This document shows, piece by piece, positions 1 through 64,000 of a DNA stretch of 64,000 nucleotides. Each line of letters begins with the position of its first letter. Within the stretch, counting starts at the first letter, position 1. Source of the stretch: an uncultured Verrucomicrobiota bacterium. Lineage in GTDB: Bacteria > Verrucomicrobiota > Kiritimatiellia > JAAZAB01. The notes beneath the pieces are model-generated. The model had not been told where the DNA came from. It saw only the letters and a program-made list of their open reading frames with translations, and made no database searches. The stretch lies in contig CAYUHK010000005.1 of assembly GCA_964444425.1 (NCBI GenBank), forward strand, positions 4,031 through 68,030, in the 5' to 3' direction. A program made the position numbers and the translations under genes.

Positions 1-436
1 TTACCTGGCCGAACCCACCGAGGTTCAAACCGGCCAGCTGCTGGCGGCGGCCTGGCAGGCCAATAAAAAGGTTTGGGTGCCAGCCTATCATCCGCAGCAG
101 CATTATCGCTACGTTCCGCTAGAGCGCCAGACTGTGCTGACGGTCGGCCATTGGAACATCAACGAGCCTGCCAATCCACTCTGGCAAGATCCCCAGGCCA
201 TAGATCTGGCGCTAATCCCCGGCCTGGCTTTTGATAGCCAGGGCGGCCGGCTGGGGCATGGCAAAGGCTATTATGACAGTCTTTTAGCTGAAGCGGCTTT
301 ATTGCCAGCCCGCAAGATCGGCTTAGCTTTTGACTTTCAACTACAGGATAAGCTGCCGCTGGAAATCTGGGATGTCGCTATGGACATCATCGTGACGGAT
401 CAATCTGTGATCCGCTGTGAAATTGATAACAAATGA
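1..436 (+). CDS. 5-formyltetrahydrofolate cyclo-ligase (MTHFS family); 5' end lies outside the window
   Basis: The frame is open from position 2 through the stop at 434-436. The motif GGRLGHGKGYYD is typical of 5-FCL. Confidence 0.6.
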   Translation, partial: YLAEPTEVQTGQLLAAAWQANKKVWVPAYHPQQHYRYVPLERQTVLTVGHWNINEPANPLWQDPQAIDLALIPGLAFDSQGGRLGHGKGYYDSLLAEAALLPARKIGLAFDFQLQDKLPLEIWDVAMDIIVTDQSVIRCEIDNK

Positions 437-470
437 GCAATAGCCGAACGCGAGTTCGGAGGGGGTATTC

Positions 471-2024
471 ATGCTACAATGGTGGACTGGTGCATTGGTC
501 GTTATGCTGGCGGCCGGCTTGGGTTATTATATCCGCCTGATTATCGGCCGTTACGAAATCAAATCAGGCTCTTTGGAGGCCAAACGGCTATTGGAGGACG
601 CGCGGCGCGAATCTGAGGCTCTGCGCAAAGAAGCCGGTCTGCAGGCCAAAACCGAAGTGCTGCAAGCGCGCGACGTCTTTGAGAATGAGATTAAAGGGCG
701 CCGCCAGGAAGTGGTGGCCTTGGAAGCCCGGGCAGCGGAGCGCGAGCTGAACCTTGACCGCAAGCTGGCGATGCTGGATAAAAAAAATCTAGCCAGCGAA
801 CAAAAATTAGCTGAGCTGGAAAAACAAGCCAGCGAGCTGGCCCAACAGCGCAATGAATATAAAGAGCTGATTCAGGCTGAACGGGAGAAACTGCAACGCA
901 TTGCTGGAATGACCTTGGCGGAAGCGCGCCGCGCGCTGCTGCAGCAGACCGAGGAGGACGTGCGCGGCGAGAGCGGCATGTTGATTCGGCGCCTGCAGGA
1001 GGAGGCCAAACAAAACGCCGAGCGTGAATCCAAGAAGATCGTGGCCCTGGCCATTCAGCGCTGCGCGGCTGGCCATGTAAACGAAATAATGACCAGCACC
1101 GTCGCCCTGCCCAGCGAAGATATGAAGGGCCGCATCATTGGGCGTGAGGGCCGGAATATTCGAGCCCTCGAAGCAGCTACCGGTGTTGATCTATTGGTGG
1201 ACGACACCCCTGAGGCCGTGGTTATTTCCGCTTTTGACCCGCTGCGCCGTGAGATTGCCAAGCAGACCTTGGAACGTTTGATCGTGGATGGGCGCATCCA
1301 TCCGGCGCGCATTGAAGAAATCGTTGCCAAGGTTAAGGAAGAGCTTATCGAGGTGATCCGAGGTGCCGGCGAAGAAGCCATTTACGCGGCTGGCTTGCAA
1401 ACGATTGATCCGGAGCTGGTGCGCACGCTTGGGCGGCTAAAATATCGGAATAGCTATTCTCAGAATGTACTGATGCACTCCATCGAAGTGGCCCAGTTGA
1501 TGGGCAGCATGGCTGGCGAATTGGGATTGGATGCGGCTCTGGCCAAACGCATTGGTCTATTTCATGACATCGGCAAAGCGCTCGACAGCGAGGTCGAGGG
1601 CAATCACGCCATCATCGGCGCCGATTTACTGCGCCGGCACGGCGAATCTCAAATAGTGCTCAATGCCGTGGCCGCTCATCATGCCGACGTGGAGCCGGAA
1701 AGTATTTATGCCATCCTCGCAGCCGCCGGCGATGCCATTTCGGCCTCCCGGCCGGGCGCCCGCTCCGAAACCACCGCCATCTATGTCAAGCGCCTAGAAC
1801 AGCTTGAGGCGATCGCCGCGGGATTCAGCGGCGTGGAAAAAAGCTATGCCATCCAGGCCGGGCGCGAAGTGCGGATCATTGTCCAGCCGGATAAGGTGGA
1901 TGATGCCAGCGCCATGCATCTGGCGCGGGACATCAGCAAGAAGATTGAGCAAGAACTGCAGTATCCTGGCCAGATCAAGGTAACCGTGATTCGTGAAAAA
2001 CGCTGTATCGAATACGCTCGCTAA
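471..2024 (+). CDS. rny: Ribonuclease Y
   Basis: N-terminal TM helix (WWTGALVVMLAAGLGYY), a long coiled coil, a KH motif (GRIIGREGRNIRALE) and an HD domain (HSIEVAQLMGS...LFHDIGKA). A strong SD (GGAGGGGG) lies upstream. Confidence 0.9.
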   Translation: MLQWWTGALVVMLAAGLGYYIRLIIGRYEIKSGSLEAKRLLEDARRESEALRKEAGLQAKTEVLQARDVFENEIKGRRQEVVALEARAAERELNLDRKLAMLDKKNLASEQKLAELEKQASELAQQRNEYKELIQAEREKLQRIAGMTLAEARRALLQQTEEDVRGESGMLIRRLQEEAKQNAERESKKIVALAIQRCAAGHVNEIMTSTVALPSEDMKGRIIGREGRNIRALEAATGVDLLVDDTPEAVVISAFDPLRREIAKQTLERLIVDGRIHPARIEEIVAKVKEELIEVIRGAGEEAIYAAGLQTIDPELVRTLGRLKYRNSYSQNVLMHSIEVAQLMGSMAGELGLDAALAKRIGLFHDIGKALDSEVEGNHAIIGADLLRRHGESQIVLNAVAAHHADVEPESIYAILAAAGDAISASRPGARSETTAIYVKRLEQLEAIAAGFSGVEKSYAIQAGREVRIIVQPDKVDDASAMHLARDISKKIEQELQYPGQIKVTVIREKRCIEYAR

Positions 2025-2367
2025 AGTTGGGCCGCCGAACAGCCTTTTACGGGCGCTTGCAAGAAGGCGAACTAAGCGCGCGGCGGCGCCCGCGGCCGCT
2101 TGACTTTTATTATTATAGCCAGCATATTATCCATCATCCTGTATAGTAACCAGAGCGCCGCCACGGCCAGACTTCTCCAAAAATAATTAAAGCGCCGGCG
2201 GCGCATGGAGAGAAAATATGAGCGTGAGCCAGCTCGTCTGTTCGGCGGCGGCACCCGCGGCATCAAACGGCCTATCTCATTGCCTTATTTTTTGGTTAAA
2301 GTCCGCTGCCAGGCTATGATCAAAAAATATATAAATCAAGGAGCAGCGGGCTAATTATCGCAAGCTA

Positions 2368-3735
2368 TTGAGGCAGGCTAAAAAAATGACTCTTGAGGAA
2401 CCTTACTTGATCAAACCACTAAATGAATTCAGAGCAACAGCGCGGCTTGATCAGGCTGACGCGCCGCTTAGCGGCGGCACCGACACGGGCGTAAAAGTTT
2501 TCCGAGTGGCAGAGATCACGCGTCTGATCAAGGACCTGCTGGAAGATGGGATCGGCGAAGCTTGGATCGAAGGAGAACTTTCTAATCTACGCCAGCCTGG
2601 CTCCGGCCATCTCTATTTCACCCTTAAGGACTCGGCCGCCCAGATAGCCGCCGTCATGTTTCGCGGCGACCAGCGCGCATTACGTTTTCAACCGAGCGAT
2701 GGCTTATTGGTACGAGCCTTCGGCCGGATCAGCGTCTATGAGAAAAGCGGCCAATATCAAATAATCGTTCGGCAAATGCACACCAGCGGCCAGGGCGCCC
2801 TGCAGGCGGCTTTTGAGGCGCTAAAAAATAAACTTGCGGCCGAAGGCTTATTCGATGCCTCCCGCAAAAGAGCCCTGCCGCTCCTGCCCCGTCATATTGG
2901 GATAGTCACTTCGCCCAGCGGCGCGGCCATTCGCGATATTCTGAAGATTTTAGCGCGACGCTTTTATAACCTGCACATAGTGCTGGCGCCGGCGCGCGTA
3001 CAGGGCGCGACGGCGGCAGACGAGATTGCCGCAGCGCTTGATTTATTAAATGCTCAAGGCGGACTCGACGTATTGATCGTGGCCCGTGGCGGCGGCAGCC
3101 TAGAGGACCTATGGTGTTTCAACGAGGAAAGCGTTGCCCGCGCCGTGGCGCGCTCGGCCATTCCAGTCATCTCAGCTGTGGGGCATGAGATTGACTATAC
3201 GATCTGCGATTTTATTGCCGATCTGCGGGCGCCGACCCCTTCGGCGGCGGCCGAGCTGGTGGTGCGCGAAAAAACAGAGTGGCTGGGGCAACTGGAGACA
3301 AACGCCCGGCGCCTGCAGCATAGTCTCCAACAACACTATCGCACCGAGCAACAGCGCTTATTGGCGATCAGCCGGAGTCACGTATTCCGCGAGCCGGCTC
3401 ACCTAGCCCAGCGTTATCGAGATCGGATTGAGCGCCAGGAATTGCGGATGCGGCATGGCTTGGATAGCCTCCTGCGCGAGCGCCAACAAACCACGGACGA
3501 TTTGAGCCAGCGCATCGAGCGCTATCTACGTGAATGGCAACGCCTACGCAGACTGGATATCAAACGCCTCAAACTGCTCTTAAACGGCTTTAATCCGCAA
3601 GCGGTCCTACAGCGTGGATTCAGCGTTACTTCGCGACCTAATGGAGTTATTTTAAAAGATATCAGTGAGCTAAAACAGGGCGAGCGGGTCATCACACGCT
3701 TGGCGCGAGGCACTTTTGAATCTAAGGTTATCTAA
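2368..3735 (+). CDS. xseA: Exodeoxyribonuclease VII large subunit
   Basis: OB-fold N-terminus and the motif ISAVGHEIDYTICDFIADLRAPTPSAAAEL. It is followed by xseB. Confidence 0.85.
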   Translation: MRQAKKMTLEEPYLIKPLNEFRATARLDQADAPLSGGTDTGVKVFRVAEITRLIKDLLEDGIGEAWIEGELSNLRQPGSGHLYFTLKDSAAQIAAVMFRGDQRALRFQPSDGLLVRAFGRISVYEKSGQYQIIVRQMHTSGQGALQAAFEALKNKLAAEGLFDASRKRALPLLPRHIGIVTSPSGAAIRDILKILARRFYNLHIVLAPARVQGATAADEIAAALDLLNAQGGLDVLIVARGGGSLEDLWCFNEESVARAVARSAIPVISAVGHEIDYTICDFIADLRAPTPSAAAELVVREKTEWLGQLETNARRLQHSLQQHYRTEQQRLLAISRSHVFREPAHLAQRYRDRIERQELRMRHGLDSLLRERQQTTDDLSQRIERYLREWQRLRRLDIKRLKLLLNGFNPQAVLQRGFSVTSRPNGVILKDISELKQGERVITRLARGTFESKVI

Positions 3736-3820
3736 AGGCAGCAACATGACAGGCAGCCTATGTTCCAAAAGCAAGCAACCATGCGCCAAGCGGCGCTTAA
3801 CTTAATCAGGAGCCCTAATT

Positions 3821-4075
3821 ATGTCGACCAAAGATAAAGAGCTGAGTTTTGAGAAAGCGCTAGAACGCCTGGAAAAGATCGTACAAGAAATGGAAAGCGG
3901 CCAATTAAGCCTGGATAAAATGATGCGCTATTTCGAGGAAGGCGTGGCGCTGGTAAAATCCTGCGAAGAAAAACTGAATGAAGTGGAACATAAAATCGAG
4001 GTTCTGGTGAAGGCCAGCGGCCGCATAACCACCGCGCCCTTCGCAGAAACTGAACCAGTGTCCGATCAAGGCTGA
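3821..4075 (+). CDS. xseB: Exodeoxyribonuclease VII small subunit
   Basis: 84 aa with SFEKALERLEKIVQEMESGQLSLD, the typical XseB helix. It sits directly between xseA and dxs. Confidence 0.8.
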   Translation: MSTKDKELSFEKALERLEKIVQEMESGQLSLDKMMRYFEEGVALVKSCEEKLNEVEHKIEVLVKASGRITTAPFAETEPVSDQG

Positions 4076-4076
4076 T

Positions 4077-5978
4077 ATGACCACGCTGCTGGATAAAATC
4101 AACAGCCCCGCTGATGTTAAGGCCCTAAGCCTGGATGAAATGATCCAGCTGGCCGAAGAAATCCGCGGCTTTATTATTAAAACCGTCAGCATCACTGGTG
4201 GCCATCTGGCGGCCAATCTGGGCACGGTAGAATTATCCATTGCCTTGCTTAAGGTTTTTGACCCACCAACTGATAAGTTGCTTTGGGATGTTAGCCATCA
4301 GACCTATGCCTATAAAATCATGACTGGACGCAGGGAAGCCTTTCATACCTTGCGGCAGACCGACGGTATTTCTGGGTTTCTCCTGAAATCCGAAAGCGCC
4401 TATGACGCCTTTGGCGCCGGACATGCCGGCACGGCGCTTTCTGCGGCGATCGGCATGGCTGTTGCCCGAGATCGCCAGCAGGGCCCGGAGCATATTGTGG
4501 CCATCATTGGCGACGGTGCGCTTGGCTGTGGCAGCTCCTTTGAGGCCATGAATAACCTGGCGAGCGCCACCCGGCGCCTGATCGTTATCCTGAATGACAA
4601 CGAAATGTCCATCTCCGCCAATGTGGGATCCATTGCGCGCACTCTGGGCGAACTGCTAGCGCATCCCCGCTATAATCGCTGGAAAAGCTCGGTGGAACGC
4701 TTTGCCAAGGATCGCCTACGCTTAACCTGGCTGCGGCAGGTATATTTTCGACTGGAGGAAACCATTAAAGGCCTATTTTTAAGCAGTGGATTTTTTGAGA
4801 AATTTGGACTGCGTTATATCGGTCCGATTGATGGCCACAACCTTCGCACCTTGATTGCTGCGCTTGAGACCAGCCGGCGTTCCGATGAGCCAATGCTGCT
4901 GCATGTCTCCACTCAAAAGGGCAAAGGCTATCCCTATGCCGAGGAGGAGCCAGAAGCCTGGCATGGCATCGGCGCCTTTGAATGCGATACCGGCCAGCTC
5001 CTGGCCAAGCCTAATAACGCCCTGAAATACTCAGAGGTGTTTGGCCAAACCTTGGAGCGGCTGGCGCGCACTAATGATAGAATCGTGGCGGTTACTGCGG
5101 CAATGACAACCGGCACCGGTTTAAGCGCATTTGCTCGCGCCTTTCCTAAACGCTTTTTTGATGTGGGCATTTCTGAAGAACATGCGGTAATCTTCGCCGC
5201 TGGACTAGCCGCAGCTGGATATGCACCAGTGCTAGCCATATATTCCACCTTTGCACAACGTATTGTAGATTACGTGATTCACGATGTTTGCTTGCAGCAA
5301 TTGCCAGTGGTCTTCTGTCTGGATCGAGCCGGCCTGGTCGGCGATGACGGCCCCACCCATCACGGCGTGTTCGACATCGCTCTTTTTCGAACCCTCCCGC
5401 ATCTGGTCATGCTCCAGCCGCGCGACGAAGCAGAATTGGCACACATGTTGCATACGGCGATAACCTGGCAACGCCCAGTTATGATTCGCTATCCGCGCGG
5501 TTGCGGCCCGGGCGCGGCACTGCCAGCAACCCTCCAGACACTGCCACTAGGCCAAGCTGAAATAATGCGGCCAGGGCGGCAAGTACAGCTATGGGCCTTA
5601 GGTGATATGCTGCCCCTAGCCCAGGACATTGCCGAACGCCTGCATGCCGCTGAAGTGAATGCCGGCATCGTCAACCCACGCTTCATCGCTCCACTGGATA
5701 AAGCATTGCTACAAGAGCAGGCCGCCGCGGCGGGCGTCTTCGTCACGCTGGAAAATGCCATCAGCACAGGCGGCTTTGGCTCGACCGTTGCGGAAATCCT
5801 GACGGAGCTGCATTTTGACGGCACGCTGCTGCGCTGCGGCTGGCCCAATCGTTTTGTGCCTCAAGGCGCCTTTGACATCCTGCGCAAGCGTTTTGGATTA
5901 ACCGCCAACACTATTACGGAAAAAATACTTAAGGCCCTACAAAACAAGTTGTCCGGCGCTGGCGAGAAAAGCCATTGA
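4077..5978 (+). CDS. dxs: 1-deoxy-D-xylulose-5-phosphate synthase
   Basis: Motifs GGHLAANLGTVELSIAL, DVSHQTYAYKI and a TPP-binding IIGDGAL. The start is 1 nt after the xseB stop. Confidence 0.9.
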   Translation: MTTLLDKINSPADVKALSLDEMIQLAEEIRGFIIKTVSITGGHLAANLGTVELSIALLKVFDPPTDKLLWDVSHQTYAYKIMTGRREAFHTLRQTDGISGFLLKSESAYDAFGAGHAGTALSAAIGMAVARDRQQGPEHIVAIIGDGALGCGSSFEAMNNLASATRRLIVILNDNEMSISANVGSIARTLGELLAHPRYNRWKSSVERFAKDRLRLTWLRQVYFRLEETIKGLFLSSGFFEKFGLRYIGPIDGHNLRTLIAALETSRRSDEPMLLHVSTQKGKGYPYAEEEPEAWHGIGAFECDTGQLLAKPNNALKYSEVFGQTLERLARTNDRIVAVTAAMTTGTGLSAFARAFPKRFFDVGISEEHAVIFAAGLAAAGYAPVLAIYSTFAQRIVDYVIHDVCLQQLPVVFCLDRAGLVGDDGPTHHGVFDIALFRTLPHLVMLQPRDEAELAHMLHTAITWQRPVMIRYPRGCGPGAALPATLQTLPLGQAEIMRPGRQVQLWALGDMLPLAQDIAERLHAAEVNAGIVNPRFIAPLDKALLQEQAAAAGVFVTLENAISTGGFGSTVAEILTELHFDGTLLRCGWPNRFVPQGAFDILRKRFGLTANTITEKILKALQNKLSGAGEKSH

Positions 5979-6008
5979 ACTAGCATGCCGATCTAGGCCG
6001 CCATCCGA

Positions 6009-6761
6009 ATGGAATACAATATGGCTTCAAGGCGACAGCGTTTGGATCAAATCCTGGTAGAAAGGGCACTGGCCGAAAGCCGCACTAAGGCTCAAGGTCT
6101 GATTCTAGCTGGGCAAGTACTGGTGAATGGTCAAGCGATTGATAAGCCTGGCCACCAGGTAGCCAGGGATAGTCGGATCAGCCTAGTAGCTGAGCCGCGT
6201 TTTGTTAGCCGTGGCGGCGAGAAACTGGAACATGCCTTTCAGGCCTTTGCCCTGGATGTACATGGCTTAGTCTGCCTTGATATCGGCGCTTCCACCGGCG
6301 GATTTAGTGACTGCCTACTCCAGCATGGTGCGGCTAAAGTCTATGCCATTGACGTGGGCATTGGCCAACTGCATTGGAAACTCCGTAATCACCCTCGCAT
6401 CGTCGTCATGGACAGGCTCAACGCCCGCTTTCTCAGGCCGGCAGATCTTCCGGAACTGGCCGATTACGCCGTTGTGGACGTGGCATTTATCTCTTTGACA
6501 AAGATACTGCCGGCGGTTAAAGATGTGCTCCGACCGGCGGCTCACATCGTCACGCTGATCAAACCACAATTTGAAGCCGGACGCCAGGAGGTTGGTTGTG
6601 GCGGCGTTGTGCGCGACCCAGCGGTACACCAGGAGGTGGTCAGGCGGATTCGCCGTTTCGGTGAAGATGAACTGAATCTGCAATGGCTGGACGTTTGTGA
6701 AGCGTTTCCACGCGGGCCGGCCGGCAACCTTGAATATTTAGCATATTGGAAAAAACCATGA
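6009..6761 (+). CDS. tlyA: TlyA-family rRNA (cytidine-2'-O)-methyltransferase / haemolysin-like
   Basis: An S4 domain (RLDQILVERALAESRTKAQGLILAGQV) is followed by an FtsJ-like SAM motif LDIGASTGGFSDCLLQHGAAKVYAIDVG. Confidence 0.8.
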   Translation: MEYNMASRRQRLDQILVERALAESRTKAQGLILAGQVLVNGQAIDKPGHQVARDSRISLVAEPRFVSRGGEKLEHAFQAFALDVHGLVCLDIGASTGGFSDCLLQHGAAKVYAIDVGIGQLHWKLRNHPRIVVMDRLNARFLRPADLPELADYAVVDVAFISLTKILPAVKDVLRPAAHIVTLIKPQFEAGRQEVGCGGVVRDPAVHQEVVRRIRRFGEDELNLQWLDVCEAFPRGPAGNLEYLAYWKKP

Positions 6762-7621
6762 AAACTATCGGCATATTCGCCAATTGCGAGAAGCCTTCAG
6801 CGGCGGCAGTGCTTAAGCGCTTGGATAAGCGCGGCCAACAGCTGGGCCTGCGCTTGATGGCAACTGAATCCACTGCGGCGCTGATGCCACGCGCCCGGAA
6901 GGTAACCCAGGCCGAGTTCATCCATCAAATTGATCTGCTGATGGTGCTGGGCGGCGACGGCACTATGCTGAATGCTGTGCGTCTACTGCAGGGCCGTGAT
7001 GTTCCAGTGCTGGGCATCAACTTAGGCAGCCTGGGTTTTCTCACTAGCCTGGCCCAAGAAGATATTGATAAAGCCATAAGACATCTAGCCCAAGGAAAAT
7101 TCTCTACCAGCCGCCGCAGCTTAGCTGATTGCAACGTCCGCCGAGCCGGGCGCATCGTTAGCCGCTATCGAGCTCTGAACGACATCGTCATTGACCGCGG
7201 CGCATCGGCGCGGATCATCACCCTCAACCTGCTGTTGGATGAGGAGGAGGTATCCTCCTATCGCGCCGATGGCCTAATCGTTTCCACGCCGACCGGCAGC
7301 ACCGGGCATTCGGTATCGGCCGGCGGCCCGATCCTGCATCCCAAAACACGAGCTTTTGTTATCAATCTGATTTGTCCACATACTTTGAGCGCGCGACCTT
7401 TGGTGATCCCCGATGAAAAACGGATCGCTGTGGAAATCGCCAGAAGCGCGGGCGAGCTCCCGCTCTCCATAGACGGACAGATTGGCGAAGCACTCAAGAT
7501 AGGCGATCGAGTAGAAATACGTCGCAGTGCGCGTTGCATTCGCTTTATTCATCCACCCGACTACAATTATTTCGCCGTCTTGCGCCAAAAACTGCACTGG
7601 CGTGGATCGGCGATAGTCTAG
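6746..7621 (+). CDS. nadK: NAD(+) kinase
   Basis: GGDGTML motif and NDIVIDRG. It overlaps the tlyA stop, so the true start may be the MKTIG methionine at 6758. Confidence 0.85.
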   Translation: MEKTMKTIGIFANCEKPSAAAVLKRLDKRGQQLGLRLMATESTAALMPRARKVTQAEFIHQIDLLMVLGGDGTMLNAVRLLQGRDVPVLGINLGSLGFLTSLAQEDIDKAIRHLAQGKFSTSRRSLADCNVRRAGRIVSRYRALNDIVIDRGASARIITLNLLLDEEEVSSYRADGLIVSTPTGSTGHSVSAGGPILHPKTRAFVINLICPHTLSARPLVIPDEKRIAVEIARSAGELPLSIDGQIGEALKIGDRVEIRRSARCIRFIHPPDYNYFAVLRQKLHWRGSAIV

Positions 7622-7663
7622 CCTGAAACCGGCCAACGCCGGCCGACCGAGGCGCACCCGTTT

Positions 7664-9121
7664 ATGCTATGGTTATCCATATTGCTATCGCGCTGGCGGC
7701 GGCCGAGCGGCTATGGCGATGTCCTGCGCATCAGCCTGCCGCTGGTGATCAGCATGGGCTCGCACACAGTCATGCTTTTTACCGATCGCCTTTTTCTGGG
7801 GCGTTATTCACTGGATGCTATCGCGGCCGCCACGCCGGCCGGCATGCTGGCTTTCATGTTCCTGTGTTTCTTTATGGGTGTGATCGGATTCACCAATACC
7901 TTGGTGGCGCAATACAGTGGCGCCGGCGCGCCGCGACGCATTGGCAGCGCCATCTGGCAAGCGATTTATTTTACCTTCGGCGCCGGCTTAATTCTGGCCG
8001 CGCTGGCGCCAACCGGCCGGTTCATCTTTGGCCTGGCCGGACACCCTCCCGAGATACAGCAGCTGGAATATATTTATTTTACCATTCTGATGCTGGGATC
8101 GGTTTTTTCGTTACTACATGACAGCCTAGCTTGTTTCTACTCAGGCCGTGGGCTGACCAAGGTCATCATGATCATCAACCTGATCGGCATGACGGTGAAC
8201 GTTCCGCTCAACTACATGCTCATCAACGGCCTGGGAGCACTGCCGGCCTTGGGCATTGCTGGCGCGGCCATTGGCACGGTGATCAGCCATTTGGTGATGC
8301 TGATTGTTTTCAGCGCAGTGATATTCACCAATAAAAACGAGGCAGCCTATGGGGTGCGCACTCAGCGCGCCTTCGATCGCGGACTTTTCATGCGCCTATT
8401 GAAATTCGGCGGTCCAGCCGGGGTCCAGTTTTTCGTAGATACTTTTGCCTTCACTTTTTTTCTGTTGATGATTGGTCGCATCGGCCGCAATGAATTAGCC
8501 GCTACCAATTTGACGCTCGCCCTGGGCTCGTTAGCTTTCATGCCCATGATTGGGTTTTCCATTGCCGTAAGCACCCTGGTGGGCCAGGCCATCGGCCGCG
8601 GGCGACCACAAGATGGTGCTATCGCCACCTCCAGCGCGCTGCATTTAACCAGCCTCTACATGTGGAGTGTAGCCTTGATTTTCTTGCTGTTTCCAATGGA
8701 GTTGTGCGGAATCTTTCAAGCCCATCAAGATCCCGCTGAGTTTATGGCTGTGCGCGCCATGGCGGTAATTCTATTACGTTTCGTAGCCTTTTATAGTTTG
8801 CTGGATGTTTTCAACGTGATCTTTTCAGGCGCGCTTAAAGGTGCTGGCGATACCATCTTTATCGGATGGACGGTGGTGATCCTCACCATCAGCGTCATGG
8901 TGGCTCCGGTTTATCTAGCGGTGGTCAAGTTCCAGGCCGGAGTTTACATAGCCTGGATATTCGCTACGGCCTACGTATGCCTACTGGCGCTGGTGTTTTA
9001 CGGCCGCTATCGCTACGGCCATTGGAAAAACATACAGTTGATCGAACCACCCCGCTTGCTCAAAGACCTAGCTGGGCCCTTAGGCGGAGCGCCAGGTTCA
9101 GATATATTAAGTCCGTTTTGA
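7664..9121 (+). CDS. MATE-family multidrug/oligosaccharidyl-lipid exporter (12-TM membrane protein)
   Basis: 485 aa, highly hydrophobic, with two six-helix halves each showing the MATE-typical TM1 pattern. Precise family assignment from sequence alone is tentative. Confidence 0.65.
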   Translation: MLWLSILLSRWRRPSGYGDVLRISLPLVISMGSHTVMLFTDRLFLGRYSLDAIAAATPAGMLAFMFLCFFMGVIGFTNTLVAQYSGAGAPRRIGSAIWQAIYFTFGAGLILAALAPTGRFIFGLAGHPPEIQQLEYIYFTILMLGSVFSLLHDSLACFYSGRGLTKVIMIINLIGMTVNVPLNYMLINGLGALPALGIAGAAIGTVISHLVMLIVFSAVIFTNKNEAAYGVRTQRAFDRGLFMRLLKFGGPAGVQFFVDTFAFTFFLLMIGRIGRNELAATNLTLALGSLAFMPMIGFSIAVSTLVGQAIGRGRPQDGAIATSSALHLTSLYMWSVALIFLLFPMELCGIFQAHQDPAEFMAVRAMAVILLRFVAFYSLLDVFNVIFSGALKGAGDTIFIGWTVVILTISVMVAPVYLAVVKFQAGVYIAWIFATAYVCLLALVFYGRYRYGHWKNIQLIEPPRLLKDLAGPLGGAPGSDILSPF

Positions 9122-9206
9122 TCTAGCGCCAGCCAAGCCCTGCTTGCACAAACGCCGCCGAGCCAGGCCAGTTGTTAAAATCAGCCTTCTATGCTAAGTT
9201 GGCGCA

Positions 9207-12200
9207 GTGGTCTGCCAGGCAACAGGCTATCTTATTCAAGAAGCCATTATTATGAAAAAAACCGTTGTTATCGCGTTAGCATTGGGGCTGATTAACTTAA
9301 CCGGGCTATCTCAAGATAGCGAATGGGCTCAGGCATTTAAAAAGGCTTCAGCAAAACCCTGGACAAATCCAGTGCTGCCACTTACGGCTGATCCACGTCA
9401 AGAGCCCGACTTAAAGGCTTTTATAGAAACTGATGATATGGCTGTATTCTCAACGCCTTATTTCCCCGGCTGGATGATATCCTGCGGCCAACCCACCTTA
9501 ACGCTCTTTCATAAACTCCCACAGATCTGGCGGGTGGCTGGGCCGACTCACTTAGCCTTCTCCAGCAACGCCAAGATAGAGATCTTCAAGGCGCATGAAG
9601 CTATTCCTGCTGAAAAACTGGCGGCGATGGATAAAGCCTGGCTACTGGTCTGGTTTGCCGGAGCCAGAGGTTGGGAAAAATTCGACATGCCTATGCTGGT
9701 GGTGCTGCAACATCGCCCGTTAAGCATTGAGTTTAAAGATGATCTGCGCCTGAGCTTTCCGCAAAAAGCCGGCTTGGTTACGCTGCTCAACCTATATGGA
9801 TACTACAAGCCACCACAGGATAATCCATCAAGCCGACGCTGGGCGGATATCCAACAAATCACTGAATATGGAGAAATAAAAGAGGCCAAGACTGCTAACC
9901 TCAACGGGGCTTTTGGAATCCAGCTAGGACTGCTGGCTCCCATTAATGTGCGTCCCTACCAGTGGAGCGCTGGCCTGCCGGACCATGTGCACGAGCGCTG
10001 TGATTATTTCACCGCTTTATGCCGGGCGATCCCCTATTTCCTGCGCGATAGTTTCCAGGTGGATTTAAAGGAAAACGCCTTACGCCTGCGGAACAGCTTT
10101 TTGTATTTTATCACCAGCGACGATTGGAACACACCCGCCAAAAAACTCGCCCCTGTGTCGCCAACCTTTGCGCTCGGTGCGCGCTATGGTTTACTGTTAA
10201 AATTCAATGGCCAACTCTTTGATCCGATCTATCCCACTCCGCTGGGTCCATGGAGCGGGATCGCCGATACAGATCAATATGAAGTCTCCGTCAACCTTTT
10301 AAAATATCTTGCCGAAACCTATGTATTAGAGCTGAGCCAACAAACGAACGATCCAATTGTAAAAAAGGCCATTGAAACTCTAACTGTGACCGCGCCGGCG
10401 CTATGTAAGAGCACGGCCCCTTGGGGCAACAACCAACAGGCATACGCAAAACGCGATATGAAGTTAGAAACAGGCCCAGGCAAGGTGGGCAACTATGGCG
10501 CGATTTGGGTCGGCCTTACTTCTGATCGCACTAAAGGCTATGCGCTGCGCTTTGTCAAGCCGCAGGACCAAGCTCAGGCGCGCGAGAACATGCGCAATTA
10601 TTTTGAATATAGCTGTTTCACCGAAAGCGGCTACAAGGAGGAGCAACACGGCAACAAGACCTTTCTGTCCCGCGACAATGAAGATGGTTTATATGGCGGA
10701 TGTTTTGGCGATTCGGGTAAATTGATCATGAATCTGCTGGTCCCGGCTTGGCTCTACTCCTACCACGGCCAGGATTATGAATGGATTGCGCCTAAAGCAC
10801 CAATCATTGAAAAGTTAACTTGCACTCTGACCATGCTCGGCTGGCCACAGGCCGGCCGGCGATGCATCGCTGAACTGGGCGATGAAGCGCCGCCGGCGAT
10901 GGGCTATGCCCGCCTGATGTATGCAGCCCGTGATCAGGCGCGCTTTGCCTGGGGCGCCTACATGACGGTTATGGAATTATTACAGGCTCATCTAAAGTGT
11001 GGCCCGCTGGGCGATTATGCTCGCAAATTTCAGCCCTGGCATCGCTTTGAAATCATGGATGACACTGAGAATGCTACCGACTGCTGGGGTGCCGGCTATG
11101 GCTGGCAGATCGGTGGGCCAGGCCATGCAAAAATACAGCCGCGATTATCGCGTTCTTTCGATGTTTCCGCCGCTAAAGCTTTTGGATCAGCCCAGTGGAT
11201 CAGCCGTTGGCGCTGCGTGCATGATTTTGACTTCACGCGATTTTTGCGGGAAAACTGCCTTAATACGCCCGGCGGGCTAGCTTTTGAATTCGCTACGGAA
11301 ATGCAACGTGATTTTAAAACCTTGCTCGAGGAAGCTGGTCAAGGCCGTCGATATCTAGAGCTTCATCCGCAAGCGCACAATCCGGCTAACCTGCTTGCCA
11401 AGCAACGCCACTTTCTAGGAAAAAGTGTGGCACAAATCAATCAACAGCTTAACGGTTGGGAGCTTAGCTGGAACGATGTTTTCAAAGCCGCTTGGGCCTG
11501 GGAACCAACGCCATGGATTCATTGGGCTTTAGCCGATAATCCAAAATTTGAACGCATCTTGGACCAAGATGTCCTGCCCTGGACGCCTGGCCTCGATTCG
11601 GTTTATAAAGCAGATAACATAGAGCTCCTTGGCGCCACTAAACTGGCTATTAAAGATCCGGTTTTTGAGGAATTTATGCCGCCCTTTCAGTTTTTTGGAG
11701 AATGGCAGTCACCGGCTTATCCGAAAGGTTCGGGCTGGAGCGTTGGTTTGGTAACGGTTGACCCAAATCGCAAGATCGGCGCGGTTACCGCTGAAAATGG
11801 ATTCACTCGTTATATCTATACAAAAATAGCCACGCCGCCGGAACCCTATGATTTACCCCTAGAGGGCAAGCAATGGAAATTCTGCGCCGATAACTCGGCT
11901 CAGGGAATCAAGGCCGGCTGGTTCAAGCGCGAGTTCAATGACTCTCAATGGTTGAATATCGAGGTTCCCGGCCTATGGGAAAATCAAGCCCAGCTGCCGG
12001 AGAAAGCCTTACCTTTAAGCGCACTCTTTCCGGCCGAGATCCATGCGAATAATCCCCCGGTAGAAAATGGCGGCTGGTACGATGGAACTGCCTGGTATCG
12101 CATAAAATTCACACTGCCGGAGGAATTTAAAGGGCACAATATATTTTTCCATGCCGGGGCCATTGATGATTTTGATATTGTCTGGATCAATGGCATTAAG

Positions 12201-12395
12201 ATCGGGCAAACCGATTATCAAACCAATCCTCAAGACTTTTGGGAAGCTACTCGTATGTATCCCATTCCCTCAACAGCACTTAAATTTGGCGCGGAAAATG
12301 TGCTCGCGGTGATGGTTTGTGACAATAACGCCGGGGGCGGCTTTTCCGCTGGACCAGTACGGTTGATCGCTAAGCCTGAGCCTGGCAATCCATAA
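9207..12395 (+). CDS. Large secreted protein, paralog A of a three-member family; C-terminal GH2-N-like (galactose-binding-like) beta-sandwich; function unknown, putatively glycan-active
   Basis: A signal peptide starts at the MKKTVVIALALGLINLTGLS methionine (about 9252). The core shares ERCD..W..A.PYF, ELGDEAPP and GWQIGGP with 12513-15368. The C-terminal WYR..F.LP..F.G...F..GA.DD.D.VWINGIKIG..DYQTNPQDFWE matches the GH2 sugar-binding-domain pattern. Confidence 0.6.
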   Translation: MVCQATGYLIQEAIIMKKTVVIALALGLINLTGLSQDSEWAQAFKKASAKPWTNPVLPLTADPRQEPDLKAFIETDDMAVFSTPYFPGWMISCGQPTLTLFHKLPQIWRVAGPTHLAFSSNAKIEIFKAHEAIPAEKLAAMDKAWLLVWFAGARGWEKFDMPMLVVLQHRPLSIEFKDDLRLSFPQKAGLVTLLNLYGYYKPPQDNPSSRRWADIQQITEYGEIKEAKTANLNGAFGIQLGLLAPINVRPYQWSAGLPDHVHERCDYFTALCRAIPYFLRDSFQVDLKENALRLRNSFLYFITSDDWNTPAKKLAPVSPTFALGARYGLLLKFNGQLFDPIYPTPLGPWSGIADTDQYEVSVNLLKYLAETYVLELSQQTNDPIVKKAIETLTVTAPALCKSTAPWGNNQQAYAKRDMKLETGPGKVGNYGAIWVGLTSDRTKGYALRFVKPQDQAQARENMRNYFEYSCFTESGYKEEQHGNKTFLSRDNEDGLYGGCFGDSGKLIMNLLVPAWLYSYHGQDYEWIAPKAPIIEKLTCTLTMLGWPQAGRRCIAELGDEAPPAMGYARLMYAARDQARFAWGAYMTVMELLQAHLKCGPLGDYARKFQPWHRFEIMDDTENATDCWGAGYGWQIGGPGHAKIQPRLSRSFDVSAAKAFGSAQWISRWRCVHDFDFTRFLRENCLNTPGGLAFEFATEMQRDFKTLLEEAGQGRRYLELHPQAHNPANLLAKQRHFLGKSVAQINQQLNGWELSWNDVFKAAWAWEPTPWIHWALADNPKFERILDQDVLPWTPGLDSVYKADNIELLGATKLAIKDPVFEEFMPPFQFFGEWQSPAYPKGSGWSVGLVTVDPNRKIGAVTAENGFTRYIYTKIATPPEPYDLPLEGKQWKFCADNSAQGIKAGWFKREFNDSQWLNIEVPGLWENQAQLPEKALPLSALFPAEIHANNPPVENGGWYDGTAWYRIKFTLPEEFKGHNIFFHAGAIDDFDIVWINGIKIGQTDYQTNPQDFWEATRMYPIPSTALKFGAENVLAVMVCDNNAGGGFSAGPVRLIAKPEPGNP

Positions 12396-12512
12396 ACCAA
12401 GCATGGGGCTGGCAAGTCCGGCGGCGCTAGCTGTTTATGCCGGACTAACCTGGAGAGCCCCAGCTGATCTTATCGGCGCTGTTGGATTATGATTACCAGA
12501 GCTCAGCGTTCA

Positions 12513-15368
12513 CTATTCCGGCTGGGCGGCGAATTGCAAGTCTGGCAACGGCTGATCATCCAACCCGGTGATACAGAACTGCATAGGGAATCCCTTGCTA
12601 CCAATCGGTGATTCGCTCTTGACCAGCAAGCGATTCCAGCCCTGCTGCAGACGGCCCAAGCCGCTAATGCGATTAGCATAGAAGCCGCCATGAGTAGTGT
12701 GCTCGCTAATCACACGTTGCTCATTGATCCAACCTTGTGCTCCCCCGCTATGCCCCACCTTGAGATAAACATCCTGGCTCTCGGGTGACCAGACATACTG
12801 TTGGACATAAGCGATCTTGCGCCCGGCTGGCCACTCGGCTGCGCCAGCCTGTTGCAGTAAGTCCAGCTGGCGGCCGGCGCCCAGCGTGGCCGGCTGCCAG
12901 GATACTTTTCTGCCGATGCCATCGTATTGTGCCTGCGGCTGAAAGTCCTCTTCAGGCGGGTAAGCCATCAGGATCTCCGAGTCCCAGCGATTGGAGAATG
13001 GGCCAATGAACAATATCGGCGTATTTTCCTGTGCCTGGATGACCTCCTCAAGATTGGCTATTTCGCGCTTAGACGTAGTATCCACCCATGATTGATAACA
13101 GCCATAAGAAAGCCGTTGTCTACCACAGGCGCCAGCGATCCGTTCGCCAAAATCACCGCTGATACTTCCGAAATTACGCTGGGGAGCCTGCTTGCCGCCT
13201 TGAGGATCCTTAGGCATATTCCAGCCATGCCAGAATGGCCGCATCTTGATATTAGCGCCGACACCTTGAACCAGCGACATATGTACCCCCTGCAAGCCTA
13301 GAACATAGGGGCTGGGCTCCATGGTTTTAGGCACCAAGCGGTCATACTGCACCGGGCCAATGGCGCGTAAATAAGCATAACTCACGGCGATTTTGCCCGG
13401 GCCAAAGCTTCTATTATAATTGGTCATAGGCAACAGCTGCGATAGTTCTTCAAAAGAATCACCGGCTAAAAACGAGCGTAGCCGCGCCAAGCTGGGCAAA
13501 ATATGCCCTTCATCCAAAGTAAGTCCATAGCGATAGTTGCCCGAGCGAACTATGGTATTGGTATACACATCTAGTTCGGCACGCACCTCTTTTAAGAGAT
13601 GATCTCGATAGAAACGGCCGGTATCAGGGTCGTGGAACCGTACCCAACGATTTTCACTCTGGCCCGGATTAGTAAGGAGCGGCCCACCAATTTGCCAGCC
13701 CACTGTGCTGCCCCATAAATCGGTGAGATAGACATTCTCAGCTAACGGCTTTAAATCCCTGTGGGGCTGACGCTCATAAAAGTATTCTGCACCAACCTGC
13801 TTAATGTAATGATGAATCAATTCCCGCGCAAAGGTATAACAGCCCAAGAGATAGGCATCGAGATCGCCTACACCCCAGCCCAGTCTTGCGTAAGCCGAGC
13901 AAGGAGGCGCTTCATCGCCCAGCTCCGCAATGGCAACGCGGCCAAAGCCGGTCCAATGCATTTCCTCGGGCGTACAAAACAGCCGTTTGATGATATCCCA
14001 ACGGTCGCGGATCAGGCCCCAGTCTCCACTATACTGAGCATAGGCCCAGACCGGTTGTAAAACATTACTGGCGAACTTACCGGAATCGCCCAGGCCGCCC
14101 CAGGATCCGATCCCGGGCCCATCCAAAATCAACTGGCCGTGCCAGGGCGTATAATTCCAGGCGTTGAGCACATCATTATCCATATAAATCCGCATGCTAT
14201 GCTTCACCGTTTCTTTACGCGGTTCCTCTAGAAACGGAATAGCCTTGGCATACCAGACATCCGCAACGATATTCCAACAGAAGTTGCCGCGCTGACCATG
14301 ATCGTATTGGCAGCGCCAGTCTTGCGAAAAACGCCCTACGGCGGCATTGATCCAATTCAGCGCTTGAGCTTGGTTCGCATCTGGATCCTCTGGCTTATCC
14401 ATCCGTTCCAACTCATTGATATATTGCAAAACCTGCATACTTATTTCCACCCGGTTCGTATCATAAGCTCCAACATATGGTCCGAACCCAGTGAAATACT
14501 CCGGATCATGAATTTCTGCCGAAAGTTGCATAGGGAATCCCGGAACTTTCCAAGCCAACCCCAGCGCGGGCGAGAGCGGCGCAAAGCGTAAGGGGGCCGT
14601 TTGCCAGTCATCCGCGGTAATCAGCCAGTCATAATCGTAACGAAAATTGATTTCGTCGGTTTGCGGATTAACCGCAAACGACTCCTGAAAGCCAACCGGA
14701 TAAGCCCGCGCTATCCGCGCCCACAGATCGCAACGCTCAATGACGCTGGCCGGCACGCTCTGCTTCCATTCCCATGGTCGGATGCCGGAACTTGGCAATT
14801 GATGCTCGGCACAAAAATCTTTCTGTTCCTGCGGCAATTTATGCCAGCCGTAGAGCGGCATGCTAAAAACATGGCCAGTGTCTGAATCGGCAAAGGTGAT
14901 CTTCAGTCCAGCCTGAGTAAGTTCAATTTGCAAAGGCCGTTTTTCCAAGGCGATAAACCAGGGCGCATCGAAATTTTCCCAGCCTTGCGCGCCTTGAAAA
15001 CTGACCACCACCCAGGCGGCCGCCAGCTGGGCGCCATCCAAGGGCTGGTTGGGCAACACAGCTTGAGTCCCGGCGGCGGTTTTAACGATAAAAAATGTTG
15101 GCCCTTGCGCGCCATAATCCTCAAGATCGCCGAAGAACTGAATCGTTGGGGATTGCATACGCAGCAGTACCCCGGGCGAAAGCATCGAGCTATACAGCAT
15201 AACATCATGCTGTTCCGGCGCGGCCAGCTGTGCCAGCGGATCCGGCAGAGCGCCAGCTAAGTTGGATAGAGTGCCCCAGCCTGAGCTGGCGATCCCGTCA
15301 GCATAACCGAGCGTCCCAGTGGCAACTACAGCTGCCAATAGATATGCAAGCATGAAATCTCTTTTCAT
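12513..15368 (-). CDS. Large secreted protein, paralog B of the same family; function unknown
   Basis: Signal peptide MKRDFMLAYLLAAVVATGTLGYADG. It shares the IERCDLWARIARAYPVGF, AIAELGDEAPPCSAYARLGW and VGWQIGGP blocks with paralog A. Confidence 0.6.
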   Translation of the reverse strand: MKRDFMLAYLLAAVVATGTLGYADGIASSGWGTLSNLAGALPDPLAQLAAPEQHDVMLYSSMLSPGVLLRMQSPTIQFFGDLEDYGAQGPTFFIVKTAAGTQAVLPNQPLDGAQLAAAWVVVSFQGAQGWENFDAPWFIALEKRPLQIELTQAGLKITFADSDTGHVFSMPLYGWHKLPQEQKDFCAEHQLPSSGIRPWEWKQSVPASVIERCDLWARIARAYPVGFQESFAVNPQTDEINFRYDYDWLITADDWQTAPLRFAPLSPALGLAWKVPGFPMQLSAEIHDPEYFTGFGPYVGAYDTNRVEISMQVLQYINELERMDKPEDPDANQAQALNWINAAVGRFSQDWRCQYDHGQRGNFCWNIVADVWYAKAIPFLEEPRKETVKHSMRIYMDNDVLNAWNYTPWHGQLILDGPGIGSWGGLGDSGKFASNVLQPVWAYAQYSGDWGLIRDRWDIIKRLFCTPEEMHWTGFGRVAIAELGDEAPPCSAYARLGWGVGDLDAYLLGCYTFARELIHHYIKQVGAEYFYERQPHRDLKPLAENVYLTDLWGSTVGWQIGGPLLTNPGQSENRWVRFHDPDTGRFYRDHLLKEVRAELDVYTNTIVRSGNYRYGLTLDEGHILPSLARLRSFLAGDSFEELSQLLPMTNYNRSFGPGKIAVSYAYLRAIGPVQYDRLVPKTMEPSPYVLGLQGVHMSLVQGVGANIKMRPFWHGWNMPKDPQGGKQAPQRNFGSISGDFGERIAGACGRQRLSYGCYQSWVDTTSKREIANLEEVIQAQENTPILFIGPFSNRWDSEILMAYPPEEDFQPQAQYDGIGRKVSWQPATLGAGRQLDLLQQAGAAEWPAGRKIAYVQQYVWSPESQDVYLKVGHSGGAQGWINEQRVISEHTTHGGFYANRISGLGRLQQGWNRLLVKSESPIGSKGFPMQFCITGLDDQPLPDLQFAAQPE

Positions 15369-15802
15369 TGTTTTCCTCCATTGGCTGGCTCGGCCGCCTT
15401 ATGATATCTTATATGTAAGCTTTGAATTTCATTGCCTTGGATCGTAATAGTATTATCCGGGCTGATTTGACAGCTCAACGACTCCCAGAGAGCCGTCAGC
15501 TCGCCAGTCCAAGAGACGGTGCGGATCACAAATAGTTGTTTATTAGCATCCCAGTTGATATCAGCATGATCTAGTTTTTCTTGCACCATTGCTCCGGAAG
15601 CAGTTGTTCCATTCAATTGCACTCGCGGCTGCGGCGTAAAGCAACGTAGCTCCTCACCAGAGCGCAGGGTTATCTCCAGGGAACAGTAGGGTGAACCCTC
15701 GGGCACCCAAGCCTGCAATGGATTGCTTGCGTTAGCCGCGAGGTTGCCCGAGCCTGCCGCCAAGATGATCGCTCCGAGCCATAGCGCTTGCCATTGTTTC
15801 AT
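15365..15802 (-). CDS. Small secreted protein of unknown function (145 aa)
   Basis: Signal peptide MKQWQALWLGAIILAAGSGNLAANA. Its stop overlaps the start of paralog B by 4 nt (ATGA), which suggests translational coupling. Confidence 0.5.
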   Translation of the reverse strand: MKQWQALWLGAIILAAGSGNLAANASNPLQAWVPEGSPYCSLEITLRSGEELRCFTPQPRVQLNGTTASGAMVQEKLDHADINWDANKQLFVIRTVSWTGELTALWESLSCQISPDNTITIQGNEIQSLHIRYHKAAEPANGGKQ

Positions 15803-15825
15803 ATCCTGAGCTCCTTTTAAAAATC

Positions 15826-15842
15826 ATCGGGCGAAGCCCGAT
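15826..15842. promoter_or_regulatory. Perfect hairpin/palindrome ATCGGGC-GAA-GCCCGAT in the divergent promoter region, 24 nt upstream of the small-secreted-protein start codon
   Basis: Seen directly. It contains the GCGAAGC mini-hairpin core with a 7-bp stem and a GAA loop. Confidence 0.3.
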
Positions 15843-15994
15843 ATTGATTGCGCCGGATTCACTGCCATTAAAAAAATATTAAGCACCAGTGTATTCGCCA
15901 GCTGGGGAAAGGCAAACAAACAATAAAATTTTTTAATAAGAGGGATAAAAATCTTTACAAGCAGACTCTCTTGCTATAGCCTGCCTCGTAAACT

Positions 15995-18900
15995 ATGTAC
16001 CCCTTACCAACAATTTTAGGCTGCCAGGCCTTTAATGAAAGGTTCCGACTTATGCTTCGCCATTATAGATTCTGCTGGGTTATTGCAACGCTGATGATGG
16101 CTGCTTTTACGGCGGCAGCCGGGGAAGCCATTGCGCCGGATTTTAGCGCGGGCGAACCGAAATTTCCTCAAGCGGTCTACGGTTATCAGTACTCAAGCAC
16201 GGCACCGTGCGTATATCGGAGCCTTTTTAATGCCACCCCAGAAACAGAATGTGTCGCACTGCGTTTACAGACAACCGGGCCAGTGGTGGTCCGCGTGAAT
16301 GGGCGGCTGGTTTACGAGCATACGCCCGATCAAAAAGCCAAGTCAGGACCGGATGCTCCGGCCGAGATTCGCGACGTTGTTTTCGCCGAATGGATTCGGC
16401 CAGGCCAGAATGTTTTAGCCATAAGCGCCGCTATCAAGGGCTTGGCGTTGGAGGGCGCTATCATTGATCGAGCCGGCACCATCCAGCGTCTAAGTAGCAG
16501 CACCCAATGGCAAGTAAAAAAGTTCCCACCTTGGAGCTTTTTGCAACATGAGCAGGCCTTGCTCGACCCCGCCGCGGATATATCCGATTGGGTTCCCGTA
16601 AAAAATAGCGCTGACGCCGCATTGACGATCAGCGACCAAGAGCTCCAGACCTTGGCGGCGCCGGCCATTAAAGCGCTGCGCGCCGAGCTCGCGCGCAACC
16701 TGACTTGGCGGCTGAACTTAATTGTTCAGCGCGGTTGTATCATCGATGATTGGGAGCCATTTTATTTTGGGGATGCCAGTCGTTTGCCCGACGAAGCACT
16801 GCGCGTTACAACGGGCTTGCGGGAGAGCTTGCAAAAAATCATGGCTCAGCCGGAAATATCTCCTGCCATTCATAGCCTGGCTGATGGCACAGAGGCTTTA
16901 ACGCTGGCCATACGCCTGCTGGATGAGGCCGAGTGCCTGGCCAATACGGCGGAAGCTCTGCAGCGTAAGAATCCAATGGGCGCCAAGGCGGCCCAAGAGG
17001 CTACAGGCCAGTTTCAGGCCCTGGGCAAGCAAGCCATGACAGCGCTCTTGGCCGGCAACTATACGCAAGCACGGCAAATCTTAGCCGGTTCTCGTGAGCA
17101 GATCGACAGCGTGTTTAACACAGTGGAGGGCTCTTGGAAGAATGTCGTCAATCGGCTCAATCAATCCGATGCTAATCGCTTTGGTTGGTGCGACATAACC
17201 CATCTGCTCGACAATGACATCAACCGTTGGGGCTTGCGCATCGGGGCAACGGAGATCTCTTGGAAAATGAATTTGAACGGCTTATGGCGGTTTAAACTGG
17301 ATCCGCCGAATACGGGTCTTCAGGAGACGTATCATGATCCAGCCTATAATGTTCTATGGTCTGAAATCGTCGTGCCGGGAGATTGGGAACATCAGGGCTT
17401 TCAAGACCTGAATCCTGACATCAAGAAGACCAACCCCTTCCCAGGCATCAACGATAAGCTAGAGGACGCTCCTTATAATGGCTGGGCCTGGTATCGGCGG
17501 ACTCTGCATATTCCGCAGGAATGGGCTGGCTACGATCTTGAGCTTGGCATCGGCCGTGTAGATGATTACGACTGGGCTTATTTTAACGGCCAGGAAATAG
17601 GCCATACCGCCTACGACACTAATCCTCAAGATTTTTGGGCTGTTGAACGAAAATATAAAATCCCTAAAAAACTGGTTAAGTTCGGCGGCCTTAATTTGAT
17701 CGCTGTTCGCGTATATGACTGTCGCGATAAAGGCGGCATTATGGGCGATGTAGAGATTCGCTGCCCCGCTTTACAGGCCGCATATGAACAACGCCCCCCT
17801 AGTCAAACGCAAGCCGCCACTATCTGGAACAGCCCGCTTTCCGTTGGCGCGCTGGTAACAGCGGGCGAGGATCCGCTGCAGCTATGGGGTTGGAATGAAC
17901 GTGGCGTGCCAGGGCCTCAAGCAATCGCCTGGCCTGGCCAAGATGCTTTGGAATATAAACCCCTCACCAAAACCGCTACGCTATATGATGCGCAAACCGA
18001 TGGAGATCTGCCGGAGAACTGGGCCTTGCTCTGGCCCGCCGCGACGGTCGTCGAACAACCGATCTTGATGGTTTTTCTTGATAAGCCGCAAACCATTGCG
18101 GCGAACGTAGGCGAGGAAGGCACCTCCCAGATCAGCTGCACCTTCGGCAAGAAGGCGGCCCAAGTCGTATTGGCGCGCCCTTTCCGCGCAGAACTGAATT
18201 TTGGCGAGACGATTCCCACGCAGATCGTTGAGCGTTGTCGCTTCTGGTCCCAAGCCTTACTGGCCTATCCGATAGCCTTCACGGAGATTAATGAGCGCAG
18301 CGCCAATGAGCCTGAGATGCTCGATATAACCGATATCTATACCTATAAAATATTGAAGGACGCTTGGAATACCAAGCCGCTCAAAGTTGCTTTGCTGCCG
18401 CCTTTTTTCAGCTATGCCGTTGAGCAAAAGTTTCCAGGTTTAGCCTTCCCTAGCAACGCGCAAACTCTGGGATGCTCTCTGGGCAAGTATGGAACGCTGA
18501 AAGGCGTTCTCGACAGCGACCGAGTCAGCTACCGGGTGCCGCTTGATGAGATACCGGCTTTTGGTGGTATGACCGCTTTTGCCTTTTCACCTGTTGATAT
18601 CGGTGCTGGGAATGTCGCGGAGGTACGCGATGTAGCCCTCTGTGGCGGCAACAGTTGGCGCCCACAAACAGCTGTAGGACCAGGCCCTCAACTGCAGTTT
18701 TGCTTGGATGCCGGGCAAGAACTCGGTGTCAATATCCTGCACAATACTTCAGCTGACCATGCCGGTGGAGATCATAAGATTCCGGCGTTATACGAAAGCC
18801 TGGCCCAGGCCTATCACGACCTGCCCTTTGCGGCGATCTCCTATGATCCGTTTAACGAGCCGGCTGGCCTACGCGCCGAAGCCTATAACCCACTGGTCCG

Positions 18901-19399
18901 GCAAACTATCGCGGCTATCCGTAAACATGACCGGCGCCATTTGATCTATATTGAGTCGCCGGAAAGCTTTGCCTCGGTTATGATGCTCAATAAAATCGAG
19001 CCGATGGATGACCCTCTGCTGGTTTACAGCTTTCATGATTACGACTATCGGCTCTATGAATTTTGGCCGAATGGTCTTTACTCAATCCGCACGGTATTGG
19101 AAGGCTGGTTCAAGGCCTTTGAGCTCATGGTTGAGCGCCACGCGCGAATACATATCGGCGAGTGGGGTGGTTACGAACAGCGCCCTGAAAAATGGGTTTT
19201 TACGCGGCCGCATACCATTGCCCAAACGCTTGATATGTGCCGCATCTTCCAGCACTTCAATATACATTTCCATTACTATTCCAATCGCGGCATCACCCGA
19301 CAGGCCGCTGACGGGGCCGCGGAACAAAGCTATGTGCAGGAAGGGTTTCGGCGCTTCTTTGCCCGCGGGCACTGGAATTATTATCAAAAACAAAAATAA
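15995..19399 (+). CDS. Large secreted multi-domain glycoside hydrolase, paralog C: GH2-N-like beta-sandwich (middle), family core, C-terminal GH5 catalytic module
   Basis: The likely start is the MLRHYRFCWVIATLMMAAFTAAAG methionine (about 16052). The core block IVERCRFWSQALLAYPIAF is homologous to paralogs A and B. A GH2-N-like WAWYRRTLHIPQEW...NPQDFWAVE...NLIAVRVYD lies at about 17.3-17.8 kb. The GH5 hallmarks are NEP (Glu codon 18857-18859) and IGEWGG (Glu codon 19160-19162), with FHDYDY between them. Confidence 0.7.
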   Translation: MYPLPTILGCQAFNERFRLMLRHYRFCWVIATLMMAAFTAAAGEAIAPDFSAGEPKFPQAVYGYQYSSTAPCVYRSLFNATPETECVALRLQTTGPVVVRVNGRLVYEHTPDQKAKSGPDAPAEIRDVVFAEWIRPGQNVLAISAAIKGLALEGAIIDRAGTIQRLSSSTQWQVKKFPPWSFLQHEQALLDPAADISDWVPVKNSADAALTISDQELQTLAAPAIKALRAELARNLTWRLNLIVQRGCIIDDWEPFYFGDASRLPDEALRVTTGLRESLQKIMAQPEISPAIHSLADGTEALTLAIRLLDEAECLANTAEALQRKNPMGAKAAQEATGQFQALGKQAMTALLAGNYTQARQILAGSREQIDSVFNTVEGSWKNVVNRLNQSDANRFGWCDITHLLDNDINRWGLRIGATEISWKMNLNGLWRFKLDPPNTGLQETYHDPAYNVLWSEIVVPGDWEHQGFQDLNPDIKKTNPFPGINDKLEDAPYNGWAWYRRTLHIPQEWAGYDLELGIGRVDDYDWAYFNGQEIGHTAYDTNPQDFWAVERKYKIPKKLVKFGGLNLIAVRVYDCRDKGGIMGDVEIRCPALQAAYEQRPPSQTQAATIWNSPLSVGALVTAGEDPLQLWGWNERGVPGPQAIAWPGQDALEYKPLTKTATLYDAQTDGDLPENWALLWPAATVVEQPILMVFLDKPQTIAANVGEEGTSQISCTFGKKAAQVVLARPFRAELNFGETIPTQIVERCRFWSQALLAYPIAFTEINERSANEPEMLDITDIYTYKILKDAWNTKPLKVALLPPFFSYAVEQKFPGLAFPSNAQTLGCSLGKYGTLKGVLDSDRVSYRVPLDEIPAFGGMTAFAFSPVDIGAGNVAEVRDVALCGGNSWRPQTAVGPGPQLQFCLDAGQELGVNILHNTSADHAGGDHKIPALYESLAQAYHDLPFAAISYDPFNEPAGLRAEAYNPLVRQTIAAIRKHDRRHLIYIESPESFASVMMLNKIEPMDDPLLVYSFHDYDYRLYEFWPNGLYSIRTVLEGWFKAFELMVERHARIHIGEWGGYEQRPEKWVFTRPHTIAQTLDMCRIFQHFNIHFHYYSNRGITRQAADGAAEQSYVQEGFRRFFARGHWNYYQKQK

Positions 19400-19402
19400 A
19401 GT

Positions 19403-20596
19403 CTACAGCAAGGCCGATTGGATTTCATCCAGGGAAACGCCCAATTTAGCCAGGGCGATTTTATCCAAATCGGCTGGCTGGCCCTCAAAATGAAATGTCT
19501 GTTGCCTATGCTCGGCGCTAGCGCCCGGCTGCAAAGCTAGGGCTGGCGAAGATGTCTCCAGCTCGTAAAATGATCCCTGCGGCAGAGCACCATCATTATA
19601 AACATTGATCGCGTCGCCGCAGTAAGGCTCTGGCTGAATAGCCCACATTGAATTCACATAGCGCGGTAAGCGATCCAGGTATGCGCCGGCTGCTTCGGGA
19701 CGACTATATTGAACGATCGTCAAGATACGGCGAGCAGCATCGTAACTGCCCAGCGCCCCAGTAGCACGCCAAGGAGACACGCCGATCTTGCTGCGATGAC
19801 AACCATCGCCCTTAAAAAATATAGTCCGCGCGGCGATCTTAAGCCGGTCGGCAGGAACCTTGCCGAAATAAACATCGTTCACAATCGGGCCCAATTGCTG
19901 CTCTAGGCCTGGCTTAAATGGGATAGCGATCGTCGTTTGCGGCGAGGTTGGAAACATGCCCAGCACCCAGATGGAAAGCAGGCCGCTCTCCTCCGCCCAA
20001 GCTTGCGCGCCGGTGTTGGTCAAGCGATTATTCGATTCGAAGGCCACCAGCGTCAAGGCGGCTGGCAGCTTAAGGCCCAGAGCATCAAGGACTAATTCGC
20101 GCTCAAGGAGCCTGATTTCTCGATCGACGCGCAGCTGAAACACGCTGCCGGAATAGTTTTCCAAGCGCATCTCTTTCTTTAACAGGGCCTGACTGCTAGT
20201 TTTAGAAACCAACTCGAATGATTCAGTATCGATCGGCGCAGGCGTAAACCAATGCTCCAGATCAAAGGGTGCTCCTGATTTGAAAAATATGGAGAATTGT
20301 CCACCCTCCGGACCAATCCAGAACCGGTCTTCGCCCCCATAGGGATTATTATGGCGCAGCGGTTTAGCCGACGCGATCAGCTGATGATTGATCCAGCCAT
20401 AGCTAGGGCCCTGCGGCTCTCGGGCCGTGCTGGTCATAACGCGCCCCTGCAATGCCGGTACAACGACCACTTGACTTTGACCAGCCGCGCCAGATAGCAC
20501 TATCACCGGCACATGCTGTTCCAAAAACTCTCGATCCTGCTCGAAGGTCGGTTGAATCTTTCTTGCTATCATAGGTAGTGCCTCCTCTTGCCGCAC
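19403..20596 (-). CDS. Hypothetical cytoplasmic protein (397 aa), no recognised domain
   Basis: Long ORF with coding-like composition and no signal peptide. Its stop (19403-19405) lies 3 nt from the stop of the GH5 gene on the other strand. Confidence 0.5.
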   Translation of the reverse strand: MRQEEALPMIARKIQPTFEQDREFLEQHVPVIVLSGAAGQSQVVVVPALQGRVMTSTAREPQGPSYGWINHQLIASAKPLRHNNPYGGEDRFWIGPEGGQFSIFFKSGAPFDLEHWFTPAPIDTESFELVSKTSSQALLKKEMRLENYSGSVFQLRVDREIRLLERELVLDALGLKLPAALTLVAFESNNRLTNTGAQAWAEESGLLSIWVLGMFPTSPQTTIAIPFKPGLEQQLGPIVNDVYFGKVPADRLKIAARTIFFKGDGCHRSKIGVSPWRATGALGSYDAARRILTIVQYSRPEAAGAYLDRLPRYVNSMWAIQPEPYCGDAINVYNDGALPQGSFYELETSSPALALQPGASAEHRQQTFHFEGQPADLDKIALAKLGVSLDEIQSALL

Positions 20597-20979
20597 CCAT
20601 AGCGCTAAAGGCTATGGCCGGGTTTTCTTCATGCCACTTAGATAATTTCAGCCCTGCTTTATACTGCTGGCGCCAAACAATATAAAGTTTTTTATGCAGC
20701 AGCCGCAAAAGAGCTCACCCTGGCATTGCATGATTTAACAATCAACCCCACCCTCTGCTCAGATCCCCAGCCGACAAGCCAGGGCTGGCTAGCGCTGGCC
20801 TTAGAGAAGACAGCGCTGCATGAGTGGCTGGCGCCGAGTGGAGCGGCGGGCAATGCGGCCCTAGCATCTCTATGCCAGTCAAGATAGATAGCAGCGCGCT
20901 GCTTGAAGATGGATCGTATACTAATCTCTGGCTATCGACTGCAATGCTACCAGCTTGCAGCAGCTGCTAATTTAATGCA

Positions 20980-22080
20980 TCAGCGGATCAGCTCTACGAG
21001 GCGGCCTGGATGCATGCGCACCAGGCGCTTCATTTCCAACCCGATTAAGAGCGCGCTGACGCGCGCGGCGCTCAAACCGATGCTGCGCGTTAGCCTATCT
21101 AGATCCTGTTCGCCGTCCTCCAAGGCGCGCACAATACGTTCTTCTTCTGGCAAGAGCGGCGGGCGGGCCGCGGCGGCCGGCGCGGCACGATCAAGCTGCC
21201 GAGAAGGAATCAGGAATTCGAATTCATCCAAAATATCATCCACATTCTCAACCAAGCGGGCGCCGTTTTTAATTAATTGATGAACGCCTCGAGATGACGA
21301 CGAATCGATGCGGCCCGGCACTGCAAAGACCTGGCGCCCCTGATCGAGAGCTTGATCAACAGTGATCAGGGCGCCGCTGCTTAGCCCGGCTTCAACCACC
21401 AGCACTCCCATGGATAAACCGCTGATGATTCGATTGCGCATGGGAAAAGTGGTTTTATCCGGCTGGCGCCCCAAGGGAAACTCGCTTAGCACGGCACCGT
21501 GACGAGCGATTTCCCTGGCCAGATCTGCGTTTTCCGCGGGATAGAGGCAATCCAGAGCCCCACCCAGCACGGCCAGCGTCCGGCCGCCGCCTTTCAGAGC
21601 GCCGCGATGCGCAGCCGTATCAATCCCGCGAGCCAAGCCGCTTACAACGACAAAACCCGCTTGGACCAGCTGATATGCCAGCTGATCAGCACAAGCCCGG
21701 CCATAGATGGTGGAACGGCGTGAGCCTACCACGGCCAGCGCACGCTGGTCGGCAGTTTCCAAAGATCCATAGCAATATAAAGCTAAGGGCGGGTCATGAA
21801 TTTGCCGCAACCCTTTGGGATAAGCTGGATCTACTGGCGTGAAGATCTGCGCCCCCAGTTTCTGAATTCGCTCGATCTCGACAGTGGGGTTAATCTCTAT
21901 ACGCTGAGCAATGATTGATTGCGCCAGTGCCGCACCGATGCCATGGGCGCGGCGTAGCTCTGCGGGCGTGGCTTGAAAGATGGCCTGAGGCGAGCCAAGG
22001 GCCATAATAAGAGAGCGCACGCTTACCGGGCCAATGCCCGCCATCATGTTCAGCGCCACGTATGCTTCGCGCTCGTCCAC
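20980..22080 (-). CDS. dprA: DNA-processing protein A (DNA protecting protein, Rossmann-fold DprA)
   Basis: N-terminal SAM-like helix-hairpin region. Central motifs VVSGLARGIDTAAH, TLAVLGGALDCLYP, SEFPLG and VVEAG. Confidence 0.85.
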   Translation of the reverse strand: MDEREAYVALNMMAGIGPVSVRSLIMALGSPQAIFQATPAELRRAHGIGAALAQSIIAQRIEINPTVEIERIQKLGAQIFTPVDPAYPKGLRQIHDPPLALYCYGSLETADQRALAVVGSRRSTIYGRACADQLAYQLVQAGFVVVSGLARGIDTAAHRGALKGGGRTLAVLGGALDCLYPAENADLAREIARHGAVLSEFPLGRQPDKTTFPMRNRIISGLSMGVLVVEAGLSSGALITVDQALDQGRQVFAVPGRIDSSSSRGVHQLIKNGARLVENVDDILDEFEFLIPSRQLDRAAPAAAARPPLLPEEERIVRALEDGEQDLDRLTRSIGLSAARVSALLIGLEMKRLVRMHPGRLVELIR

Positions 22081-22143
22081 AAGCTGAACTCCTTGAGCCT
22101 GGCCTTGACAATCAAGCCAGCCTGATGCCAGAGGCAGCGTTGG

Positions 22144-22779
22144 TTACTGTTTGGCGTTCGGACGGCGGCGGCGATGCCGGCCGAACAATTCTAACTGCGG
22201 AGTTTTAATAAGATCGTAGTTTTTTAAAATACGCAGTGTTTGCAGCAGGTCGGATTTATCATAATTCTTTTTACTGTCCAGGCGATTGATCAGCTCGAGC
22301 AGTAAGGTTCGAAAGAGCAGCACGCCATCAACACCTTTAGCTCTCAATAGCCGGATGGTTTCGGCTCTGAGTTTCTCCGAGGCCGGCAGCTGAGGAAAGC
22401 ACAATATCTTGGCCAAGGGCGCGCCATCCAGACGCCGGGACACCAGGCGCACTGATTCCTCGCTGGCGAAACGCAGCATTTCAGGAATTTGATTCAGGAT
22501 GCTGGGATAGAAACGCTCGGTGTGCCAGCCATAGACTCCTACCACGGCCCGCGGAATATACTTAAGATCCGCCGTGGTCCAGATGGTAGCCTGCGGAAGC
22601 TTCAGCTCAGTGATAAGAGGGTTGACCACGATTAGATCAATTTCTTCTTCCAGCCGTTTACGGCGACCAGATGGCGAGTATTTACGCGGCTGACTAACCA
22701 AGTAGCCCAATGTTTCAAAATATTCCCTGACGATCCATTCGCTGACCGATGACATGATGGCCCCCTTAAGGTCGCTCAA
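22144..22779 (-). CDS. Hypothetical protein (211 aa) with a possible PD-(D/E)xK nuclease-like core
   Basis: The EEEIDLIVVNPLITELK segment (D-x9-ELK) is compatible with a PD-(D/E)xK signature. It sits 63 nt upstream of dprA on the same strand. The fold assignment is inference only. Confidence 0.45.
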   Translation of the reverse strand: MSDLKGAIMSSVSEWIVREYFETLGYLVSQPRKYSPSGRRKRLEEEIDLIVVNPLITELKLPQATIWTTADLKYIPRAVVGVYGWHTERFYPSILNQIPEMLRFASEESVRLVSRRLDGAPLAKILCFPQLPASEKLRAETIRLLRAKGVDGVLLFRTLLLELINRLDSKKNYDKSDLLQTLRILKNYDLIKTPQLELFGRHRRRRPNAKQ

Positions 22780-23089
22780 CTTCAGCCAGCCGCCCGGCCA
22801 GCGCTAAGCTTGGCCTCCTGAGGCGCAGCTTGGTTGAACCGGCGCCACTAGCTAGCTATAATTTATACTCATTAGCAAAATATTTCGAGCTGAAAATAAA
22901 GTTGGCCTAGCATGTTGCCACAGTTTTAACAATCCTGGCGCTGCCAGCGCTGAGGCGGCGCGGGCTATTTCAGACCAATCAATACAATTCAAACTATGAT
23001 CCCGATTGCTTTATAGCTAGATGCCTGCTATTTTATAATCAGTTTAAGGTGGGCGCTCGGACAAGATCCCAAGCACAGGGTTTTAGTTT

Positions 23090-24625
23090 ATGCTGGCTAA
23101 AGTCCATTCCAGCGCTATCTATGGCGTTGACGCATATCTTGTTGAAATAGAAGTAAACTCTGGGCCAGGCGATCCCCAGACAGTAGTGGTGGGATTGCCC
23201 GACGCCGCTGTAAAAGAAAGCAAGGATCGCGTTCAGACTGCCATCCTCAATTCCGGCTTCAAAATGCCCAAGGGGCGTTTAACCGTAAACCTCGCTCCGG
23301 CTGATATCAAAAAAGAAGGTCCTAGCTTTGATCTGCCCATTGCCATCGGCGTATTGGCTACAGAGGCAGAGGTGCCCCAAGAGGCCTTGGCTGGCTTTGC
23401 CATGGTGGGCGAGCTAGCACTGAGTGGAGCCGTGCGCCAAGTCAGAGGTGTCCTCTCGATCGCCTTGGCCGCGCGAGCGGGCAAGATCCCCGCCCTATTA
23501 GTGCCGGCCGACAATGCTGATGAGGCCGCCGTGGTGGAAGGCATTGATATCTATCCGGTAGGCAACTTGCGCCAGGCGACGGACTTCATTGCCGGCCGCA
23601 TCAGCCGGCAGCCCTATCGAGTGGCTTTGAAGAAAGTCTTGGAAGAACAGCTAGCGCATGAAGAAGATTTTGCCGATGTCAAGGGTCAGGAACATGCTAA
23701 GCGCGCGCTGGAAGTCGCCGTGGCGGGAGGACATAACCTTCTGTTTATCGGGCCGCCGGGCACGGGCAAGACCATGTTGGCCAAGCGTATTCCCTCAATC
23801 CTGCCGCTGCTGACCCTGGAGGAGGCTTTGGAGACCACCAAGATTCACAGCGTCTCCGGCGAATTAGCGCCTCGCCAAGCCTTGGTGGCGCGCCGGCCGT
23901 TTCGGGCGCCGCATCATACCGTCTCCGACGCCGGCCTGCTGGGCGGCGGCGCCCATCCCGTTCCCGGCGAGGTTAGCTTGGCACACCGCGGCGTATTGTT
24001 TTTAGATGAGCTGCCCGAGTTTCATCGCCATGTTCTGGAAGTGCTACGCCAGCCTCTGGAAGATGGCGTAGTTACGATTTCACGCGCGGCGGCAAGTGTG
24101 ACATTCCCCTGCCAATTCATGTTGGTGGCGGCAATGAATCCATGCCCTTGCGGATTTCATGGAGATCCCAAGCACGAATGCCGCTGCACCCCGCTGCAGA
24201 TTCAAAACTATCGCAATAAGATTTCTGGGCCGCTACTGGATCGCATTGATATTCATATTGAGGCGCCGGCTGTTCGCTATGAGGAGCTTGCCTCTATCGG
24301 CGCGGGGGAACCATCGGCGGCGATCCGGGAAAGGGTGAAAACGGCGCGCCAGCGGCAGCAGCAGCGATTCAGAGGGTTGCGCAAGGTGCATTGCAACGCC
24401 GCCATGCGGTCGAAGGAAATCCAGAAATATTGTCAATTGAAGCCGGATGGCCAGAATCTGCTAAAAATGGCCATCAGCGAATTGCACTTCAGCGCCCGAG
24501 CCTACGATCGCATCCTGAAAACAGCGCGCACGATTGCTGATCTGGACGGCGCGGCGGATATCCAGTCCCAGCATGTCTCCGAAGCCATCCAGTATCGCAC
24601 CTTGGATAGGCAATTCTGGATTTAA
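23090..24625 (+). CDS. comM: YifB/ComM-family Mg-chelatase-like AAA+ ATPase
   Basis: N-terminal Lon-protease-like domain ([16 protein letters not shown]), Walker [14 protein letters not shown], Walker [11 protein letters not shown] and a C-terminal ChlI-type helical domain. Confidence 0.85.
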
Positions 24626-24985
24626 GCTTAATCTGGGCCGGCGCAATGGCCTGTGGCGGCTCCGACTATGCTAACGCGGCGACAAACATATGCCTGCCGT
24701 ACAAATTTTAATGGAGCAGACCTGCTTTAGCCCAATTGGTTAAAGCCTCCGACAGCGGACAGCATCGGCGCGCGCCGCCAACTCTTGTAAAGCAGTCGAC
24801 CAAGGGATGAAATCCCAGACCGGCGGCGCCCAAAGTTTTGGCATGGTAAACGAAATTGGTTGGGGGCGCCGTCCAATTGTTTGCCGGCCGGCAGCCTATC
24901 CCAAAGAATTTTGCTGATCCCCACCACCCTATAATGGCGTTGTATAAAGGATGCTATCATATCGACCCAGCGCTCCGAAGCCGCG

Positions 24986-25582
24986 TTAATGCAGCAGCGC
25001 TTGACGAACTATCTCTTCAATAGCAGCATCGGCAGCAAGGCGTGGGATGGCCGCCGCTATCATTTTTTGTGCTTGCGCTTGCTTATAGCCCAAGGCGATC
25101 AGTGCCATGATCGCATCCCGCGCGCGCTGGTTGCCTGGCGTAGCATCCAACGCGCTGGCGGCGGCTGTCAATGCCAAGGCGCCGGAAATTTTATCGCGCA
25201 GTTCGACAACCATACGTTCAGCGATTTTTTTACCAATGCCGGAAATAGCGCTCAAGCGTTGTACATCACTGCTGCTGATAGCAATGCTGAGCTCGTTGGC
25301 AGATAAACTGCTCAAAGCGCTCATGGCCAGCTTAGGACCTATGCCGCTGACTCCCATTAGCAGCACAAACAGTTGCCGCTCCTCCTCGGTGATAAAGCCA
25401 TAAAGAACATGCTGATCTTCACGCACATAATCATAAATCAGGATGCGGCAGGGCTGCTGTTCGGCCGGTAAACGATCATAGCTGCGCAGCGGAATAAAGA
25501 CTTCATAACCAACCCCGGCAACATTGAGCGCCAAGCGCGCCGGCGTCTTCTCTGTCAGGATGCCTTCTAGAAAGATAATCAT
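24986..25582 (-). CDS. ruvA: Holliday junction branch-migration complex subunit RuvA
   Basis: MIIFLEGILTEKTP...GYEVFIPL, HhH motifs LMGVSGIGPKLAMS and ISGIGKKIAERMV. It lies immediately downstream of ruvC. Confidence 0.9.
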   Translation of the reverse strand: MIIFLEGILTEKTPARLALNVAGVGYEVFIPLRSYDRLPAEQQPCRILIYDYVREDQHVLYGFITEEERQLFVLLMGVSGIGPKLAMSALSSLSANELSIAISSSDVQRLSAISGIGKKIAERMVVELRDKISGALALTAAASALDATPGNQRARDAIMALIALGYKQAQAQKMIAAAIPRLAADAAIEEIVRQALLH

Positions 25583-25583
25583 T

Positions 25584-26111
25584 TCAAATAGCTTTCAGGT
25601 TCAGGGCGGCAAGACAACCGGCAGCGCTATGCAGATGGCAGAGGGCAATGGCTAACGCATCAGAAGCATCCTCATGGGGCGGCTCATCCAAATTAAGCAG
25701 CGCCATAACCATTTTACGCACCTGTTCTTTGCCAGCGTTACCATATCCCGCTACAGCCTGTTTAACGCGCCGTGGCGAATATTCATAAGTCGGCACGCCG
25801 GCGGCGGCGCAGGCTGCCAAGACCACTCCGCGCGCCTCTCCTAAAATCACTGCGGTCTTCACGTTCTTGCAAAAAAAAATCCCTTCTAAGGCCGCCGCCT
25901 GAGGCTTTTCCCGAGCTATGATTGCGCTCATCGATCGATGCAAATGATCTAGGCAAGCGGACACAGGGCGACCAGGAGGGTTTTTTACCAACTCATAGGC
26001 CAGGGTTTGCAATGCCGATCCCCGCGCTTGAATCAAAGCTACGCCAGTCGAACGGAGCGAGGTATCCACGCCCAGGATACGCATGCAATCGGCTGGCGAT
26101 TTAAGCTTCAT
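25584..26111 (-). CDS. ruvC: Crossover junction endodeoxyribonuclease RuvC
   Basis: ILGVDTSLRSTGVALI N-terminus (catalytic Asp), EGIFF and DASDALAIALCH motifs. Confidence 0.9.
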   Translation of the reverse strand: MKLKSPADCMRILGVDTSLRSTGVALIQARGSALQTLAYELVKNPPGRPVSACLDHLHRSMSAIIAREKPQAAALEGIFFCKNVKTAVILGEARGVVLAACAAAGVPTYEYSPRRVKQAVAGYGNAGKEQVRKMVMALLNLDEPPHEDASDALAIALCHLHSAAGCLAALNLKAI

Positions 26112-26121
26112 GCCTGGCCAC

Positions 26122-26877
26122 TTACTTCTGTTCCAATTCCTCTAACACGGCTTCATTTACATCTAAACTGGAATAGACATTCTGGACATCCTCGTTATCT
26201 TCCAAGGTCTCGATAAATTTCATGATATTGGCAGCCAGAGCTTTATCGGTAACAGTTACATAGCTGTCAGGAATCAGAGTGATTTCTGAGCTAACTGTCT
26301 TGATAGCGGCTTTTTCCAAGGCGGCGGCCACCGCCTCATAATTGGCTGGCTCGGTGATAATCTCAAAGACATCGCCATCCTGCTGCATGTCTTCAGCTCC
26401 GGCATCCAAAACAATGCTCATCAATTTATCCTCTTCCACGGCGGAGGCTTCCACCAGGATTTGTCCCTTACGCTGAAAGTTCCGGACTACCGATCCCTGA
26501 GACGCAAAATTGCTGCCAAATTTAGTGAAGATATGGCGCACTTCTGAGGCGGCACGGTTCTTATTGTCTGTTAACACCTTGATCACTAAGGCCACACCGC
26601 CCCCCGTATAACCCTCATAGACCACTTCTTCCAAGCGACCGCCCTCAAGTTCACCAGTGCCTTTTTTAATAGCCCGCTCAACGTTATCGGATGGCATATT
26701 ATAACTTTTAGCTTTAAGCATCAATGTGCGCAGGGCGGGATTCATATCTGGATTGCCGCCTCCTGCGCGAGCCGCGATCGAAATTTCTTTGCTCATTTTG
26801 CTAAAAATTTTGCCGCGTTTGGCATCCGCCGCACCCTTTTTATGGGCAATCGTTTTCCATTTACTGTGTCCGCTCAT
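26122..26877 (-). CDS. yebC: YebC/PmpR-family DNA-binding transcriptional regulator
   Basis: The canonical N-terminus MSGHSKWKTIAHKKG sets the start at 26877 rather than the longer ORF start at 26946. The gene order yebC-ruvC-ruvA is the classical arrangement. Confidence 0.85.
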   Translation of the reverse strand: MSGHSKWKTIAHKKGAADAKRGKIFSKMSKEISIAARAGGGNPDMNPALRTLMLKAKSYNMPSDNVERAIKKGTGELEGGRLEEVVYEGYTGGGVALVIKVLTDNKNRAASEVRHIFTKFGSNFASQGSVVRNFQRKGQILVEASAVEEDKLMSIVLDAGAEDMQQDGDVFEIITEPANYEAVAAALEKAAIKTVSSEITLIPDSYVTVTDKALAANIMKFIETLEDNEDVQNVYSSLDVNEAVLEELEQK

Positions 26878-26902
26878 AGTGCGCTCCGTTTCATCATGGT
26901 TG

Positions 26903-27817
26903 TTATTTGCGCCGTGGCCGAAAATTAAATCCGACCAGGCGTTCATTCGTCAATATATCATAATCCTGGATCCAGCCCTGCGAGAACCCCAAGGCCGTCA
27001 CCTTTTGGCAGACCTGCCGGTATTCCGCCAGCGTGATGCGCCGATTCCAGGGCTTAAGCTTAGCAGCCCGATAGGCCGGCGTATACTGGGCCATCACGCT
27101 AAGTGTGATATTGGTGCCCACGGCGCCAGCCAGCCATTCCAAGCTCTCACAGGCTTCGGCGGCGCGGCCCGGCAGAATCAATAAACGGCAAATCACGCCG
27201 GACAGCGCCACCCCAGCGGCATCATAACGCAAGGTGCCTTTCTGGCGCCACATTTCCTGCAACGCCTCTCGTGCCACGCTAACATACCCAGGTGCGCCCG
27301 AACCGGCAAGCGCAGATTCGTGGCGCGCATAGCGCAGATCAGACAGATAAACATCCACGATGCTTGCTAGTTTCTGTAGCGTTGGCACCCGCTCAAAGCC
27401 GCTAGTATTATACACAACCGGCAAGCGTTTACCATCCCGTTCAGCTATTTGCAATGCCGGCACAATCATTGGCAGCCAGGGTGTCGGGCTGACCAAGTTC
27501 AAATTATGGCAACCCTCGTCCCACAGGTTTCGAAAAATGCCGGCAAGCTCATCGATCGAATAAGTCGCGCCGCGATCCTCCTGACTCCAAGGATAATTCT
27601 GACAATACAGGCAGCGCAACGTGCAGCAGCTAAAAAACACCGTGCCCGAGCCACGGCTGCCCGATAGTGGCGGCTCCTCGCCATGATGCGGGCCGTAGCT
27701 GAATACCTGGGCCAGATGTCCTGCCTGACAAAACCCCAGTTGCTCGGCCAAACGATTGGCCCGACAGCGCCGGGGGCACAATTCACAATGAACCAGCGCC
27801 TGAGCCCCGATGATCAT
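26903..27817 (-). CDS. Radical SAM enzyme of the PflX / AmmeMemoRadiSam-system type
   Basis: CELCPRRC...FCQ N-terminal Cys cluster, then GEEPPLSGSRGSGTVFFSCCTLRCLYCQN (the CxxxCxxC radical SAM motif). No AMMECR1 or MEMO partner is adjacent. Confidence 0.7.
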   Translation of the reverse strand: MIIGAQALVHCELCPRRCRANRLAEQLGFCQAGHLAQVFSYGPHHGEEPPLSGSRGSGTVFFSCCTLRCLYCQNYPWSQEDRGATYSIDELAGIFRNLWDEGCHNLNLVSPTPWLPMIVPALQIAERDGKRLPVVYNTSGFERVPTLQKLASIVDVYLSDLRYARHESALAGSGAPGYVSVAREALQEMWRQKGTLRYDAAGVALSGVICRLLILPGRAAEACESLEWLAGAVGTNITLSVMAQYTPAYRAAKLKPWNRRITLAEYRQVCQKVTALGFSQGWIQDYDILTNERLVGFNFRPRRK

Positions 27818-27879
27818 ACTCGCTTATCTAGACGGACAGCCGCTTGCCCAGCGCCAGCGCGGCAGGCAAGCTTAAAAGA

Positions 27880-29889
27880 TTATTCTTCGGCGTCCTTGGT
27901 TTTCTCTGCGCTGGCGATTATTTTCTGGGCAATATTACTAGGCACGACATCATAGCGCAAAAACTTGATCTCGAATGAACCACGCCCGCCCGTCATGCTA
28001 CGCAGCTCCGAGGAATAACGGAACATTTCGGCCTGCGGCACCTCGGCGGTAATGACTTGCATGCCATCCTCGATCCCCACTCCCAGAATCCGGCCACGTT
28101 TATGATTTAAATCGCCATTAATATCGCCCATGTATTGATCGGGCACCGTGACCTTGGCTTCCATCAAGGGTTCCAACAGAACTGGCTTGGCTTTGCTCAT
28201 GGCATCTTTAAAGGCGCGGGCGGCGGCGATCTTGAAAGCTATCTCTGAAGAATCCACATCGTGATAGGACCCATCATAAACGGTAACCTTCACATCCACC
28301 ACTGGATAGCCGGCCAAAACTCCATGCACCATGGCTTCCACAAAGCCCTTCTGGCAAGCTGGAATGAAATTACGGGGGATCGCGCCGCCGACGATCGCGT
28401 CATCAAACCATTCCGCATCATCCGGTTTTTTAGGGGCCACCTTAGCATAAACCTCTCCATATTGGCCGCGGCCACCGGATTGCTTTTTATGCCTATAATG
28501 GCCATCGCCCAGACCTGTCACGGTTTCCTTATAGGATACTTTGGGCACCCGCAGCTCTACGCTGACGTTGCTGCGTTTTTTCATCAACTCGTTAGCAACC
28601 TCAAGATGGGTATCGCCCATGCCAGCGATCACCAGCTCATTGGTATCGTTGCGCCGTTCCATCTTCAAGGTGGGGTCATCCTCAGCCACTCGTGCCAAGG
28701 CGATGCCGATCTTATCCTCATCGGCGCGCTCTTTGGCAGCCACCGCGTAGGAGACGACCGGGGCCGGATAAACAATCGGTGCGAAGGCAGCGGTGTGACC
28801 CGGCGCGCATAAGACATCGTTTAATTGGGTCGATTTAAGTTTCGCCAGAGCCACGATATCTCCAGCACGAGCCTCCACCGCCGGGATCAGCTTCTTGCCG
28901 CCACCGATAAAAAATGTGCCTATCCGTTCTTTCTGATTCTTGATCACATTAAAAAGCTCGCTGTTCTCTCGCAGAGTGCCAGCATACACCCGCACAAAAG
29001 CCAGTTTACCAGCGTAGGGATCGGTCATGATTCGCCAGACCAGCCCGGTGAACGGCGCGGTTGGCGCGGCGTCAATAGGCTTATTATCCGCATCCCGCAA
29101 GGCTAGGTCTGCCGGGCTAGGAAACAGTCGAGTGATGCCTTCTAAGAGCTCATTGATCCCTTGATCTTTAAGAGCCTGAACAGCGAAGACTGGAATAAGG
29201 TTGCCGGAGCGCACGGCAGCGCGCAAACCCGTTTTCAACTCATCGGGCGATAGCGCCTGGCCAGACAGATATTTTTCTAACGTAGCGTCATCCGACTCAG
29301 CTGCGCGTTCGATTAAAGCGTTGTTAAAAACCTGAGCCTCAGCGGCCGGGGAGCTCAAAACATCCACGATTTTACCATCCAGCGGAAGCATTACCGGCAC
29401 GCATTTGGCACCCCAGTGTTGCTGAATGTCGGCCAACGTCTTATTAAAATCGGCATTTTCGCGGTCGAGGCCGGTCACCACAATGCCGCGCGGCAAATCT
29501 AAACTGGCGCAGCGCTTCCAAGCCCGAGCAGTACCCACCTGGATGCCGGCTATCGCGTCCACTGCAATCAGGGCGGCATCGGCCACTCGGCTGGCCCCGA
29601 TGACCTGGCCAAAGAAATCATCGTATCCAGGCGTATCGGAAAAAACCAACTGCATTTGGCGCCCGTCAGCCGCTTTGAAAAAACCGGTAAAGGTTTTAGC
29701 GTATATGCTGATTTTACGGTTGATTTCCTCTTCGTTATAGTCGCTCATGCTGGTGCCGGCGCTGACTGAGCCCAGCCGATCATTGAGGCCTAATTTAAAT
29801 AGCAGAGCGTCGCACAATGTGGTCTTTCCGCTCCCCGTGTGCCCCAGCAACACCAAATTCCTTACATCAGCAATGGCCACATCTTTCAC
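27880..29889 (-). CDS. Elongation factor G paralog (EF-G2-type translational GTPase)
   Basis: Five-domain EF-G layout with a divergent P-loop LLGHTGSGKTTL in place of AHIDAGKTT, then DTPGYDDFFGQVIGASRVADAALIAVDAIAGIQVGT, as in Thermus-type EF-G-2. It is not in an rpsL-rpsG-fusA-tuf context. Confidence 0.8.
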   Translation of the reverse strand: MKDVAIADVRNLVLLGHTGSGKTTLCDALLFKLGLNDRLGSVSAGTSMSDYNEEEINRKISIYAKTFTGFFKAADGRQMQLVFSDTPGYDDFFGQVIGASRVADAALIAVDAIAGIQVGTARAWKRCASLDLPRGIVVTGLDRENADFNKTLADIQQHWGAKCVPVMLPLDGKIVDVLSSPAAEAQVFNNALIERAAESDDATLEKYLSGQALSPDELKTGLRAAVRSGNLIPVFAVQALKDQGINELLEGITRLFPSPADLALRDADNKPIDAAPTAPFTGLVWRIMTDPYAGKLAFVRVYAGTLRENSELFNVIKNQKERIGTFFIGGGKKLIPAVEARAGDIVALAKLKSTQLNDVLCAPGHTAAFAPIVYPAPVVSYAVAAKERADEDKIGIALARVAEDDPTLKMERRNDTNELVIAGMGDTHLEVANELMKKRSNVSVELRVPKVSYKETVTGLGDGHYRHKKQSGGRGQYGEVYAKVAPKKPDDAEWFDDAIVGGAIPRNFIPACQKGFVEAMVHGVLAGYPVVDVKVTVYDGSYHDVDSSEIAFKIAAARAFKDAMSKAKPVLLEPLMEAKVTVPDQYMGDINGDLNHKRGRILGVGIEDGMQVITAEVPQAEMFRYSSELRSMTGGRGSFEIKFLRYDVVPSNIAQKIIASAEKTKDAEE

Positions 29890-30183
29890 GGTATCCCTCC
29901 TGTCAGCGCAAAGAATTATGCGTAATTCCGCCCCAGAACTCTATAATTATTAGCGGAAGGCTGTAGCAGACGCAAGGTTCTTGTTGGCGCTTGGCAGGAT
30001 TTGACTGGACAATGATGATTTCAACCTGCTTCAATGAGCTGCGCCATGAAGGCTTATGGCGCCAACCAAGCCCGGAGCGGCGATTTGGGAGCGGCCGGCC
30101 GGCGCGACGCATCGAGGCCTAACCGGCTTAAATACGTTTGGGTTGATATTTTTTAAAACAGTCGCAAGCAGAAAGGATGAATC

Positions 30184-30858
30184 ATGCAAGATCGTATTAA
30201 CCTTTCGATCGCTCGCTGGTTCGCGCTGGTCGGGATCCTGCTGTTAAGCGCCTCGCTATTAAGTTGTATTGGTGGTGGTGGTGGTGGTGGGGGCAGATGG
30301 TCCGACCACGATTTTGGATCGAATAATCAAGATGTCTATTTAGCCGTGGGCGACAGCATAACAGCCGGCAGCTCTCTGGAGAATTACGCACAGTGTTACA
30401 TCCCCAAGCTGGCCGGTCTGCTACAAAAAACCATAGTTAATAGAGCGACACCCGGAGCAATCTCCAACGATGGTGCAGATATTTTACCGGCTTTATTGAA
30501 AACAACCTCGCCCGGATTCCTGCTGATTCTATACGGCGCAAACGATTTGATCATGGGCTATGATATAACCGCAACGCTGGATAATCTCCGCTTCATGATT
30601 CAGGTGGCCAAGGGCAATAACACCATACCAATCATCGCCACGCTGACGCCGGTGAGCGGCCCCCATATCGGCATGGCCAATGCCATCGCACGGCTCAATG
30701 CTGGCATTCGGCTGCTGGCGGCTGAAGAAAATATTTATGTGGCCGACATGGAAGACGCCATGCACTGGGATCCGGACTATCTGCTTGCCGACGGCCTGCA
30801 TCCAAACCCGATAGGCAATGATGTCATGGCCGACACTTTTTATGATATCATCAAATAA
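30184..30858 (+). CDS. SGNH/GDSL-family hydrolase, predicted lipoprotein with a poly-Gly linker
   Basis: A lipobox LLSASLLSC is followed by G8 and then the block-I motif AVGDSITAG. Blocks GANDL and DGLHPN (the catalytic Asp/His) follow. Confidence 0.7.
   Translation: MQDRINLSIARWFALVGILLLSASLLSCIGGGGGGGGRWSDHDFGSNNQDVYLAVGDSITAGSSLENYAQCYIPKLAGLLQKTIVNRATPGAISNDGADILPALLKTTSPGFLLILYGANDLIMGYDITATLDNLRFMIQVAKGNNTIPIIATLTPVSGPHIGMANAIARLNAGIRLLAAEENIYVADMEDAMHWDPDYLLADGLHPNPIGNDVMADTFYDIIK
30271..30288 (+). repeat. (GGT)6 trinucleotide tract followed by GGG GGC, encoding Gly8 in the SGNH lipoprotein linker
   Basis: Read directly from the sequence at 30271-30294: ggtggtggtggtggtggtgggggc. Confidence 0.9.
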
Positions 30859-30860
30859 TC

Positions 30861-31592
30861 ATGCTGCCTGAACCAGCGGATATCGAAACTTCCTCAGCGG
30901 CCTATGCCGCTCGTTTCGCCGGGCCAACCGGCGCCTGGATGCTACATATTCAGGAGATGATAGTTTTGAATCTACTGCGCAAGCTCTCAGCAAAGACCGT
31001 TTTGGATGTTGGCGGTGGACATGGTCAACTGGCCGAGCCGCTATGCCGTGAAGGCTTCCAAGTAACGGTTGCCGCCAGCGCGCCAGTCTGCCGCCAGCGG
31101 ATAACGGCATTGCTGAACAGCGGGCAATGTCGCTTTCAAGCCGGCGATCTGCTGGCGCTGCCTTTCGCGGACAGATCTTTTGATGCTGTACTTTGTTTCC
31201 GACTAGTGATGCATTGCACTAAATGGCCGCTGTTGATCCAGGAACTCTGTCGAGTGGCACGCTGGGCTGTGATAGTTGATTACCCTACCAGCCAAAGCTT
31301 AAACCGACTGGCGCCAAGCTTATTCGCCACCAAGAAAAAGCTAGAGGGCAATACACGACCCTTCCGCTTATTTCGGCACGCCGAGATCGAGCATGAATTC
31401 CGCCAGCATGGCTTTCAAACCAGCCAGCGGATCGGCCAGTTTATGCTGCCGATGCTGCTGCATAGAATGTTGAAATGCCAGCCGCTATCAGCAACGTTAG
31501 AAACGGCTCTACGCCAGCTGGGGCTATCGCGACGCTGGGGTTCGCCGGTAATCAGCGCCATGCACCGGGGGTCCAACAGATGCATCAAATAA
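30861..31592 (+). CDS. Class I SAM-dependent methyltransferase
   Basis: Motif I VLDVGGGHGQLAEPL and an acidic motif-II region. The start is 3 nt after the SGNH hydrolase stop. Confidence 0.65.
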   Translation: MLPEPADIETSSAAYAARFAGPTGAWMLHIQEMIVLNLLRKLSAKTVLDVGGGHGQLAEPLCREGFQVTVAASAPVCRQRITALLNSGQCRFQAGDLLALPFADRSFDAVLCFRLVMHCTKWPLLIQELCRVARWAVIVDYPTSQSLNRLAPSLFATKKKLEGNTRPFRLFRHAEIEHEFRQHGFQTSQRIGQFMLPMLLHRMLKCQPLSATLETALRQLGLSRRWGSPVISAMHRGSNRCIK

Positions 31593-32626
31593 GCGCCAAC
31601 CTTGCGGCCGGAACACCAGTACTGGTAACCGGTGCGACCGGCTTCACCGGCGCGCGGCTGGTCCGCAAACTCGTACAGGCCGGCCTGCGGGTCAGCGCCA
31701 TCGCCCGAGCATCTTCGCATTTACAGCCACTAGCGGACCTGGATATTCGCTGGTTCCGCGGCGATGTTTATGATCCCGCCACGGTAACGGCTGCCATGCA
31801 AGGGATAGCCTACGTCTTCCATCTAGCCGCTGCTTACCGCGAAGCAAAATATGCCGACGAAATGTATCGCCGCGTGCATCTCGACAGCACCCAACTGCTG
31901 GCCCAGGCTGCTCTAAAAAACCCAACATTCCAACGTTTTGTACATATCTCTACTGTAGGCGTCATGGGGCATATCACTCGGCCGCCGGCCGATGAAGAGG
32001 CGCCGCTGAACCCTGGCGATATTTATCAGGCTACCAAGGCAGAGGCGGAGCAATGGCTCCGTGAGTTCGGCGCGCGCCAGGGTTTGCCTTTCAGCATTAT
32101 CCGACCAGCGGCGATTTATGGACCCGGCGATACGCGCTTGTTGAAATTTTTCCGGATGGCTTCACGCCGCCGCCTGATTCTATTGGGTCACGGACAAGGC
32201 CTATATCACCTGGTGCATGTAGATGACTTAAGCGATATTCTCATGTTGGCAGCCGTGCATCCAGCAGCGCAGAATGAAGTGTTTATCGCCGGCAATCCAG
32301 AATGTATTACGCTGGAGCACATCGCCCAAATAGTGGCCGACGAGCTGGGCAATCGTTTCAGCATCATGCGCCTGCCGGCCGGGCCGTTTTTTCTGGCCGC
32401 TGATATTTGCGAATGGGCCTGCCAGAAGATAGGCGTCGAGCCGCCTATCCATCGACGACGGCTGGCGTTCTTCACTAAAGACCGTTCCTTTAACACTCGT
32501 AAATTACGCGAGCGCTTGGGATATCAGATGCGCTATTCCAATGAAAGTGGCCTGATCGCAACCACCCGCTGGTATTGCGAACATGGCTGGCTCAAGCGTA
32601 AGTCCCGCCAAAAAGCTACCAGCTGA
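31580..32626 (+). CDS. NAD-dependent epimerase/dehydratase (SDR-e family, UDP-sugar epimerase-like)
   Basis: VLVTGATGFTGARL Rossmann motif and the YQATKAEAE catalytic YxxxK. The start at 31580 (MHQIS) overlaps the methyltransferase stop by 13 nt. The longer ORF start at 31475 would overlap 118 nt and is judged spurious. Confidence 0.75.
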   Translation: MHQISANLAAGTPVLVTGATGFTGARLVRKLVQAGLRVSAIARASSHLQPLADLDIRWFRGDVYDPATVTAAMQGIAYVFHLAAAYREAKYADEMYRRVHLDSTQLLAQAALKNPTFQRFVHISTVGVMGHITRPPADEEAPLNPGDIYQATKAEAEQWLREFGARQGLPFSIIRPAAIYGPGDTRLLKFFRMASRRRLILLGHGQGLYHLVHVDDLSDILMLAAVHPAAQNEVFIAGNPECITLEHIAQIVADELGNRFSIMRLPAGPFFLAADICEWACQKIGVEPPIHRRRLAFFTKDRSFNTRKLRERLGYQMRYSNESGLIATTRWYCEHGWLKRKSRQKATS

Positions 32627-32700
32627 CTAGGCCCCCCATTGCGTCGAGCCCAGCCAGCTGGATAACGTCTTAAACAATAGGCTTAGGCAGCCAGAGGCCG

Positions 32701-34941
32701 TTAGGATTTATGAGCTGGGCAAACCCTAAGACATTCTTCGGCTATATTAAGATGGCGCTTCTGTATGCCCCATTCAACGCTGGCCACGGCATCGGCTATG
32801 GCCGCGGCGGTTTGTTCTTTGGGCAGAGGCACATTTACATCAAGGCCCATGTAGGCCGGGCCTTCCTCGCCAACCAAGCAATATTTCTTAGCCCAGTCGC
32901 ATGCATAGCCGTTAAACGAACCTAGTTCCAAGTCGTGATCGGGCATTTTAACAACGGCGAACTCGTTCTTAAGAGCTTGGGTGGGGCAAGCCTTAACACA
33001 GGGCCTGGCGCAATCACGGCAAATATTAGGTCCATTATAAAATGGATCATCCTGCACTGGATAATCGGTCACAATGGCAATAAAGCGCTGACGCACGCCA
33101 TAGGCGCTGGTCAGCGGATAGCCGTTCACTCCACAATAAGCTAATCCAGCCAGCATAGCCGCGTGTAAATTAGCGCGCATATCCAGCCGCCGGCCGCGAG
33201 AGCTATAGACTTCCGAGGCCAAGCCAGTAAGATCATGCGTCAGCACGGCGCGCGCGCCTGAGCGTTCCAGGCGCTTGATCACTTTGACGGCAATATCGTT
33301 GAGCAAATTCATTGTTTCAAAGTAAACAAATGCGAAGGGCCCTATAGATTCCGCTGGGTTAACCTTAGCGGTATCTAACGCCGCGTCTGGAAAATGCAAC
33401 CCCAAGACGATCACAGAACGGGCGCCAGTCAGCCAATCTTCCAACCCTTTCAACCTAGGTTTAGAGGTATGTATCTCGGGATAAAAGGCACCATAAATCC
33501 AATTGCTATCAACAACATTATGAGTGTTTTCTGGTAATTTAATGGCCTGGTGGAACGCCTGCTTAAATTGTTCTAGGCGTTTCCCGCTAAAACAGCCAAT
33601 CAAGTCGGCTCCAGCATCCTTACAAAAGGCTTGCAGCTCTTGTTGCGACATTACCGGCTGAGCCGGCGCTTTAACAACATGTGGCTTTAAGACGGCACTG
33701 GTTAAAACCGTTGCAAATAGCATGTTCGGCTGATAGACGCCCAAGACTCGGGCAACGGGATTATCTGCAATGCGCGTATGTGAAACAGCGGCATAGCCAG
33801 CAATATCCAAGAAATGCGCCATTTCCCAGGCGGCAAAGGCGAGGCTACGCCAGCGCCCGTAATGATCTTCGCCATTAATACCAGGCGTCTCCGGCAGCCG
33901 TAAGCCCAGCGAGATGATCGTGGCCACGTCCGGCAGATGATATTCTGGGTGAGGCTGATTCTTGCCGGCAAAGTCTGCTAGCTGCCCCACAGCCAATAGA
34001 TCAAGAGAGTATTTAGCGCTGATCGCGTGCAGCTCGCGCATTAGCTCTTCCGGGGTTAGGCTGACCTTATCTTTTTTACGGCGAGGTGAAGCAGAATAAG
34101 CCGGATCCTCCAGACGCCGGCCCGGCGACATACAGAATTTCAGGCAGTATCCCTCTTCACCGCCACGAATCCCATATTTTTCCAGATAGCGCAAAGCGGT
34201 GGCTTCATCCACCTTATCTGGAATAGCATGGTCTAGACTAAGTGCAAAGTTCTCGGCCCATGAGCAGCGCCACTTATTGATATCCGGAAATTCAAAAACC
34301 CGGCCACCGATTTCCAACTTATTGATTTTGGTCACTTCCTTACGAAAGGCATCTGTAGGGCAATGCTTGACACAAGCCATACATTTATCGCATAGCGGCG
34401 CGCCAGCGTACATGGGCGAAGCGGTTAGATCGGCGTTGGTTACCACTGAAACAAACCGGGCCCGGGGCCCAAAATCTTCCGTCAAGGCGAGTCCATTCCA
34501 GCCGATCTCACCTAAGCCGGCCGCAACAGCAGCATAACGATGGGCCATGTCAGGAGCAAAATCAACCGGGCAATCCTTATAGGCATGATAACGCCAGATA
34601 TTGCTGGATACGATGGGGAGCGCCTGAAACCCCTTGGCTTCTAGAAATCTAGCCATCCAGAATGATAGATCATCCAGCCGTGGATTCATAACGCTGCCCT
34701 GGGTGCCATAAGCGCCCTGGTCGTGTGGTGAAGGGTCGCCTCCCAATTCCACCGCTGCATCATGGTGGTGCAGCGCCATCACTACTACGGATTTAGCACC
34801 AGGCAAAAGTTCTTGTGGGCTCATTTTGAGCGGAGCACCTTTAAAGCGTTCAATGGGCGCCACGCCCACTAAATCGGCGCCAAGCTGCTTGGCTTTGGCC
34901 AGAACTTCTACAGTTAATTGCGAAACGTTAGTTGATTGCAT
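32701..34941 (-). CDS. Tandem fusion of two epoxyqueuosine-reductase-like (QueG/RdhA-superfamily) Fe-S modules
   Basis: Each ~370-aa half has the QueG-type block (AAGLGEIGWNGLALTEDFG...CDKCMACVKHCPTDAF and LAGLAYCGVNGYPLTSAYG...CRDCARPCVKACPTQAL). Each half also has a second Cys cluster (CSW...YCLKFC and CDWAKKYC...CLRVCP). Confidence 0.6.
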   Translation of the reverse strand: MQSTNVSQLTVEVLAKAKQLGADLVGVAPIERFKGAPLKMSPQELLPGAKSVVVMALHHHDAAVELGGDPSPHDQGAYGTQGSVMNPRLDDLSFWMARFLEAKGFQALPIVSSNIWRYHAYKDCPVDFAPDMAHRYAAVAAGLGEIGWNGLALTEDFGPRARFVSVVTNADLTASPMYAGAPLCDKCMACVKHCPTDAFRKEVTKINKLEIGGRVFEFPDINKWRCSWAENFALSLDHAIPDKVDEATALRYLEKYGIRGGEEGYCLKFCMSPGRRLEDPAYSASPRRKKDKVSLTPEELMRELHAISAKYSLDLLAVGQLADFAGKNQPHPEYHLPDVATIISLGLRLPETPGINGEDHYGRWRSLAFAAWEMAHFLDIAGYAAVSHTRIADNPVARVLGVYQPNMLFATVLTSAVLKPHVVKAPAQPVMSQQELQAFCKDAGADLIGCFSGKRLEQFKQAFHQAIKLPENTHNVVDSNWIYGAFYPEIHTSKPRLKGLEDWLTGARSVIVLGLHFPDAALDTAKVNPAESIGPFAFVYFETMNLLNDIAVKVIKRLERSGARAVLTHDLTGLASEVYSSRGRRLDMRANLHAAMLAGLAYCGVNGYPLTSAYGVRQRFIAIVTDYPVQDDPFYNGPNICRDCARPCVKACPTQALKNEFAVVKMPDHDLELGSFNGYACDWAKKYCLVGEEGPAYMGLDVNVPLPKEQTAAAIADAVASVEWGIQKRHLNIAEECLRVCPAHKS

Positions 34942-34989
34942 GCCAAGGTTTCCTTTCTACTGATTATAGAATTAGACCATATCCAATCG

Positions 34990-35757
34990 TTATTCGCCGC
35001 TGAGCTGTTGGCGCAGTTGCCGACAGCTTGCCTGCATAGCGGCCAATATTTTTTTTCTATGGAGACCTTTAAAACGGAAGGCCGGTAGATACAAGCCCAG
35101 CGCCGCAACCACTTTAGGCGTTTGCTGAGAGCGCAGGCCCCCCGCGTAAACAGGCATGGCAATGCCGAGAGTGTCACTGCCTGATGCAATATGAATCAAT
35201 TGGGCCTGACGCCGAATTTGATGCAGTTGCTCCTGCAGGCCCGCCAGCGTAGCCGCTTCCGGCCAAGCGCTGCTCGGCAAGCCATACTGACGAATAAAGG
35301 CGGCCAGCTCGTCTTCGTCCAGATAAGCCAATAACAGTCGGCCGCTGGGCATCTGGTAAACATCCTCGCGCAATAGATAATCGGGACGCAGCTGCAGGAT
35401 TTGATCGCCGCTGGCATGGCATAAAATGGTGCGGCGAAAATCCTGCAAAACCACTAATAATACATTTTCGCCAGTCTGCCGCGCTAGACGCATCACCAGG
35501 GGTTTGGCCAGATTCAAAAGACGATGCTGGCTCAGGCCCTGCTGAGCTAGATAAATCAGGCGCGAGCCGAGCCGGTAGCCTTTTTTGGGCGCAATTTGCT
35601 CAACGTAATGGCGGCCTACCATGGTTTTCAGGATGTTGGCGCAGGTGGCCAGATGAATTTTATGCTGACCGGCGATCTCGCTTAAAGATCGCGGCTGATC
35701 CGGCGTGGCCGCCAGAAATTCAATAATATCAAAGGCCTTATGTAAAACCTTAATCAT
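34990..35757 (-). CDS. IclR-family transcriptional regulator
   Basis: N-terminal wHTH KAFDIIEFLAATPDQPRSLSEIAGQHKIHLATCANILKTMV and a C-terminal IclR effector domain. It lies 48 nt upstream of the QueG-like gene on the same strand. Confidence 0.85.
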   Translation of the reverse strand: MIKVLHKAFDIIEFLAATPDQPRSLSEIAGQHKIHLATCANILKTMVGRHYVEQIAPKKGYRLGSRLIYLAQQGLSQHRLLNLAKPLVMRLARQTGENVLLVVLQDFRRTILCHASGDQILQLRPDYLLREDVYQMPSGRLLLAYLDEDELAAFIRQYGLPSSAWPEAATLAGLQEQLHQIRRQAQLIHIASGSDTLGIAMPVYAGGLRSQQTPKVVAALGLYLPAFRFKGLHRKKILAAMQASCRQLRQQLSGE

Positions 35758-35774
35758 TGACTCTTTGCAAACTA

Positions 35775-35797
35775 TTAAGGCGCACTCTAAGCCTTAA
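35775..35797. promoter_or_regulatory. Inverted repeat TTAAGGC-N9-GCCTTAA in the IclR upstream region; candidate operator
   Basis: Seen directly at 35775-35797, 18-40 nt upstream of the IclR start codon (35757, minus strand), within an AT-rich stretch. Confidence 0.3.
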
Positions 35798-35952
35798 ATA
35801 TTAATTTGTCAATATAAAATTATATTTTATATTTTAATAATAACCACTAGCGTCAGGGGAGGGGCGAAAGGTCAGCTATAGAAAGGATGCGTCCAGATAG
35901 TGCTGTAATTGATGGCGAGAGGCAGGCCAGCATTAGCATGAACAGCAGCGCT

Positions 35953-37023
35953 TCATGCAGGCAGCGATGCTGCCAATAGCCGCAACAGTCCGGCGGCCAG
36001 CAAGGCCGTTATAGGCAAGGTTAAAATCCAAGCCCAGATGATTTTTTTAACCACCTCCCATTTCACGGCCTTGCCTTGTTTGACCATGCCAACCCCCACA
36101 ATAGAAGTCGAAATGACATGTGTTGTCGAGAGAGGCATGCCCCAATGGCTAGCCAACTGAATTATGGCCGCAGCGGTGGTCTGGGCAGCAAAACCATGAA
36201 CGGGCTGCAAACGGACCAGCTTATGGCCCAAGGTACGGATAATACGCCAGCCTCCGGCCGCCGTGCCAGCAGCCATGGTCAAGGCGCAAAGGATTTTAAT
36301 CCAGAGGGCGACCTTAAACACGGGCGTATATAAAAAATGTATCCCAACTGGTAGGTTATCGAAGGAACCAGCTTGCGTAGCCGTGAATAGGATCAGGGCC
36401 AGTATGCCCATGGTTTTCTGGGCGTCATTAGTACCATGGCTAAATCCCATCCAAGCGGCGCTGAGTATCTGTATTTTCCCAAAAACGCGATTAATAAGGC
36501 GGGGTGTTAATTTTTGTAACAGGCTTTGCAGCAGCCCCATCAAGATCAAGCCGCCCACTATTCCCAGCAACGGCGCGATAAACATCGGCAGCACTACCTT
36601 GGGTAAAATGCCCTCCATCTGCCCAGTGCCAGCATTGATTACGAACCAGCGGACCGCTTGAAAACAGCCTTGGGCTTGGGCCAGGGCTGCGCCACATAGC
36701 CCGCCGATCAAAGCATGGCTGGAGCTAGAGGGCAGTCCTAGCCACCAGGTCAGCAGGTTCCACAAGATGGCGCTCAACAATCCGCAGAAAATCACAGGCG
36801 GTGTAATGTATTGAGTTTCGATAAGCCCCCGACCAATGGTTGTTGCCACGGCCACTCCTATCAAGGCGCCCGTCAAGTTGCCGGCCGATGCCAGGAGAAT
36901 CGCCTGGCGCGGGGTCAAGACCTTGGTGGAAACGGAAGTAGCAATAACATTGGCAGCGTCATGGAAGCCGTTGATATACTCAAAGAGCAGCGCAACGAGG
37001 GCAATAACGATAGCGAATAACAT
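35953..37023 (-). CDS. Inorganic phosphate transporter, PiT family
   Basis: GFHDAANVIATSV and GFSHGTNDAQKTMG signature repeats in a multi-TM protein. It pairs with the upstream DUF47 gene. Confidence 0.85.
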   Translation of the reverse strand: MLFAIVIALVALLFEYINGFHDAANVIATSVSTKVLTPRQAILLASAGNLTGALIGVAVATTIGRGLIETQYITPPVIFCGLLSAILWNLLTWWLGLPSSSSHALIGGLCGAALAQAQGCFQAVRWFVINAGTGQMEGILPKVVLPMFIAPLLGIVGGLILMGLLQSLLQKLTPRLINRVFGKIQILSAAWMGFSHGTNDAQKTMGILALILFTATQAGSFDNLPVGIHFLYTPVFKVALWIKILCALTMAAGTAAGGWRIIRTLGHKLVRLQPVHGFAAQTTAAAIIQLASHWGMPLSTTHVISTSIVGVGMVKQGKAVKWEVVKKIIWAWILTLPITALLAAGLLRLLAASLPA

Positions 37024-37037
37024 AGCACGGCACGCAA

Positions 37038-37709
37038 CTAGGAGTATTTAAGCACGACCTGGAAAATAACATTACTAGCATCTCGACAACGATCTATGGC
37101 CTGTTCCAATGTTTCATAAAGATCCATGATCACAACCACTTTCAAGGGTTCGTATTTCCCGCTATAAAGATCCTTGATCAGTGTAAACAATAGTTTATCG
37201 GCCTCGTTTTCCATATCATGCAGTGCATGATTGGCTTTTTGAATCTTATGTAAGGAAGGTCGCTCACGCAGCATTTTAATCATAAGAGCGATGGTGGACA
37301 TAGCCCTAGACAAGATATCGACTTGTTGAAAAAAATTGATATCTAGAAGAAAATGGCGGCAGATAAGATATTTTTCGCTAAATTTTTCTATAGTTTTAGG
37401 CACCTTATAAAGCGCCACCGACAAGGTTTCGATATCTTCGCGCTCCAGCGGAGTGACAAAGGTTTTACATAATTGTTCCATCACTTCTTCAACAATGCGC
37501 TTGTTCTGACGACGCGCCTGGACGATCTCATCCAATATTTCGGCCGCATCGTTTTCCTGCAATATATTCTTGAGCGATTGAACGCTGTTTTGGGCTTCGA
37601 GCGCGCTGGCCTCCAGCAGGTCATAGAACTTATCGTCGTAGCCTAGAAGTTTTTTTATTACGTGTTTCATAGTGAGCAGAAATGTTATTCCAGCAGCGGC
37701 GAAAAACAA
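37038..37709 (-). CDS. DUF47/TIGR00153 (PhoU-like) phosphate-transport regulator
   Basis: 223-aa all-helical protein immediately upstream of PiT on the same strand, the conserved pairing. Confidence 0.7.
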   Translation of the reverse strand: MFFAAAGITFLLTMKHVIKKLLGYDDKFYDLLEASALEAQNSVQSLKNILQENDAAEILDEIVQARRQNKRIVEEVMEQLCKTFVTPLEREDIETLSVALYKVPKTIEKFSEKYLICRHFLLDINFFQQVDILSRAMSTIALMIKMLRERPSLHKIQKANHALHDMENEADKLLFTLIKDLYSGKYEPLKVVVIMDLYETLEQAIDRCRDASNVIFQVVLKYS

Positions 37710-37815
37710 GCAGATTTTTAGCCTGATTTTATATCCACGCCATAGAGCCCAGCACGCTTATGGCCAAATTGACGCTCCTCCAAGCAGGGGATCTGCGGCC
37801 ACAACCGTCTATGGA

Positions 37816-39318
37816 TTATCTAAAAAAAATAAAGGTCTGCATAATAAAAATTGGGATCAGAATCGCGCTTGACCAAAGCATATACCCGCCAAAGGACGGC
37901 ATCTTAATACGCGCATGCTCGGCCATGGCCTTAACCATAAAATTGGGCCCATTGCCAATGTAGGTATAGGCGCCGAAAAAGACGGTGCCGCAGGAAATCG
38001 CCGCTAACAACGCAGGAAAACGCTCGGCCAGCAGATCAAGGTGCATTGGCGCTAAGTGATTTTGGCTGGCGGCAAGCGTGACATAGGCAAGATAGGTTGG
38101 TGCGTTATCCAAAAAACCGCTCAAACTGCCGCTGGCCCAGAAAAAACGCCACGGCTCATGCCAAGCCCAAAGTTGGCTTTTGGCTTCCAATAAAGATAAG
38201 GCCGGGATCATAGCGCCGAAAATTCCAAAAAATAAAATCGCTACCTCTAGAATGGGTGCGAAGGAAAACCCATTGGCGCGGCGGTAATGCTCGGATGTCA
38301 TTCGGTAAGAGCATAAAGCTAATAGGCTCATACCGATGATCTGAAATACTTTGGATCCTATCTCGGCCCCAGCGACGCTGCCTAACTGCATTAAGCCTGG
38401 GCGAACGATTCTGCTGGCCAGCAGCACCCCCATGATTGCCAGTAGCAAGAAAACATTGCGCCACCCCTGAATACGAAAGTTTTCCAAGCGCTTGGCCGGC
38501 AAAGCTGCTCTGGTCTGCTCGGTCATGCCGGTTAACACGGAGCGCCGCACCAATCGCCGATCCAGCAGATAGAACAACAATAATAACATGCTGTTGGTCA
38601 ACAGCCATTGCGGCCATAGCCGCAGAGTCCAACTAAAGGGAACCCCACGCAGAAACCCAAGATAAAGGGGCGGATCGCCCAAAGGGGTTAACAAGCCGCC
38701 GCAATTACAAACAATAAAGATGAAGAAAATGACGATATGCGCCGCGGATTTACGCCGAGCGTTGGCGCGCAACAAGGGGCGGATCAAAACCATGCTGGCG
38801 CCGGTGGTTCCCAGAAAATTGGCCAGAACAGCGCCTAGGGCTAAGAAGCCAGTATTGGCGGCCGGCGATCCAGACCATGCCCCGCTGACATGAATCCCTC
38901 CGGAAATAACAAACAGGGCACTCAGCATAACTAGAAAGGCCGCATATTCCAGGTAAACCGCCCATATTTTAGTCAAGTCGGCCGTAGGAATGAGATATAG
39001 AAACATCCCGGCTAAGGCGCAAATCAAAGCGACTTTTAATTTATTACGATGTTGTTCCCACCAGGCCCCCGTTATGGACAACAGCGGCAGAATGGCTATA
39101 CAGAGCAACAGGGCCACCAAAGGTAAGAGGTAGAAGGCCCCTAGCCCCATGCCAACATTTTGCCAATAAGTCGATAGGTCCATAGGGGGTGTTTCATTTC
39201 CGGTGGCTTGGCCCAGATCTTGACAAATGATCAGGTGGTGGGCGCCGGATAAACTGTCGATATTTGATACCAGCTTCTTTAAATAGGGCGGTAACCTGGC
39301 GGCTACGAGGATAGTCAT
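37816..39318 (-). CDS. Polytopic membrane transporter (ArsB/NhaD-type ion-transporter-superfamily-like); family uncertain
   Basis: Many TM helices in two repeated halves. The likely true start is the MDLSTYWQNVGMGLG methionine (about 39183), which removes most of the overlap with the deaminase gene. Confidence 0.45.
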   Translation of the reverse strand: MTILVAARLPPYLKKLVSNIDSLSGAHHLIICQDLGQATGNETPPMDLSTYWQNVGMGLGAFYLLPLVALLLCIAILPLLSITGAWWEQHRNKLKVALICALAGMFLYLIPTADLTKIWAVYLEYAAFLVMLSALFVISGGIHVSGAWSGSPAANTGFLALGAVLANFLGTTGASMVLIRPLLRANARRKSAAHIVIFFIFIVCNCGGLLTPLGDPPLYLGFLRGVPFSWTLRLWPQWLLTNSMLLLLFYLLDRRLVRRSVLTGMTEQTRAALPAKRLENFRIQGWRNVFLLLAIMGVLLASRIVRPGLMQLGSVAGAEIGSKVFQIIGMSLLALCSYRMTSEHYRRANGFSFAPILEVAILFFGIFGAMIPALSLLEAKSQLWAWHEPWRFFWASGSLSGFLDNAPTYLAYVTLAASQNHLAPMHLDLLAERFPALLAAISCGTVFFGAYTYIGNGPNFMVKAMAEHARIKMPSFGGYMLWSSAILIPIFIMQTFIFFR

Positions 39319-39778
39319 TTCCGTAGACCACTTCCTTAATGCCAGCCGTGATGATCATTTTGGCGCAGAGCAAACAGGGGCTTTCCGTGCAATAAAGCAC
39401 CGAGTCTTTCAAGGCCACTCCGTGATAGGCAGCTTGAACAATGGCATTTTCTTCAGCGTGCGCGCATATACAATCGCCCAGCTGTTCTCCGGAGGGCGCC
39501 TGGCTGGCGCAGCGGGGACAGCCGCCCTCGTTGCAGTTACGGATGCCACTTGGCGTGCCATTATACCCCGTAGAAATGATCCTACGCTCTTTTACAATCA
39601 GCGCAGCGACCTGACGCCGCAAGCAGTTACTCCGGCGTTTAACAACCTGTATTATCTCCATAAAATAGGTATCCCAATCCGGCCGCACAACGAGCCCAAG
39701 CTGGCGCGCGCGCAACTTGGCTGGCAAGGAACGCCGAGCATGGACAGATTTGGGAGACCTGGAAACACGGGAGGCCAT
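39194..39778 (-). CDS. dCMP deaminase (ComEB/Dcd-type cytidine/deoxycytidylate deaminase)
   Basis: DWDTYFMEIIQVVKRRSNCLRRQVAALIV, zinc motifs CAHAEENAI and PCLLCAKMI. The exact start is uncertain, and the N-terminal ~30 aa of the ORF may not be translated. Confidence 0.8.
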   Translation of the reverse strand: MASRVSRSPKSVHARRSLPAKLRARQLGLVVRPDWDTYFMEIIQVVKRRSNCLRRQVAALIVKERRIISTGYNGTPSGIRNCNEGGCPRCASQAPSGEQLGDCICAHAEENAIVQAAYHGVALKDSVLYCTESPCLLCAKMIITAGIKEVVYGNDYPRSRQVTALFKEAGIKYRQFIRRPPPDHLSRSGPSHRK

Positions 39779-39939
39779 GGCCAGAAAGTGTACGTTACCC
39801 CGTGGCGGCGGTCAAGCCTATCTCACTCAGTATCCAGGCCGTGTGGATTTGCGCTGGTGCGCTCGTAGCAAAAAACGTATGCTTTAAGCGATTGCGGTTA
39901 TTAGCTAAACGGCCAACGCAAATATAGGCATAAAGCAAT

Positions 39940-40227
39940 ATGAGCTGGATCACTGGCACAAAACACGGCGTGGTTTTACAAATTCATGCTGTTCCACGCG
40001 CTCAGCGAACCGCGCTACAAGGGCTGCATGGAGATGCGATAAAAATCCGTCTGCAAGCGCCACCGCAAGAAGGCCAGGCCAATAAAGTTCTGCTACAATT
40101 TTTAAGTAAAATTTTAGGAATCTCTCAAGGGCAGATCAGGCTGCTTACAGGGGCCAGCCACCGCAAAAAGCGTATCCTTATCTCAGGCCTACCAGCAGAC
40201 ACCATCCGCGCTAAATTAGACCTATAA
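39940..40227 (+). CDS. DUF167 (YggU-family) protein
   Basis: 95 aa, with the YggU-like pattern GVVLQIHAVPRAQRTALQGLHGDAIKIRLQAPPQEGQANKVLLQFLSKILGI. Confidence 0.65.
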   Translation: MSWITGTKHGVVLQIHAVPRAQRTALQGLHGDAIKIRLQAPPQEGQANKVLLQFLSKILGISQGQIRLLTGASHRKKRILISGLPADTIRAKLDL

Positions 40228-40270
40228 ATGGGTATAACCTTACGATTATCTTAATGCTAAGCAGATGCGA

Positions 40271-41365
40271 TTAAGTAATCCTTAAAGGCATAAGGACATA
40301 TAAGAAGGGGATGTCGCATTTAACGATAGCCGGGCTTAATTCATCCACTAATTCTATCTTAACCTCATCGCTGGTTAAGTTGCGGAGTGGAGCCATTAAG
40401 AATTCTGGGTTAAAAGCCATAGCAATGGACTTACCAGTATATTTAATAGGCACTGATTCTTGGGCTTCGCCGACATCTGGAGTGACTGCTGAAACATGTA
40501 TTTGATTTTTATTAAATGATACTTTCACCGACGGATACTGTTCATTAGTTATTAACGCTACACGCTTCAGGGCAATCAATAAACTCTCCCGATCCACGCT
40601 AACGCGCTCCTCGCACTGAGTGGGAATGACCTGTCGAAAATTAGGATAGTTGCCATCAATAAGCTTAGAAATTAACGTTATTGTCCCGGTATCGAACAGC
40701 ACCAAATTAGGCAAGATTTTAATCTTTAAGATATCTTCATCTTTAAGGGTTCTAATCAATTCATTCACAGCTTTAGTGGGAATAATGATGTCCGTTTGAG
40801 CATCTCCCGGAATTTCCATTTCCTGCTCTACCATGGCTAAACGGCGGCCATCTGTAGCGACCATGGTTAATTTTTGGTCTTTAAAACTTAAAAAAGTTCC
40901 GCTTAGCACCTGACGACTCTCATCTGTGGAAGCAGCATAAATGGTTTTTTTCAACATTTCCTTAAAAGTTGCTTGTGGCATAGAAAAAGAATGCGCTGTT
41001 TCAAAAGGTGGTAGAGGAGGAAATTCATCCGCCGAAATGCCCAGCACTTTATAGGAAGATGATCCGCAATGGATTGCTGCCGTATCTTTATCGTCTATAT
41101 CTATTTCAATATTCTCATTTGGCAATTCACGGATGATGTCGTGTAGACGCCGCGCATGAAATGTGCTAGCACAACTTTTAGAAGCATCTATAGCCAGGTC
41201 ATATTTTATGCTAATGGATAGATCGGTGGTAACAAGCGAAAGGGTTCCTTTTTCAATTCTTAAAAGAACGTTATAAAGAATGGGTAAAGTTGTGCGGGTG
41301 CTAATGACAGGCAAAACAGCTTGCAGTCCCTTTAGGAGAGGCTCTTTTGAAATAGTAAATTTCAT
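40271..41365 (-). CDS. dnaN: DNA polymerase III beta sliding clamp
   Basis: MKFTISKEPLLKGLQAVLPVISTRTTLPILYNVLL N-terminus and a three-domain length. It is directly downstream of dnaA and is visibly AT-richer than the flanking genes. Confidence 0.9.
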   Translation of the reverse strand: MKFTISKEPLLKGLQAVLPVISTRTTLPILYNVLLRIEKGTLSLVTTDLSISIKYDLAIDASKSCASTFHARRLHDIIRELPNENIEIDIDDKDTAAIHCGSSSYKVLGISADEFPPLPPFETAHSFSMPQATFKEMLKKTIYAASTDESRQVLSGTFLSFKDQKLTMVATDGRRLAMVEQEMEIPGDAQTDIIIPTKAVNELIRTLKDEDILKIKILPNLVLFDTGTITLISKLIDGNYPNFRQVIPTQCEERVSVDRESLLIALKRVALITNEQYPSVKVSFNKNQIHVSAVTPDVGEAQESVPIKYTGKSIAMAFNPEFLMAPLRNLTSDEVKIELVDELSPAIVKCDIPFLYVLMPLRIT

Positions 41366-41583
41366 GAGGGGCTCCTTATTCTTCTATTATATTATATTTA
41401 TAATTATTTATATTAGTGTCTGATGATAAGTTTAACATCTTTAAAAAAGCCTGTCATCCTTGCTTAAAAAGAATAAAAGAATTTAATAACTACGAACGGC
41501 GCCTGTTAATAAATCGATAGGTCAGAATGCTGAGCGCTCCGCAATGTTAGTTATATTCTTGATACATTAAAGTTATGAACATT
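41366..41583. other. Very AT-rich dnaA-dnaN intergenic spacer; possible second origin element or DNA-unwinding element
   Basis: 218 bp with long A/T runs (ttattcttctattatattatatttataattatttatatt). Confidence 0.3.
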
Positions 41584-42969
41584 TTATCTCGCGGGAGATG
41601 TGGCTGCATTATTACCAATCTGTTTGGAAAGCTTGATAATGCTTTGTTTAACTTGTTGATCCTGCTTGATTTTCTGGTTGATACAGCGGCAGGCATGCAT
41701 AACAGTGGCATGTGTTTTTCCAAAGGCCCGTCCGATTTCGGGCAATGAAGCAGTTGTTAGCGAACGACATAGATACATAGCTATTTGACGTGGCAAGGCC
41801 ACCCCCCGCGAGCGATATTTACTGGTCATGTCGGCCATGCGAATATCGAAATAATCCGCTACCCCACGTTGGATCATATTGATGGAAACCGGCTCTTTCT
41901 TTTCCTGTTCAATAATGTTTTGAAGCAAAGACTCAGCTAGCTCCGTTGACATGGTTTTTTGGTAAATGGCTGTATAGGAGGTTAATTGCAATAGAGCTCC
42001 CTCCAGAGAACGGATGTTAGAGCAAATATGCGTGGCCACAAAAGTTAAGACGTCCTCTGGCAGCAGCACCTTAAGGGTTTTTTGTTTAGAGCGCAGAATG
42101 GCCATGCGCGTTTCAAAATCTGGAGGCAATAGTTCAGTTACTAAGCCCCATTCAAAACGTGTAACCAAACGTTTTTCTAAACCGGCTATTTCGCCAGCCG
42201 GCCGGTCGCTCGTCATCACGATTTGCTTATGGGCATCATTGAGCACGTTGAATGTATTAAAAAATTCTTCCTGCAGAGCGCTGGTTTTGGCTAGAAAGTG
42301 AATATCATCAATCAATAAAAGATGAGCGCTGCGATATTTATCTCGAAACTGTTTAACGCGTCGATTTTGTAGGGAATCTATATATTCATTCATTAAGGTT
42401 TCGCAGGAAAGATAATGAACACGGGATTTAGACTGGGTGAGCGCATAATGGCCGATGGCCTGCATTAAATGGGTTTTGCCTAACCCTACTCCGCCATAAA
42501 TAAAGAGTGGATTATAGGCTTTGCCGGGCGCTTGGGCAACCGCTAGGGACGAGGCATGGGCAAAGCTATTGGCAGGGCCAACCACAAATGAATCGAAGAC
42601 ATATTTAGGATTGAGCCGAATCTCGGCCTTAGCTCCGCCGCCACGAATCTTTTTAGAACGATCCGGCCGGCGGGTCATCGGTTGCTCATCGACTGGTGTT
42701 GGCGCGTCCATGGCGCCGGCCGGCGTCACTTCAAATTGCACTTGTAGCTCGTGGCCATGTGCGCGCCCGACCGCTTCTTTGATGAGCGCCAAATAATTCT
42801 CTTCCAGCCAGGTTTGATAAAAATCACAACTGACCGATAGAATCAATTTCTCGCCATCGAATTGTTTGGGGTTGATTACGGCGATCCATCGAGCATAAAC
42901 ATCGGGATTCAATTGTCCTTGTAAATGTTGGCAGGCTTGATGCCAAAGCGTTTCAACCTGTGTTGTCAA
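41584..42969 (-). CDS. dnaA: Chromosomal replication initiator protein DnaA
   Basis: N-terminal domain I, AAA+ Walker A GGVGLGKTHLMQAIG, Walker B LLLIDDIHFL and the C-terminal DNA-binding domain EIGRAFGKTHATVMHACR. Confidence 0.95.
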   Translation of the reverse strand: MTTQVETLWHQACQHLQGQLNPDVYARWIAVINPKQFDGEKLILSVSCDFYQTWLEENYLALIKEAVGRAHGHELQVQFEVTPAGAMDAPTPVDEQPMTRRPDRSKKIRGGGAKAEIRLNPKYVFDSFVVGPANSFAHASSLAVAQAPGKAYNPLFIYGGVGLGKTHLMQAIGHYALTQSKSRVHYLSCETLMNEYIDSLQNRRVKQFRDKYRSAHLLLIDDIHFLAKTSALQEEFFNTFNVLNDAHKQIVMTSDRPAGEIAGLEKRLVTRFEWGLVTELLPPDFETRMAILRSKQKTLKVLLPEDVLTFVATHICSNIRSLEGALLQLTSYTAIYQKTMSTELAESLLQNIIEQEKKEPVSINMIQRGVADYFDIRMADMTSKYRSRGVALPRQIAMYLCRSLTTASLPEIGRAFGKTHATVMHACRCINQKIKQDQQVKQSIIKLSKQIGNNAATSPAR

Positions 42970-43501
42970 CGAAACCCCCTACCCGCAGGCGTTACTTGAA
43001 GAATGGAAAATGACGAGTGCAATGGAACCCTAAAAAATTAGTTCCTTCTTGTCAAATAAAAAGGCATTAAAAAATTTTAAATATTCATTTAATTTTTAGC
43101 ATCAGGAGTTTGGCTAAGCTTGGTTGGGTTTATTGCTAACAAGCGTTGATTTGCGTAACCTATCATGATTAAATCATTTGCGTTATTGGAGAGCAGGCTC
43201 GGAAGAGCTTATGCACAGTTTATTAACACCCCGTCGGCTCATGATCGGGGGTTTTATATAAATAAAGATAGCTGTAAGGATAAACGATAGCATGTAACTA
43301 TCAGCTGTTTTCTGCTTTGTTTTTACGATTTTACTCGTCTTGCGTTACATGTTTAACTTAGGTAATATCAATGATATACAAAGATTTATACCGAGCATTT
43401 ATCAATGGTTATTTAAAGCAATAATCTAGCAAACATAAAATTATTTGCCATTGCTATATGATCATGAAGACTCAAAGCTAAGTAATCCTGAGGTTAGAAA
43501 C
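42970..43501. other. Candidate oriC: AT-rich intergenic region upstream of dnaA with DnaA-box-like 9-mers
   Basis: About 530 bp of non-coding AT-rich sequence lies between the divergently oriented dnaA (-) and the M24 peptidase (+). TTATTAACA at 43220-43228 is a 1-mismatch DnaA box, and GGATAAACG (reverse TTATCC) sits near 43279. Confidence 0.5.
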
Positions 43502-44623
43502 ATGAGACAATTAACAGGCCCCCTATTAATGGTTGGCGCGCCGCAAGATATGTTAGATATTCGCTACGCAACAGGGTTCACGGCGCCCAGTCCGGTTGTT
43601 TATTTACAGGACGGCAGAAAAAAAATACTAGTAGTTCCATTTTTGGAGTTCGAGCGAGCTCGCCGGGTGGCTAAACCTATTACTGTTTGGGCGGCCGAAG
43701 CGCTGCCCATCAACCAGAAAATGAAGGGCAGCGTGACCGGATGGGCTTTAGGATTATTGCAGCATTTGAAGATAAATGCTGTCACGGTGCCAGGCGAGCT
43801 GCCTATAGCAGTGGCCGACGCATTACGGCGTGCCAGAATTCGCATTCAGGTTGCTACTGGTCCGATTTTTCCCCAACGGCAGGTTAAAACAAAGCTGGAG
43901 TTGGCGCACCTGGTTGAGAGCCAACGGGCGGCTGTTCGAGCGCTACTGGATGCGGTGCGCTATTTAGCGCGGGCGCAGGCCGATCATCAGGGGCTGCTGC
44001 GGGTTGATAAACAATTGGTGACCTCGGAGCTCCTCCGTGCGCGGATTAACAAAACGTTGCTAGACCATCATTGTATTGGATCGGGCACTATCGTTGCTGG
44101 CGGCGCGCAGGCGGCTGATCCGCATGAAATCGGCTTTGGTCCCCTGCGCCAAGGCGAAAGCATAGTGATGGATATTTTCCCTCAGCATATGGAGCATGGC
44201 TATTGGGGAGACTTAACGCGTACCGTTGTCAAGGGGCCGCCTTCGGCCGAACTATGTAAAGTATATCGTGCGGTGAAGCGGGCGCATGCGGCAGCTTTAT
44301 CAGTCGTCAAGGCGGGTGTAGCAGCGCAGCGAGTGCACGCCGCGGCTGTTAAGGCGGTGCGCCACGAAGGATTCAGCAATAGCATTGCCGCCGGCAAGGT
44401 CCAGGGGTTTATTCATAGTACTGGGCATGGCGTTGGCTTGGCCATTCATGAAATGCCGCAGGTAGGCCTGAGGCCTATGCGGCTAAAAAAAGGTAATGTT
44501 ATTACCATAGAACCAGGGCTCTATTATCGAGATATCGGCAGCGTACGCATTGAGGATTTAATTGTGGTAACTGCTTCGGGATGGCAGTCGCTAGCGCCTT
44601 GTCGTTATTTTTTCCGGATATAA
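43445..44623 (+). CDS. M24-family metallopeptidase (Xaa-Pro aminopeptidase/creatinase-like)
   Basis: Pita-bread fold metal ligands in HGVGLAIHE and IEPGLY/RIED. The likely true start is the MRQLTGPLLMVG methionine (43502), which has a GAGG SD 8 nt upstream. Confidence 0.8.
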   Translation: MPLLYDHEDSKLSNPEVRNMRQLTGPLLMVGAPQDMLDIRYATGFTAPSPVVYLQDGRKKILVVPFLEFERARRVAKPITVWAAEALPINQKMKGSVTGWALGLLQHLKINAVTVPGELPIAVADALRRARIRIQVATGPIFPQRQVKTKLELAHLVESQRAAVRALLDAVRYLARAQADHQGLLRVDKQLVTSELLRARINKTLLDHHCIGSGTIVAGGAQAADPHEIGFGPLRQGESIVMDIFPQHMEHGYWGDLTRTVVKGPPSAELCKVYRAVKRAHAAALSVVKAGVAAQRVHAAAVKAVRHEGFSNSIAAGKVQGFIHSTGHGVGLAIHEMPQVGLRPMRLKKGNVITIEPGLYYRDIGSVRIEDLIVVTASGWQSLAPCRYFFRI

Positions 44624-44707
44624 GCTGTCGCTTATCGAAAGATCTAAAACAGCCATTGAAAACGATAACAGCTTTAAGTATGATGCCGCTTAATAACAGC
44701 AAGCAGG

Positions 44708-45706
44708 TTGATTGTGGCACCAAGGATTCCAGGGATGAAAACTTTAAAACGGGCTCAAGCTATTTTGGACATAGAAATTGAGGAATTACGGAAAGTCCGG
44801 CGCGGCTTGGGCTCTGCTTTTAGTCGAGCGGCCGCCATCCTATTGGACAGTCTTAATCGGGGCGGTAAAATCGTTATTACCGGCGCTGGCAAAAGTTATT
44901 ATATTGGGCAAAAGATATCAGCAACTTTAGCCAGCACCGGCTCGCCCAGCGTGATCATGCATCCGACGCAGGCTCTCCACGGGGATATAGGTATTTTTTG
45001 TAGGCATGATGTTTTGCTGGTGCTTAGCCATAGCGGCGAGTCAGCCGAACTAGTCGATTTGCTGCCATTGGTAAAACGTCAAGGCGGCCGAATTATCGCC
45101 ATGACGGGTGTTGCCGATAGCATGTTGGCGAAACATAGCGATGAATCCATCATCATAGCGGTCAGCCGCGAAGCCTGCCCTTTTAACATGGCGCCAACTG
45201 CTAGCACCACTGCGATGTTGGCGGTCGGCGATGCCCTCGCGATCGTGCTGCTGGAAGCGCGAGGGTTCTGCAAGGATGATTTTGCTAAACTACATCCCGG
45301 AGGGACTATAGGCCGAACCCTCTTGCTGCGCGTATCTGATATTATGCGCCAGGGTAATCGCCTGGCGAGCGTATCGGTGAAAGCCAAGGTGCGCGATGCC
45401 ATCATTGTCATGATGGGGGCTCGTTCGGGATCGGCGGGAGTAGTGGATGCACAGAACCGGGTGGTGGGGATATTTACCGATGGCGATTTGCGGCGGATGG
45501 TAAGCCAGCAAACAAAAGTGTTGGATCAGCCCTTGCGGGCGGTGATGACTCCGGCGCCCATAACCATCCGAGCAAACGCTCTGGCGGTCGATGTGTTGAA
45601 GCTATTCGAGGATCATAACATAGATGATGTACTAGTGGTTGATACGCGCCGCCGTTTGATGGGCATAGTCGATATTCAGGATTTACCTAAATTTAAAATT
45701 CTCTGA
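44708..45706 (+). CDS. kpsF: KpsF/GutQ-family arabinose-5-phosphate isomerase (SIS + tandem CBS)
   Basis: SIS motifs GKIVITGAGKSYYIGQKISATLASTGSPSVIMHP and HGDIGI, plus a C-terminal CBS pair. The likely start is MKTLKRA at 44735. Confidence 0.8.
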   Translation: MIVAPRIPGMKTLKRAQAILDIEIEELRKVRRGLGSAFSRAAAILLDSLNRGGKIVITGAGKSYYIGQKISATLASTGSPSVIMHPTQALHGDIGIFCRHDVLLVLSHSGESAELVDLLPLVKRQGGRIIAMTGVADSMLAKHSDESIIIAVSREACPFNMAPTASTTAMLAVGDALAIVLLEARGFCKDDFAKLHPGGTIGRTLLLRVSDIMRQGNRLASVSVKAKVRDAIIVMMGARSGSAGVVDAQNRVVGIFTDGDLRRMVSQQTKVLDQPLRAVMTPAPITIRANALAVDVLKLFEDHNIDDVLVVDTRRRLMGIVDIQDLPKFKIL

Positions 45707-45721
45707 TCCATGAGGTGATCG

Positions 45722-46567
45722 ATGTGGGATTATACCGATAAAGTATTGGATCATTTTAGGCATCCCCGCAATGTTGGCTCCATCTCCAATCCGGATGGGA
45801 TTGGTGAAGTTGGCTCCATGGCCTGTGGCGATGCTCTCAAATTGATGTTTAAGCTGGACCCCCAAGGTCGTATTGCGGACGCTAAATTTCAGACTTTTGG
45901 ATGTGCCAGTGCTATCGCATCATCATCGGCTCTAACAGAACTCATCAAGGGCAAGACCTTGGAAGAGGCTGCCAAGGTAACTAACCAGGATATCGCCGAT
46001 TACCTTGGCGGTTTGCCCGAACAAAAAATGCATTGTTCGGTTATGGGCCGCGAGGCTTTAGAACAGGCTATTGCCAACTACCGCACGGGTAAACCCTCCC
46101 AAAAAGATTCGGCCAGCCGGGTAGTCTGCCGTTGTTTTGGCGTTACAGAAGCGGAGATTGAACAAGTCGTTCGCGATAATCATCTTAGCACGATTGAACA
46201 GGTAACCAACTACTCTAAGGCGGGCGGTGCTTGTGGCCAATGTCATCAGGATATAGCAGATATCATCGCTCGCATTCAAGGCGAGCGGCCGCAGCCGCTT
46301 GCGCCATCCTCGGCGGCTCCTCGGCTCACAAATTTGCAGAAGATTAAGCTTATCGAAGAGACTCTGGAGAAGGAAATTCGGCCAATTCTTAAAAAGGATG
46401 GCGGCGATATTGAGTTAATCGATGTGGTCGGCAACCATGTCTGGGTGGCCTTGCGCGGCATGTGCGCTAACTGTCAGGTGGCGCGGTTCACACTAAAAGA
46501 TGTGGTGGAAGCTAGGTTGCGAGAATATGTATCTGCCGATCTAGTCGTTGAGGAGACAAGTGCGTGA
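45722..46567 (+). CDS. nifU: Fe-S cluster assembly scaffold NifU (three-domain form)
   Basis: IscU-like N-terminus NVGSI...GEVGSMACGDALKLMF...FGCASAIASS, central CxxC region and a C-terminal NifU domain (GDIELIDV...RGMCANCQVARFTL). Confidence 0.85.
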   Translation: MWDYTDKVLDHFRHPRNVGSISNPDGIGEVGSMACGDALKLMFKLDPQGRIADAKFQTFGCASAIASSSALTELIKGKTLEEAAKVTNQDIADYLGGLPEQKMHCSVMGREALEQAIANYRTGKPSQKDSASRVVCRCFGVTEAEIEQVVRDNHLSTIEQVTNYSKAGGACGQCHQDIADIIARIQGERPQPLAPSSAAPRLTNLQKIKLIEETLEKEIRPILKKDGGDIELIDVVGNHVWVALRGMCANCQVARFTLKDVVEARLREYVSADLVVEETSA

Positions 46568-47721
46568 GACAGGTTTATCTGGATAATAATGCCACGACAC
46601 AAGTCGCGCCTGAGGTTCTTGAAGCCATGCTGCCGTTTTTTAAGGACTACTGGGGCAACCCTTCTAGCATGCATGTCTTCGGAGGCCAAATCCGTAAACA
46701 TATTGATCGCGCTCGGCAGCAGGTAGCCGCTTTGATTGGCGCTGACTCAACTGAGATAGTTTTTACTGGTTGCGGCACGGAGAGCAATAATATGGCCATC
46801 CGCGGCGCGCAGGCGGCGGCCACTGAGCGCGTCAATCTTATCACTACGCGCGTGGAGCACCCAGCTGTGCTGGAGCCCTGCCGGTTGTTGAAAGAGCAGG
46901 GCGTCCCAACGGTGGAGTTGGAGGTGGATTCGGCCGGGCGTTTAAATCTGGATGGACTGACCCAAGCTCTGCGGCCTGGTAAATCGATCGCCAGCATTAT
47001 GTGGGCGAACAATGAAACCGGCGTGCTTTTTCCCCTGCAACAAATCGCCGAGCAGGTCAAAGCGGCTGGCGGTCTTATACATACCGATGCTATACAGGCA
47101 GTCGGTAAACTGCCGCTAGACATGCGTAAGACACCGGTGGATATGTTGACCATCTCTGGCCATAAGTTGCACGCGCCCAAGGGCATCGGCGCTATCTATA
47201 TTCGCCGCGGTACCAGGGTGCGTTCCTTCTTATTGGGTGGACATCAGGAGGCGGGTCGGCGGGCCGGAACAGAAAACGTGCCTTATATCGTTGGCTTAGG
47301 CTGCGCCTGTGAATTGGCTAGTCGTAATTTAGATGATGAAATGATACGCCTGGCGAAGCTGCGCGACCGGCTTCAGGAGGGGATTCTACAGTCCTGTCCA
47401 GATACGCAAATCAATGGCGACCCGGATCAGCGCCTGCCGAACACTTTGAATATTAGTTTTTCATATATCGAGGGCGAAGCTATTCTATATCATCTTAGCG
47501 ATTACGGCATCGCCGCTTCCTCAGGCTCAGCTTGCGCCTCGGGATCATTGGAGCCATCGCATGTTATTAGGGCCATGGGGGTGCCATTTACCGCAGCTCA
47601 CGGTTCAATTCGCTTTAGCCTCAGCCGCTATAATACGGAAGCAGATATTAGCTATGTATTAAATAAGCTTCCTGGGATCGTCCAAAAATTACGGGCGCTG
47701 TCACCATTCTGTTCAAAATAA
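46564..47721 (+). CDS. nifS: Cysteine desulfurase NifS/IscS type (class I)
   Basis: VYLDNNATTQVAPEVLEAM, PLP-lysine region SGHKLHAPKGIGAIY and active-site SSGSACAS. It overlaps the nifU stop by 4 nt. Confidence 0.85.
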   Translation: MRQVYLDNNATTQVAPEVLEAMLPFFKDYWGNPSSMHVFGGQIRKHIDRARQQVAALIGADSTEIVFTGCGTESNNMAIRGAQAAATERVNLITTRVEHPAVLEPCRLLKEQGVPTVELEVDSAGRLNLDGLTQALRPGKSIASIMWANNETGVLFPLQQIAEQVKAAGGLIHTDAIQAVGKLPLDMRKTPVDMLTISGHKLHAPKGIGAIYIRRGTRVRSFLLGGHQEAGRRAGTENVPYIVGLGCACELASRNLDDEMIRLAKLRDRLQEGILQSCPDTQINGDPDQRLPNTLNISFSYIEGEAILYHLSDYGIAASSGSACASGSLEPSHVIRAMGVPFTAAHGSIRFSLSRYNTEADISYVLNKLPGIVQKLRALSPFCSK

Positions 47722-47935
47722 TAGTCTAAAATAATGACCATAGCCCGGCGGTCCAAACCATTGTTGAAGCTAGCCAGCGCGGGCGGTTTCACATATCCCC
47801 AAAGCGACGTTAACCACAATATATATTGTAGTTGTATAGCTTGACTCCCCTTGATATTGTATTGGCATTATATGAAGAGGGTCATACTAGCAAGCTAAAA
47901 ACCGCCGATCGTGTATCAATATCCTTAAAATAATT

Positions 47936-50900
47936 ATGCGCTTAAAAAGCATAGAAATCATTGGTTTTAAAAGTTTTGCGGAACCAATTTTACTGGAATT
48001 TGGCCCAGGCATGACGGTTATCGTCGGCCCTAATGGTTGTGGCAAAAGCAATATCTCTGATGCCGTCCGCTGGGTTCTGGGCGAACAAAGCGCGAAGCTC
48101 CTACGCGGCTCTAAGATGGAGGATTGTATTTTTAATGGCACTGATAATCGCAAACCCTTGGGCATGGCGGAAGTTAGCCTAACCTTGGCCGAATGCGAAA
48201 ATGTGCTGCCAATAGAATATCACGAAGTGACGGTGACACGACGCGTTTTGCGGTCCGGCGAAGGCCAATATTTCATCAATAAAACCCCCTGTCGCTTAAA
48301 AGATATTCAGCGGCTCTTCATGGATACTGGTATTGGCACCAATTCCTATTCGTTGATGGAGCAGGGTCGTATAGATCTGATTCTCAGCTCGCGTCCTGAG
48401 GATCGTCGCGAAATTTTCGAGGAGGCCAGCGGCATCACCAAGTATAAGACCGATAAGCGTGAGGCGCTGCGTAAGCTGGAACAAACCGAAGCTAATCTAC
48501 TGCGGTTAGCAGATATCATCAAAGAGGTTAAACGCCAAATTATTTCCCTCCAACGCCAAGCGGGTAAAGCGGCTCGGGTAAAGAAGCTGAAAGAGGAACT
48601 GCGCGGCTTAGATATTTATGTGTCTTCCGGGCGCCTACAGGCCATCAGCGGCGAGCTCCAGCAACAGGAAAACCAGATGGCCTCCTTGAACGAAACCATT
48701 GAGGCGTTGCAGAAAGATATAACTGATCTCGAGCAACAGGGAGCAGAGTTGCGCCAGGCGTTGGCCTCCGCTGAGGCCGCCATGGATGGGGCGCGCCAGG
48801 CGGAAATGGAACTTAACTCCCAGTTGCAACAATTGCGTCAAACCATTGAGATGAACCAGCGGCGCATTGGCGAACTGCAAAGCATGACCCAACGGGACGC
48901 GGCCGACCAGGACTTCGCCAGGCAGGATATCATCAAGCAGCGCCAGCATTTGGAGCAGACTAAGCAAGCGTTGGATAAAGCAGAAAATGAGCTGGCCGCT
49001 TGCGAGGCTCATTTGCGGGAAAAAACACAATGCAATACGGCGCACGAGCAACAGATCAGCCAGGTTAAACATTCCATCAATGGCCTACATACCGAATCCA
49101 TGGAACTGGGTGATAAATGGGCTAAATTTCAAAACGAGCTTAATAAATTGGAAATCGAGAACCGCACCTTGGGCCGAGAACGTGAGCTGCGGGCAGCCGA
49201 GCAAACCAATTTAACATATGCCATAGAAGGATTGGAGAAACGGCTCTCAGGACTGACCGCCGGCATTCAAAATATGTCTGCCGACGTTCAGCAGGCCGAA
49301 GCGCTTATGGCTGCCCGCCGCCAAGAGCAATCGGCCATTATTCAAACGCTTAAAGAATTAGAAGAGCGCTATTCCGCTTATACCAACCGCCGGGCGTCTT
49401 ATAACGCTCAAATAGAAATGCTGACGACCCAACTTGCTGATAGAGATGCTTGGCCCGCAGGAACCCGGCAAATATTGGATCCCGCCAATCCCTTGGGGAT
49501 TGACCGCCAGCAGCTTCTGGGCTCGCTGAGCGGACAATTAGAAACCAAGGCGGAATTTAGGTTGGCACTGGAAGCCGCGCTGCGCCATTGGGCCGCCGCT
49601 GTTGTGGTTGCCGATTGGCCGAGCGCCTTAGAACTCGCCCGGCAATTGGAAAAAAGCGATGACGGCGCGGCTCAATTGTTGGTGGCCCAGCTCTCAGACC
49701 GGGCTGAACAGGTCAAGCCACCGCCCGGGCCTGGCATAGCTTTGATAGATCATGTTTCTTGCTCGGCGGCGCTACGCCTGTTGCTGGAGCGCCTCTTGGC
49801 TCATGTTCGAGTGATTGATTCCTTCGAGCAATTGCCAGTGCCTTTACCGCTGCACTCTATTTGGGTGACCCGAACAGGCATGATGGTCAGTGGTCTAGGT
49901 GCACTGGAATGTGGCTCAGGCGCATCACAGCGGCGCTGCGATACCCCTCTGGCTCGCAAGCATGCTCTGCAGGAGCTACAAGAAGCCAGCACGCGTCTAC
50001 AAGCCGATATGCAAGATTTGGCTCACCAACGTATCGAACAAACGAGCCGTTTAAACGCCGCTGAGCAGGCGCTTCAGCAGGCTCAGCAAGACCTGGATGC
50101 ACAACGCCAAGCCCTAGCCCGTCAGGAAGGTGAATGCCAAATCGTCACCAAAGAAACCGATCAACAGCGAGAACGTCTGGAGACGGTGCGCTGGGAATCT
50201 CAAGAACTAGATAAGCAAGGCGAAGCTTTGGAAGCTCGTAGCGCCGTTAGCGCGGAGCTGGATCAGATCCGCACGCGGCGCATTGAAATCAAGGCAGCTG
50301 TGGCGACCCAAACCAGTCAGCTTCAGGAACTGGAACAAGCGCACAAGGGCCTCTTAGCTGAGGTAATTCAGGCCAATGTGCGCTTGGAAAAGCAAAAGCA
50401 AAGCCGGGATCATTTTCAAAGTCGGCATGCGCCATTAGCCGAACGCATTGCCGAACAGGATCAACGCATTGCGGAATATGCGCAACGGGTTGCGGAATAT
50501 CAGGCCGAGATCGAATCCCTCACTAAGGCTATGGATGCTGCTCGACAGGCCATCCCAACGCTTGATGCTGAAATCAAGAGCACCGCCACTCGGCTGGCGG
50601 ATATCCGCCAGCGTCGCCGCGATGCCGAAGCCGCCTGGCAGGCGGCAGAGGACAAACAAAAAACCAAGCGCACCACGTTGGAAGAACGTCGGAATCAACG
50701 CCAGGAAATCAATGGCCATTGCATCGAGCTGCGCATGAAACACCAAAATCTGAGCGAGCGGCTCACATCGGAATACCGCATACCCTTTGATGCTATCGCA
50801 CGTGAGCCTGAGCCGGAATGGCCGGAAGAAGGCCAACCTGATGCCGAGGCTTTAGATAATACCATAGCGGAAATGCGCGCTAAAATCGAGGGGTTGGGGC

Positions 50901-51571
50901 CGGTCTATGAAGGCGCTATCGAAGAATATGAACAACTGCAAGAGCGCTTTAGCTTCCTGAGCCAACAGCAGGATGACTTGGTGAAATCCAAACACCAACT
51001 CATGGAGATGATTAAAAAAATCAATCAGACCACCACCGATCTGTTTGCCAGTACTTTTGAGGCAATCAATCTAAATTTCCAAACAACTTTTAAGCAATTA
51101 TTCGCTGGTGGTTCTGCCAAGCTCATGCTGGCTGATGACGAAGATATTTTGGAAAGTGGTATTGAAATAATCGCCCGGCCGCCAGGCAAACGTCTACAAA
51201 GTGTTTCGCTGCTCTCGGGTGGCGAGCGCACCTTAACGGCAGTGGCACTGCTCTTTGCGATTTATATGATCAAGCCTAGTCCCTTTTGCGTTCTGGATGA
51301 GTTGGACGCCGCCTTGGATGAACCTAATAATCGTCGTTTCATTAAAATGCTGGAGGGATTTCTCGGCCAATCTCAGTTCATCACCATCACGCATAATCAA
51401 CAGACCATTGCCGCGGCCAGCGTGATCTATGGGGTCACCATGGAGGAAACTGGTGTATCCAAGATAGTGTCCATGAAATTCCACCAGGATGCTGTTCGCC
51501 CGCTGCTACAAACTCCTGCTTCAGAACCCGAGGCAGTTGCGACAACCCCATCGCCAGCGCCCGCAGGCTAA
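47936..51571 (+). CDS. smc: Chromosome partition protein SMC
   Basis: N-terminal Walker A GPNGCGKSNISDAVRWVLGEQS, ~900 aa of coiled coil with a central hinge, C-terminal signature LSGGERTLTAVALLFAIY and Walker B CVLDELDAALD. Confidence 0.9.
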   Translation: MRLKSIEIIGFKSFAEPILLEFGPGMTVIVGPNGCGKSNISDAVRWVLGEQSAKLLRGSKMEDCIFNGTDNRKPLGMAEVSLTLAECENVLPIEYHEVTVTRRVLRSGEGQYFINKTPCRLKDIQRLFMDTGIGTNSYSLMEQGRIDLILSSRPEDRREIFEEASGITKYKTDKREALRKLEQTEANLLRLADIIKEVKRQIISLQRQAGKAARVKKLKEELRGLDIYVSSGRLQAISGELQQQENQMASLNETIEALQKDITDLEQQGAELRQALASAEAAMDGARQAEMELNSQLQQLRQTIEMNQRRIGELQSMTQRDAADQDFARQDIIKQRQHLEQTKQALDKAENELAACEAHLREKTQCNTAHEQQISQVKHSINGLHTESMELGDKWAKFQNELNKLEIENRTLGRERELRAAEQTNLTYAIEGLEKRLSGLTAGIQNMSADVQQAEALMAARRQEQSAIIQTLKELEERYSAYTNRRASYNAQIEMLTTQLADRDAWPAGTRQILDPANPLGIDRQQLLGSLSGQLETKAEFRLALEAALRHWAAAVVVADWPSALELARQLEKSDDGAAQLLVAQLSDRAEQVKPPPGPGIALIDHVSCSAALRLLLERLLAHVRVIDSFEQLPVPLPLHSIWVTRTGMMVSGLGALECGSGASQRRCDTPLARKHALQELQEASTRLQADMQDLAHQRIEQTSRLNAAEQALQQAQQDLDAQRQALARQEGECQIVTKETDQQRERLETVRWESQELDKQGEALEARSAVSAELDQIRTRRIEIKAAVATQTSQLQELEQAHKGLLAEVIQANVRLEKQKQSRDHFQSRHAPLAERIAEQDQRIAEYAQRVAEYQAEIESLTKAMDAARQAIPTLDAEIKSTATRLADIRQRRRDAEAAWQAAEDKQKTKRTTLEERRNQRQEINGHCIELRMKHQNLSERLTSEYRIPFDAIAREPEPEWPEEGQPDAEALDNTIAEMRAKIEGLGPVYEGAIEEYEQLQERFSFLSQQQDDLVKSKHQLMEMIKKINQTTTDLFASTFEAINLNFQTTFKQLFAGGSAKLMLADDEDILESGIEIIARPPGKRLQSVSLLSGGERTLTAVALLFAIYMIKPSPFCVLDELDAALDEPNNRRFIKMLEGFLGQSQFITITHNQQTIAAASVIYGVTMEETGVSKIVSMKFHQDAVRPLLQTPASEPEAVATTPSPAPAG

Positions 51572-51644
51572 TTGATCCGCTGCTCTCTAATATCTGGCAA
51601 CCAGCTACCCTAGCATGGCGTTGGTGGTCTGCATTAAGATAATG

Positions 51645-52748
51645 CTATCCTAAGCGCCCTAGCACCTTAGCAAGGGCACGGAGGCAACGTTCATTTTCGA
51701 CGCGGGTGCCGATGGTGATGCGCACATGGTGTGGCAGCCCGTATCCATCCATCGGCCGCACGATAATCTTTTCTTTCTGCATAGCTTGGAAGATAGCGCG
51801 GCCATCTCCTACCTCCACCAACATAAAATTAACGACTGAAGGCACATAGGCCAATCCCAGCTGCCGTAAATGTTTTTCGAAAAAGGCCAGACCTTCTTGG
51901 ATCATTTTCCGTGTTCGCCGAACAAAGGCCTCATCCTGCAAGGCAGCTTGCGCGGCGGCCAGGGCCATAGCATTGACGTTAAACGGCTGGCGCACTCGGT
52001 TGAAAAGGGCTATGCCTTCGGCCGGGGCCACAGCGTAACCGATTCTAAGACCAGCCAATCCATAGGTTTTTGAAAAGGTTCTTAAAATAATTACTTTGCG
52101 ACCTTCACGAACATAACTCAAGGTGTCAGGCTGTAGTTGTGGCGGCAATAGTTCAATATAAGCTTCATCAAGGCAGACTACGAGATGCTCGGGCACGCTG
52201 CGGATAAAGCGGTCTAGGGCGGGACCATCTACCATTGTTCCAGTGGGATTATTGGGGTTGGCGATAAACACTACTCGGGTCCGGGGGGTGATGGCAGCGG
52301 CCATGGCGTCGAGATCATGGATAAAATTGTGCATGGGCACTAGTACTGGCTTGGCTTGGCAGAGGGCCGCCGCTAGGTGAAAGATAGCGAAGGCGCGATC
52401 GGCCATGATCATTTCCAAACCCGGGCCAAGAAAAATGTGTCCAATCAGCTCAATGATTTCATTGCTGCCATTGGCTGGTAGGATTTGTTCCGGCGATATA
52501 TTTAACTTGGCCGCCAGGGCCTGGCGTAGTGCGTGGGCGCCACCGTCGGGATAGCGATGCATCTGTGCGGCCATTTTTTGCATGGCGCGAATAGCTCGCG
52601 GGGCTGGTCCCAGAGAATTTTCATTGGAAGCTAGCTTGATGATATCATCCAGCGATTCAAAACCATATTCGCGAGCTAACTCTTCCAGCGGCTTGCCTGG
52701 CTCATATCGGCCTAACGTTGATATCCACTGATGTGCAATGGTTTGCAT
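51645..52748 (-). CDS. hisC: Histidinol-phosphate aminotransferase
   Basis: Class II aminotransferase with the PLP-lysine motif RTFSKTYGLAGLRIGY and FIANPNNPTG. Confidence 0.8.
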   Translation of the reverse strand: MQTIAHQWISTLGRYEPGKPLEELAREYGFESLDDIIKLASNENSLGPAPRAIRAMQKMAAQMHRYPDGGAHALRQALAAKLNISPEQILPANGSNEIIELIGHIFLGPGLEMIMADRAFAIFHLAAALCQAKPVLVPMHNFIHDLDAMAAAITPRTRVVFIANPNNPTGTMVDGPALDRFIRSVPEHLVVCLDEAYIELLPPQLQPDTLSYVREGRKVIILRTFSKTYGLAGLRIGYAVAPAEGIALFNRVRQPFNVNAMALAAAQAALQDEAFVRRTRKMIQEGLAFFEKHLRQLGLAYVPSVVNFMLVEVGDGRAIFQAMQKEKIIVRPMDGYGLPHHVRITIGTRVENERCLRALAKVLGRLG

Positions 52749-52818
52749 ATGGTTTTTGTGGCTCTAAACTATTTATAGGGACATGATCTTGCGCGATGAT
52801 TTTTTATAGACCGCAGCT

Positions 52819-53898
52819 TTATTTGGTTATCTCGACGGCGCGGGGATAGGCCCCTAAAACTGATACCAGCAAGCAATGTTTTTCCAGATCTTGTAAGGCG
52901 CGGCCGACATTGGGCTCGTCGGCGTGTCCCTCGATATCCACAAAAAACAAGTATTCCCAGGCCTTAAGCTTACTGGGGCGGGATTCTATCTTTGTCATAT
53001 TGATCCCGTGTTTCTTGAATGCGCCCAATGCGCGATATAAGGATCCGGCGCGATGTTTGACCGCGAACATCAGAGAAGTTTTATCATCTCCAGTGGGCTT
53101 GCCATAAGAGTGACCGATCACCCAAAAGCGGGTTGTGTTGCTGCTATAATCTTGGATGTCGGAGGCTATGATTTTTAAGCGATACATCTCGGCAGCCATG
53201 GCGCCGGCGATGGCCGCACTATTTTTCTCGCGGGCGGCGATCTCAGCTGCTTTGGCCGTGCTGGAAACTGGGACCAACTCTGCGGCTGGCATCTCCGCAC
53301 GCAACCAATTCCGACATTGTCCAAACACCTCTGGCTTGCTGAGGATACGCCGTAGCGGTTGAGTCGGGCAGCGCGCCATCAGATGATGGGCTACCCGTAA
53401 ATAGATTTCCGCGCTAATTTTTAGTGGCGTTCCGATAAATTTATCCAAGGTATGGGTGATGGCTCCTTCCGTTGAGTTTTCGATCGGCACAACGCCATAT
53501 TCCACCTGACGCTTAGTAGCCTCATCAAAAATATCATCGATGGTTTCACAGGCCACAAAATCTACACTGCTGCCAAAGCATAGTCGGGCGGCCTGATGAG
53601 TAAAGGTTGTCGGCGGGCCCAGGAAGGCTATGCGCATTGGCTGCTCCAGCGCCAGCGCTGATGACATTATCTCTCGATAAATCATGGCCAAGGAGGTTTG
53701 GCTGAGCGGGCCCTGGTTAGCCTTGCGCACACGATTCAACACGATCTTCTCGCGCGCGGGAACATAGATCTCGCTGGCGTTGGCTTGCTTCCATTTGCCG
53801 ATGCGTAAGGCGACCGCGGCGCGCCGATTTAAAAGACGGACGATTTGATCATCCAGTCGGTTAATCATATTACGGAGCGTTGTTAAGGTCGTGCTCAT
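52819..53898 (-). CDS. pheA: Bifunctional chorismate mutase / prephenate dehydratase (P-protein)
   Basis: N-terminal CM_2 helix LRNMINRLDDQIVRLLNRRAAVALRIGKWK, a PDT domain (RIAFLGPPTTFTHQAA...TRF) and a C-terminal ACT domain. Confidence 0.85.
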   Translation of the reverse strand: MSTTLTTLRNMINRLDDQIVRLLNRRAAVALRIGKWKQANASEIYVPAREKIVLNRVRKANQGPLSQTSLAMIYREIMSSALALEQPMRIAFLGPPTTFTHQAARLCFGSSVDFVACETIDDIFDEATKRQVEYGVVPIENSTEGAITHTLDKFIGTPLKISAEIYLRVAHHLMARCPTQPLRRILSKPEVFGQCRNWLRAEMPAAELVPVSSTAKAAEIAAREKNSAAIAGAMAAEMYRLKIIASDIQDYSSNTTRFWVIGHSYGKPTGDDKTSLMFAVKHRAGSLYRALGAFKKHGINMTKIESRPSKLKAWEYLFFVDIEGHADEPNVGRALQDLEKHCLLVSVLGAYPRAVEITK

Positions 53899-54742
53899 GG
53901 TTTTCCTTTACTGCATCTTCGGGTTGGGTTACTGGGGCATTCTCCGCTGATTCAGCTGAGGTTATGGTATCGAGAGTTTCTGGGTCAACGGCCTGATCGT
54001 TCGCCACGCTTGGCCTGGCGCTGTTATCGATGGAAGCGTTGGGCGATTCAATAGGATCTTGGGAATCGCGTTCGCCTGATTCGGTCGGCTGTGTCGCCGC
54101 CGCGGGGGCGGTTTGTTGGCTGTGTTTATATTCATTTGCACGCCGACATAATTGCTCAATACCCGGCAATTCTTGCAAGCTTTTCAGGCCGAAATGTTCC
54201 AGAAATAGCTGGGTCGTACCATGCAGTAAGGGGCGTCCTGGCAAGGGGCTGCGACCAACGATGCGAATCAATTGCAATTCCAATAAGTTGCGCACGATAG
54301 TGTCCACGCTAACGCCGCGGACAGCTTCAATTTCCGCACGCGTAACCGGCTGGCGATAGGCAATAATGGCCAGGGTTTCTAAAGTTGGTCGAGATAAACG
54401 GCTGGGCTTGCCGATATCTAACAGGTGTCTTAACCATGGTCCGCAAGCAGCGTCGGTTTGAAAGCGAAAACCTCCCGCCACCTCCATCAGTCGTACTCCA
54501 ATATGACGCTCGGCTAAATCCACTTTGATTTGTTCTAAAGCTGCTAGGATATCTTGTTCGCCGACCGTGGCAAACAAACGAGCTTCAGCAGGATGGTTTT
54601 CCGCCACCTCCACTAACACGCGGCGCATATCTGCGGCTGTCACCGGCCGGCGTGAGCCAAATAACATGGCGCCCACAACCTGTTTTAATTCGAGCGTAGG
54701 CGCGGCTGAGGTCATAGTTAATTTTTCCTTAGTGTAAAACAA
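53870..54742 (-). CDS. scpB: Segregation and condensation protein B with a ~100-aa acidic C-terminal extension
   Basis: Tandem wHTH ScpB core (LKQVVGAMLFGSRRPVTAADMRRVL...). The tail is rich in D/E/S/P/A (QQTAPAAATQPTESGERDSQDPIESPNAS...). Confidence 0.8.
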   Translation of the reverse strand: MFYTKEKLTMTSAAPTLELKQVVGAMLFGSRRPVTAADMRRVLVEVAENHPAEARLFATVGEQDILAALEQIKVDLAERHIGVRLMEVAGGFRFQTDAACGPWLRHLLDIGKPSRLSRPTLETLAIIAYRQPVTRAEIEAVRGVSVDTIVRNLLELQLIRIVGRSPLPGRPLLHGTTQLFLEHFGLKSLQELPGIEQLCRRANEYKHSQQTAPAAATQPTESGERDSQDPIESPNASIDNSARPSVANDQAVDPETLDTITSAESAENAPVTQPEDAVKENHEHDLNNAP

Positions 54743-54752
54743 CCATCAAAGG

Positions 54753-55487
54753 TCAACTGGCCATATGCAGCACAATGATTTCGCCGAAGGCCCCATTCTG
54801 CTTGGCGCTGATCTGACGCAGGCGCACCAGCTCCAGCAATGCCAAGAACATACAGATCACTTCATGTCGTGAACCGGCGCTTGCAAATAAAGCGGAGAAC
54901 ACGATCCGTTCTTCCTGGCGTATTCGTTCCAGGATCATAGCGATTTTATCCGCGACGGTACATGTCGGTGCGAATACTTCGCCGATTTCGTCGACTTGCA
55001 CCCGCTTTAAACTTTCGTTGAAGGCGGCAATCAGATCAAAAATAGTTACATCGCCAATGCTGATGCTTGGCTCGCGTTCCACCGCGACTTCATCAGTGCC
55101 GCGGCCGAACATGTTACTTTGGAGCAGCTCCCTTTCCTGGAGGCTGCCGGCCGCTTCCTTAAATTTCTTGTATTCAATAAGTTGGCGCACTAGATCCCAA
55201 CGCGGATCTTCCTCTTCGGGTTCGAGGTCGGGACGTTCTTCCAGCGGCAGGAGCATACGGCTCTTGATCATCATCAGGGTTGCGGCCATGACCAGAAAAT
55301 CGCCGGCGATATTTAAATCCAGCATACGCATCAGCCCCAGATATTCCATATATTGGCGGGCGATCAGCTCAATGGGAATGTTGTAAATATCCAGCTCATC
55401 TTTTTTAATAAGATAGAGCAGCAGATCCAGAGGCCCTTCGAAGATATCCAGCTTGATCTTATAATCGTCCTTGATTGGCAGGGTCAT
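54753..55487 (-). CDS. scpA: Segregation and condensation protein A (kleisin)
   Basis: IKLDIFEGPLDLLLYLIKKDELDIYNIPI N-terminus. It lies directly upstream of scpB. Confidence 0.8.
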   Translation of the reverse strand: MTLPIKDDYKIKLDIFEGPLDLLLYLIKKDELDIYNIPIELIARQYMEYLGLMRMLDLNIAGDFLVMAATLMMIKSRMLLPLEERPDLEPEEEDPRWDLVRQLIEYKKFKEAAGSLQERELLQSNMFGRGTDEVAVEREPSISIGDVTIFDLIAAFNESLKRVQVDEIGEVFAPTCTVADKIAMILERIRQEERIVFSALFASAGSRHEVICMFLALLELVRLRQISAKQNGAFGEIIVLHMAS

Positions 55488-56449
55488 TATTCTAATCCTA
55501 TGGCGCGGCGTGCTGCCTGCAAGGTTTTTTGAATCTCGGCGCGGGCCCGCGCCGCGCCCTGCTGTAAAATTTTTTCTAAGCGCTCCGGTTGTTCCTGAAG
55601 AGCGGCGCGCCGTGTACGCAACGGCGCAAAATATTCTTGTATCCGCTCCGTCAATATTTTTTTTGCCTCGCCATAACCCAGCCCACCGCCGCGATAGCGT
55701 TCGGCCATGGCGTTTATTTCGGCATCCGTGGCAAAGAGCTTATATAACGCAAAGACATTACAGCGATCGGGATCTTTTTTATCGGCGACCGATTTACTAT
55801 CGGTAACAATGCGCATAACGGCTTTTTGCATTGCCATCGGCAAGCCAAACAGCTCAATGGTATTGTTATATGATTTAGACATTTTTTGCCCGTCTACGCC
55901 AGGCACAACGGCTACGGATGAACGAATGACAGGTTCGGGTATTTTGAAAACCGCGCCAAATTTCAAGTTGAATTTTGCTGCGATATCGCGTGCAACCTCC
56001 ACATGTTGTTTTTGATCTTGTCCTACCGGAACCACATCAGCCTGCACGGCTAGAATATCCGCTGCCATCAATACAGGATAGGCAAATAATCCTAAGCTGG
56101 CAGGAATGCTGCGGCTCACTTTGTCCTTGTAGGAATGACAGCGCTCCAATAAGCCCATCGGGGTTACAGTCGCCAATAACCAGGCTAATTCCTGTATTTC
56201 CGGTACATCGCTCTGGCGATAAAAGACGGTTTTTTCAGGATTTAATCCGCAGGCTAGAAAATCTAAGGCCACCTCACGAGTGGCTGCGCGCAGAAGCTCT
56301 GGATCGTTGAGCGAGGTAAGGGCATGGTAATCGGCGATAAAGAGAAAGGCCTCGCCTTGTTCTTGTAATTCCAAAGCTGGCTTCATCATGCCGAAATAAT
56401 TGCCCAAATGTAGCCGGCCGGAAGGCTGAATGCCCGATAATGCTCTCAT
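55487..56449 (-). CDS. trpS: Tryptophan--tRNA ligase
   Basis: SGIQPSGRLHLGNYFG (HIGH-type motif), KMSKS present, ~320 aa class I aaRS. Confidence 0.9.
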   Translation of the reverse strand: MRALSGIQPSGRLHLGNYFGMMKPALELQEQGEAFLFIADYHALTSLNDPELLRAATREVALDFLACGLNPEKTVFYRQSDVPEIQELAWLLATVTPMGLLERCHSYKDKVSRSIPASLGLFAYPVLMAADILAVQADVVPVGQDQKQHVEVARDIAAKFNLKFGAVFKIPEPVIRSSVAVVPGVDGQKMSKSYNNTIELFGLPMAMQKAVMRIVTDSKSVADKKDPDRCNVFALYKLFATDAEINAMAERYRGGGLGYGEAKKILTERIQEYFAPLRTRRAALQEQPERLEKILQQGAARARAEIQKTLQAARRAIGLE

Positions 56450-56644
56450 GGGATAAAATGCTCTAGTTTCTTGTCCGTGCCCGTAAAATCAATGCTTAGA
56501 TTGGCAGAAAGCATACAGCAGTCAGGGCATTCAATCAAAGAAAAAAACCGACCGGCTTTTCGATATTGACAAACCGATGCTTCCACAATGAAATCTTAAA
56601 ATCAATATGTTTAAGCCGGCTTCAACGGGGGGCAGCGATTTAAG

Positions 56645-57043
56645 ATGGTCCGAAACTTGAGCATTTGGGCGACTATAAGCATAGGGGTGTTGGCGATCTT
56701 GATCAGCATCACTCAAGCGGAAATAAAAGGAACGCACAATTGAAAATTTTGTCGGCACCCAAAACCCAAGGCTCGATCTCGCTTGAAGAAAGCATAGCTC
56801 GCCGCCGTATCAGAGCGGACGACTCGTAGATATGGTCAACGAGGCATGATGTATATCTACATGGAGGCAGGCCATATTGCTGAGAACGTACAGTTGCAAG
56901 CAGTGGCCTTGGGGCTTGGCGCAGTCCCTATGGGTGCTTTTGATGAAGCATTGGTTAGCAAGGCGCTGGCCATTCCGCGCGGAGAACAGCCTCTATATTT
57001 AATTACTATCGGCCAGCCAGACCAGGGGGCCGTGGGACAATAA
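56645..57043 (+). pseudogene. Decayed nitroreductase-family (NfsB/SagB-like) gene remnant: multiple frameshifts plus an internal deletion
   Basis: Frame 1 (from ATG 56645) gives the signal-anchor-like MVRNLSIWATISIGVLAILISITQAEIKGTHN*. Frame 2 gives ...ISLEESIARRRIRADDS* (a nitroreductase N-terminal-like block, stop at 56827-56829). Frame 3 (56846-57043) gives the nitroreductase C-terminal block EAGHIAENVQLQAVALGLGAVPMGAFDEALVSKALAIPRGEQPLYLITIG. The central ~100 aa are missing. Confidence 0.5.
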
Positions 57044-57062
57044 TAGGCTGCCGGCGGCCTAT

Positions 57063-59249
57063 TCAAGGCCTTGGGCGGCGTGCTCGGGCATGTTTGGAGC
57101 CCTGCCGATCAATATTCCTGGCATAGGTTACCTTTTCTTCAGCCAGAACGAAGTCTATTTGGCGTTTATCAAAATCAACGCGAGATACACATACTTTTAC
57201 GCGCGCGCCAAAGGCGTAGGTAAGCGTGCCGACACGTAGAGTTTCGCGCTGGGCATCGTAGCGCACAAAGCCCTTAGAGATAGTGGAGACATGCACCAAA
57301 CCCTGTATTTGTAGACGAATAAGCTCAACGAACATTCCAAAGTTCTTAACTTTAACCACGGTAGCATCGTAAACCAGCGGTTTCCGCTGCTGGAGCTGTT
57401 GCTCCAAGAAACGATACTTCTTGATTTCTAATAAGGCCTTTTCGGCAGCATCGGCCGTTTGTTCTGTTTCGGAACAATGTGTGCCAAGCATCTTTAATTC
57501 GCTATGGCTATAAGGGTTCCGGCGCCGCGCCAGTCGTGCGATTAGAATGCGATGTGCGACAAGGTCAGGATAGCGTCGGATCGGCGAAGTAAAATGAGCA
57601 TAAAAACGTTTGGCCAACCCGAAATGACCCAGGGATGCAGGCGAATAGACTGCGCGTTGCATGCTTTTTAAAACCATCAACTTAGCATCGTATTCCAGCG
57701 GATGACCTTTAAGCGATTTTAAAAACGCGGTCATGATCTTTCTCTTGGCAAGGTCAGCGACCTTGAAGCCCATTTCGGCTAAGTGAGCAGAGAGCTGCTC
57801 AATCTTTGGTTGCGCGGGCGGCTCATGTACACGCCGCAGCAGGGCATAGCCCTGACTGCTCAATTCGCGATCCACCGCTTCATTTGCAGCAACCATGCAT
57901 TCCTCGATAAGCTGATGCGAAATATCGTTTATGTTCTGGCGGATATCCAGGATCATGCTATCGGGTCCCATAATGACTTCATATTCCGGGATATCTAAAT
58001 CCAGCGCATGTTGAGCAAAACGCCGCTTGCGCATTTGCTGAGCCAATTCATGAATGGCCTGGAGCGTGGTTAAGGCCTCAGCATTGAGGCCATCAGCTAT
58101 CGTGCCGCTCTGTAAGGCTGCCAAGGCCTGTTCATATGTTAGGCGCAGTCGGGAACGAATGATGCTTCGTCCAAACTCCGTATGCAGAGGCACGCCATAA
58201 GCGTCATAGGTAATCATAACAGAGAAGGCAAGTCGATCTAACCCTGGCCGCAAACTACAGAGGTTATTAGAAAGCTGCTCAGGAAGCATAGGCAGCACTT
58301 TATCGGGCAGATATACGCTATTGCCGCGCTGGCGCGCCTCAGCATCCAAAGCGTTTCCGGGGACTACAAAATGTGCTACATCGGCAATATGTATACCCAA
58401 CACGCGGCGGCCTTGGCTATCCCTAGCCAGCGACAAGGCATCATCAAAGTCGCGCGCTGTAGTTGGATCAATCGTAAAAATGAATTGGTTACGCAAGTCC
58501 CAGCGTTCGCCTGGTTTATTCGCTAATACCTGACAGCTTTCGGCCTCTCGAAGCACGGCGGGCGGGAATTCCTCGGATAAGCCGTAATGCCGAATAATTG
58601 CTAACGTATCCAAGGCCGGTTGAGATGCTGGGCCCAAAACCTCAATGATTTCAGCCTCTGGATTAACATGCCGATTCGACCATTCGGTGAACTGGATAAC
58701 CACTCGATCGTTCACTTTAGCACCCTTGGCGTCCGGAACATAAAAAGCCTGGGTATAGGCTGGGTCAATAGGTACCACATAATGAAATTTTGAGGTCGCT
58801 TTTAACGTGCCGGTTAAAGCCTTGCTAGATCGTTCGAGAATACGGATAACCTTACCAGTTAGTCGCCGACCCGGCGCGGTTTGGCTAGGGTCCACTCGCG
58901 CTACCACCCGATCGTGTGGCAGAGCCGTGCTCAAGTTGTTCCGCGGGATGAACAGGTCCGCTGAGCCGTCCAAGGGCTCTACCCAACCATCGCCCGAGCG
59001 CAGAATATATATGGTCCCAGTGACCAAATCAGCTGGTTGGCCTAGCAAGTAATGATCATGTCGAATGCGAACTATGGCTCCTGCCTGAACCAGGGCGTTC
59101 AACAGTAAGAACAGTCGCTTACGCGCTCCGCCGCGCAGGCCCAGCCTGGCGGCGATCTGGGCCTCGCGCAGTGGTTGATTGCGCGCTGTAAGCAAAATCT
59201 GCATCACGCGATCTTGTAAAGGTTCCGGAGATTTCTTAGGCATATTCAT
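57063..59249 (-). CDS. rnr: Ribonuclease R
   Basis: N-terminal HTH/cold-shock region, RNB catalytic domain (FTIDPTTARDFDDALS...HFGLA...YAHFTSPIRRYPDLVAHR), C-terminal S1 domain and a basic tail. Confidence 0.85.
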   Translation of the reverse strand: MNMPKKSPEPLQDRVMQILLTARNQPLREAQIAARLGLRGGARKRLFLLLNALVQAGAIVRIRHDHYLLGQPADLVTGTIYILRSGDGWVEPLDGSADLFIPRNNLSTALPHDRVVARVDPSQTAPGRRLTGKVIRILERSSKALTGTLKATSKFHYVVPIDPAYTQAFYVPDAKGAKVNDRVVIQFTEWSNRHVNPEAEIIEVLGPASQPALDTLAIIRHYGLSEEFPPAVLREAESCQVLANKPGERWDLRNQFIFTIDPTTARDFDDALSLARDSQGRRVLGIHIADVAHFVVPGNALDAEARQRGNSVYLPDKVLPMLPEQLSNNLCSLRPGLDRLAFSVMITYDAYGVPLHTEFGRSIIRSRLRLTYEQALAALQSGTIADGLNAEALTTLQAIHELAQQMRKRRFAQHALDLDIPEYEVIMGPDSMILDIRQNINDISHQLIEECMVAANEAVDRELSSQGYALLRRVHEPPAQPKIEQLSAHLAEMGFKVADLAKRKIMTAFLKSLKGHPLEYDAKLMVLKSMQRAVYSPASLGHFGLAKRFYAHFTSPIRRYPDLVAHRILIARLARRRNPYSHSELKMLGTHCSETEQTADAAEKALLEIKKYRFLEQQLQQRKPLVYDATVVKVKNFGMFVELIRLQIQGLVHVSTISKGFVRYDAQRETLRVGTLTYAFGARVKVCVSRVDFDKRQIDFVLAEEKVTYARNIDRQGSKHARARRPRP

Positions 59250-59267
59250 AAAAACTATTCCTATTTA

Positions 59268-59543
59268 TTAAAAGTGGATATCAAAGGTGTCTAGGCTCCC
59301 ACTCGGCGGCTGCGGATTCGCCTGCCAGTCAGTTACGTAAGCGCCAGCTGGGCCTTGGCGACTCCAAGTCAACATTTGGTTCAAGATATCTGGCGGGCCT
59401 TCGGCGACGATTTCAACGCTGCCATCAGGCAAATTTTTAACCCAACCATATAGCCCCAGCCGCCGCGCTAGCTGTCGGCATGTGAATCGGAAACCGACTC
59501 CTTGAACGCGGCCCTTCACTAGGATATGTACGCGCGCGGTCAT
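59268..59543 (-). CDS. acyP: Acylphosphatase
   Basis: 91 aa with [41 protein letters not shown], the acylphosphatase signature. Confidence 0.8.
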
Positions 59544-61268
59544 CGCGAAGAACCATTTTGAAGGTTGGAGTTGCCAAGCGGATAAAAGAGATGCTTAAGA
59601 TGAGGAGATTTATAAATGCCAAAATGCAATAGCATTAATTCCAAGACCTTGTCAAGCAGCAACTTCATTTGATTTTTCAGCATTTAATGCTCAAGCGTTT
59701 TTTGTACAACCGGATCCAGCCGGCCATCAGCAGTGCTAACGTTGCGCCCAATAGGCAGATTTGTGCGAATAGGTCGCCATAGATCGTATAAGCGGTTAAG
59801 GGCATTTCAGGATCGGGCAGGATGATTGTTTGGGCCGTGCAGGCCGGCGGCGTGTTAGGAACATGCCCGGGGGGCAGCATCTTGGATACTTTGCCGACGC
59901 GGTCAATGAAACAAGTGATGCCGGTGTTAGTTGAGCGCGCGCAGGGGGTACGGTTTTCGATGCACCGGAATATACCTTGAAGCATATGTTGACGAGACGC
60001 CCAAGACGGATCGAACCAGGCATCATTGGTTTGGTTAATGATCAGGCGCGCACCAGCGCGCACGGCATTCCGAGCCAGCGCGGCCACGGTATCCTCAAAG
60101 CAAATCAGCACCGCAAATGTCTTGTGAGTTGAGCCTAGTCGAAAGATGGTTTGAATGGTTCCAGCTGTAAAGCTTTCTTCAATGGGCGTTAGCCAACGCA
60201 GAAATGGTAAGACGTGGCTCAAGGGAACATATTCACCAAAAATTACTAGATGTTGTTTTTCGTATTTTTGAGTCAGTCCCTGTTCGGGCTCGAACAGAAA
60301 TGAGCTATTGAAATAACGCAGCTCTGCGCCATTTTCTGCATAGTCCATGGCGCCGACCAGAATTGGAACGCCAGCTTTCAGCAGGTTGGCAATCAGCTCT
60401 TCGGTGGAGGGGCATCCACGGACGAAGGCGGGTACGGCTGTTTCGGGCCATACCACCAATTCGGGATTATGGCGTTGAATGGCGCTACTGGTGATTTGCT
60501 GCAGGCGTGCTTCGATCGCCGCGCCATATTCAGCGGCCCATTTTTCAAACTGAGGTATATTTAATTGCACTAAAGCTACTCGCAGGGTCCCCCCAGCTTG
60601 ACTTTGTACACGCCTGATTGCGCTGGATCCGTGCATCCAAACCAAGAGCAGCAGGCTGAGGCCGGCGGCCAGGGGCCAAGCCATTCGCCACCAGGCCGGC
60701 CGGGGTGTCTGGTTGAACTTGATCCAAAACAAGGCCAAGGCCGTGTTAATAAATGCCACCAGGAAGGAGACGGCATAAACGCCTCCCCATTCGGCGCATT
60801 GAATCAAAGGCAAGGCGCTGGCTAGAGCTACGCCCAGCTGGTTCCAAGGAAAGCCGGTAAACAGAGTGGCCCGGATATATTCCAAGCCCACCCAGATTGC
60901 TGGGATAATAAAAAGCGTAAGCAGCGTCTCTAGATTAGGCCGGCCCTTGCGGCAGCTTAAAATCAGAGAGCTTAACATAGAAAATACTGCGATAAATAAG
61001 GCGCAATACAGGCCGAGCAATAGCCAGCCCGCCCCAGATGCTCGTGCTAACCAAGCAATGGAAAGCCACCAGAACGCCAGTCCGCCACCTAAGCCGGCGC
61101 GAAATGATGTCCCCGCTGGCTGGCGCGCGGCGACAACTAGCAGAGGCACCAGGGCTACCCAAACGGCGGCATTCCATGCCAATGGCGGAAAAGCGGCAAA
61201 GAGCAACAGACCGGAAAGCATCGCGGCCAATTCAGGTTTTTTTGCGATATTCCGCCAGCGCCAATGAA

Positions 61269-64000
<2,732 letters not shown>

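Follow-up and report, generated by a model that had tools for sequence, protein, structure and literature searches.

Three neighbouring genes, here called A, B and C, lie in a 64,000-nucleotide stretch of DNA from an uncultured Verrucomicrobiota bacterium (hereafter the window), and on balance we consider it likely that A and B encode secreted glycoside hydrolases of GH81 architecture, that C encodes a GH5 enzyme carrying the same N-terminal domain, and that all three probably share a glycan target. We regard the A/B family as probably a new, GH81-related family of glycoside hydrolases. Because the predicted structure of A/B is nearest to that of GH81 beta-1,3-glucanases, and because C joins the family N-domain to a GH5 domain, the group is probably an undescribed sugar-cleaving family rather than a new fold.

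All three reading frames were recovered with the lengths and positions given in the initial annotation (Table 1), and the motifs quoted there are present: the ERC block (A263, B211, C746) and the DDW/DAW-x-T-x-P-L block (A305, B253, C789) in all three proteins, and ELGDEAPP (A556, B482) and GWQIGGP (A632, B557) in A and B. The probable start codons of A and C are ATG at 9252 (M16) and ATG at 16052 (M20), giving the products of 1047 aa (signal peptide included) and 1115 aa that are implied by the public gene-call product lengths for the same genome. Signal peptides, judged by eye, can be assigned to all three proteins as first proposed, provided that A starts at M16 and C at M20. A promoter and terminator scan of positions 9000-20800 yielded matches at chance level only.

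A and B align at 28% identity across ~700 aa (BLASTP E 7e-70, 744 columns), and the family core HMM matches A over ORF residues 62-794 (E 1e-201). The long core had been attributed to all three proteins, but C shares only a ~270-aa N-terminal domain, with B 30-313 aligning to C 582-850. This relationship was detected by comparing the family profile with C (hhalign probability 97.8%, E 1.3e-12) and by BLASTP of the ERC block between C and B (E 3e-10) and between C and A (E 5e-6), and the order of secondary structure elements is the same in the N-domains of C and B. The N-terminal beta-sandwich is the sole part common to A, B and C, and the ~700-aa core is found only in A and B. A is no nearer to B (28%) than to family members of other phyla (29-31%), and both have nearer relatives elsewhere, including a full-length relative of A (P0076) at 48% identity and relatives of B at 50-60%. 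These identities speak against the local triplication, or expanding accessory family, suggested by the initial annotation, and indicate that A and B are old subfamilies that now lie side by side.

Table 1. Genes, domains and candidate catalytic residues of the A/B/C cluster, with positions in the window
Feature	Position	Strand	Residues and basis
Gene A	9207..12395	+	1062-aa ORF; A-type member of GH81-like family
A, N-terminal beta-sandwich	9408..10331	+	~68-375; ERCDYF (263), DDWNTP (305); BLASTP to B N-domain
A, (alpha/alpha)6-type barrel region	10344..11588	+	~380-794; core HMM match
A, candidate residue D502	10710-10712	+	Motif match
A, candidate residues E556-L-G-D559-E560	10872-10886	+	Motif match
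A, C-terminal GH2_N-like sugar-binding beta-sandwich	11859..12356	+	885-1050; Pfam PF02837
Gene B	12513..15368	-	951 aa; B-type member of GH81-like family; signal peptide 1-22
B, C-terminal beta-sandwich domains, PA14 / GH2_N-like	12528..13349	-	674-947
B, (alpha/alpha)6-type helical barrel	13359..14378	-	331-670; AF2 model, GH81 structural matches
B, candidate base motif E482-L-G-D485-E486	13911-13925	-	hhalign to GH81 ESSSE, conservation
B, candidate acid D428	14085-14087	-	Topology, conservation
B, N-terminal beta-sandwich	14403..15221	-	50-322; AF2 secondary structure, hhalign vs C
Small secreted partner ORF	15365..15802	-	145 aa; stop overlaps B start by 4 nt (ATGA)
Gene C	15995..19399	+	1134-aa ORF; multidomain GH5 enzyme with family N-domain
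C, GH2_N-like beta-sandwich	17270..17734	+	426-580; Pfam PF02837, BLASTP to A
C, family N-terminal beta-sandwich	17738..18544	+	582-850; ERCRFW (746), DAWNTKPL (789); hhalign
C, GH5 catalytic domain	18557..19396	+	855-1134; Pfam PF00150, PDB GH5 matches
C, putative acid/base E955 in NEP	18857-18859	+	GH5 motif
C, putative nucleophile E1056 in GEWG	19160-19162	+	GH5 motif

The description of the core as lacking a named family held in Pfam, NCBIfam and PDB sequence searches with A, B, C and the family profile, none of which matched the A/B core; the profile retrieved nothing from the PDB sequences at E <= 10. Likewise, the GH81 Pfam models (Glyco_hydro_81 PF03639 and Glyco_hydro81C PF17652) matched neither A nor B, nor any of 30 family members even at E <= 10. 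The AF2 model of B (pLDDT 91, pTM 0.91) had a single strong structural match, to GH81, a family of endo-beta-1,3-glucanases such as BhGH81 (5t4a), RmLam81A (4k35/5xbz) and CtLam81A (6fop). As modelled, A/B resemble GH81 in fold and in domain order: the N-terminal beta-sandwich is followed by a linker and then by an (alpha/alpha)6 barrel. The ERC block, a helix plus hairpin, aligns collinearly with the latter half of domain A of GH81.

Family and GH81 share ~10% identity, and profile comparison in local mode with an enlarged family alignment was needed to relate them; global mode gave a meaningless alignment, and hhalign found nothing when the family profile was compared with only one GH81 sequence. 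Aligning the 70-sequence family core with a 53-sequence GH81 alignment gave a score of 41.6 over 377 collinear columns (P 6e-4, probability 28%), compared with 15.2 for a reversed control and 16-20 for eight block-shuffled controls. By the model, the A/B core has GH81-type architecture and is neither a new fold nor a new kind of system. What was initially put forward as a new carbohydrate-active or binding module is very probably carbohydrate-active, given the GH81-like fold, the CBM-type additions on relatives and the link to a GH5 fusion, but its novelty does not extend to its architecture. Unlike GH81, A/B carry additional C-terminal PA14 / GH2_N-like domains, and their family belongs to uncultured PVC, Armatimonadota and Acidobacteriota lineages, whereas GH81 is a family of fungi and Firmicutes.

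The best-supported stretch of the alignment places the family HW..AELGDEA opposite GH81 HSW..NQESSSEA, in which the first Glu of ESSSE is the residue mutated to alanine in the CtLam81A E515A structure 6fop. The second carboxylate in the family is mainly D485, one residue before E486, which aligns with the second GH81 Glu. Among 70 cores, R495 is invariant (70/70), E482 is retained in 62, position 485 is acidic in 62 and position 428 is D or E in 64, whereas E486 is kept in just 47, and several distant members have lost E482 or D428. GH81 PDB chains do carry the signature NDHHFHYGYF of that family, but neither A nor B nor the family consensus has it; WGD(A/S)GKF stands in its place. In topology, where the order is Asp, helix, helix, loop, Glu motif and helix, D428 takes the position that the NDHH Asp has in GH81; because the signature is missing and D428 falls ~6 residues from the GH81 Asp in the alignment, its role as acid is proposed from topology only. 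By this scheme, the cleft between beta-sandwich and barrel would be where A and B cut a polysaccharide, through single displacement (inverting), with E482-x-G-D485-(E486) of B and E556, D559 and E560 of A as the base system and D428 of B (D502 of A) as the probable acid. The C-terminal PA14 / GH2_N-like beta-sandwiches would serve as glycan-binding modules.

C would be a separate enzyme, a retaining GH5 (beta/alpha)8 hydrolase with E955 as acid/base and E1056 as nucleophile, which may have gained the family N-terminal beta-sandwich and a GH2_N-like module. Both the GH5 domain of C and the GH2_N-like domains of A and C, named in the initial annotation, gave Pfam matches above cutoff: Cellulase PF00150 at residues 926-1064 of C (42.4 bits vs 23.5), and PF02837 at residues 885-1009 of A (35 bits vs 28) and 426-547 of C (44.6 bits vs 28). 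The GH5 motifs RPQ, NEP, HxY and GE(W/F)G are intact in 4/4 C-type proteins (HDYDY lies at residue 1014 of C), and the nearest solved chains are the Thermotoga maritima endoglucanase 3amc and Endoglucanase H 7vt5, from which C is very divergent (PDB E ~3e-4). Unlike in other GH5 proteins, this domain is preceded by the GH81-like N-domain, the GH2_N-like module and a ~180-aa helical segment. We found the arrangement of N-domain and GH5 in only four proteins (that of the window, P0035/P0188, P0036 and L181), of which the L181 protein apparently has no GH2_N-like module. With 19 aligned sequences as input, the AF2 model of C reached a pLDDT of 54 overall and 25-50 in the GH5 region, low there because the alignment is shallow. 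The GH2_N-like domains of A and C are 37% identical (BLASTP E 3e-24), and the C-terminal beta-sandwich of A has PDB matches among GH2 and sialate esterase beta-sandwiches. In contrast to GH2 enzymes, A and C hold accessory beta-sandwich modules only; their GH2-type matches are limited to PF02837 and PF13364, and the GH2 catalytic TIM barrel (PF02836) and Ig-like domain (PF00703) are absent from both. As the A/B core would be inverting and the GH5 domain of C retaining, the same glycan is probably attacked with complementary chemistries.

At E<=1e-30, the A/B family comprises 336 clusters at 50% identity, and every relative is named "hypothetical protein" at its source. All of the 78 genome loci that we recovered come from MAGs, assigned to Verrucomicrobiota, Planctomycetota, Armatimonadota, Acidobacteriota, Chloroflexota and Lentisphaerae and, in two cases, Thermoprotei. 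Relatives carry F5/8-type-C, BetaGal_ABD2, GH2_N and PA14 modules, and the majority of family members are stand-alone, with no second catalytic domain. Our literature search on GH81-like proteins, DUF6786 and DUF6785/DUF6784 found nothing relevant.

Other interpretations account for parts of these results. A and B could be highly divergent members of GH81 proper, that is, endo-beta-1,3-glucanases or laminarinases of PVC-type bacteria with C as a companion GH5 beta-glucanase, as GH81 is the sole strong structural match and the E-x-x-(D)E motif lies opposite the GH81 glutamates; we think this unlikely. A second possibility, of similarly low probability in our judgement, is that the A/B core puts its GH81-like scaffold to another chemistry, such as that of a polysaccharide lyase, transglycosylase or epimerase with an acidic or sulfated glycan as substrate. 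It is rather improbable that A and B, on a degenerate glycosidase scaffold, are pseudo-enzymes that bind glycans or serve as surface proteins and catalyse nothing, leaving C as the only catalytic protein. The lost GH81 acid motif, the distant relatives without the conserved carboxylates, and an N-domain that, like a binding module, can be joined to a different catalytic domain are in keeping with such a loss, but the conservation of E482, D485, D428, R495 and W472 across members from seven phylum-level groups is typical of an active site, and a stand-alone architecture in most members argues against a purely auxiliary role. Least probable by far is the original proposal of a long novel core of no known fold, present in all three proteins and recently triplicated in place: its shared motifs are real and match no sequence family, but C has just ~270 aa in common with the others, the fold is GH81-like, and A and B are old paralogues with nearer relatives elsewhere.

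Returning to the hydrolase interpretation, a fuller version can be offered tentatively. The A/B core may represent a new glycoside hydrolase family in a clan with GH81, with a specificity other than beta-1,3-glucan and a distribution largely restricted to uncultured Verrucomicrobiota, Planctomycetota, Armatimonadota and Acidobacteriota; the N-domain may be a portable, cleft-forming specificity module borne by both inverting (alpha/alpha)6 and retaining GH5 (beta/alpha)8 barrels, and the small secreted partner may be dedicated to B-type proteins. If A/B are active, the carbohydrate-enzyme catalogue would gain a new family and, probably, a GH81 clan, and hundreds of "hypothetical protein" clusters from abundant uncultured polysaccharide degraders in soil, sediment, hot-spring and aquatic samples would gain a function. 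One N-domain on (alpha/alpha)6 and GH5 barrels would exemplify a substrate-cleft module swapped between unrelated catalytic scaffolds. No long-standing question depends on the A/B/C family.

The partner ORF, which does not appear in the initial annotation, has a signal-peptide-like N-terminus and no match in a Pfam search. A word-based search retrieved only the partner itself; a local HMM found homologues in L005, L008, L131, L133 and L167, each upstream of a B-type gene, and this arrangement occurs in at least six loci in total, with record titles naming Planctomycetota, Armatimonadia, Candidatus Solibacter (Acidobacteriota) and Verrucomicrobiota. B would be co-transcribed, and probably translationally coupled, with this conserved secreted protein. 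A C-type gene adjoins an A/B-type gene in three genomes (window, L210 and L181).

The window flanks consist of housekeeping genes, and the neighbourhoods of family genes vary among the recovered loci and do not point to a substrate. Neither the flanks nor the annotated recurrent neighbour clusters contain SusC/SusD-like genes, for which co-occurrence had been suggested as a check, and the A/B/C cluster is not a PUL. Sulfatase linkage, suggested likewise, is sporadic, with two sulfatases in L005 and an FGE-sulfatase gene in L008, and does not recur among neighbours. DUF6786 was considered as part of the system and dropped for now, because the other family members have no DUF6786 gene nearby. 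A seemingly recurrent neighbour cluster of 573 aa looks like antisense ORFs that shadow the family gene, given that it lies on the strand opposite to that gene.

The ~700-aa core of A and B, two of the three large secreted-type proteins encoded side by side in the window, lies outside the families that can be named from sequence, as the initial annotation had proposed. Pfam and NCBIfam recognized only the GH2_N-like tail in A, a Pfam scan of B gave no match, and neither phmmer with B nor a profile of the 30-sequence alignment A1 retrieved anything from the PDB sequences, even at E <= 10. Similarly, GH81 models matched none of 30 family members at E <= 10. The idea of a novel module did not hold at the level of fold: the AlphaFold2 (AF2) model of B, built from alignment A1 (mean pLDDT 91, pTM 0.91), resembles GH81, and the top nine Foldseek matches in the PDB were GH81 endo-beta-1,3-glucanases (BhGH81, RmLam81A, and CtLam81A; E 5.9e-10 to 4.8e-8), aligned over about 680–750 columns at 9%–12% identity. 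The core thus differs from GH81 in sequence but shares its architecture, which makes it a candidate for a new GH family within a GH81-like clan. This candidate newness was judged against Pfam, NCBIfam, and PDB, and the core may instead be a very recent CAZy family with neither a solved structure nor a Pfam model. On the reading with the best support, A and B are secreted enzymes from an undescribed family with remote homology to GH81. Such a find would be of use in carbohydrate enzymology and in the annotation of uncultured PVC, Armatimonadota, and Acidobacteriota genomes, and is not a categorically new system.

Sequences of GH81 were gathered with the hallmark NDHHFHYGYF, confirmed in solved GH81 chains, giving one gene from a viral contig (its protein matches CtLam81A at E 7e-103) and 120 metagenomic loci. 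Local hhalign of a 70-sequence family core alignment against a 53-sequence GH81 core alignment produced one collinear alignment of 377 columns (B 171-603 / GH81 186-614; score 41.6, P 6e-4, probability 28%), compared with scores of 15.2 for the reversed GH81 alignment and 16.4–19.9 for eight block-shuffled versions, and we consider this sequence signal weak but real. Its best-supported stretch pairs 'HWTG..FGRVAIAELGDEAPP' of B with 'HSWA..GNNQESSSEA' of GH81, which aligns E482 with the first Glu of ESSSE, where the 6fop chain (CtLam81A E515A mutant) carries alanine, and E486 with the second. The catalytic residues of GH81 are taken to be the glutamates of ESSSE and the Asp of NDHH. D428, within WGD(A/S)GKF where a barrel helix begins, two helices ahead of the Glu motif, occupies the same topological slot as the NDHH Asp, from which it is about 6 residues away in a low-confidence stretch of the alignment, so we infer its role as the acid. 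A and B are probably inverting glycoside hydrolases, predicted to use E482 with D485/E486, and D428.

Features of the cluster, domains of B and C, and conserved family residues (B numbering)
Feature	Position	Strand	Description
A	9207-12395	+	1062-aa ORF
B	12513-15368	-	951-aa ORF
Partner ORF	15365-15802	-	145 aa; not listed in the initial annotation
C	15995-19399	+	1134-aa ORF
DUF6786 protein	19403-20596	-	Pfam E 1.6e-147
B beta-sandwich	residues about 50-322		includes 'ERC' helix (207-220) and DDW turn; AF2 model
B all-helical barrel region	residues about 331-670		AF2 model
B C-terminal beta-sandwiches	residues 674-947		AF2 model
C signal peptide	N-terminus		first in order; by eye
C beta region	between signal peptide and helical segment		poorly modelled
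C all-helical segment	residues ~214-392 (window 16634-17170)		~230-380 at pLDDT 80-94
C GH2_N-like domain	residues 426-580
C family N-domain	residues 582-850
C GH5 domain	residues 855-1134
D428			Asp in 60/70, Glu in 4/70 cores
W472			Trp in 66/70 cores
E482			Glu in 62/70 cores
Position 485			Asp in 57/70, Glu in 5/70 cores
E486			Glu in 47/70 cores
R495			Arg in 70/70 cores

A long core had been ascribed to all three proteins, which holds for A and B (28% identity over 744 columns, E 7e-70, A 16-748 / B 1-646) and not for C. A profile built from A, B, and 28 homologues gave a 254-column alignment to C (B 30-313 / C 582-850; probability 97.8%, E 1.3e-12) and matched nothing else in it, so what A, B, and C have in common is the ~270-aa N-terminal beta-sandwich (N-domain), and the alignment extents confine the longer core to A and B. 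The 'ERC' block of C matches both A (E 5e-6) and B (E 3e-10), and the N-domain has the same order of secondary structure in the AF2 models of C and B, the GH5 part of C being poorly modelled. The motifs quoted in the initial annotation were all found in the ORFs at verified positions, and Pfam matched GH2_N in both A and C, and GH5 in the latter, above curated cutoffs; the GH2_N-like domains (C 431-582, A 890-1046) are 37% identical (E 3e-24). The helical segment of C had no Pfam match. C is best read as a GH5 enzyme with an N-terminal beta-sandwich borrowed from the A/B family. Such C-type proteins (N-domain plus GH5) are rare, with three clusters in a 5.8-billion-sequence search plus one from locus L181, and RPQ, NEP (E955), HDYDY, and GEWG (E1056) are kept in 4/4. 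Among named homologues, the one nearest to C (66% identity) comes from a Lentisphaerae MAG; the organism behind the window is itself probably related to Lentisphaerota. Locus L209 holds the closest C homologue, P0188 (cluster representative P0035, 66% identical to C); there the C-type gene stands alone, directly followed by a phage-integrase-family gene (13365-14423), which hints at mobility of C-type genes.

The three ORFs are present with the lengths first reported. For contigs of this genome, publicly available gene calls list a 1047-aa product for A and a 1115-aa product for C, which places the starts at M16 (ATG 9252) and M20 (ATG 16052), respectively. With these starts, A, B, and C all open, by eye, with the signal-peptide-like segment expected of them (basic residues, then a hydrophobic stretch); residues 2-18 of B form a lone helix in the AF2 model.

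Local triplication is contradicted by the divergence of the proteins. A is 28% identical to B versus 29%–31% to members of other phyla, and is 48% identical over its full length, GH2_N-like tail included, to a relative of its own, P0076, while B has relatives at 50%–60% identity, one named as a Planctomycetota MAG protein. Because closer relatives of both exist elsewhere, A and B represent old subfamilies rather than recent local duplicates. Two family ORFs occur in eight other loci, some of which may be split genes, and a C-type gene adjoins an A/B-type gene in the window, L210, and L181; the L210 pair comprises P0036 (C-type) and a 952-aa family member (HMM E 2e-179). On either side of that pair in the metagenomic contig (2779-9503 and 18361-21666), three more large proteins of 1270, 965, and 1102 aa are almost devoid of Pfam annotation and may be further unrecognized glycan-active proteins.

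Directly upstream of B, the partner ORF ends in a TGA that overlaps the B ATG by 4 nt (ATGA); its N-terminus is signal-peptide-like by eye, and it has no Pfam match. An HMM of this ORF and those upstream of two B orthologues (L005, a Planctomycetota MAG, and L008) detected homologues in that position, directly upstream of B-type genes, in three further MAGs, by record title Armatimonadia (L133), Candidatus Solibacter (L167), and Verrucomicrobiota (L131), and a weak partial match in L136. None was detected in L137, L138, L139, or L210, or beside shorter (~700–800 aa) family members. The conserved parts are a signal-like segment at the N-terminus, an R-D/S-G turn, and a segment of the form W-T-G-E/L-L...L-W. 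The ORF product probably serves B-type enzymes as a dedicated partner, and A, B, C, and this small protein would likely all act on one glycan.

A word-indexed search with B retrieved only 33 relatives, all unnamed or 'hypothetical protein' and free of Pfam domains. Exhaustive profile searching of 1.84 billion cluster representatives gave 336 matches at E <= 1e-30, 3514 at E <= 1e-10, and 10046 at E <= 1e-3, the last set probably including matches to the C-terminal beta-sandwich alone. The domains added in 39 large distant members were of carbohydrate-binding type only (Pfam): F5/8 type C in 10, BetaGal_ABD2 in 6, GH2_N in 3, along with PA14 and a PL4 CBM-like domain. The 78 family loci kept from a species-representative genome collection, 78/78 of them MAGs, span Verrucomicrobiota, Planctomycetota/Phycisphaerae, Armatimonadota, Acidobacteriota, Anaerolineales, Lentisphaerae, and two Thermoprotei MAGs. 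The B-type members in these archaeal MAGs (L137, L138; about 1097 aa, 38% identity to B) suggest inter-domain transfer or mis-binning.

Clustering of 704 ORFs around family genes revealed variable neighborhoods among the 78 loci. GFO/IDH/MocA oxidoreductases were near family genes in 12 loci (several directly adjacent), an ABC ATPase and a class-III aminotransferase in 7 each, and a ~650-aa DUF6785+DUF6784 protein in 6 (L161, L166, and L193, where it directly adjoins the family gene, and L143, L203, and L205). Association with sulfatases was occasional: L005 has two sulfatases as well as a 3-keto-disaccharide hydrolase-like and a xylose-isomerase-like TIM gene, and in L008 an FGE-sulfatase gene adjoins the family gene; sulfatases were not among the most recurrent neighbors. 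The L005 and L008 neighbors fit glycan catabolism in general, without pointing to a substrate.

In the window, the cluster is flanked by housekeeping genes: RNase Y, XseA, Dxs, a TlyA-like methyltransferase, NAD kinase, and a MATE transporter upstream, and the DUF6786 protein, DprA, and a ChlI-like ATPase downstream. No SusC/SusD pair occurs in these flanks. The DUF6786 gene is convergent with C across a gap of only 3 nt; no signal peptide is visible by eye in its product, for which PDB sequences gave no match, and no DUF6786 gene was found near other family members. DUF6784, DUF6785, and DUF6786 are consecutive Pfam numbers, which, speculatively, hints at a common system. Between dprA and the ChlI-like ATPase gene sits a 211-aa ORF (22144-22779, -) with no Pfam match. 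Farther downstream, dnaN (40271-41365, -) and dnaA (41584-42969, -), the latter followed by a 475-bp intergenic region, lie within a low-GC stretch (40271-43444; GC 0.41 versus about 0.53 elsewhere), and cumulative GC skew reaches its minimum at about 38–40 kb; the chromosomal replication origin is probably located here, about 25 kb from the cluster.

Follow-up and report, generated by a model that had tools for sequence, protein, structure and literature searches.

A three-core Fe-S protein of the RdhA/QueG superfamily encoded next to an IclR-family regulator

The window (the complete 64,000-nucleotide stretch of DNA that was analysed) contains a gene for a 746-aa protein, which belongs to the QueG/RdhA superfamily as a distinct Fe-S enzyme and is nearer to RdhA than to QueG in both sequence and fold. 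Its layout is [core + two-cluster ferredoxin]-[vestigial core]-[core + two-cluster ferredoxin]. On balance, we favor the explanation that this gene forms an autoregulated two-gene operon with the iclR gene preceding it, and that its product is a soluble cytoplasmic enzyme from an uncharacterised clade of class III (RdhA/QueG), an Fe-S/corrinoid reductase with three cores. The cofactor of this enzyme is probably a corrinoid, and its substrate probably a small metabolite connected with the breakdown of glycans.

Gene layout and domain architecture

Both open reading frames were confirmed at their exact coordinates, and the genes are arranged as follows:

32701..34941, minus strand: coding sequence (including the stop codon) of the 746-aa three-core RdhA/QueG-like Fe-S protein
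34990..35757, minus strand: iclR, encoding a 255-aa IclR-family transcriptional regulator (Pfam domains and synteny)
34942..34989, minus strand: spacer of 48 nt between iclR and the 746-aa gene, without a terminator

In the spacer, a ribosome binding site, AAAGGA (34956..34951), and a TATAAT hexamer (34968..34963) can be read from the sequence, and a terminator scan detected no terminator between the two genes. The 746-aa gene adjoins iclR on one side and a convergent SDR epimerase gene on the other.

The original prediction described the protein as a fusion of two complete epoxyqueuosine reductase-like units. The two halves are indeed homologous (30% identity between aa 43-234 and aa 501-689 in BLASTP, E = 2e-21; E = 3.5e-67 in a profile comparison of module 1 with module 3), and two core-plus-ferredoxin modules are present, but the count of two units has to be amended, since a third, degenerate core lies between them at aa 296-428. 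The protein is divided as follows:

34417..34941, minus strand: core 1 (aa 1-175), an alpha/beta core of the class-III "cobalamin-binding" type (conservation)
34066..34416, minus strand: ferredoxin domain 1 (aa 176-292), with seven invariant Cys
33658..34056, minus strand: core 2 (aa 296-428), a vestigial duplicate without a ferredoxin domain (hhalign)
33046..33657, minus strand: core 3 (aa 429-632), a second full core with GLAYCGVNG and R617/R619 (hhalign)
32704..33045, minus strand: ferredoxin domain 3 (aa 633-746) (Cys pattern)

Comparison with hhalign related core 1 to core 3 (E = 1e-47) and to core 2 (probability 99.5%, E = 5e-23), and core 2 to core 3 (E = 8e-22). The core 2 region is also matched by single-module paralogs (aa 303-406), and the PDB profile alignment to QueG in the core 3 region spans aa 428-655. 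Core 1 is the most conserved part of the protein, with H58, H59, D61, E65, Y78, Q81, N86, N114, W116, R117, Y118, Y121, K122, FAPD128-131, H134, R160 and R162 among its conserved residues; module 1 contains 37 invariant residues, module 3 contains 15, and core 2 contains 2.

An AF2 model of the protein (pLDDT 93.4, pTM 0.94) gave significant Foldseek matches in the PDB solely to NpRdhA (E = 3e-11), PceA (9e-9) and QueG (2e-8); CblC and nitroreductases came next, with E about 0.01. The class-III succession of an alpha/beta core and a bacterial 2x[4Fe-4S] ferredoxin domain occurs twice in the chain, in addition to the core-only copy. A twin-arginine motif is absent, the N-terminus runs directly into the core and the maximum KD(19) is 1.26; judging from the sequence, the enzyme is predicted to be soluble and cytoplasmic.

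Neither a stop codon nor a frameshift was found between the halves. A search of genomes for the same fusion recovered hundreds of full-length homologs, and an assembly artefact was thus rejected. In total, 371 homologs were found in the databases, most of them 740-800 aa long with a query coverage of 98-100%. The full-length homologs come from at least 337 species-level genomes, all of uncultured anaerobes. The distribution is patchy and rare (156 representatives at E <= 1e-30 among 1.84 billion), and in ruminants and humans the family is frequent among gut Clostridia. The names given to its members in databases are "hypothetical" or "epoxyqueuosine reductase QueG" (IMG, Prokka).

Regulator, promoter and genomic context

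The 255-aa protein has the two parts that define the IclR family, an N-terminal winged HTH (HTH_IclR, PF09339, 1.5e-5 over aa 5-54) and a C-terminal effector-binding domain (IclR_C, PF01614, 3.1e-15 over aa 73-248; both Pfam). It did not reach the cutoff of any named NCBIfam IclR subfamily (e.g. 65 of 285 bits for PcaR and 48 of 275 bits for KdgR). Its predicted identity as an IclR-family regulator was confirmed, and its predicted dedication to the Fe-S enzyme is supported: the regulator gene is adjacent, co-directional and directly upstream of the enzyme gene in 21 of 29 testable loci of the close clade, and IclR identity follows enzyme identity across loci (rho 0.84), i.e. the two proteins co-diverge. 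Among more distant relatives, an AraC regulator is found in place of IclR (22 of 43 distant loci). Neither regulator is adjacent in 26 of the 72 loci with enough upstream sequence, which is about one third. Gene starts and stops overlap in two of the loci (L006 and L007).

Upstream of iclR, the following elements were found:

35807..35812, minus strand: -35 hexamer TTGACA of a sigma-70-like promoter (consensus scan)
35784..35789, minus strand: -10 hexamer TAGAGT (consensus scan)
35811..35833, strandless: perfect 10-nt inverted repeat AATATAAAAT-ATA-ATTTTATATT, candidate IclR operator (repeat search)
35775..35797, strandless: second inverted repeat TTAAGGC-N9-GCCTTAA, which spans the -10 region (repeat search)

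With its spacing of 17 nt, TTGACA-17-TAGAGT has 10 of 12 matches to the promoter consensus, and the aligned -10 position in orthologous loci reads TAGAGT, TAGGGT or TAGATT. The exact 12-mer TTTATATTGACA precedes the IclR start by 60-72 nt in five loci (the window, L005, L013, L014 and L017); in a shuffle control for this block, an exact 12-mer match was obtained in merely 0.2% of the shuffles. The arms of the first inverted repeat are 100% complementary, the repeat abuts and overlaps the -35 box, and a similar palindrome is kept together with TTGACA in loci of Verrucomicrobiota and Kiritimatiellota. This palindrome is a candidate operator to which IclR may bind, and the second inverted repeat might also have a role at the -10 region. 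The inducibility that had been proposed for the operon is suggested by the synteny and by the conserved operator-like palindrome.

Glycan-related genes are found among the neighbours at related loci (GH20 twice, GH89, GH123, GH29 and CBM9), as are SSF, MFS and SBP transporters, and the window itself encodes GH2/GH5-like giant proteins. This genomic context points to glycan-derived metabolites as substrates. Of the substrates named in the original prediction, organohalides and epoxides are possible, and a modified nucleoside of tRNA is unlikely. No pathway partner is constant across the loci, and the substrate class can therefore be suggested only weakly. A cobalamin riboswitch was not detected in the window; one of 16 related loci contains such a riboswitch, 7 kb away and on the other strand.

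Comparison with RdhA, QueG and single-module paralogs

The halves had been described as QueG/RdhA-like modules. Their place in this superfamily is supported, but they are closer to RdhA than to QueG: 50 of 50 family members matched both the RDH and the QueG model, and the RDH match (TIGR02486) was the stronger one every time. The best sequence matches in the PDB were PceA 8q4h (3.9e-9 with the single sequence, 6e-18 with a profile) and 4uqu. No gaps occur where FGPRAR162 and YGVRQR619 are aligned with FGPNVR305 of PceA and GPRSK488 of NpRdhA; the residue roles are those described in PMC4646009 and PMC10463259. The RdhA-type basic residue, the partner of the catalytic Tyr in PceA and NpRdhA, is present as R162 in 50 of 50 members and as R619 in 48 of 50.

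PceA (PDB 4UQU, 8Q4H) shares AGLGE.G.NG....FGPR.R and CxxCxxCxxxCP with the 746-aa protein in a gap-free alignment, in which R305 corresponds to R162. However, it has an N-terminal extension of ~140 residues, a TAT signal and an RdhB anchor gene, none of which is found here; both the TAT signal and an adjacent rdhB membrane anchor are traits of respiratory RdhAs. PceA is a homodimer, whereas the 746-aa protein would be a monomeric pseudo-oligomer by fusion.

The top Foldseek match belongs to the NpRdhA/JtRdhA/BhbA group (PDB 4RAS, 6ZXX) and covers more than 700 aligned columns. Like the 746-aa protein, these enzymes are cytoplasmic, lack a TAT signal and combine a class-III core and a 2x[4Fe-4S]-type ferredoxin domain with a vestigial copy of the core in the same chain, as is known for catabolic RdhAs (PMC10463259). 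Regulator genes are often adjacent to them, and IclR and MarR regulators have been described as neighbours of cytosolic rdhA-like genes (PMC12219181). Together with the better fit to the RDH model and the invariant counterpart of R305/K488, these likenesses would suit an organohalide reductive dehalogenase of the catabolic, cytosolic kind. Such a divergent RdhA of the NpRdhA/BhbA type would strip natural organohalides of their halogens and thereby make the carbon skeletons usable. We nevertheless regard this as fairly unlikely. The TIGR02486 score of 59.9 bits, and even that of the best of 50 family members (~139 bits, E = 5.1e-40), is below the RDH subfamily cutoff of 160.35 bits, and identity to the NpRdhA group is about 13%. 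In NpRdhA, a single vestigial core at the N-terminus is combined with a single active module, whereas two full Fe-S modules with a central vestigial core are present here, module 1 has 7 Cys instead of 8, and there is no fused reductase domain. The neighbouring genes encode glycoside hydrolases and sugar-type transporters instead of enzymes of aromatic or halo-acid catabolism, and the gut Clostridia in which the family is common have no evident organohalide niche.

The Tyr partner expected of a dehalogenase was also not confirmed in the alignments. Candidates in module 1 are Y78 (50 of 50 members), Y118 and Y121, but as HMMER and hhalign alignments disagree, the equivalence of the catalytic Tyr cannot be mapped with confidence. 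In module 3, the candidates are positions 536 and 541, which are Tyr in 38 and 33 of the 50 members, respectively, and both Phe in the window protein. The reference positions, which are located above the corrin, are Y246 in PceA, Y426 in NpRdhA and Y101 in QueG.

The motifs claimed for both halves are exact in the N-terminal half (GLGEIGWNG at 142 and C184xxC187xxC190xxxC194P), but diverge in the C-terminal half (GLAYCGVNG and C641xxC644xxxC648xxxC652P, with a one-residue insertion). A second Cys cluster does exist in each half, but not in the canonical form of QueG and RdhA (C...CxxCxxxCP): it consists of C226...C266xxxC270 in the N-terminal half, for a total of 7 Cys, and of C681, C688...C737xxxC741P in the C-terminal half. 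Module 1 thus departs from the eight-Cys rule of class III (CxxCxxCxxxCP ... C ... CxxCxxxCP). Its corrin-proximal cluster has just 3 conserved Cys; none of the 50 sequences has a Cys at position 263, which corresponds to C236 of QueG and is E or M. In module 3, 7 Cys are invariant, and 39 of the 50 homologs have an eighth at position 688, 732 or 734. These positions are mutually exclusive, and the window protein uses C688.

Because of the Cys that is missing from the corrin-proximal cluster of module 1, the binding of a base-off corrinoid, whose site in class III lies between core and ferredoxin domain, is somewhat in doubt. The single-module paralogs lack the same ligand, its sole candidate replacement is E262 (41 of 50), no linkage to a B12 riboswitch or uptake gene was found, and the fold family already includes a vestigial core that is unable to bind B12. 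The enzyme could accordingly have lost B12 and perform its chemistry in module 1, where the 3-Cys [4Fe-4S] cluster would be the site of reaction. In such an enzyme, the unique Fe would bind the substrate as in IspH, IspG and dehydratases. We find this rather improbable, since conservation in the protein is highest in the core around GLGEIG/FGPRxR, the part that in PceA and QueG packs against the corrin, and since the fold matches are holo-B12 enzymes. Furthermore, some RdhAs that are genuine corrinoid enzymes have 7-Cys patterns as well, e.g. CprA, which is reported with one [3Fe-4S] cluster.

Single-module paralogs of 281-354 aa occur in related loci, and none is present within the 64-kb window. 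They are 27-37% identical to module 1, share its 7-Cys pattern (C..C..C...C / C / C...C) and a GLGEIGY-FGPRQR block, and likewise remain below the RDH and QueG cutoffs. Unlike the 746-aa protein they are unfused, and they usually form a pair of ~300 and ~350 aa, often accompanied by a U32-like protein and an FAD oxidoreductase. At related loci, the gene of the fused protein heads such a cluster. Containing up to four Fe-S clusters per chain, the protein might have no catalytic activity and serve, in the manner of a polyferredoxin, as an electron carrier or redox sensor feeding other enzymes, for example these paralogs. This is very unlikely, because core 1 is dense in invariant polar and aromatic non-ligand residues, as is typical of a substrate pocket, and because the gene stands alone with its regulator, without partner enzymes, in the window and in most distant-clade loci.

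QueG (PDB 5D08, 5D6S) has in common with the 746-aa protein the core-plus-ferredoxin fold, a GLG..GKN-like loop and the first Cys motif. E. coli QueG was aligned by hhalign with a probability of 94-96% over the core, residues 8-211 being the sole part covered. Its residues 211-379, including the HEAT-like tRNA-binding domain (six helices, L257-L385 in B. subtilis; PMC5175355), have no counterpart in the 746-aa protein, in which the modules end 5-25 residues past their last Cys (core 2 follows ~25 residues after C270, and the C-terminus 5 after C741). QueG lacks the RdhA-type basic residue. Conversely, its DYH string is found in neither module; in alignments of low confidence, DYH faces a gap in module 1 and F541-E542 in module 3, and the catalytic Asp (Sth D130 / Bsu D134) has no conserved counterpart, the position before F128-A129-P130 being variable (D in 14, H in 12 and S in 10 of 50). 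The Pfam QueG_DUF1730 match is weak, and TIGR00276 gave 58.0 bits (E = 7.5e-16), and ~92 bits (E = 3.1e-26) for the best of 50 family members, against an equivalog cutoff of 200 bits. That the protein is a bona fide, merely duplicated epoxyqueuosine reductase acting on tRNA, as its names in IMG and Prokka would have it, is extremely unlikely in view of these differences, the dedicated IclR/AraC regulators, the multi-paralog clusters and the patchy, rare distribution, and the original prediction was right to separate it from housekeeping QueG.

Proposed mechanism and significance

If the locus is an autoregulated operon for an Fe-S/corrinoid reductase, as we prefer, IclR bound to the palindrome overlapping the -35 box would repress it, and it would be freed from IclR by a small-molecule effector, either the substrate itself or a metabolite related to it. 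Low-potential electrons would enter via surface Fe-S clusters, travel along a chain of up to four clusters and arrive at the active site of module 1. There, a base-off corrinoid may reduce a small polar metabolite by two-electron reductive elimination; this substrate is probably anionic and probably tied to the breakdown of complex glycans. In some versions of the mechanism, the unusual 3-Cys cluster beside the corrinoid would take part. Protonation would be aided by a conserved basic, Tyr-rich pocket (R162, K122, Y78/Y118/Y121, H58/H59). As in NpRdhA, the vestigial core (here core 2) may provide a pseudo-dimer partner within the chain. Due to its lower conservation and the Phe at both Tyr positions, module 3 would serve mainly as an electron relay or auxiliary site. 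It is conservation alone that suggests module 1 as the site of catalysis, and both modules could be active.

To our knowledge, only two reaction types are established for class-III B12/Fe-S enzymes, namely the reduction of organohalides and of epoxyqueuosine. A tentative and somewhat doubtful extension of our explanation is that the family represents a third functional class of class III, catalysing neither dehalogenation nor tRNA epoxide reduction and characterised by a self-sufficient layout of three cores and four clusters and, in the catalytic module, by an open or non-Cys-ligated corrin-proximal iron. Examples of such reactions in anaerobes would be the reductive dehydroxylation of a glycan-derived metabolite or the opening of its ring.

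In their work on the QueG structure, Payne et al. predicted further class-III families, which are hard to spot because class III B12 enzymes have no sequence motif for cobalamin binding (PMC4646009). The locus provides a concrete, clonable candidate for such a family that is predicted to be soluble and to need no membrane anchor. As a ligand-sensing regulator of its own and a defined operator-like site accompany the enzyme, screening for IclR effectors offers a route to the substrate. The fused three-core layout extends the finding made with NpRdhA that the dimer interfaces of this fold can be internalised by gene duplication. Finally, the wrong "QueG" naming inflates the queuosine and B12 dependence predicted for MAGs. 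The MAGs affected by it are those of PVC bacteria, candidate phyla and gut Clostridia.

Architecture and occurrence of the fused protein

The best-supported reading of the locus is an autoregulated iclR-enzyme operon, the product of which is a predicted cytoplasmic reductase of an uncharacterised clade within class III, the B12/Fe-S reductases of RdhA/QueG fold. Both open reading frames lie exactly where the original prediction placed them:

32701..34941, minus strand: 746-aa ORF, three-core Fe-S protein
34990..35757, minus strand: iclR, 255-aa ORF (Pfam IclR_C 3.1e-15, HTH_IclR 1.5e-5)

The Pfam matches confirm that the upstream gene encodes an IclR-family regulator; compared with the named NCBIfam subfamilies, the 255-aa protein fell below the cutoff of every one. 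The 746-aa protein gave weak Pfam matches of ferredoxin type only (best Fer4_16 at 1.6e-7), and the matches to Pfam QueG_DUF1730 and to the NCBIfam models for reductive dehalogenases (RDH; TIGR02486, 59.9 bits, cutoff 160.35) and QueG (TIGR00276, 58.0 bits, cutoff 200) were sub-threshold.

The protein had been described as a fusion of two complete QueG-like units, and its halves are indeed homologous (BLASTP, 30% identity over ~200 residues, E 2e-21). The motifs assigned to both are exact in the N-terminal half (GLGEIGWNG; C184xxC187xxC190xxxC194P), but only approximate in the C-terminal half (GLAYCGVNG; C641xxC644xxxC648xxxC652P). An alignment of 50 homologs, window protein included, was cut into segments, which were compared profile against profile. 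Core 1 (aa 1-175) matched core 3 (429-632) with E 1e-47, and ferredoxin domain 1 (176-292) matched ferredoxin domain 3 (633-746) with E 4e-26. Unexpectedly, core 1 also matched aa 296-428 (probability 99.5%, E 5e-23). The layout is therefore (core+Fd)-(core only)-(core+Fd): the two full modules stand, but a third homologous core lies between them. Invariant columns number 37 in module 1 (core 1 and ferredoxin domain 1), 15 in module 3 (core 3 and ferredoxin domain 3) and 2 in the middle core. Catabolic RdhAs carry a vestigial second copy of the core, which imitates the dimer interface of PceA (PMC10463259), and the middle core could, as in NpRdhA, serve as an internal pseudo-dimer partner. On grounds of conservation, module 1 would be the catalytic site, and its dense invariant His, Arg, Lys, Tyr and Trp residues suggest a polar, probably anionic substrate.

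AlphaFold2 run on the same alignment returned a confident, compact model (pLDDT 93.4, pTM 0.94). When this model was compared with the PDB by Foldseek, significant E values were obtained for class-III B12 enzymes only, namely NpRdhA (3e-11 over >700 columns), PceA (9e-9), QueG (2e-8) and the RDH complex 8Q4H; the next tier, at E ~0.01, comprised a nitroreductase and CblC/MMACHC. The 746-aa protein has neither a hydrophobic segment (maximum KD 1.26) nor a twin-arginine motif and is thus soluble and cytoplasmic.

A search of 5.8 billion proteins identified 371 relatives. Among the 120 listed, the great majority are 737-819 aa long, with 97-100% query coverage and 37-72% identity; source names are 'hypothetical protein' or 'epoxyqueuosine reductase'. 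Full-length architecture in hundreds of independent homologs rules out an assembly or frameshift artefact, and the fusion is genuine. In a scan with one genome per species, at least 337 genomes were found to encode a relative, every one of them metagenome-assembled. The hosts belong to Verrucomicrobiota, Planctomycetota, Kiritimatiellia, Omnitrophota, Ratteibacteria, TA06, WS1, Armatimonadota and Limnochordia, and many are gut Oscillospiraceae and Faecousia. An exhaustive HMMER search of 1.84 billion cluster representatives gave 2099 hits at E<=1e-3; only 156 reached E<=1e-30, and the family is therefore rare. At one homologous locus, L084, a naive ORF caller produced a larger fusion (83-7006; 2307 aa spanning the fusion gene), which is most likely an open-frame artefact, because no Pfam family matches its upstream 1542 aa and the GC content of the DNA is ~69%.

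Redox sites and comparison with QueG and RdhA

In QueG, a core that binds Cbl is joined to a ferredoxin domain, in which C184/187/190/243 are ligands of the distal and C194/210/236/239 of the corrin-proximal cluster; the catalytic Tyr is part of a D-Y-H motif, a catalytic Asp is present as well, and tRNA is bound by a HEAT-like domain at the C terminus (PMC4646009; PMC5175355). RdhAs use Tyr246/Asn272/Arg305 (PceA) or Y426/K488/R552 (NpRdhA) (PMC10463259), and the cobalamin sequence motif is absent from class III (PMC4646009). The best-aligned block of the window protein, AAGLGEIGWNG...FGPRAR162...C184xxCxxCxxxCP, matches PceA and NpRdhA without a gap. PceA R305 and NpRdhA K488 align with R162 (present in 50/50 members) and R619 (48/50), whereas QueG has no such residue. 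Judging from the fold and the conserved corrin-facing block, corrinoid dependence is likely.

Of the Cys in module 1, seven are invariant, and where QueG has C236 to ligate the corrin-proximal cluster, the members have Glu or Met, never Cys. E262, found in 41/50 members, is the sole conserved candidate substitute for the missing Cys, and the proximal cluster of module 1 may be [3Fe-4S], Glu-ligated or open-iron. A three-Cys proximal cluster leaves room for a corrinoid-free mechanism; against the fold and the corrin-facing block, a B12-independent Fe-S enzyme is nevertheless unlikely. Module 3 likewise has seven invariant Cys, and 39 of the 50 members have an eighth at 688, 732 or 734, these positions being mutually exclusive (688 in the window protein), which suggests that the fourth ligand is kept there. 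The seven-Cys pattern is common to the single-module paralogs too.

All 50 members match both curated models and none reaches either cutoff, with the RDH match stronger in every case (best member: E 5e-40, ~139 bits with RDH; E 3e-26, ~92 bits with QueG). The window protein is thus a superfamily member that belongs to neither named family. The QueG-like character ascribed to the halves holds in that they are homologous to QueG and to reductive dehalogenases, but RDH is the stronger match in 50/50 members. A divergent organohalide dehalogenase is an unlikely reading: although the RDH match is the better of the two, its cutoff is missed throughout.

The HMMER profile-PDB alignment and the hhalign alignment with E. 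coli QueG place the catalytic Tyr and Asp differently around a long helix. Module 1 offers Y78, Y118 and Y121 as candidates for the Tyr, module 3 columns 536 and 541, and the two alignments disagree on the choice among them; the presumed catalytic-Asp position, just before a shared 'AP' dipeptide, is variable. Column 536 is Tyr in 38/50 members and column 541 in 33/50. The window protein alone among the 50 homologs has Phe at both (nt about 33319-33336), which hints that its second module is catalytically silent. Module 3 could be an electron-relay or auxiliary site, especially here, with Phe at both Tyr columns. For the protein as a whole, with module 1 as the putative catalytic site, the role of an electron carrier is very unlikely.

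The hhalign match to E. coli QueG is confined to QueG residues 8-211. Its HEAT-like domain has no counterpart in the window protein, because each module ends 5-25 residues past the last Cys, and the DYH motif is absent. With a score of 58.0 bits against the required 200 in addition, the view that this is not the housekeeping QueG is upheld, and a true QueG is highly unlikely. Further class-III families have been said to probably await discovery (PMC4646009). Literature searches for QueG-like, RdhA-like and class III cobalamin proteins and for the taxa, with some queries loosely worded, found no description of the fused family. What is new is the fusion of three cores and two ferredoxin domains, together with the 7-Cys signature and dedicated control by IclR or AraC, on a fold and a redox-chain logic that were known before.

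Regulator, putative operon and neighbourhood

The iclR stop codon is separated from the enzyme ATG by 48 nt, with the RBS AAAGGA in the spacer and no terminator between the genes. The spacer also contains a perfect TATAAT (34963..34968, minus strand) with no good -35 box at normal spacing, which could be a weak internal promoter for basal enzyme expression. The iclR promoter region contains the following elements:

upstream of iclR: sigma-70-like promoter TTGACA-17-TAGAGT, 10/12 matches
35811-35833: perfect palindrome AATATAAAAT-ATA-ATTTTATATT, abutting the -35 box
across the -10 box of the iclR promoter: second inverted repeat

Five loci (the window locus W and homologous loci L005, L013, L014 and L017) have an exact copy of the 12-mer TTTATATTGACA 60-72 nt 5' of the IclR start. 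Three further loci have variants of it, and the flanking block is alignable, -10 hexamer included. In a shuffle control, only 0.2% of shuffles had any exact hit.

Compared with the locus of a Verrucomicrobiota homolog of 72% identity, the window has no genes in common other than iclR and the enzyme gene, and the pair is thus conserved amid changing surroundings. In other phyla, it is found with homologs as low as 39% identical; at L006 and L007, the start of one gene overlaps the stop of the other. With gene starts corrected by alignment, adjacency was testable at 29 close-clade and 43 distant loci. A co-directional IclR gene immediately precedes the enzyme gene in 21/29 and 6/43, respectively; in 22 of the 43 distant loci, mostly from gut Clostridia, its place is taken by a divergent gene of the AraC family (HTH_AraC, alone or with a cupin domain). 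IclR identity follows enzyme identity (Spearman 0.84, n=29), which fits long-term co-inheritance, with shared host phylogeny contributing too. IclR/MarR regulators are often adjacent to cytosolic rdhA-like genes (PMC12219181). An IclR or AraC regulator speaks for a small molecule as the substrate, not tRNA.

Many close-clade loci have the fused gene at the head of a cluster of single-module paralogs (281-354 aa; 27-37% identity to module 1; RDH hits 26-48 bits), together with a ~340-aa protein of weak peptidase U32 similarity (PF01136, 15-18 bits) and a ~500-aa FAD oxidoreductase. L024, L032, L033, L039, L007/L027 and L025 have 3-5 such paralogs 3' of the fused gene, along with the U32-like and FAD oxidoreductase genes. 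These clusters may represent a multi-enzyme anaerobic pathway built on the RdhA/QueG-like fold. At L009, a second IclR gene followed by two single-module paralogs (13247-16006) lies 3 kb from the IclR-fusion pair. Regulators and paralogous modules aside, the recurrent neighbours across 80 loci are U32-like (12), FAD oxidoreductase (7) and GFO/IDH/MocA (6) genes. The window contains none of these three, nor any partner module or canonical queG, the fusion gene being the sole match. Neighbours are otherwise variable, but many are glycan-related genes (GH29, GH20 (twice), GH89, GH123, CBM9, a sulfatase-like protein, the GFO/IDH/MocA genes, an FGGY kinase and SSF/MFS/SBP transporters), which point weakly to a metabolite from complex-glycan degradation as the substrate.

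No cobalamin riboswitch was found in the window or in 15 of 16 related loci; the sole exception is L056, where one (470-673, minus strand, 106.6 bits) lies ~7 kb away from the fusion gene and is encoded on the other strand. At L009, a NiCo riboswitch (3791-3878) precedes a P-type ATPase and is unrelated to the fusion.

Directly upstream of iclR in the window (35953..39318, minus strand) are a PhoU_div-like gene, a PHO4 phosphate transporter and a CitMHS_2-type transporter, which are probably unrelated to the operon, because this neighbourhood is not conserved at homologous loci. At 40000-44000, GC falls to 0.41-0.46, and the cumulative GC skew has its minimum near 40 kb. Two genes lie in this region:

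40271..41365, minus strand: dnaN
41584..42969, minus strand: dnaA

The region resembles a chromosomal origin of replication and is ~5 kb from the operon; the window as a whole is core chromosome close to this presumed origin. Elsewhere in the window, a 951-aa ORF (12513..15368, minus strand) with no Pfam hit at all lies between two genes (9207..12395 and 15995..19399, both plus strand) for giant proteins of >1000 aa with GH2 sugar-binding and GH5-like domains.
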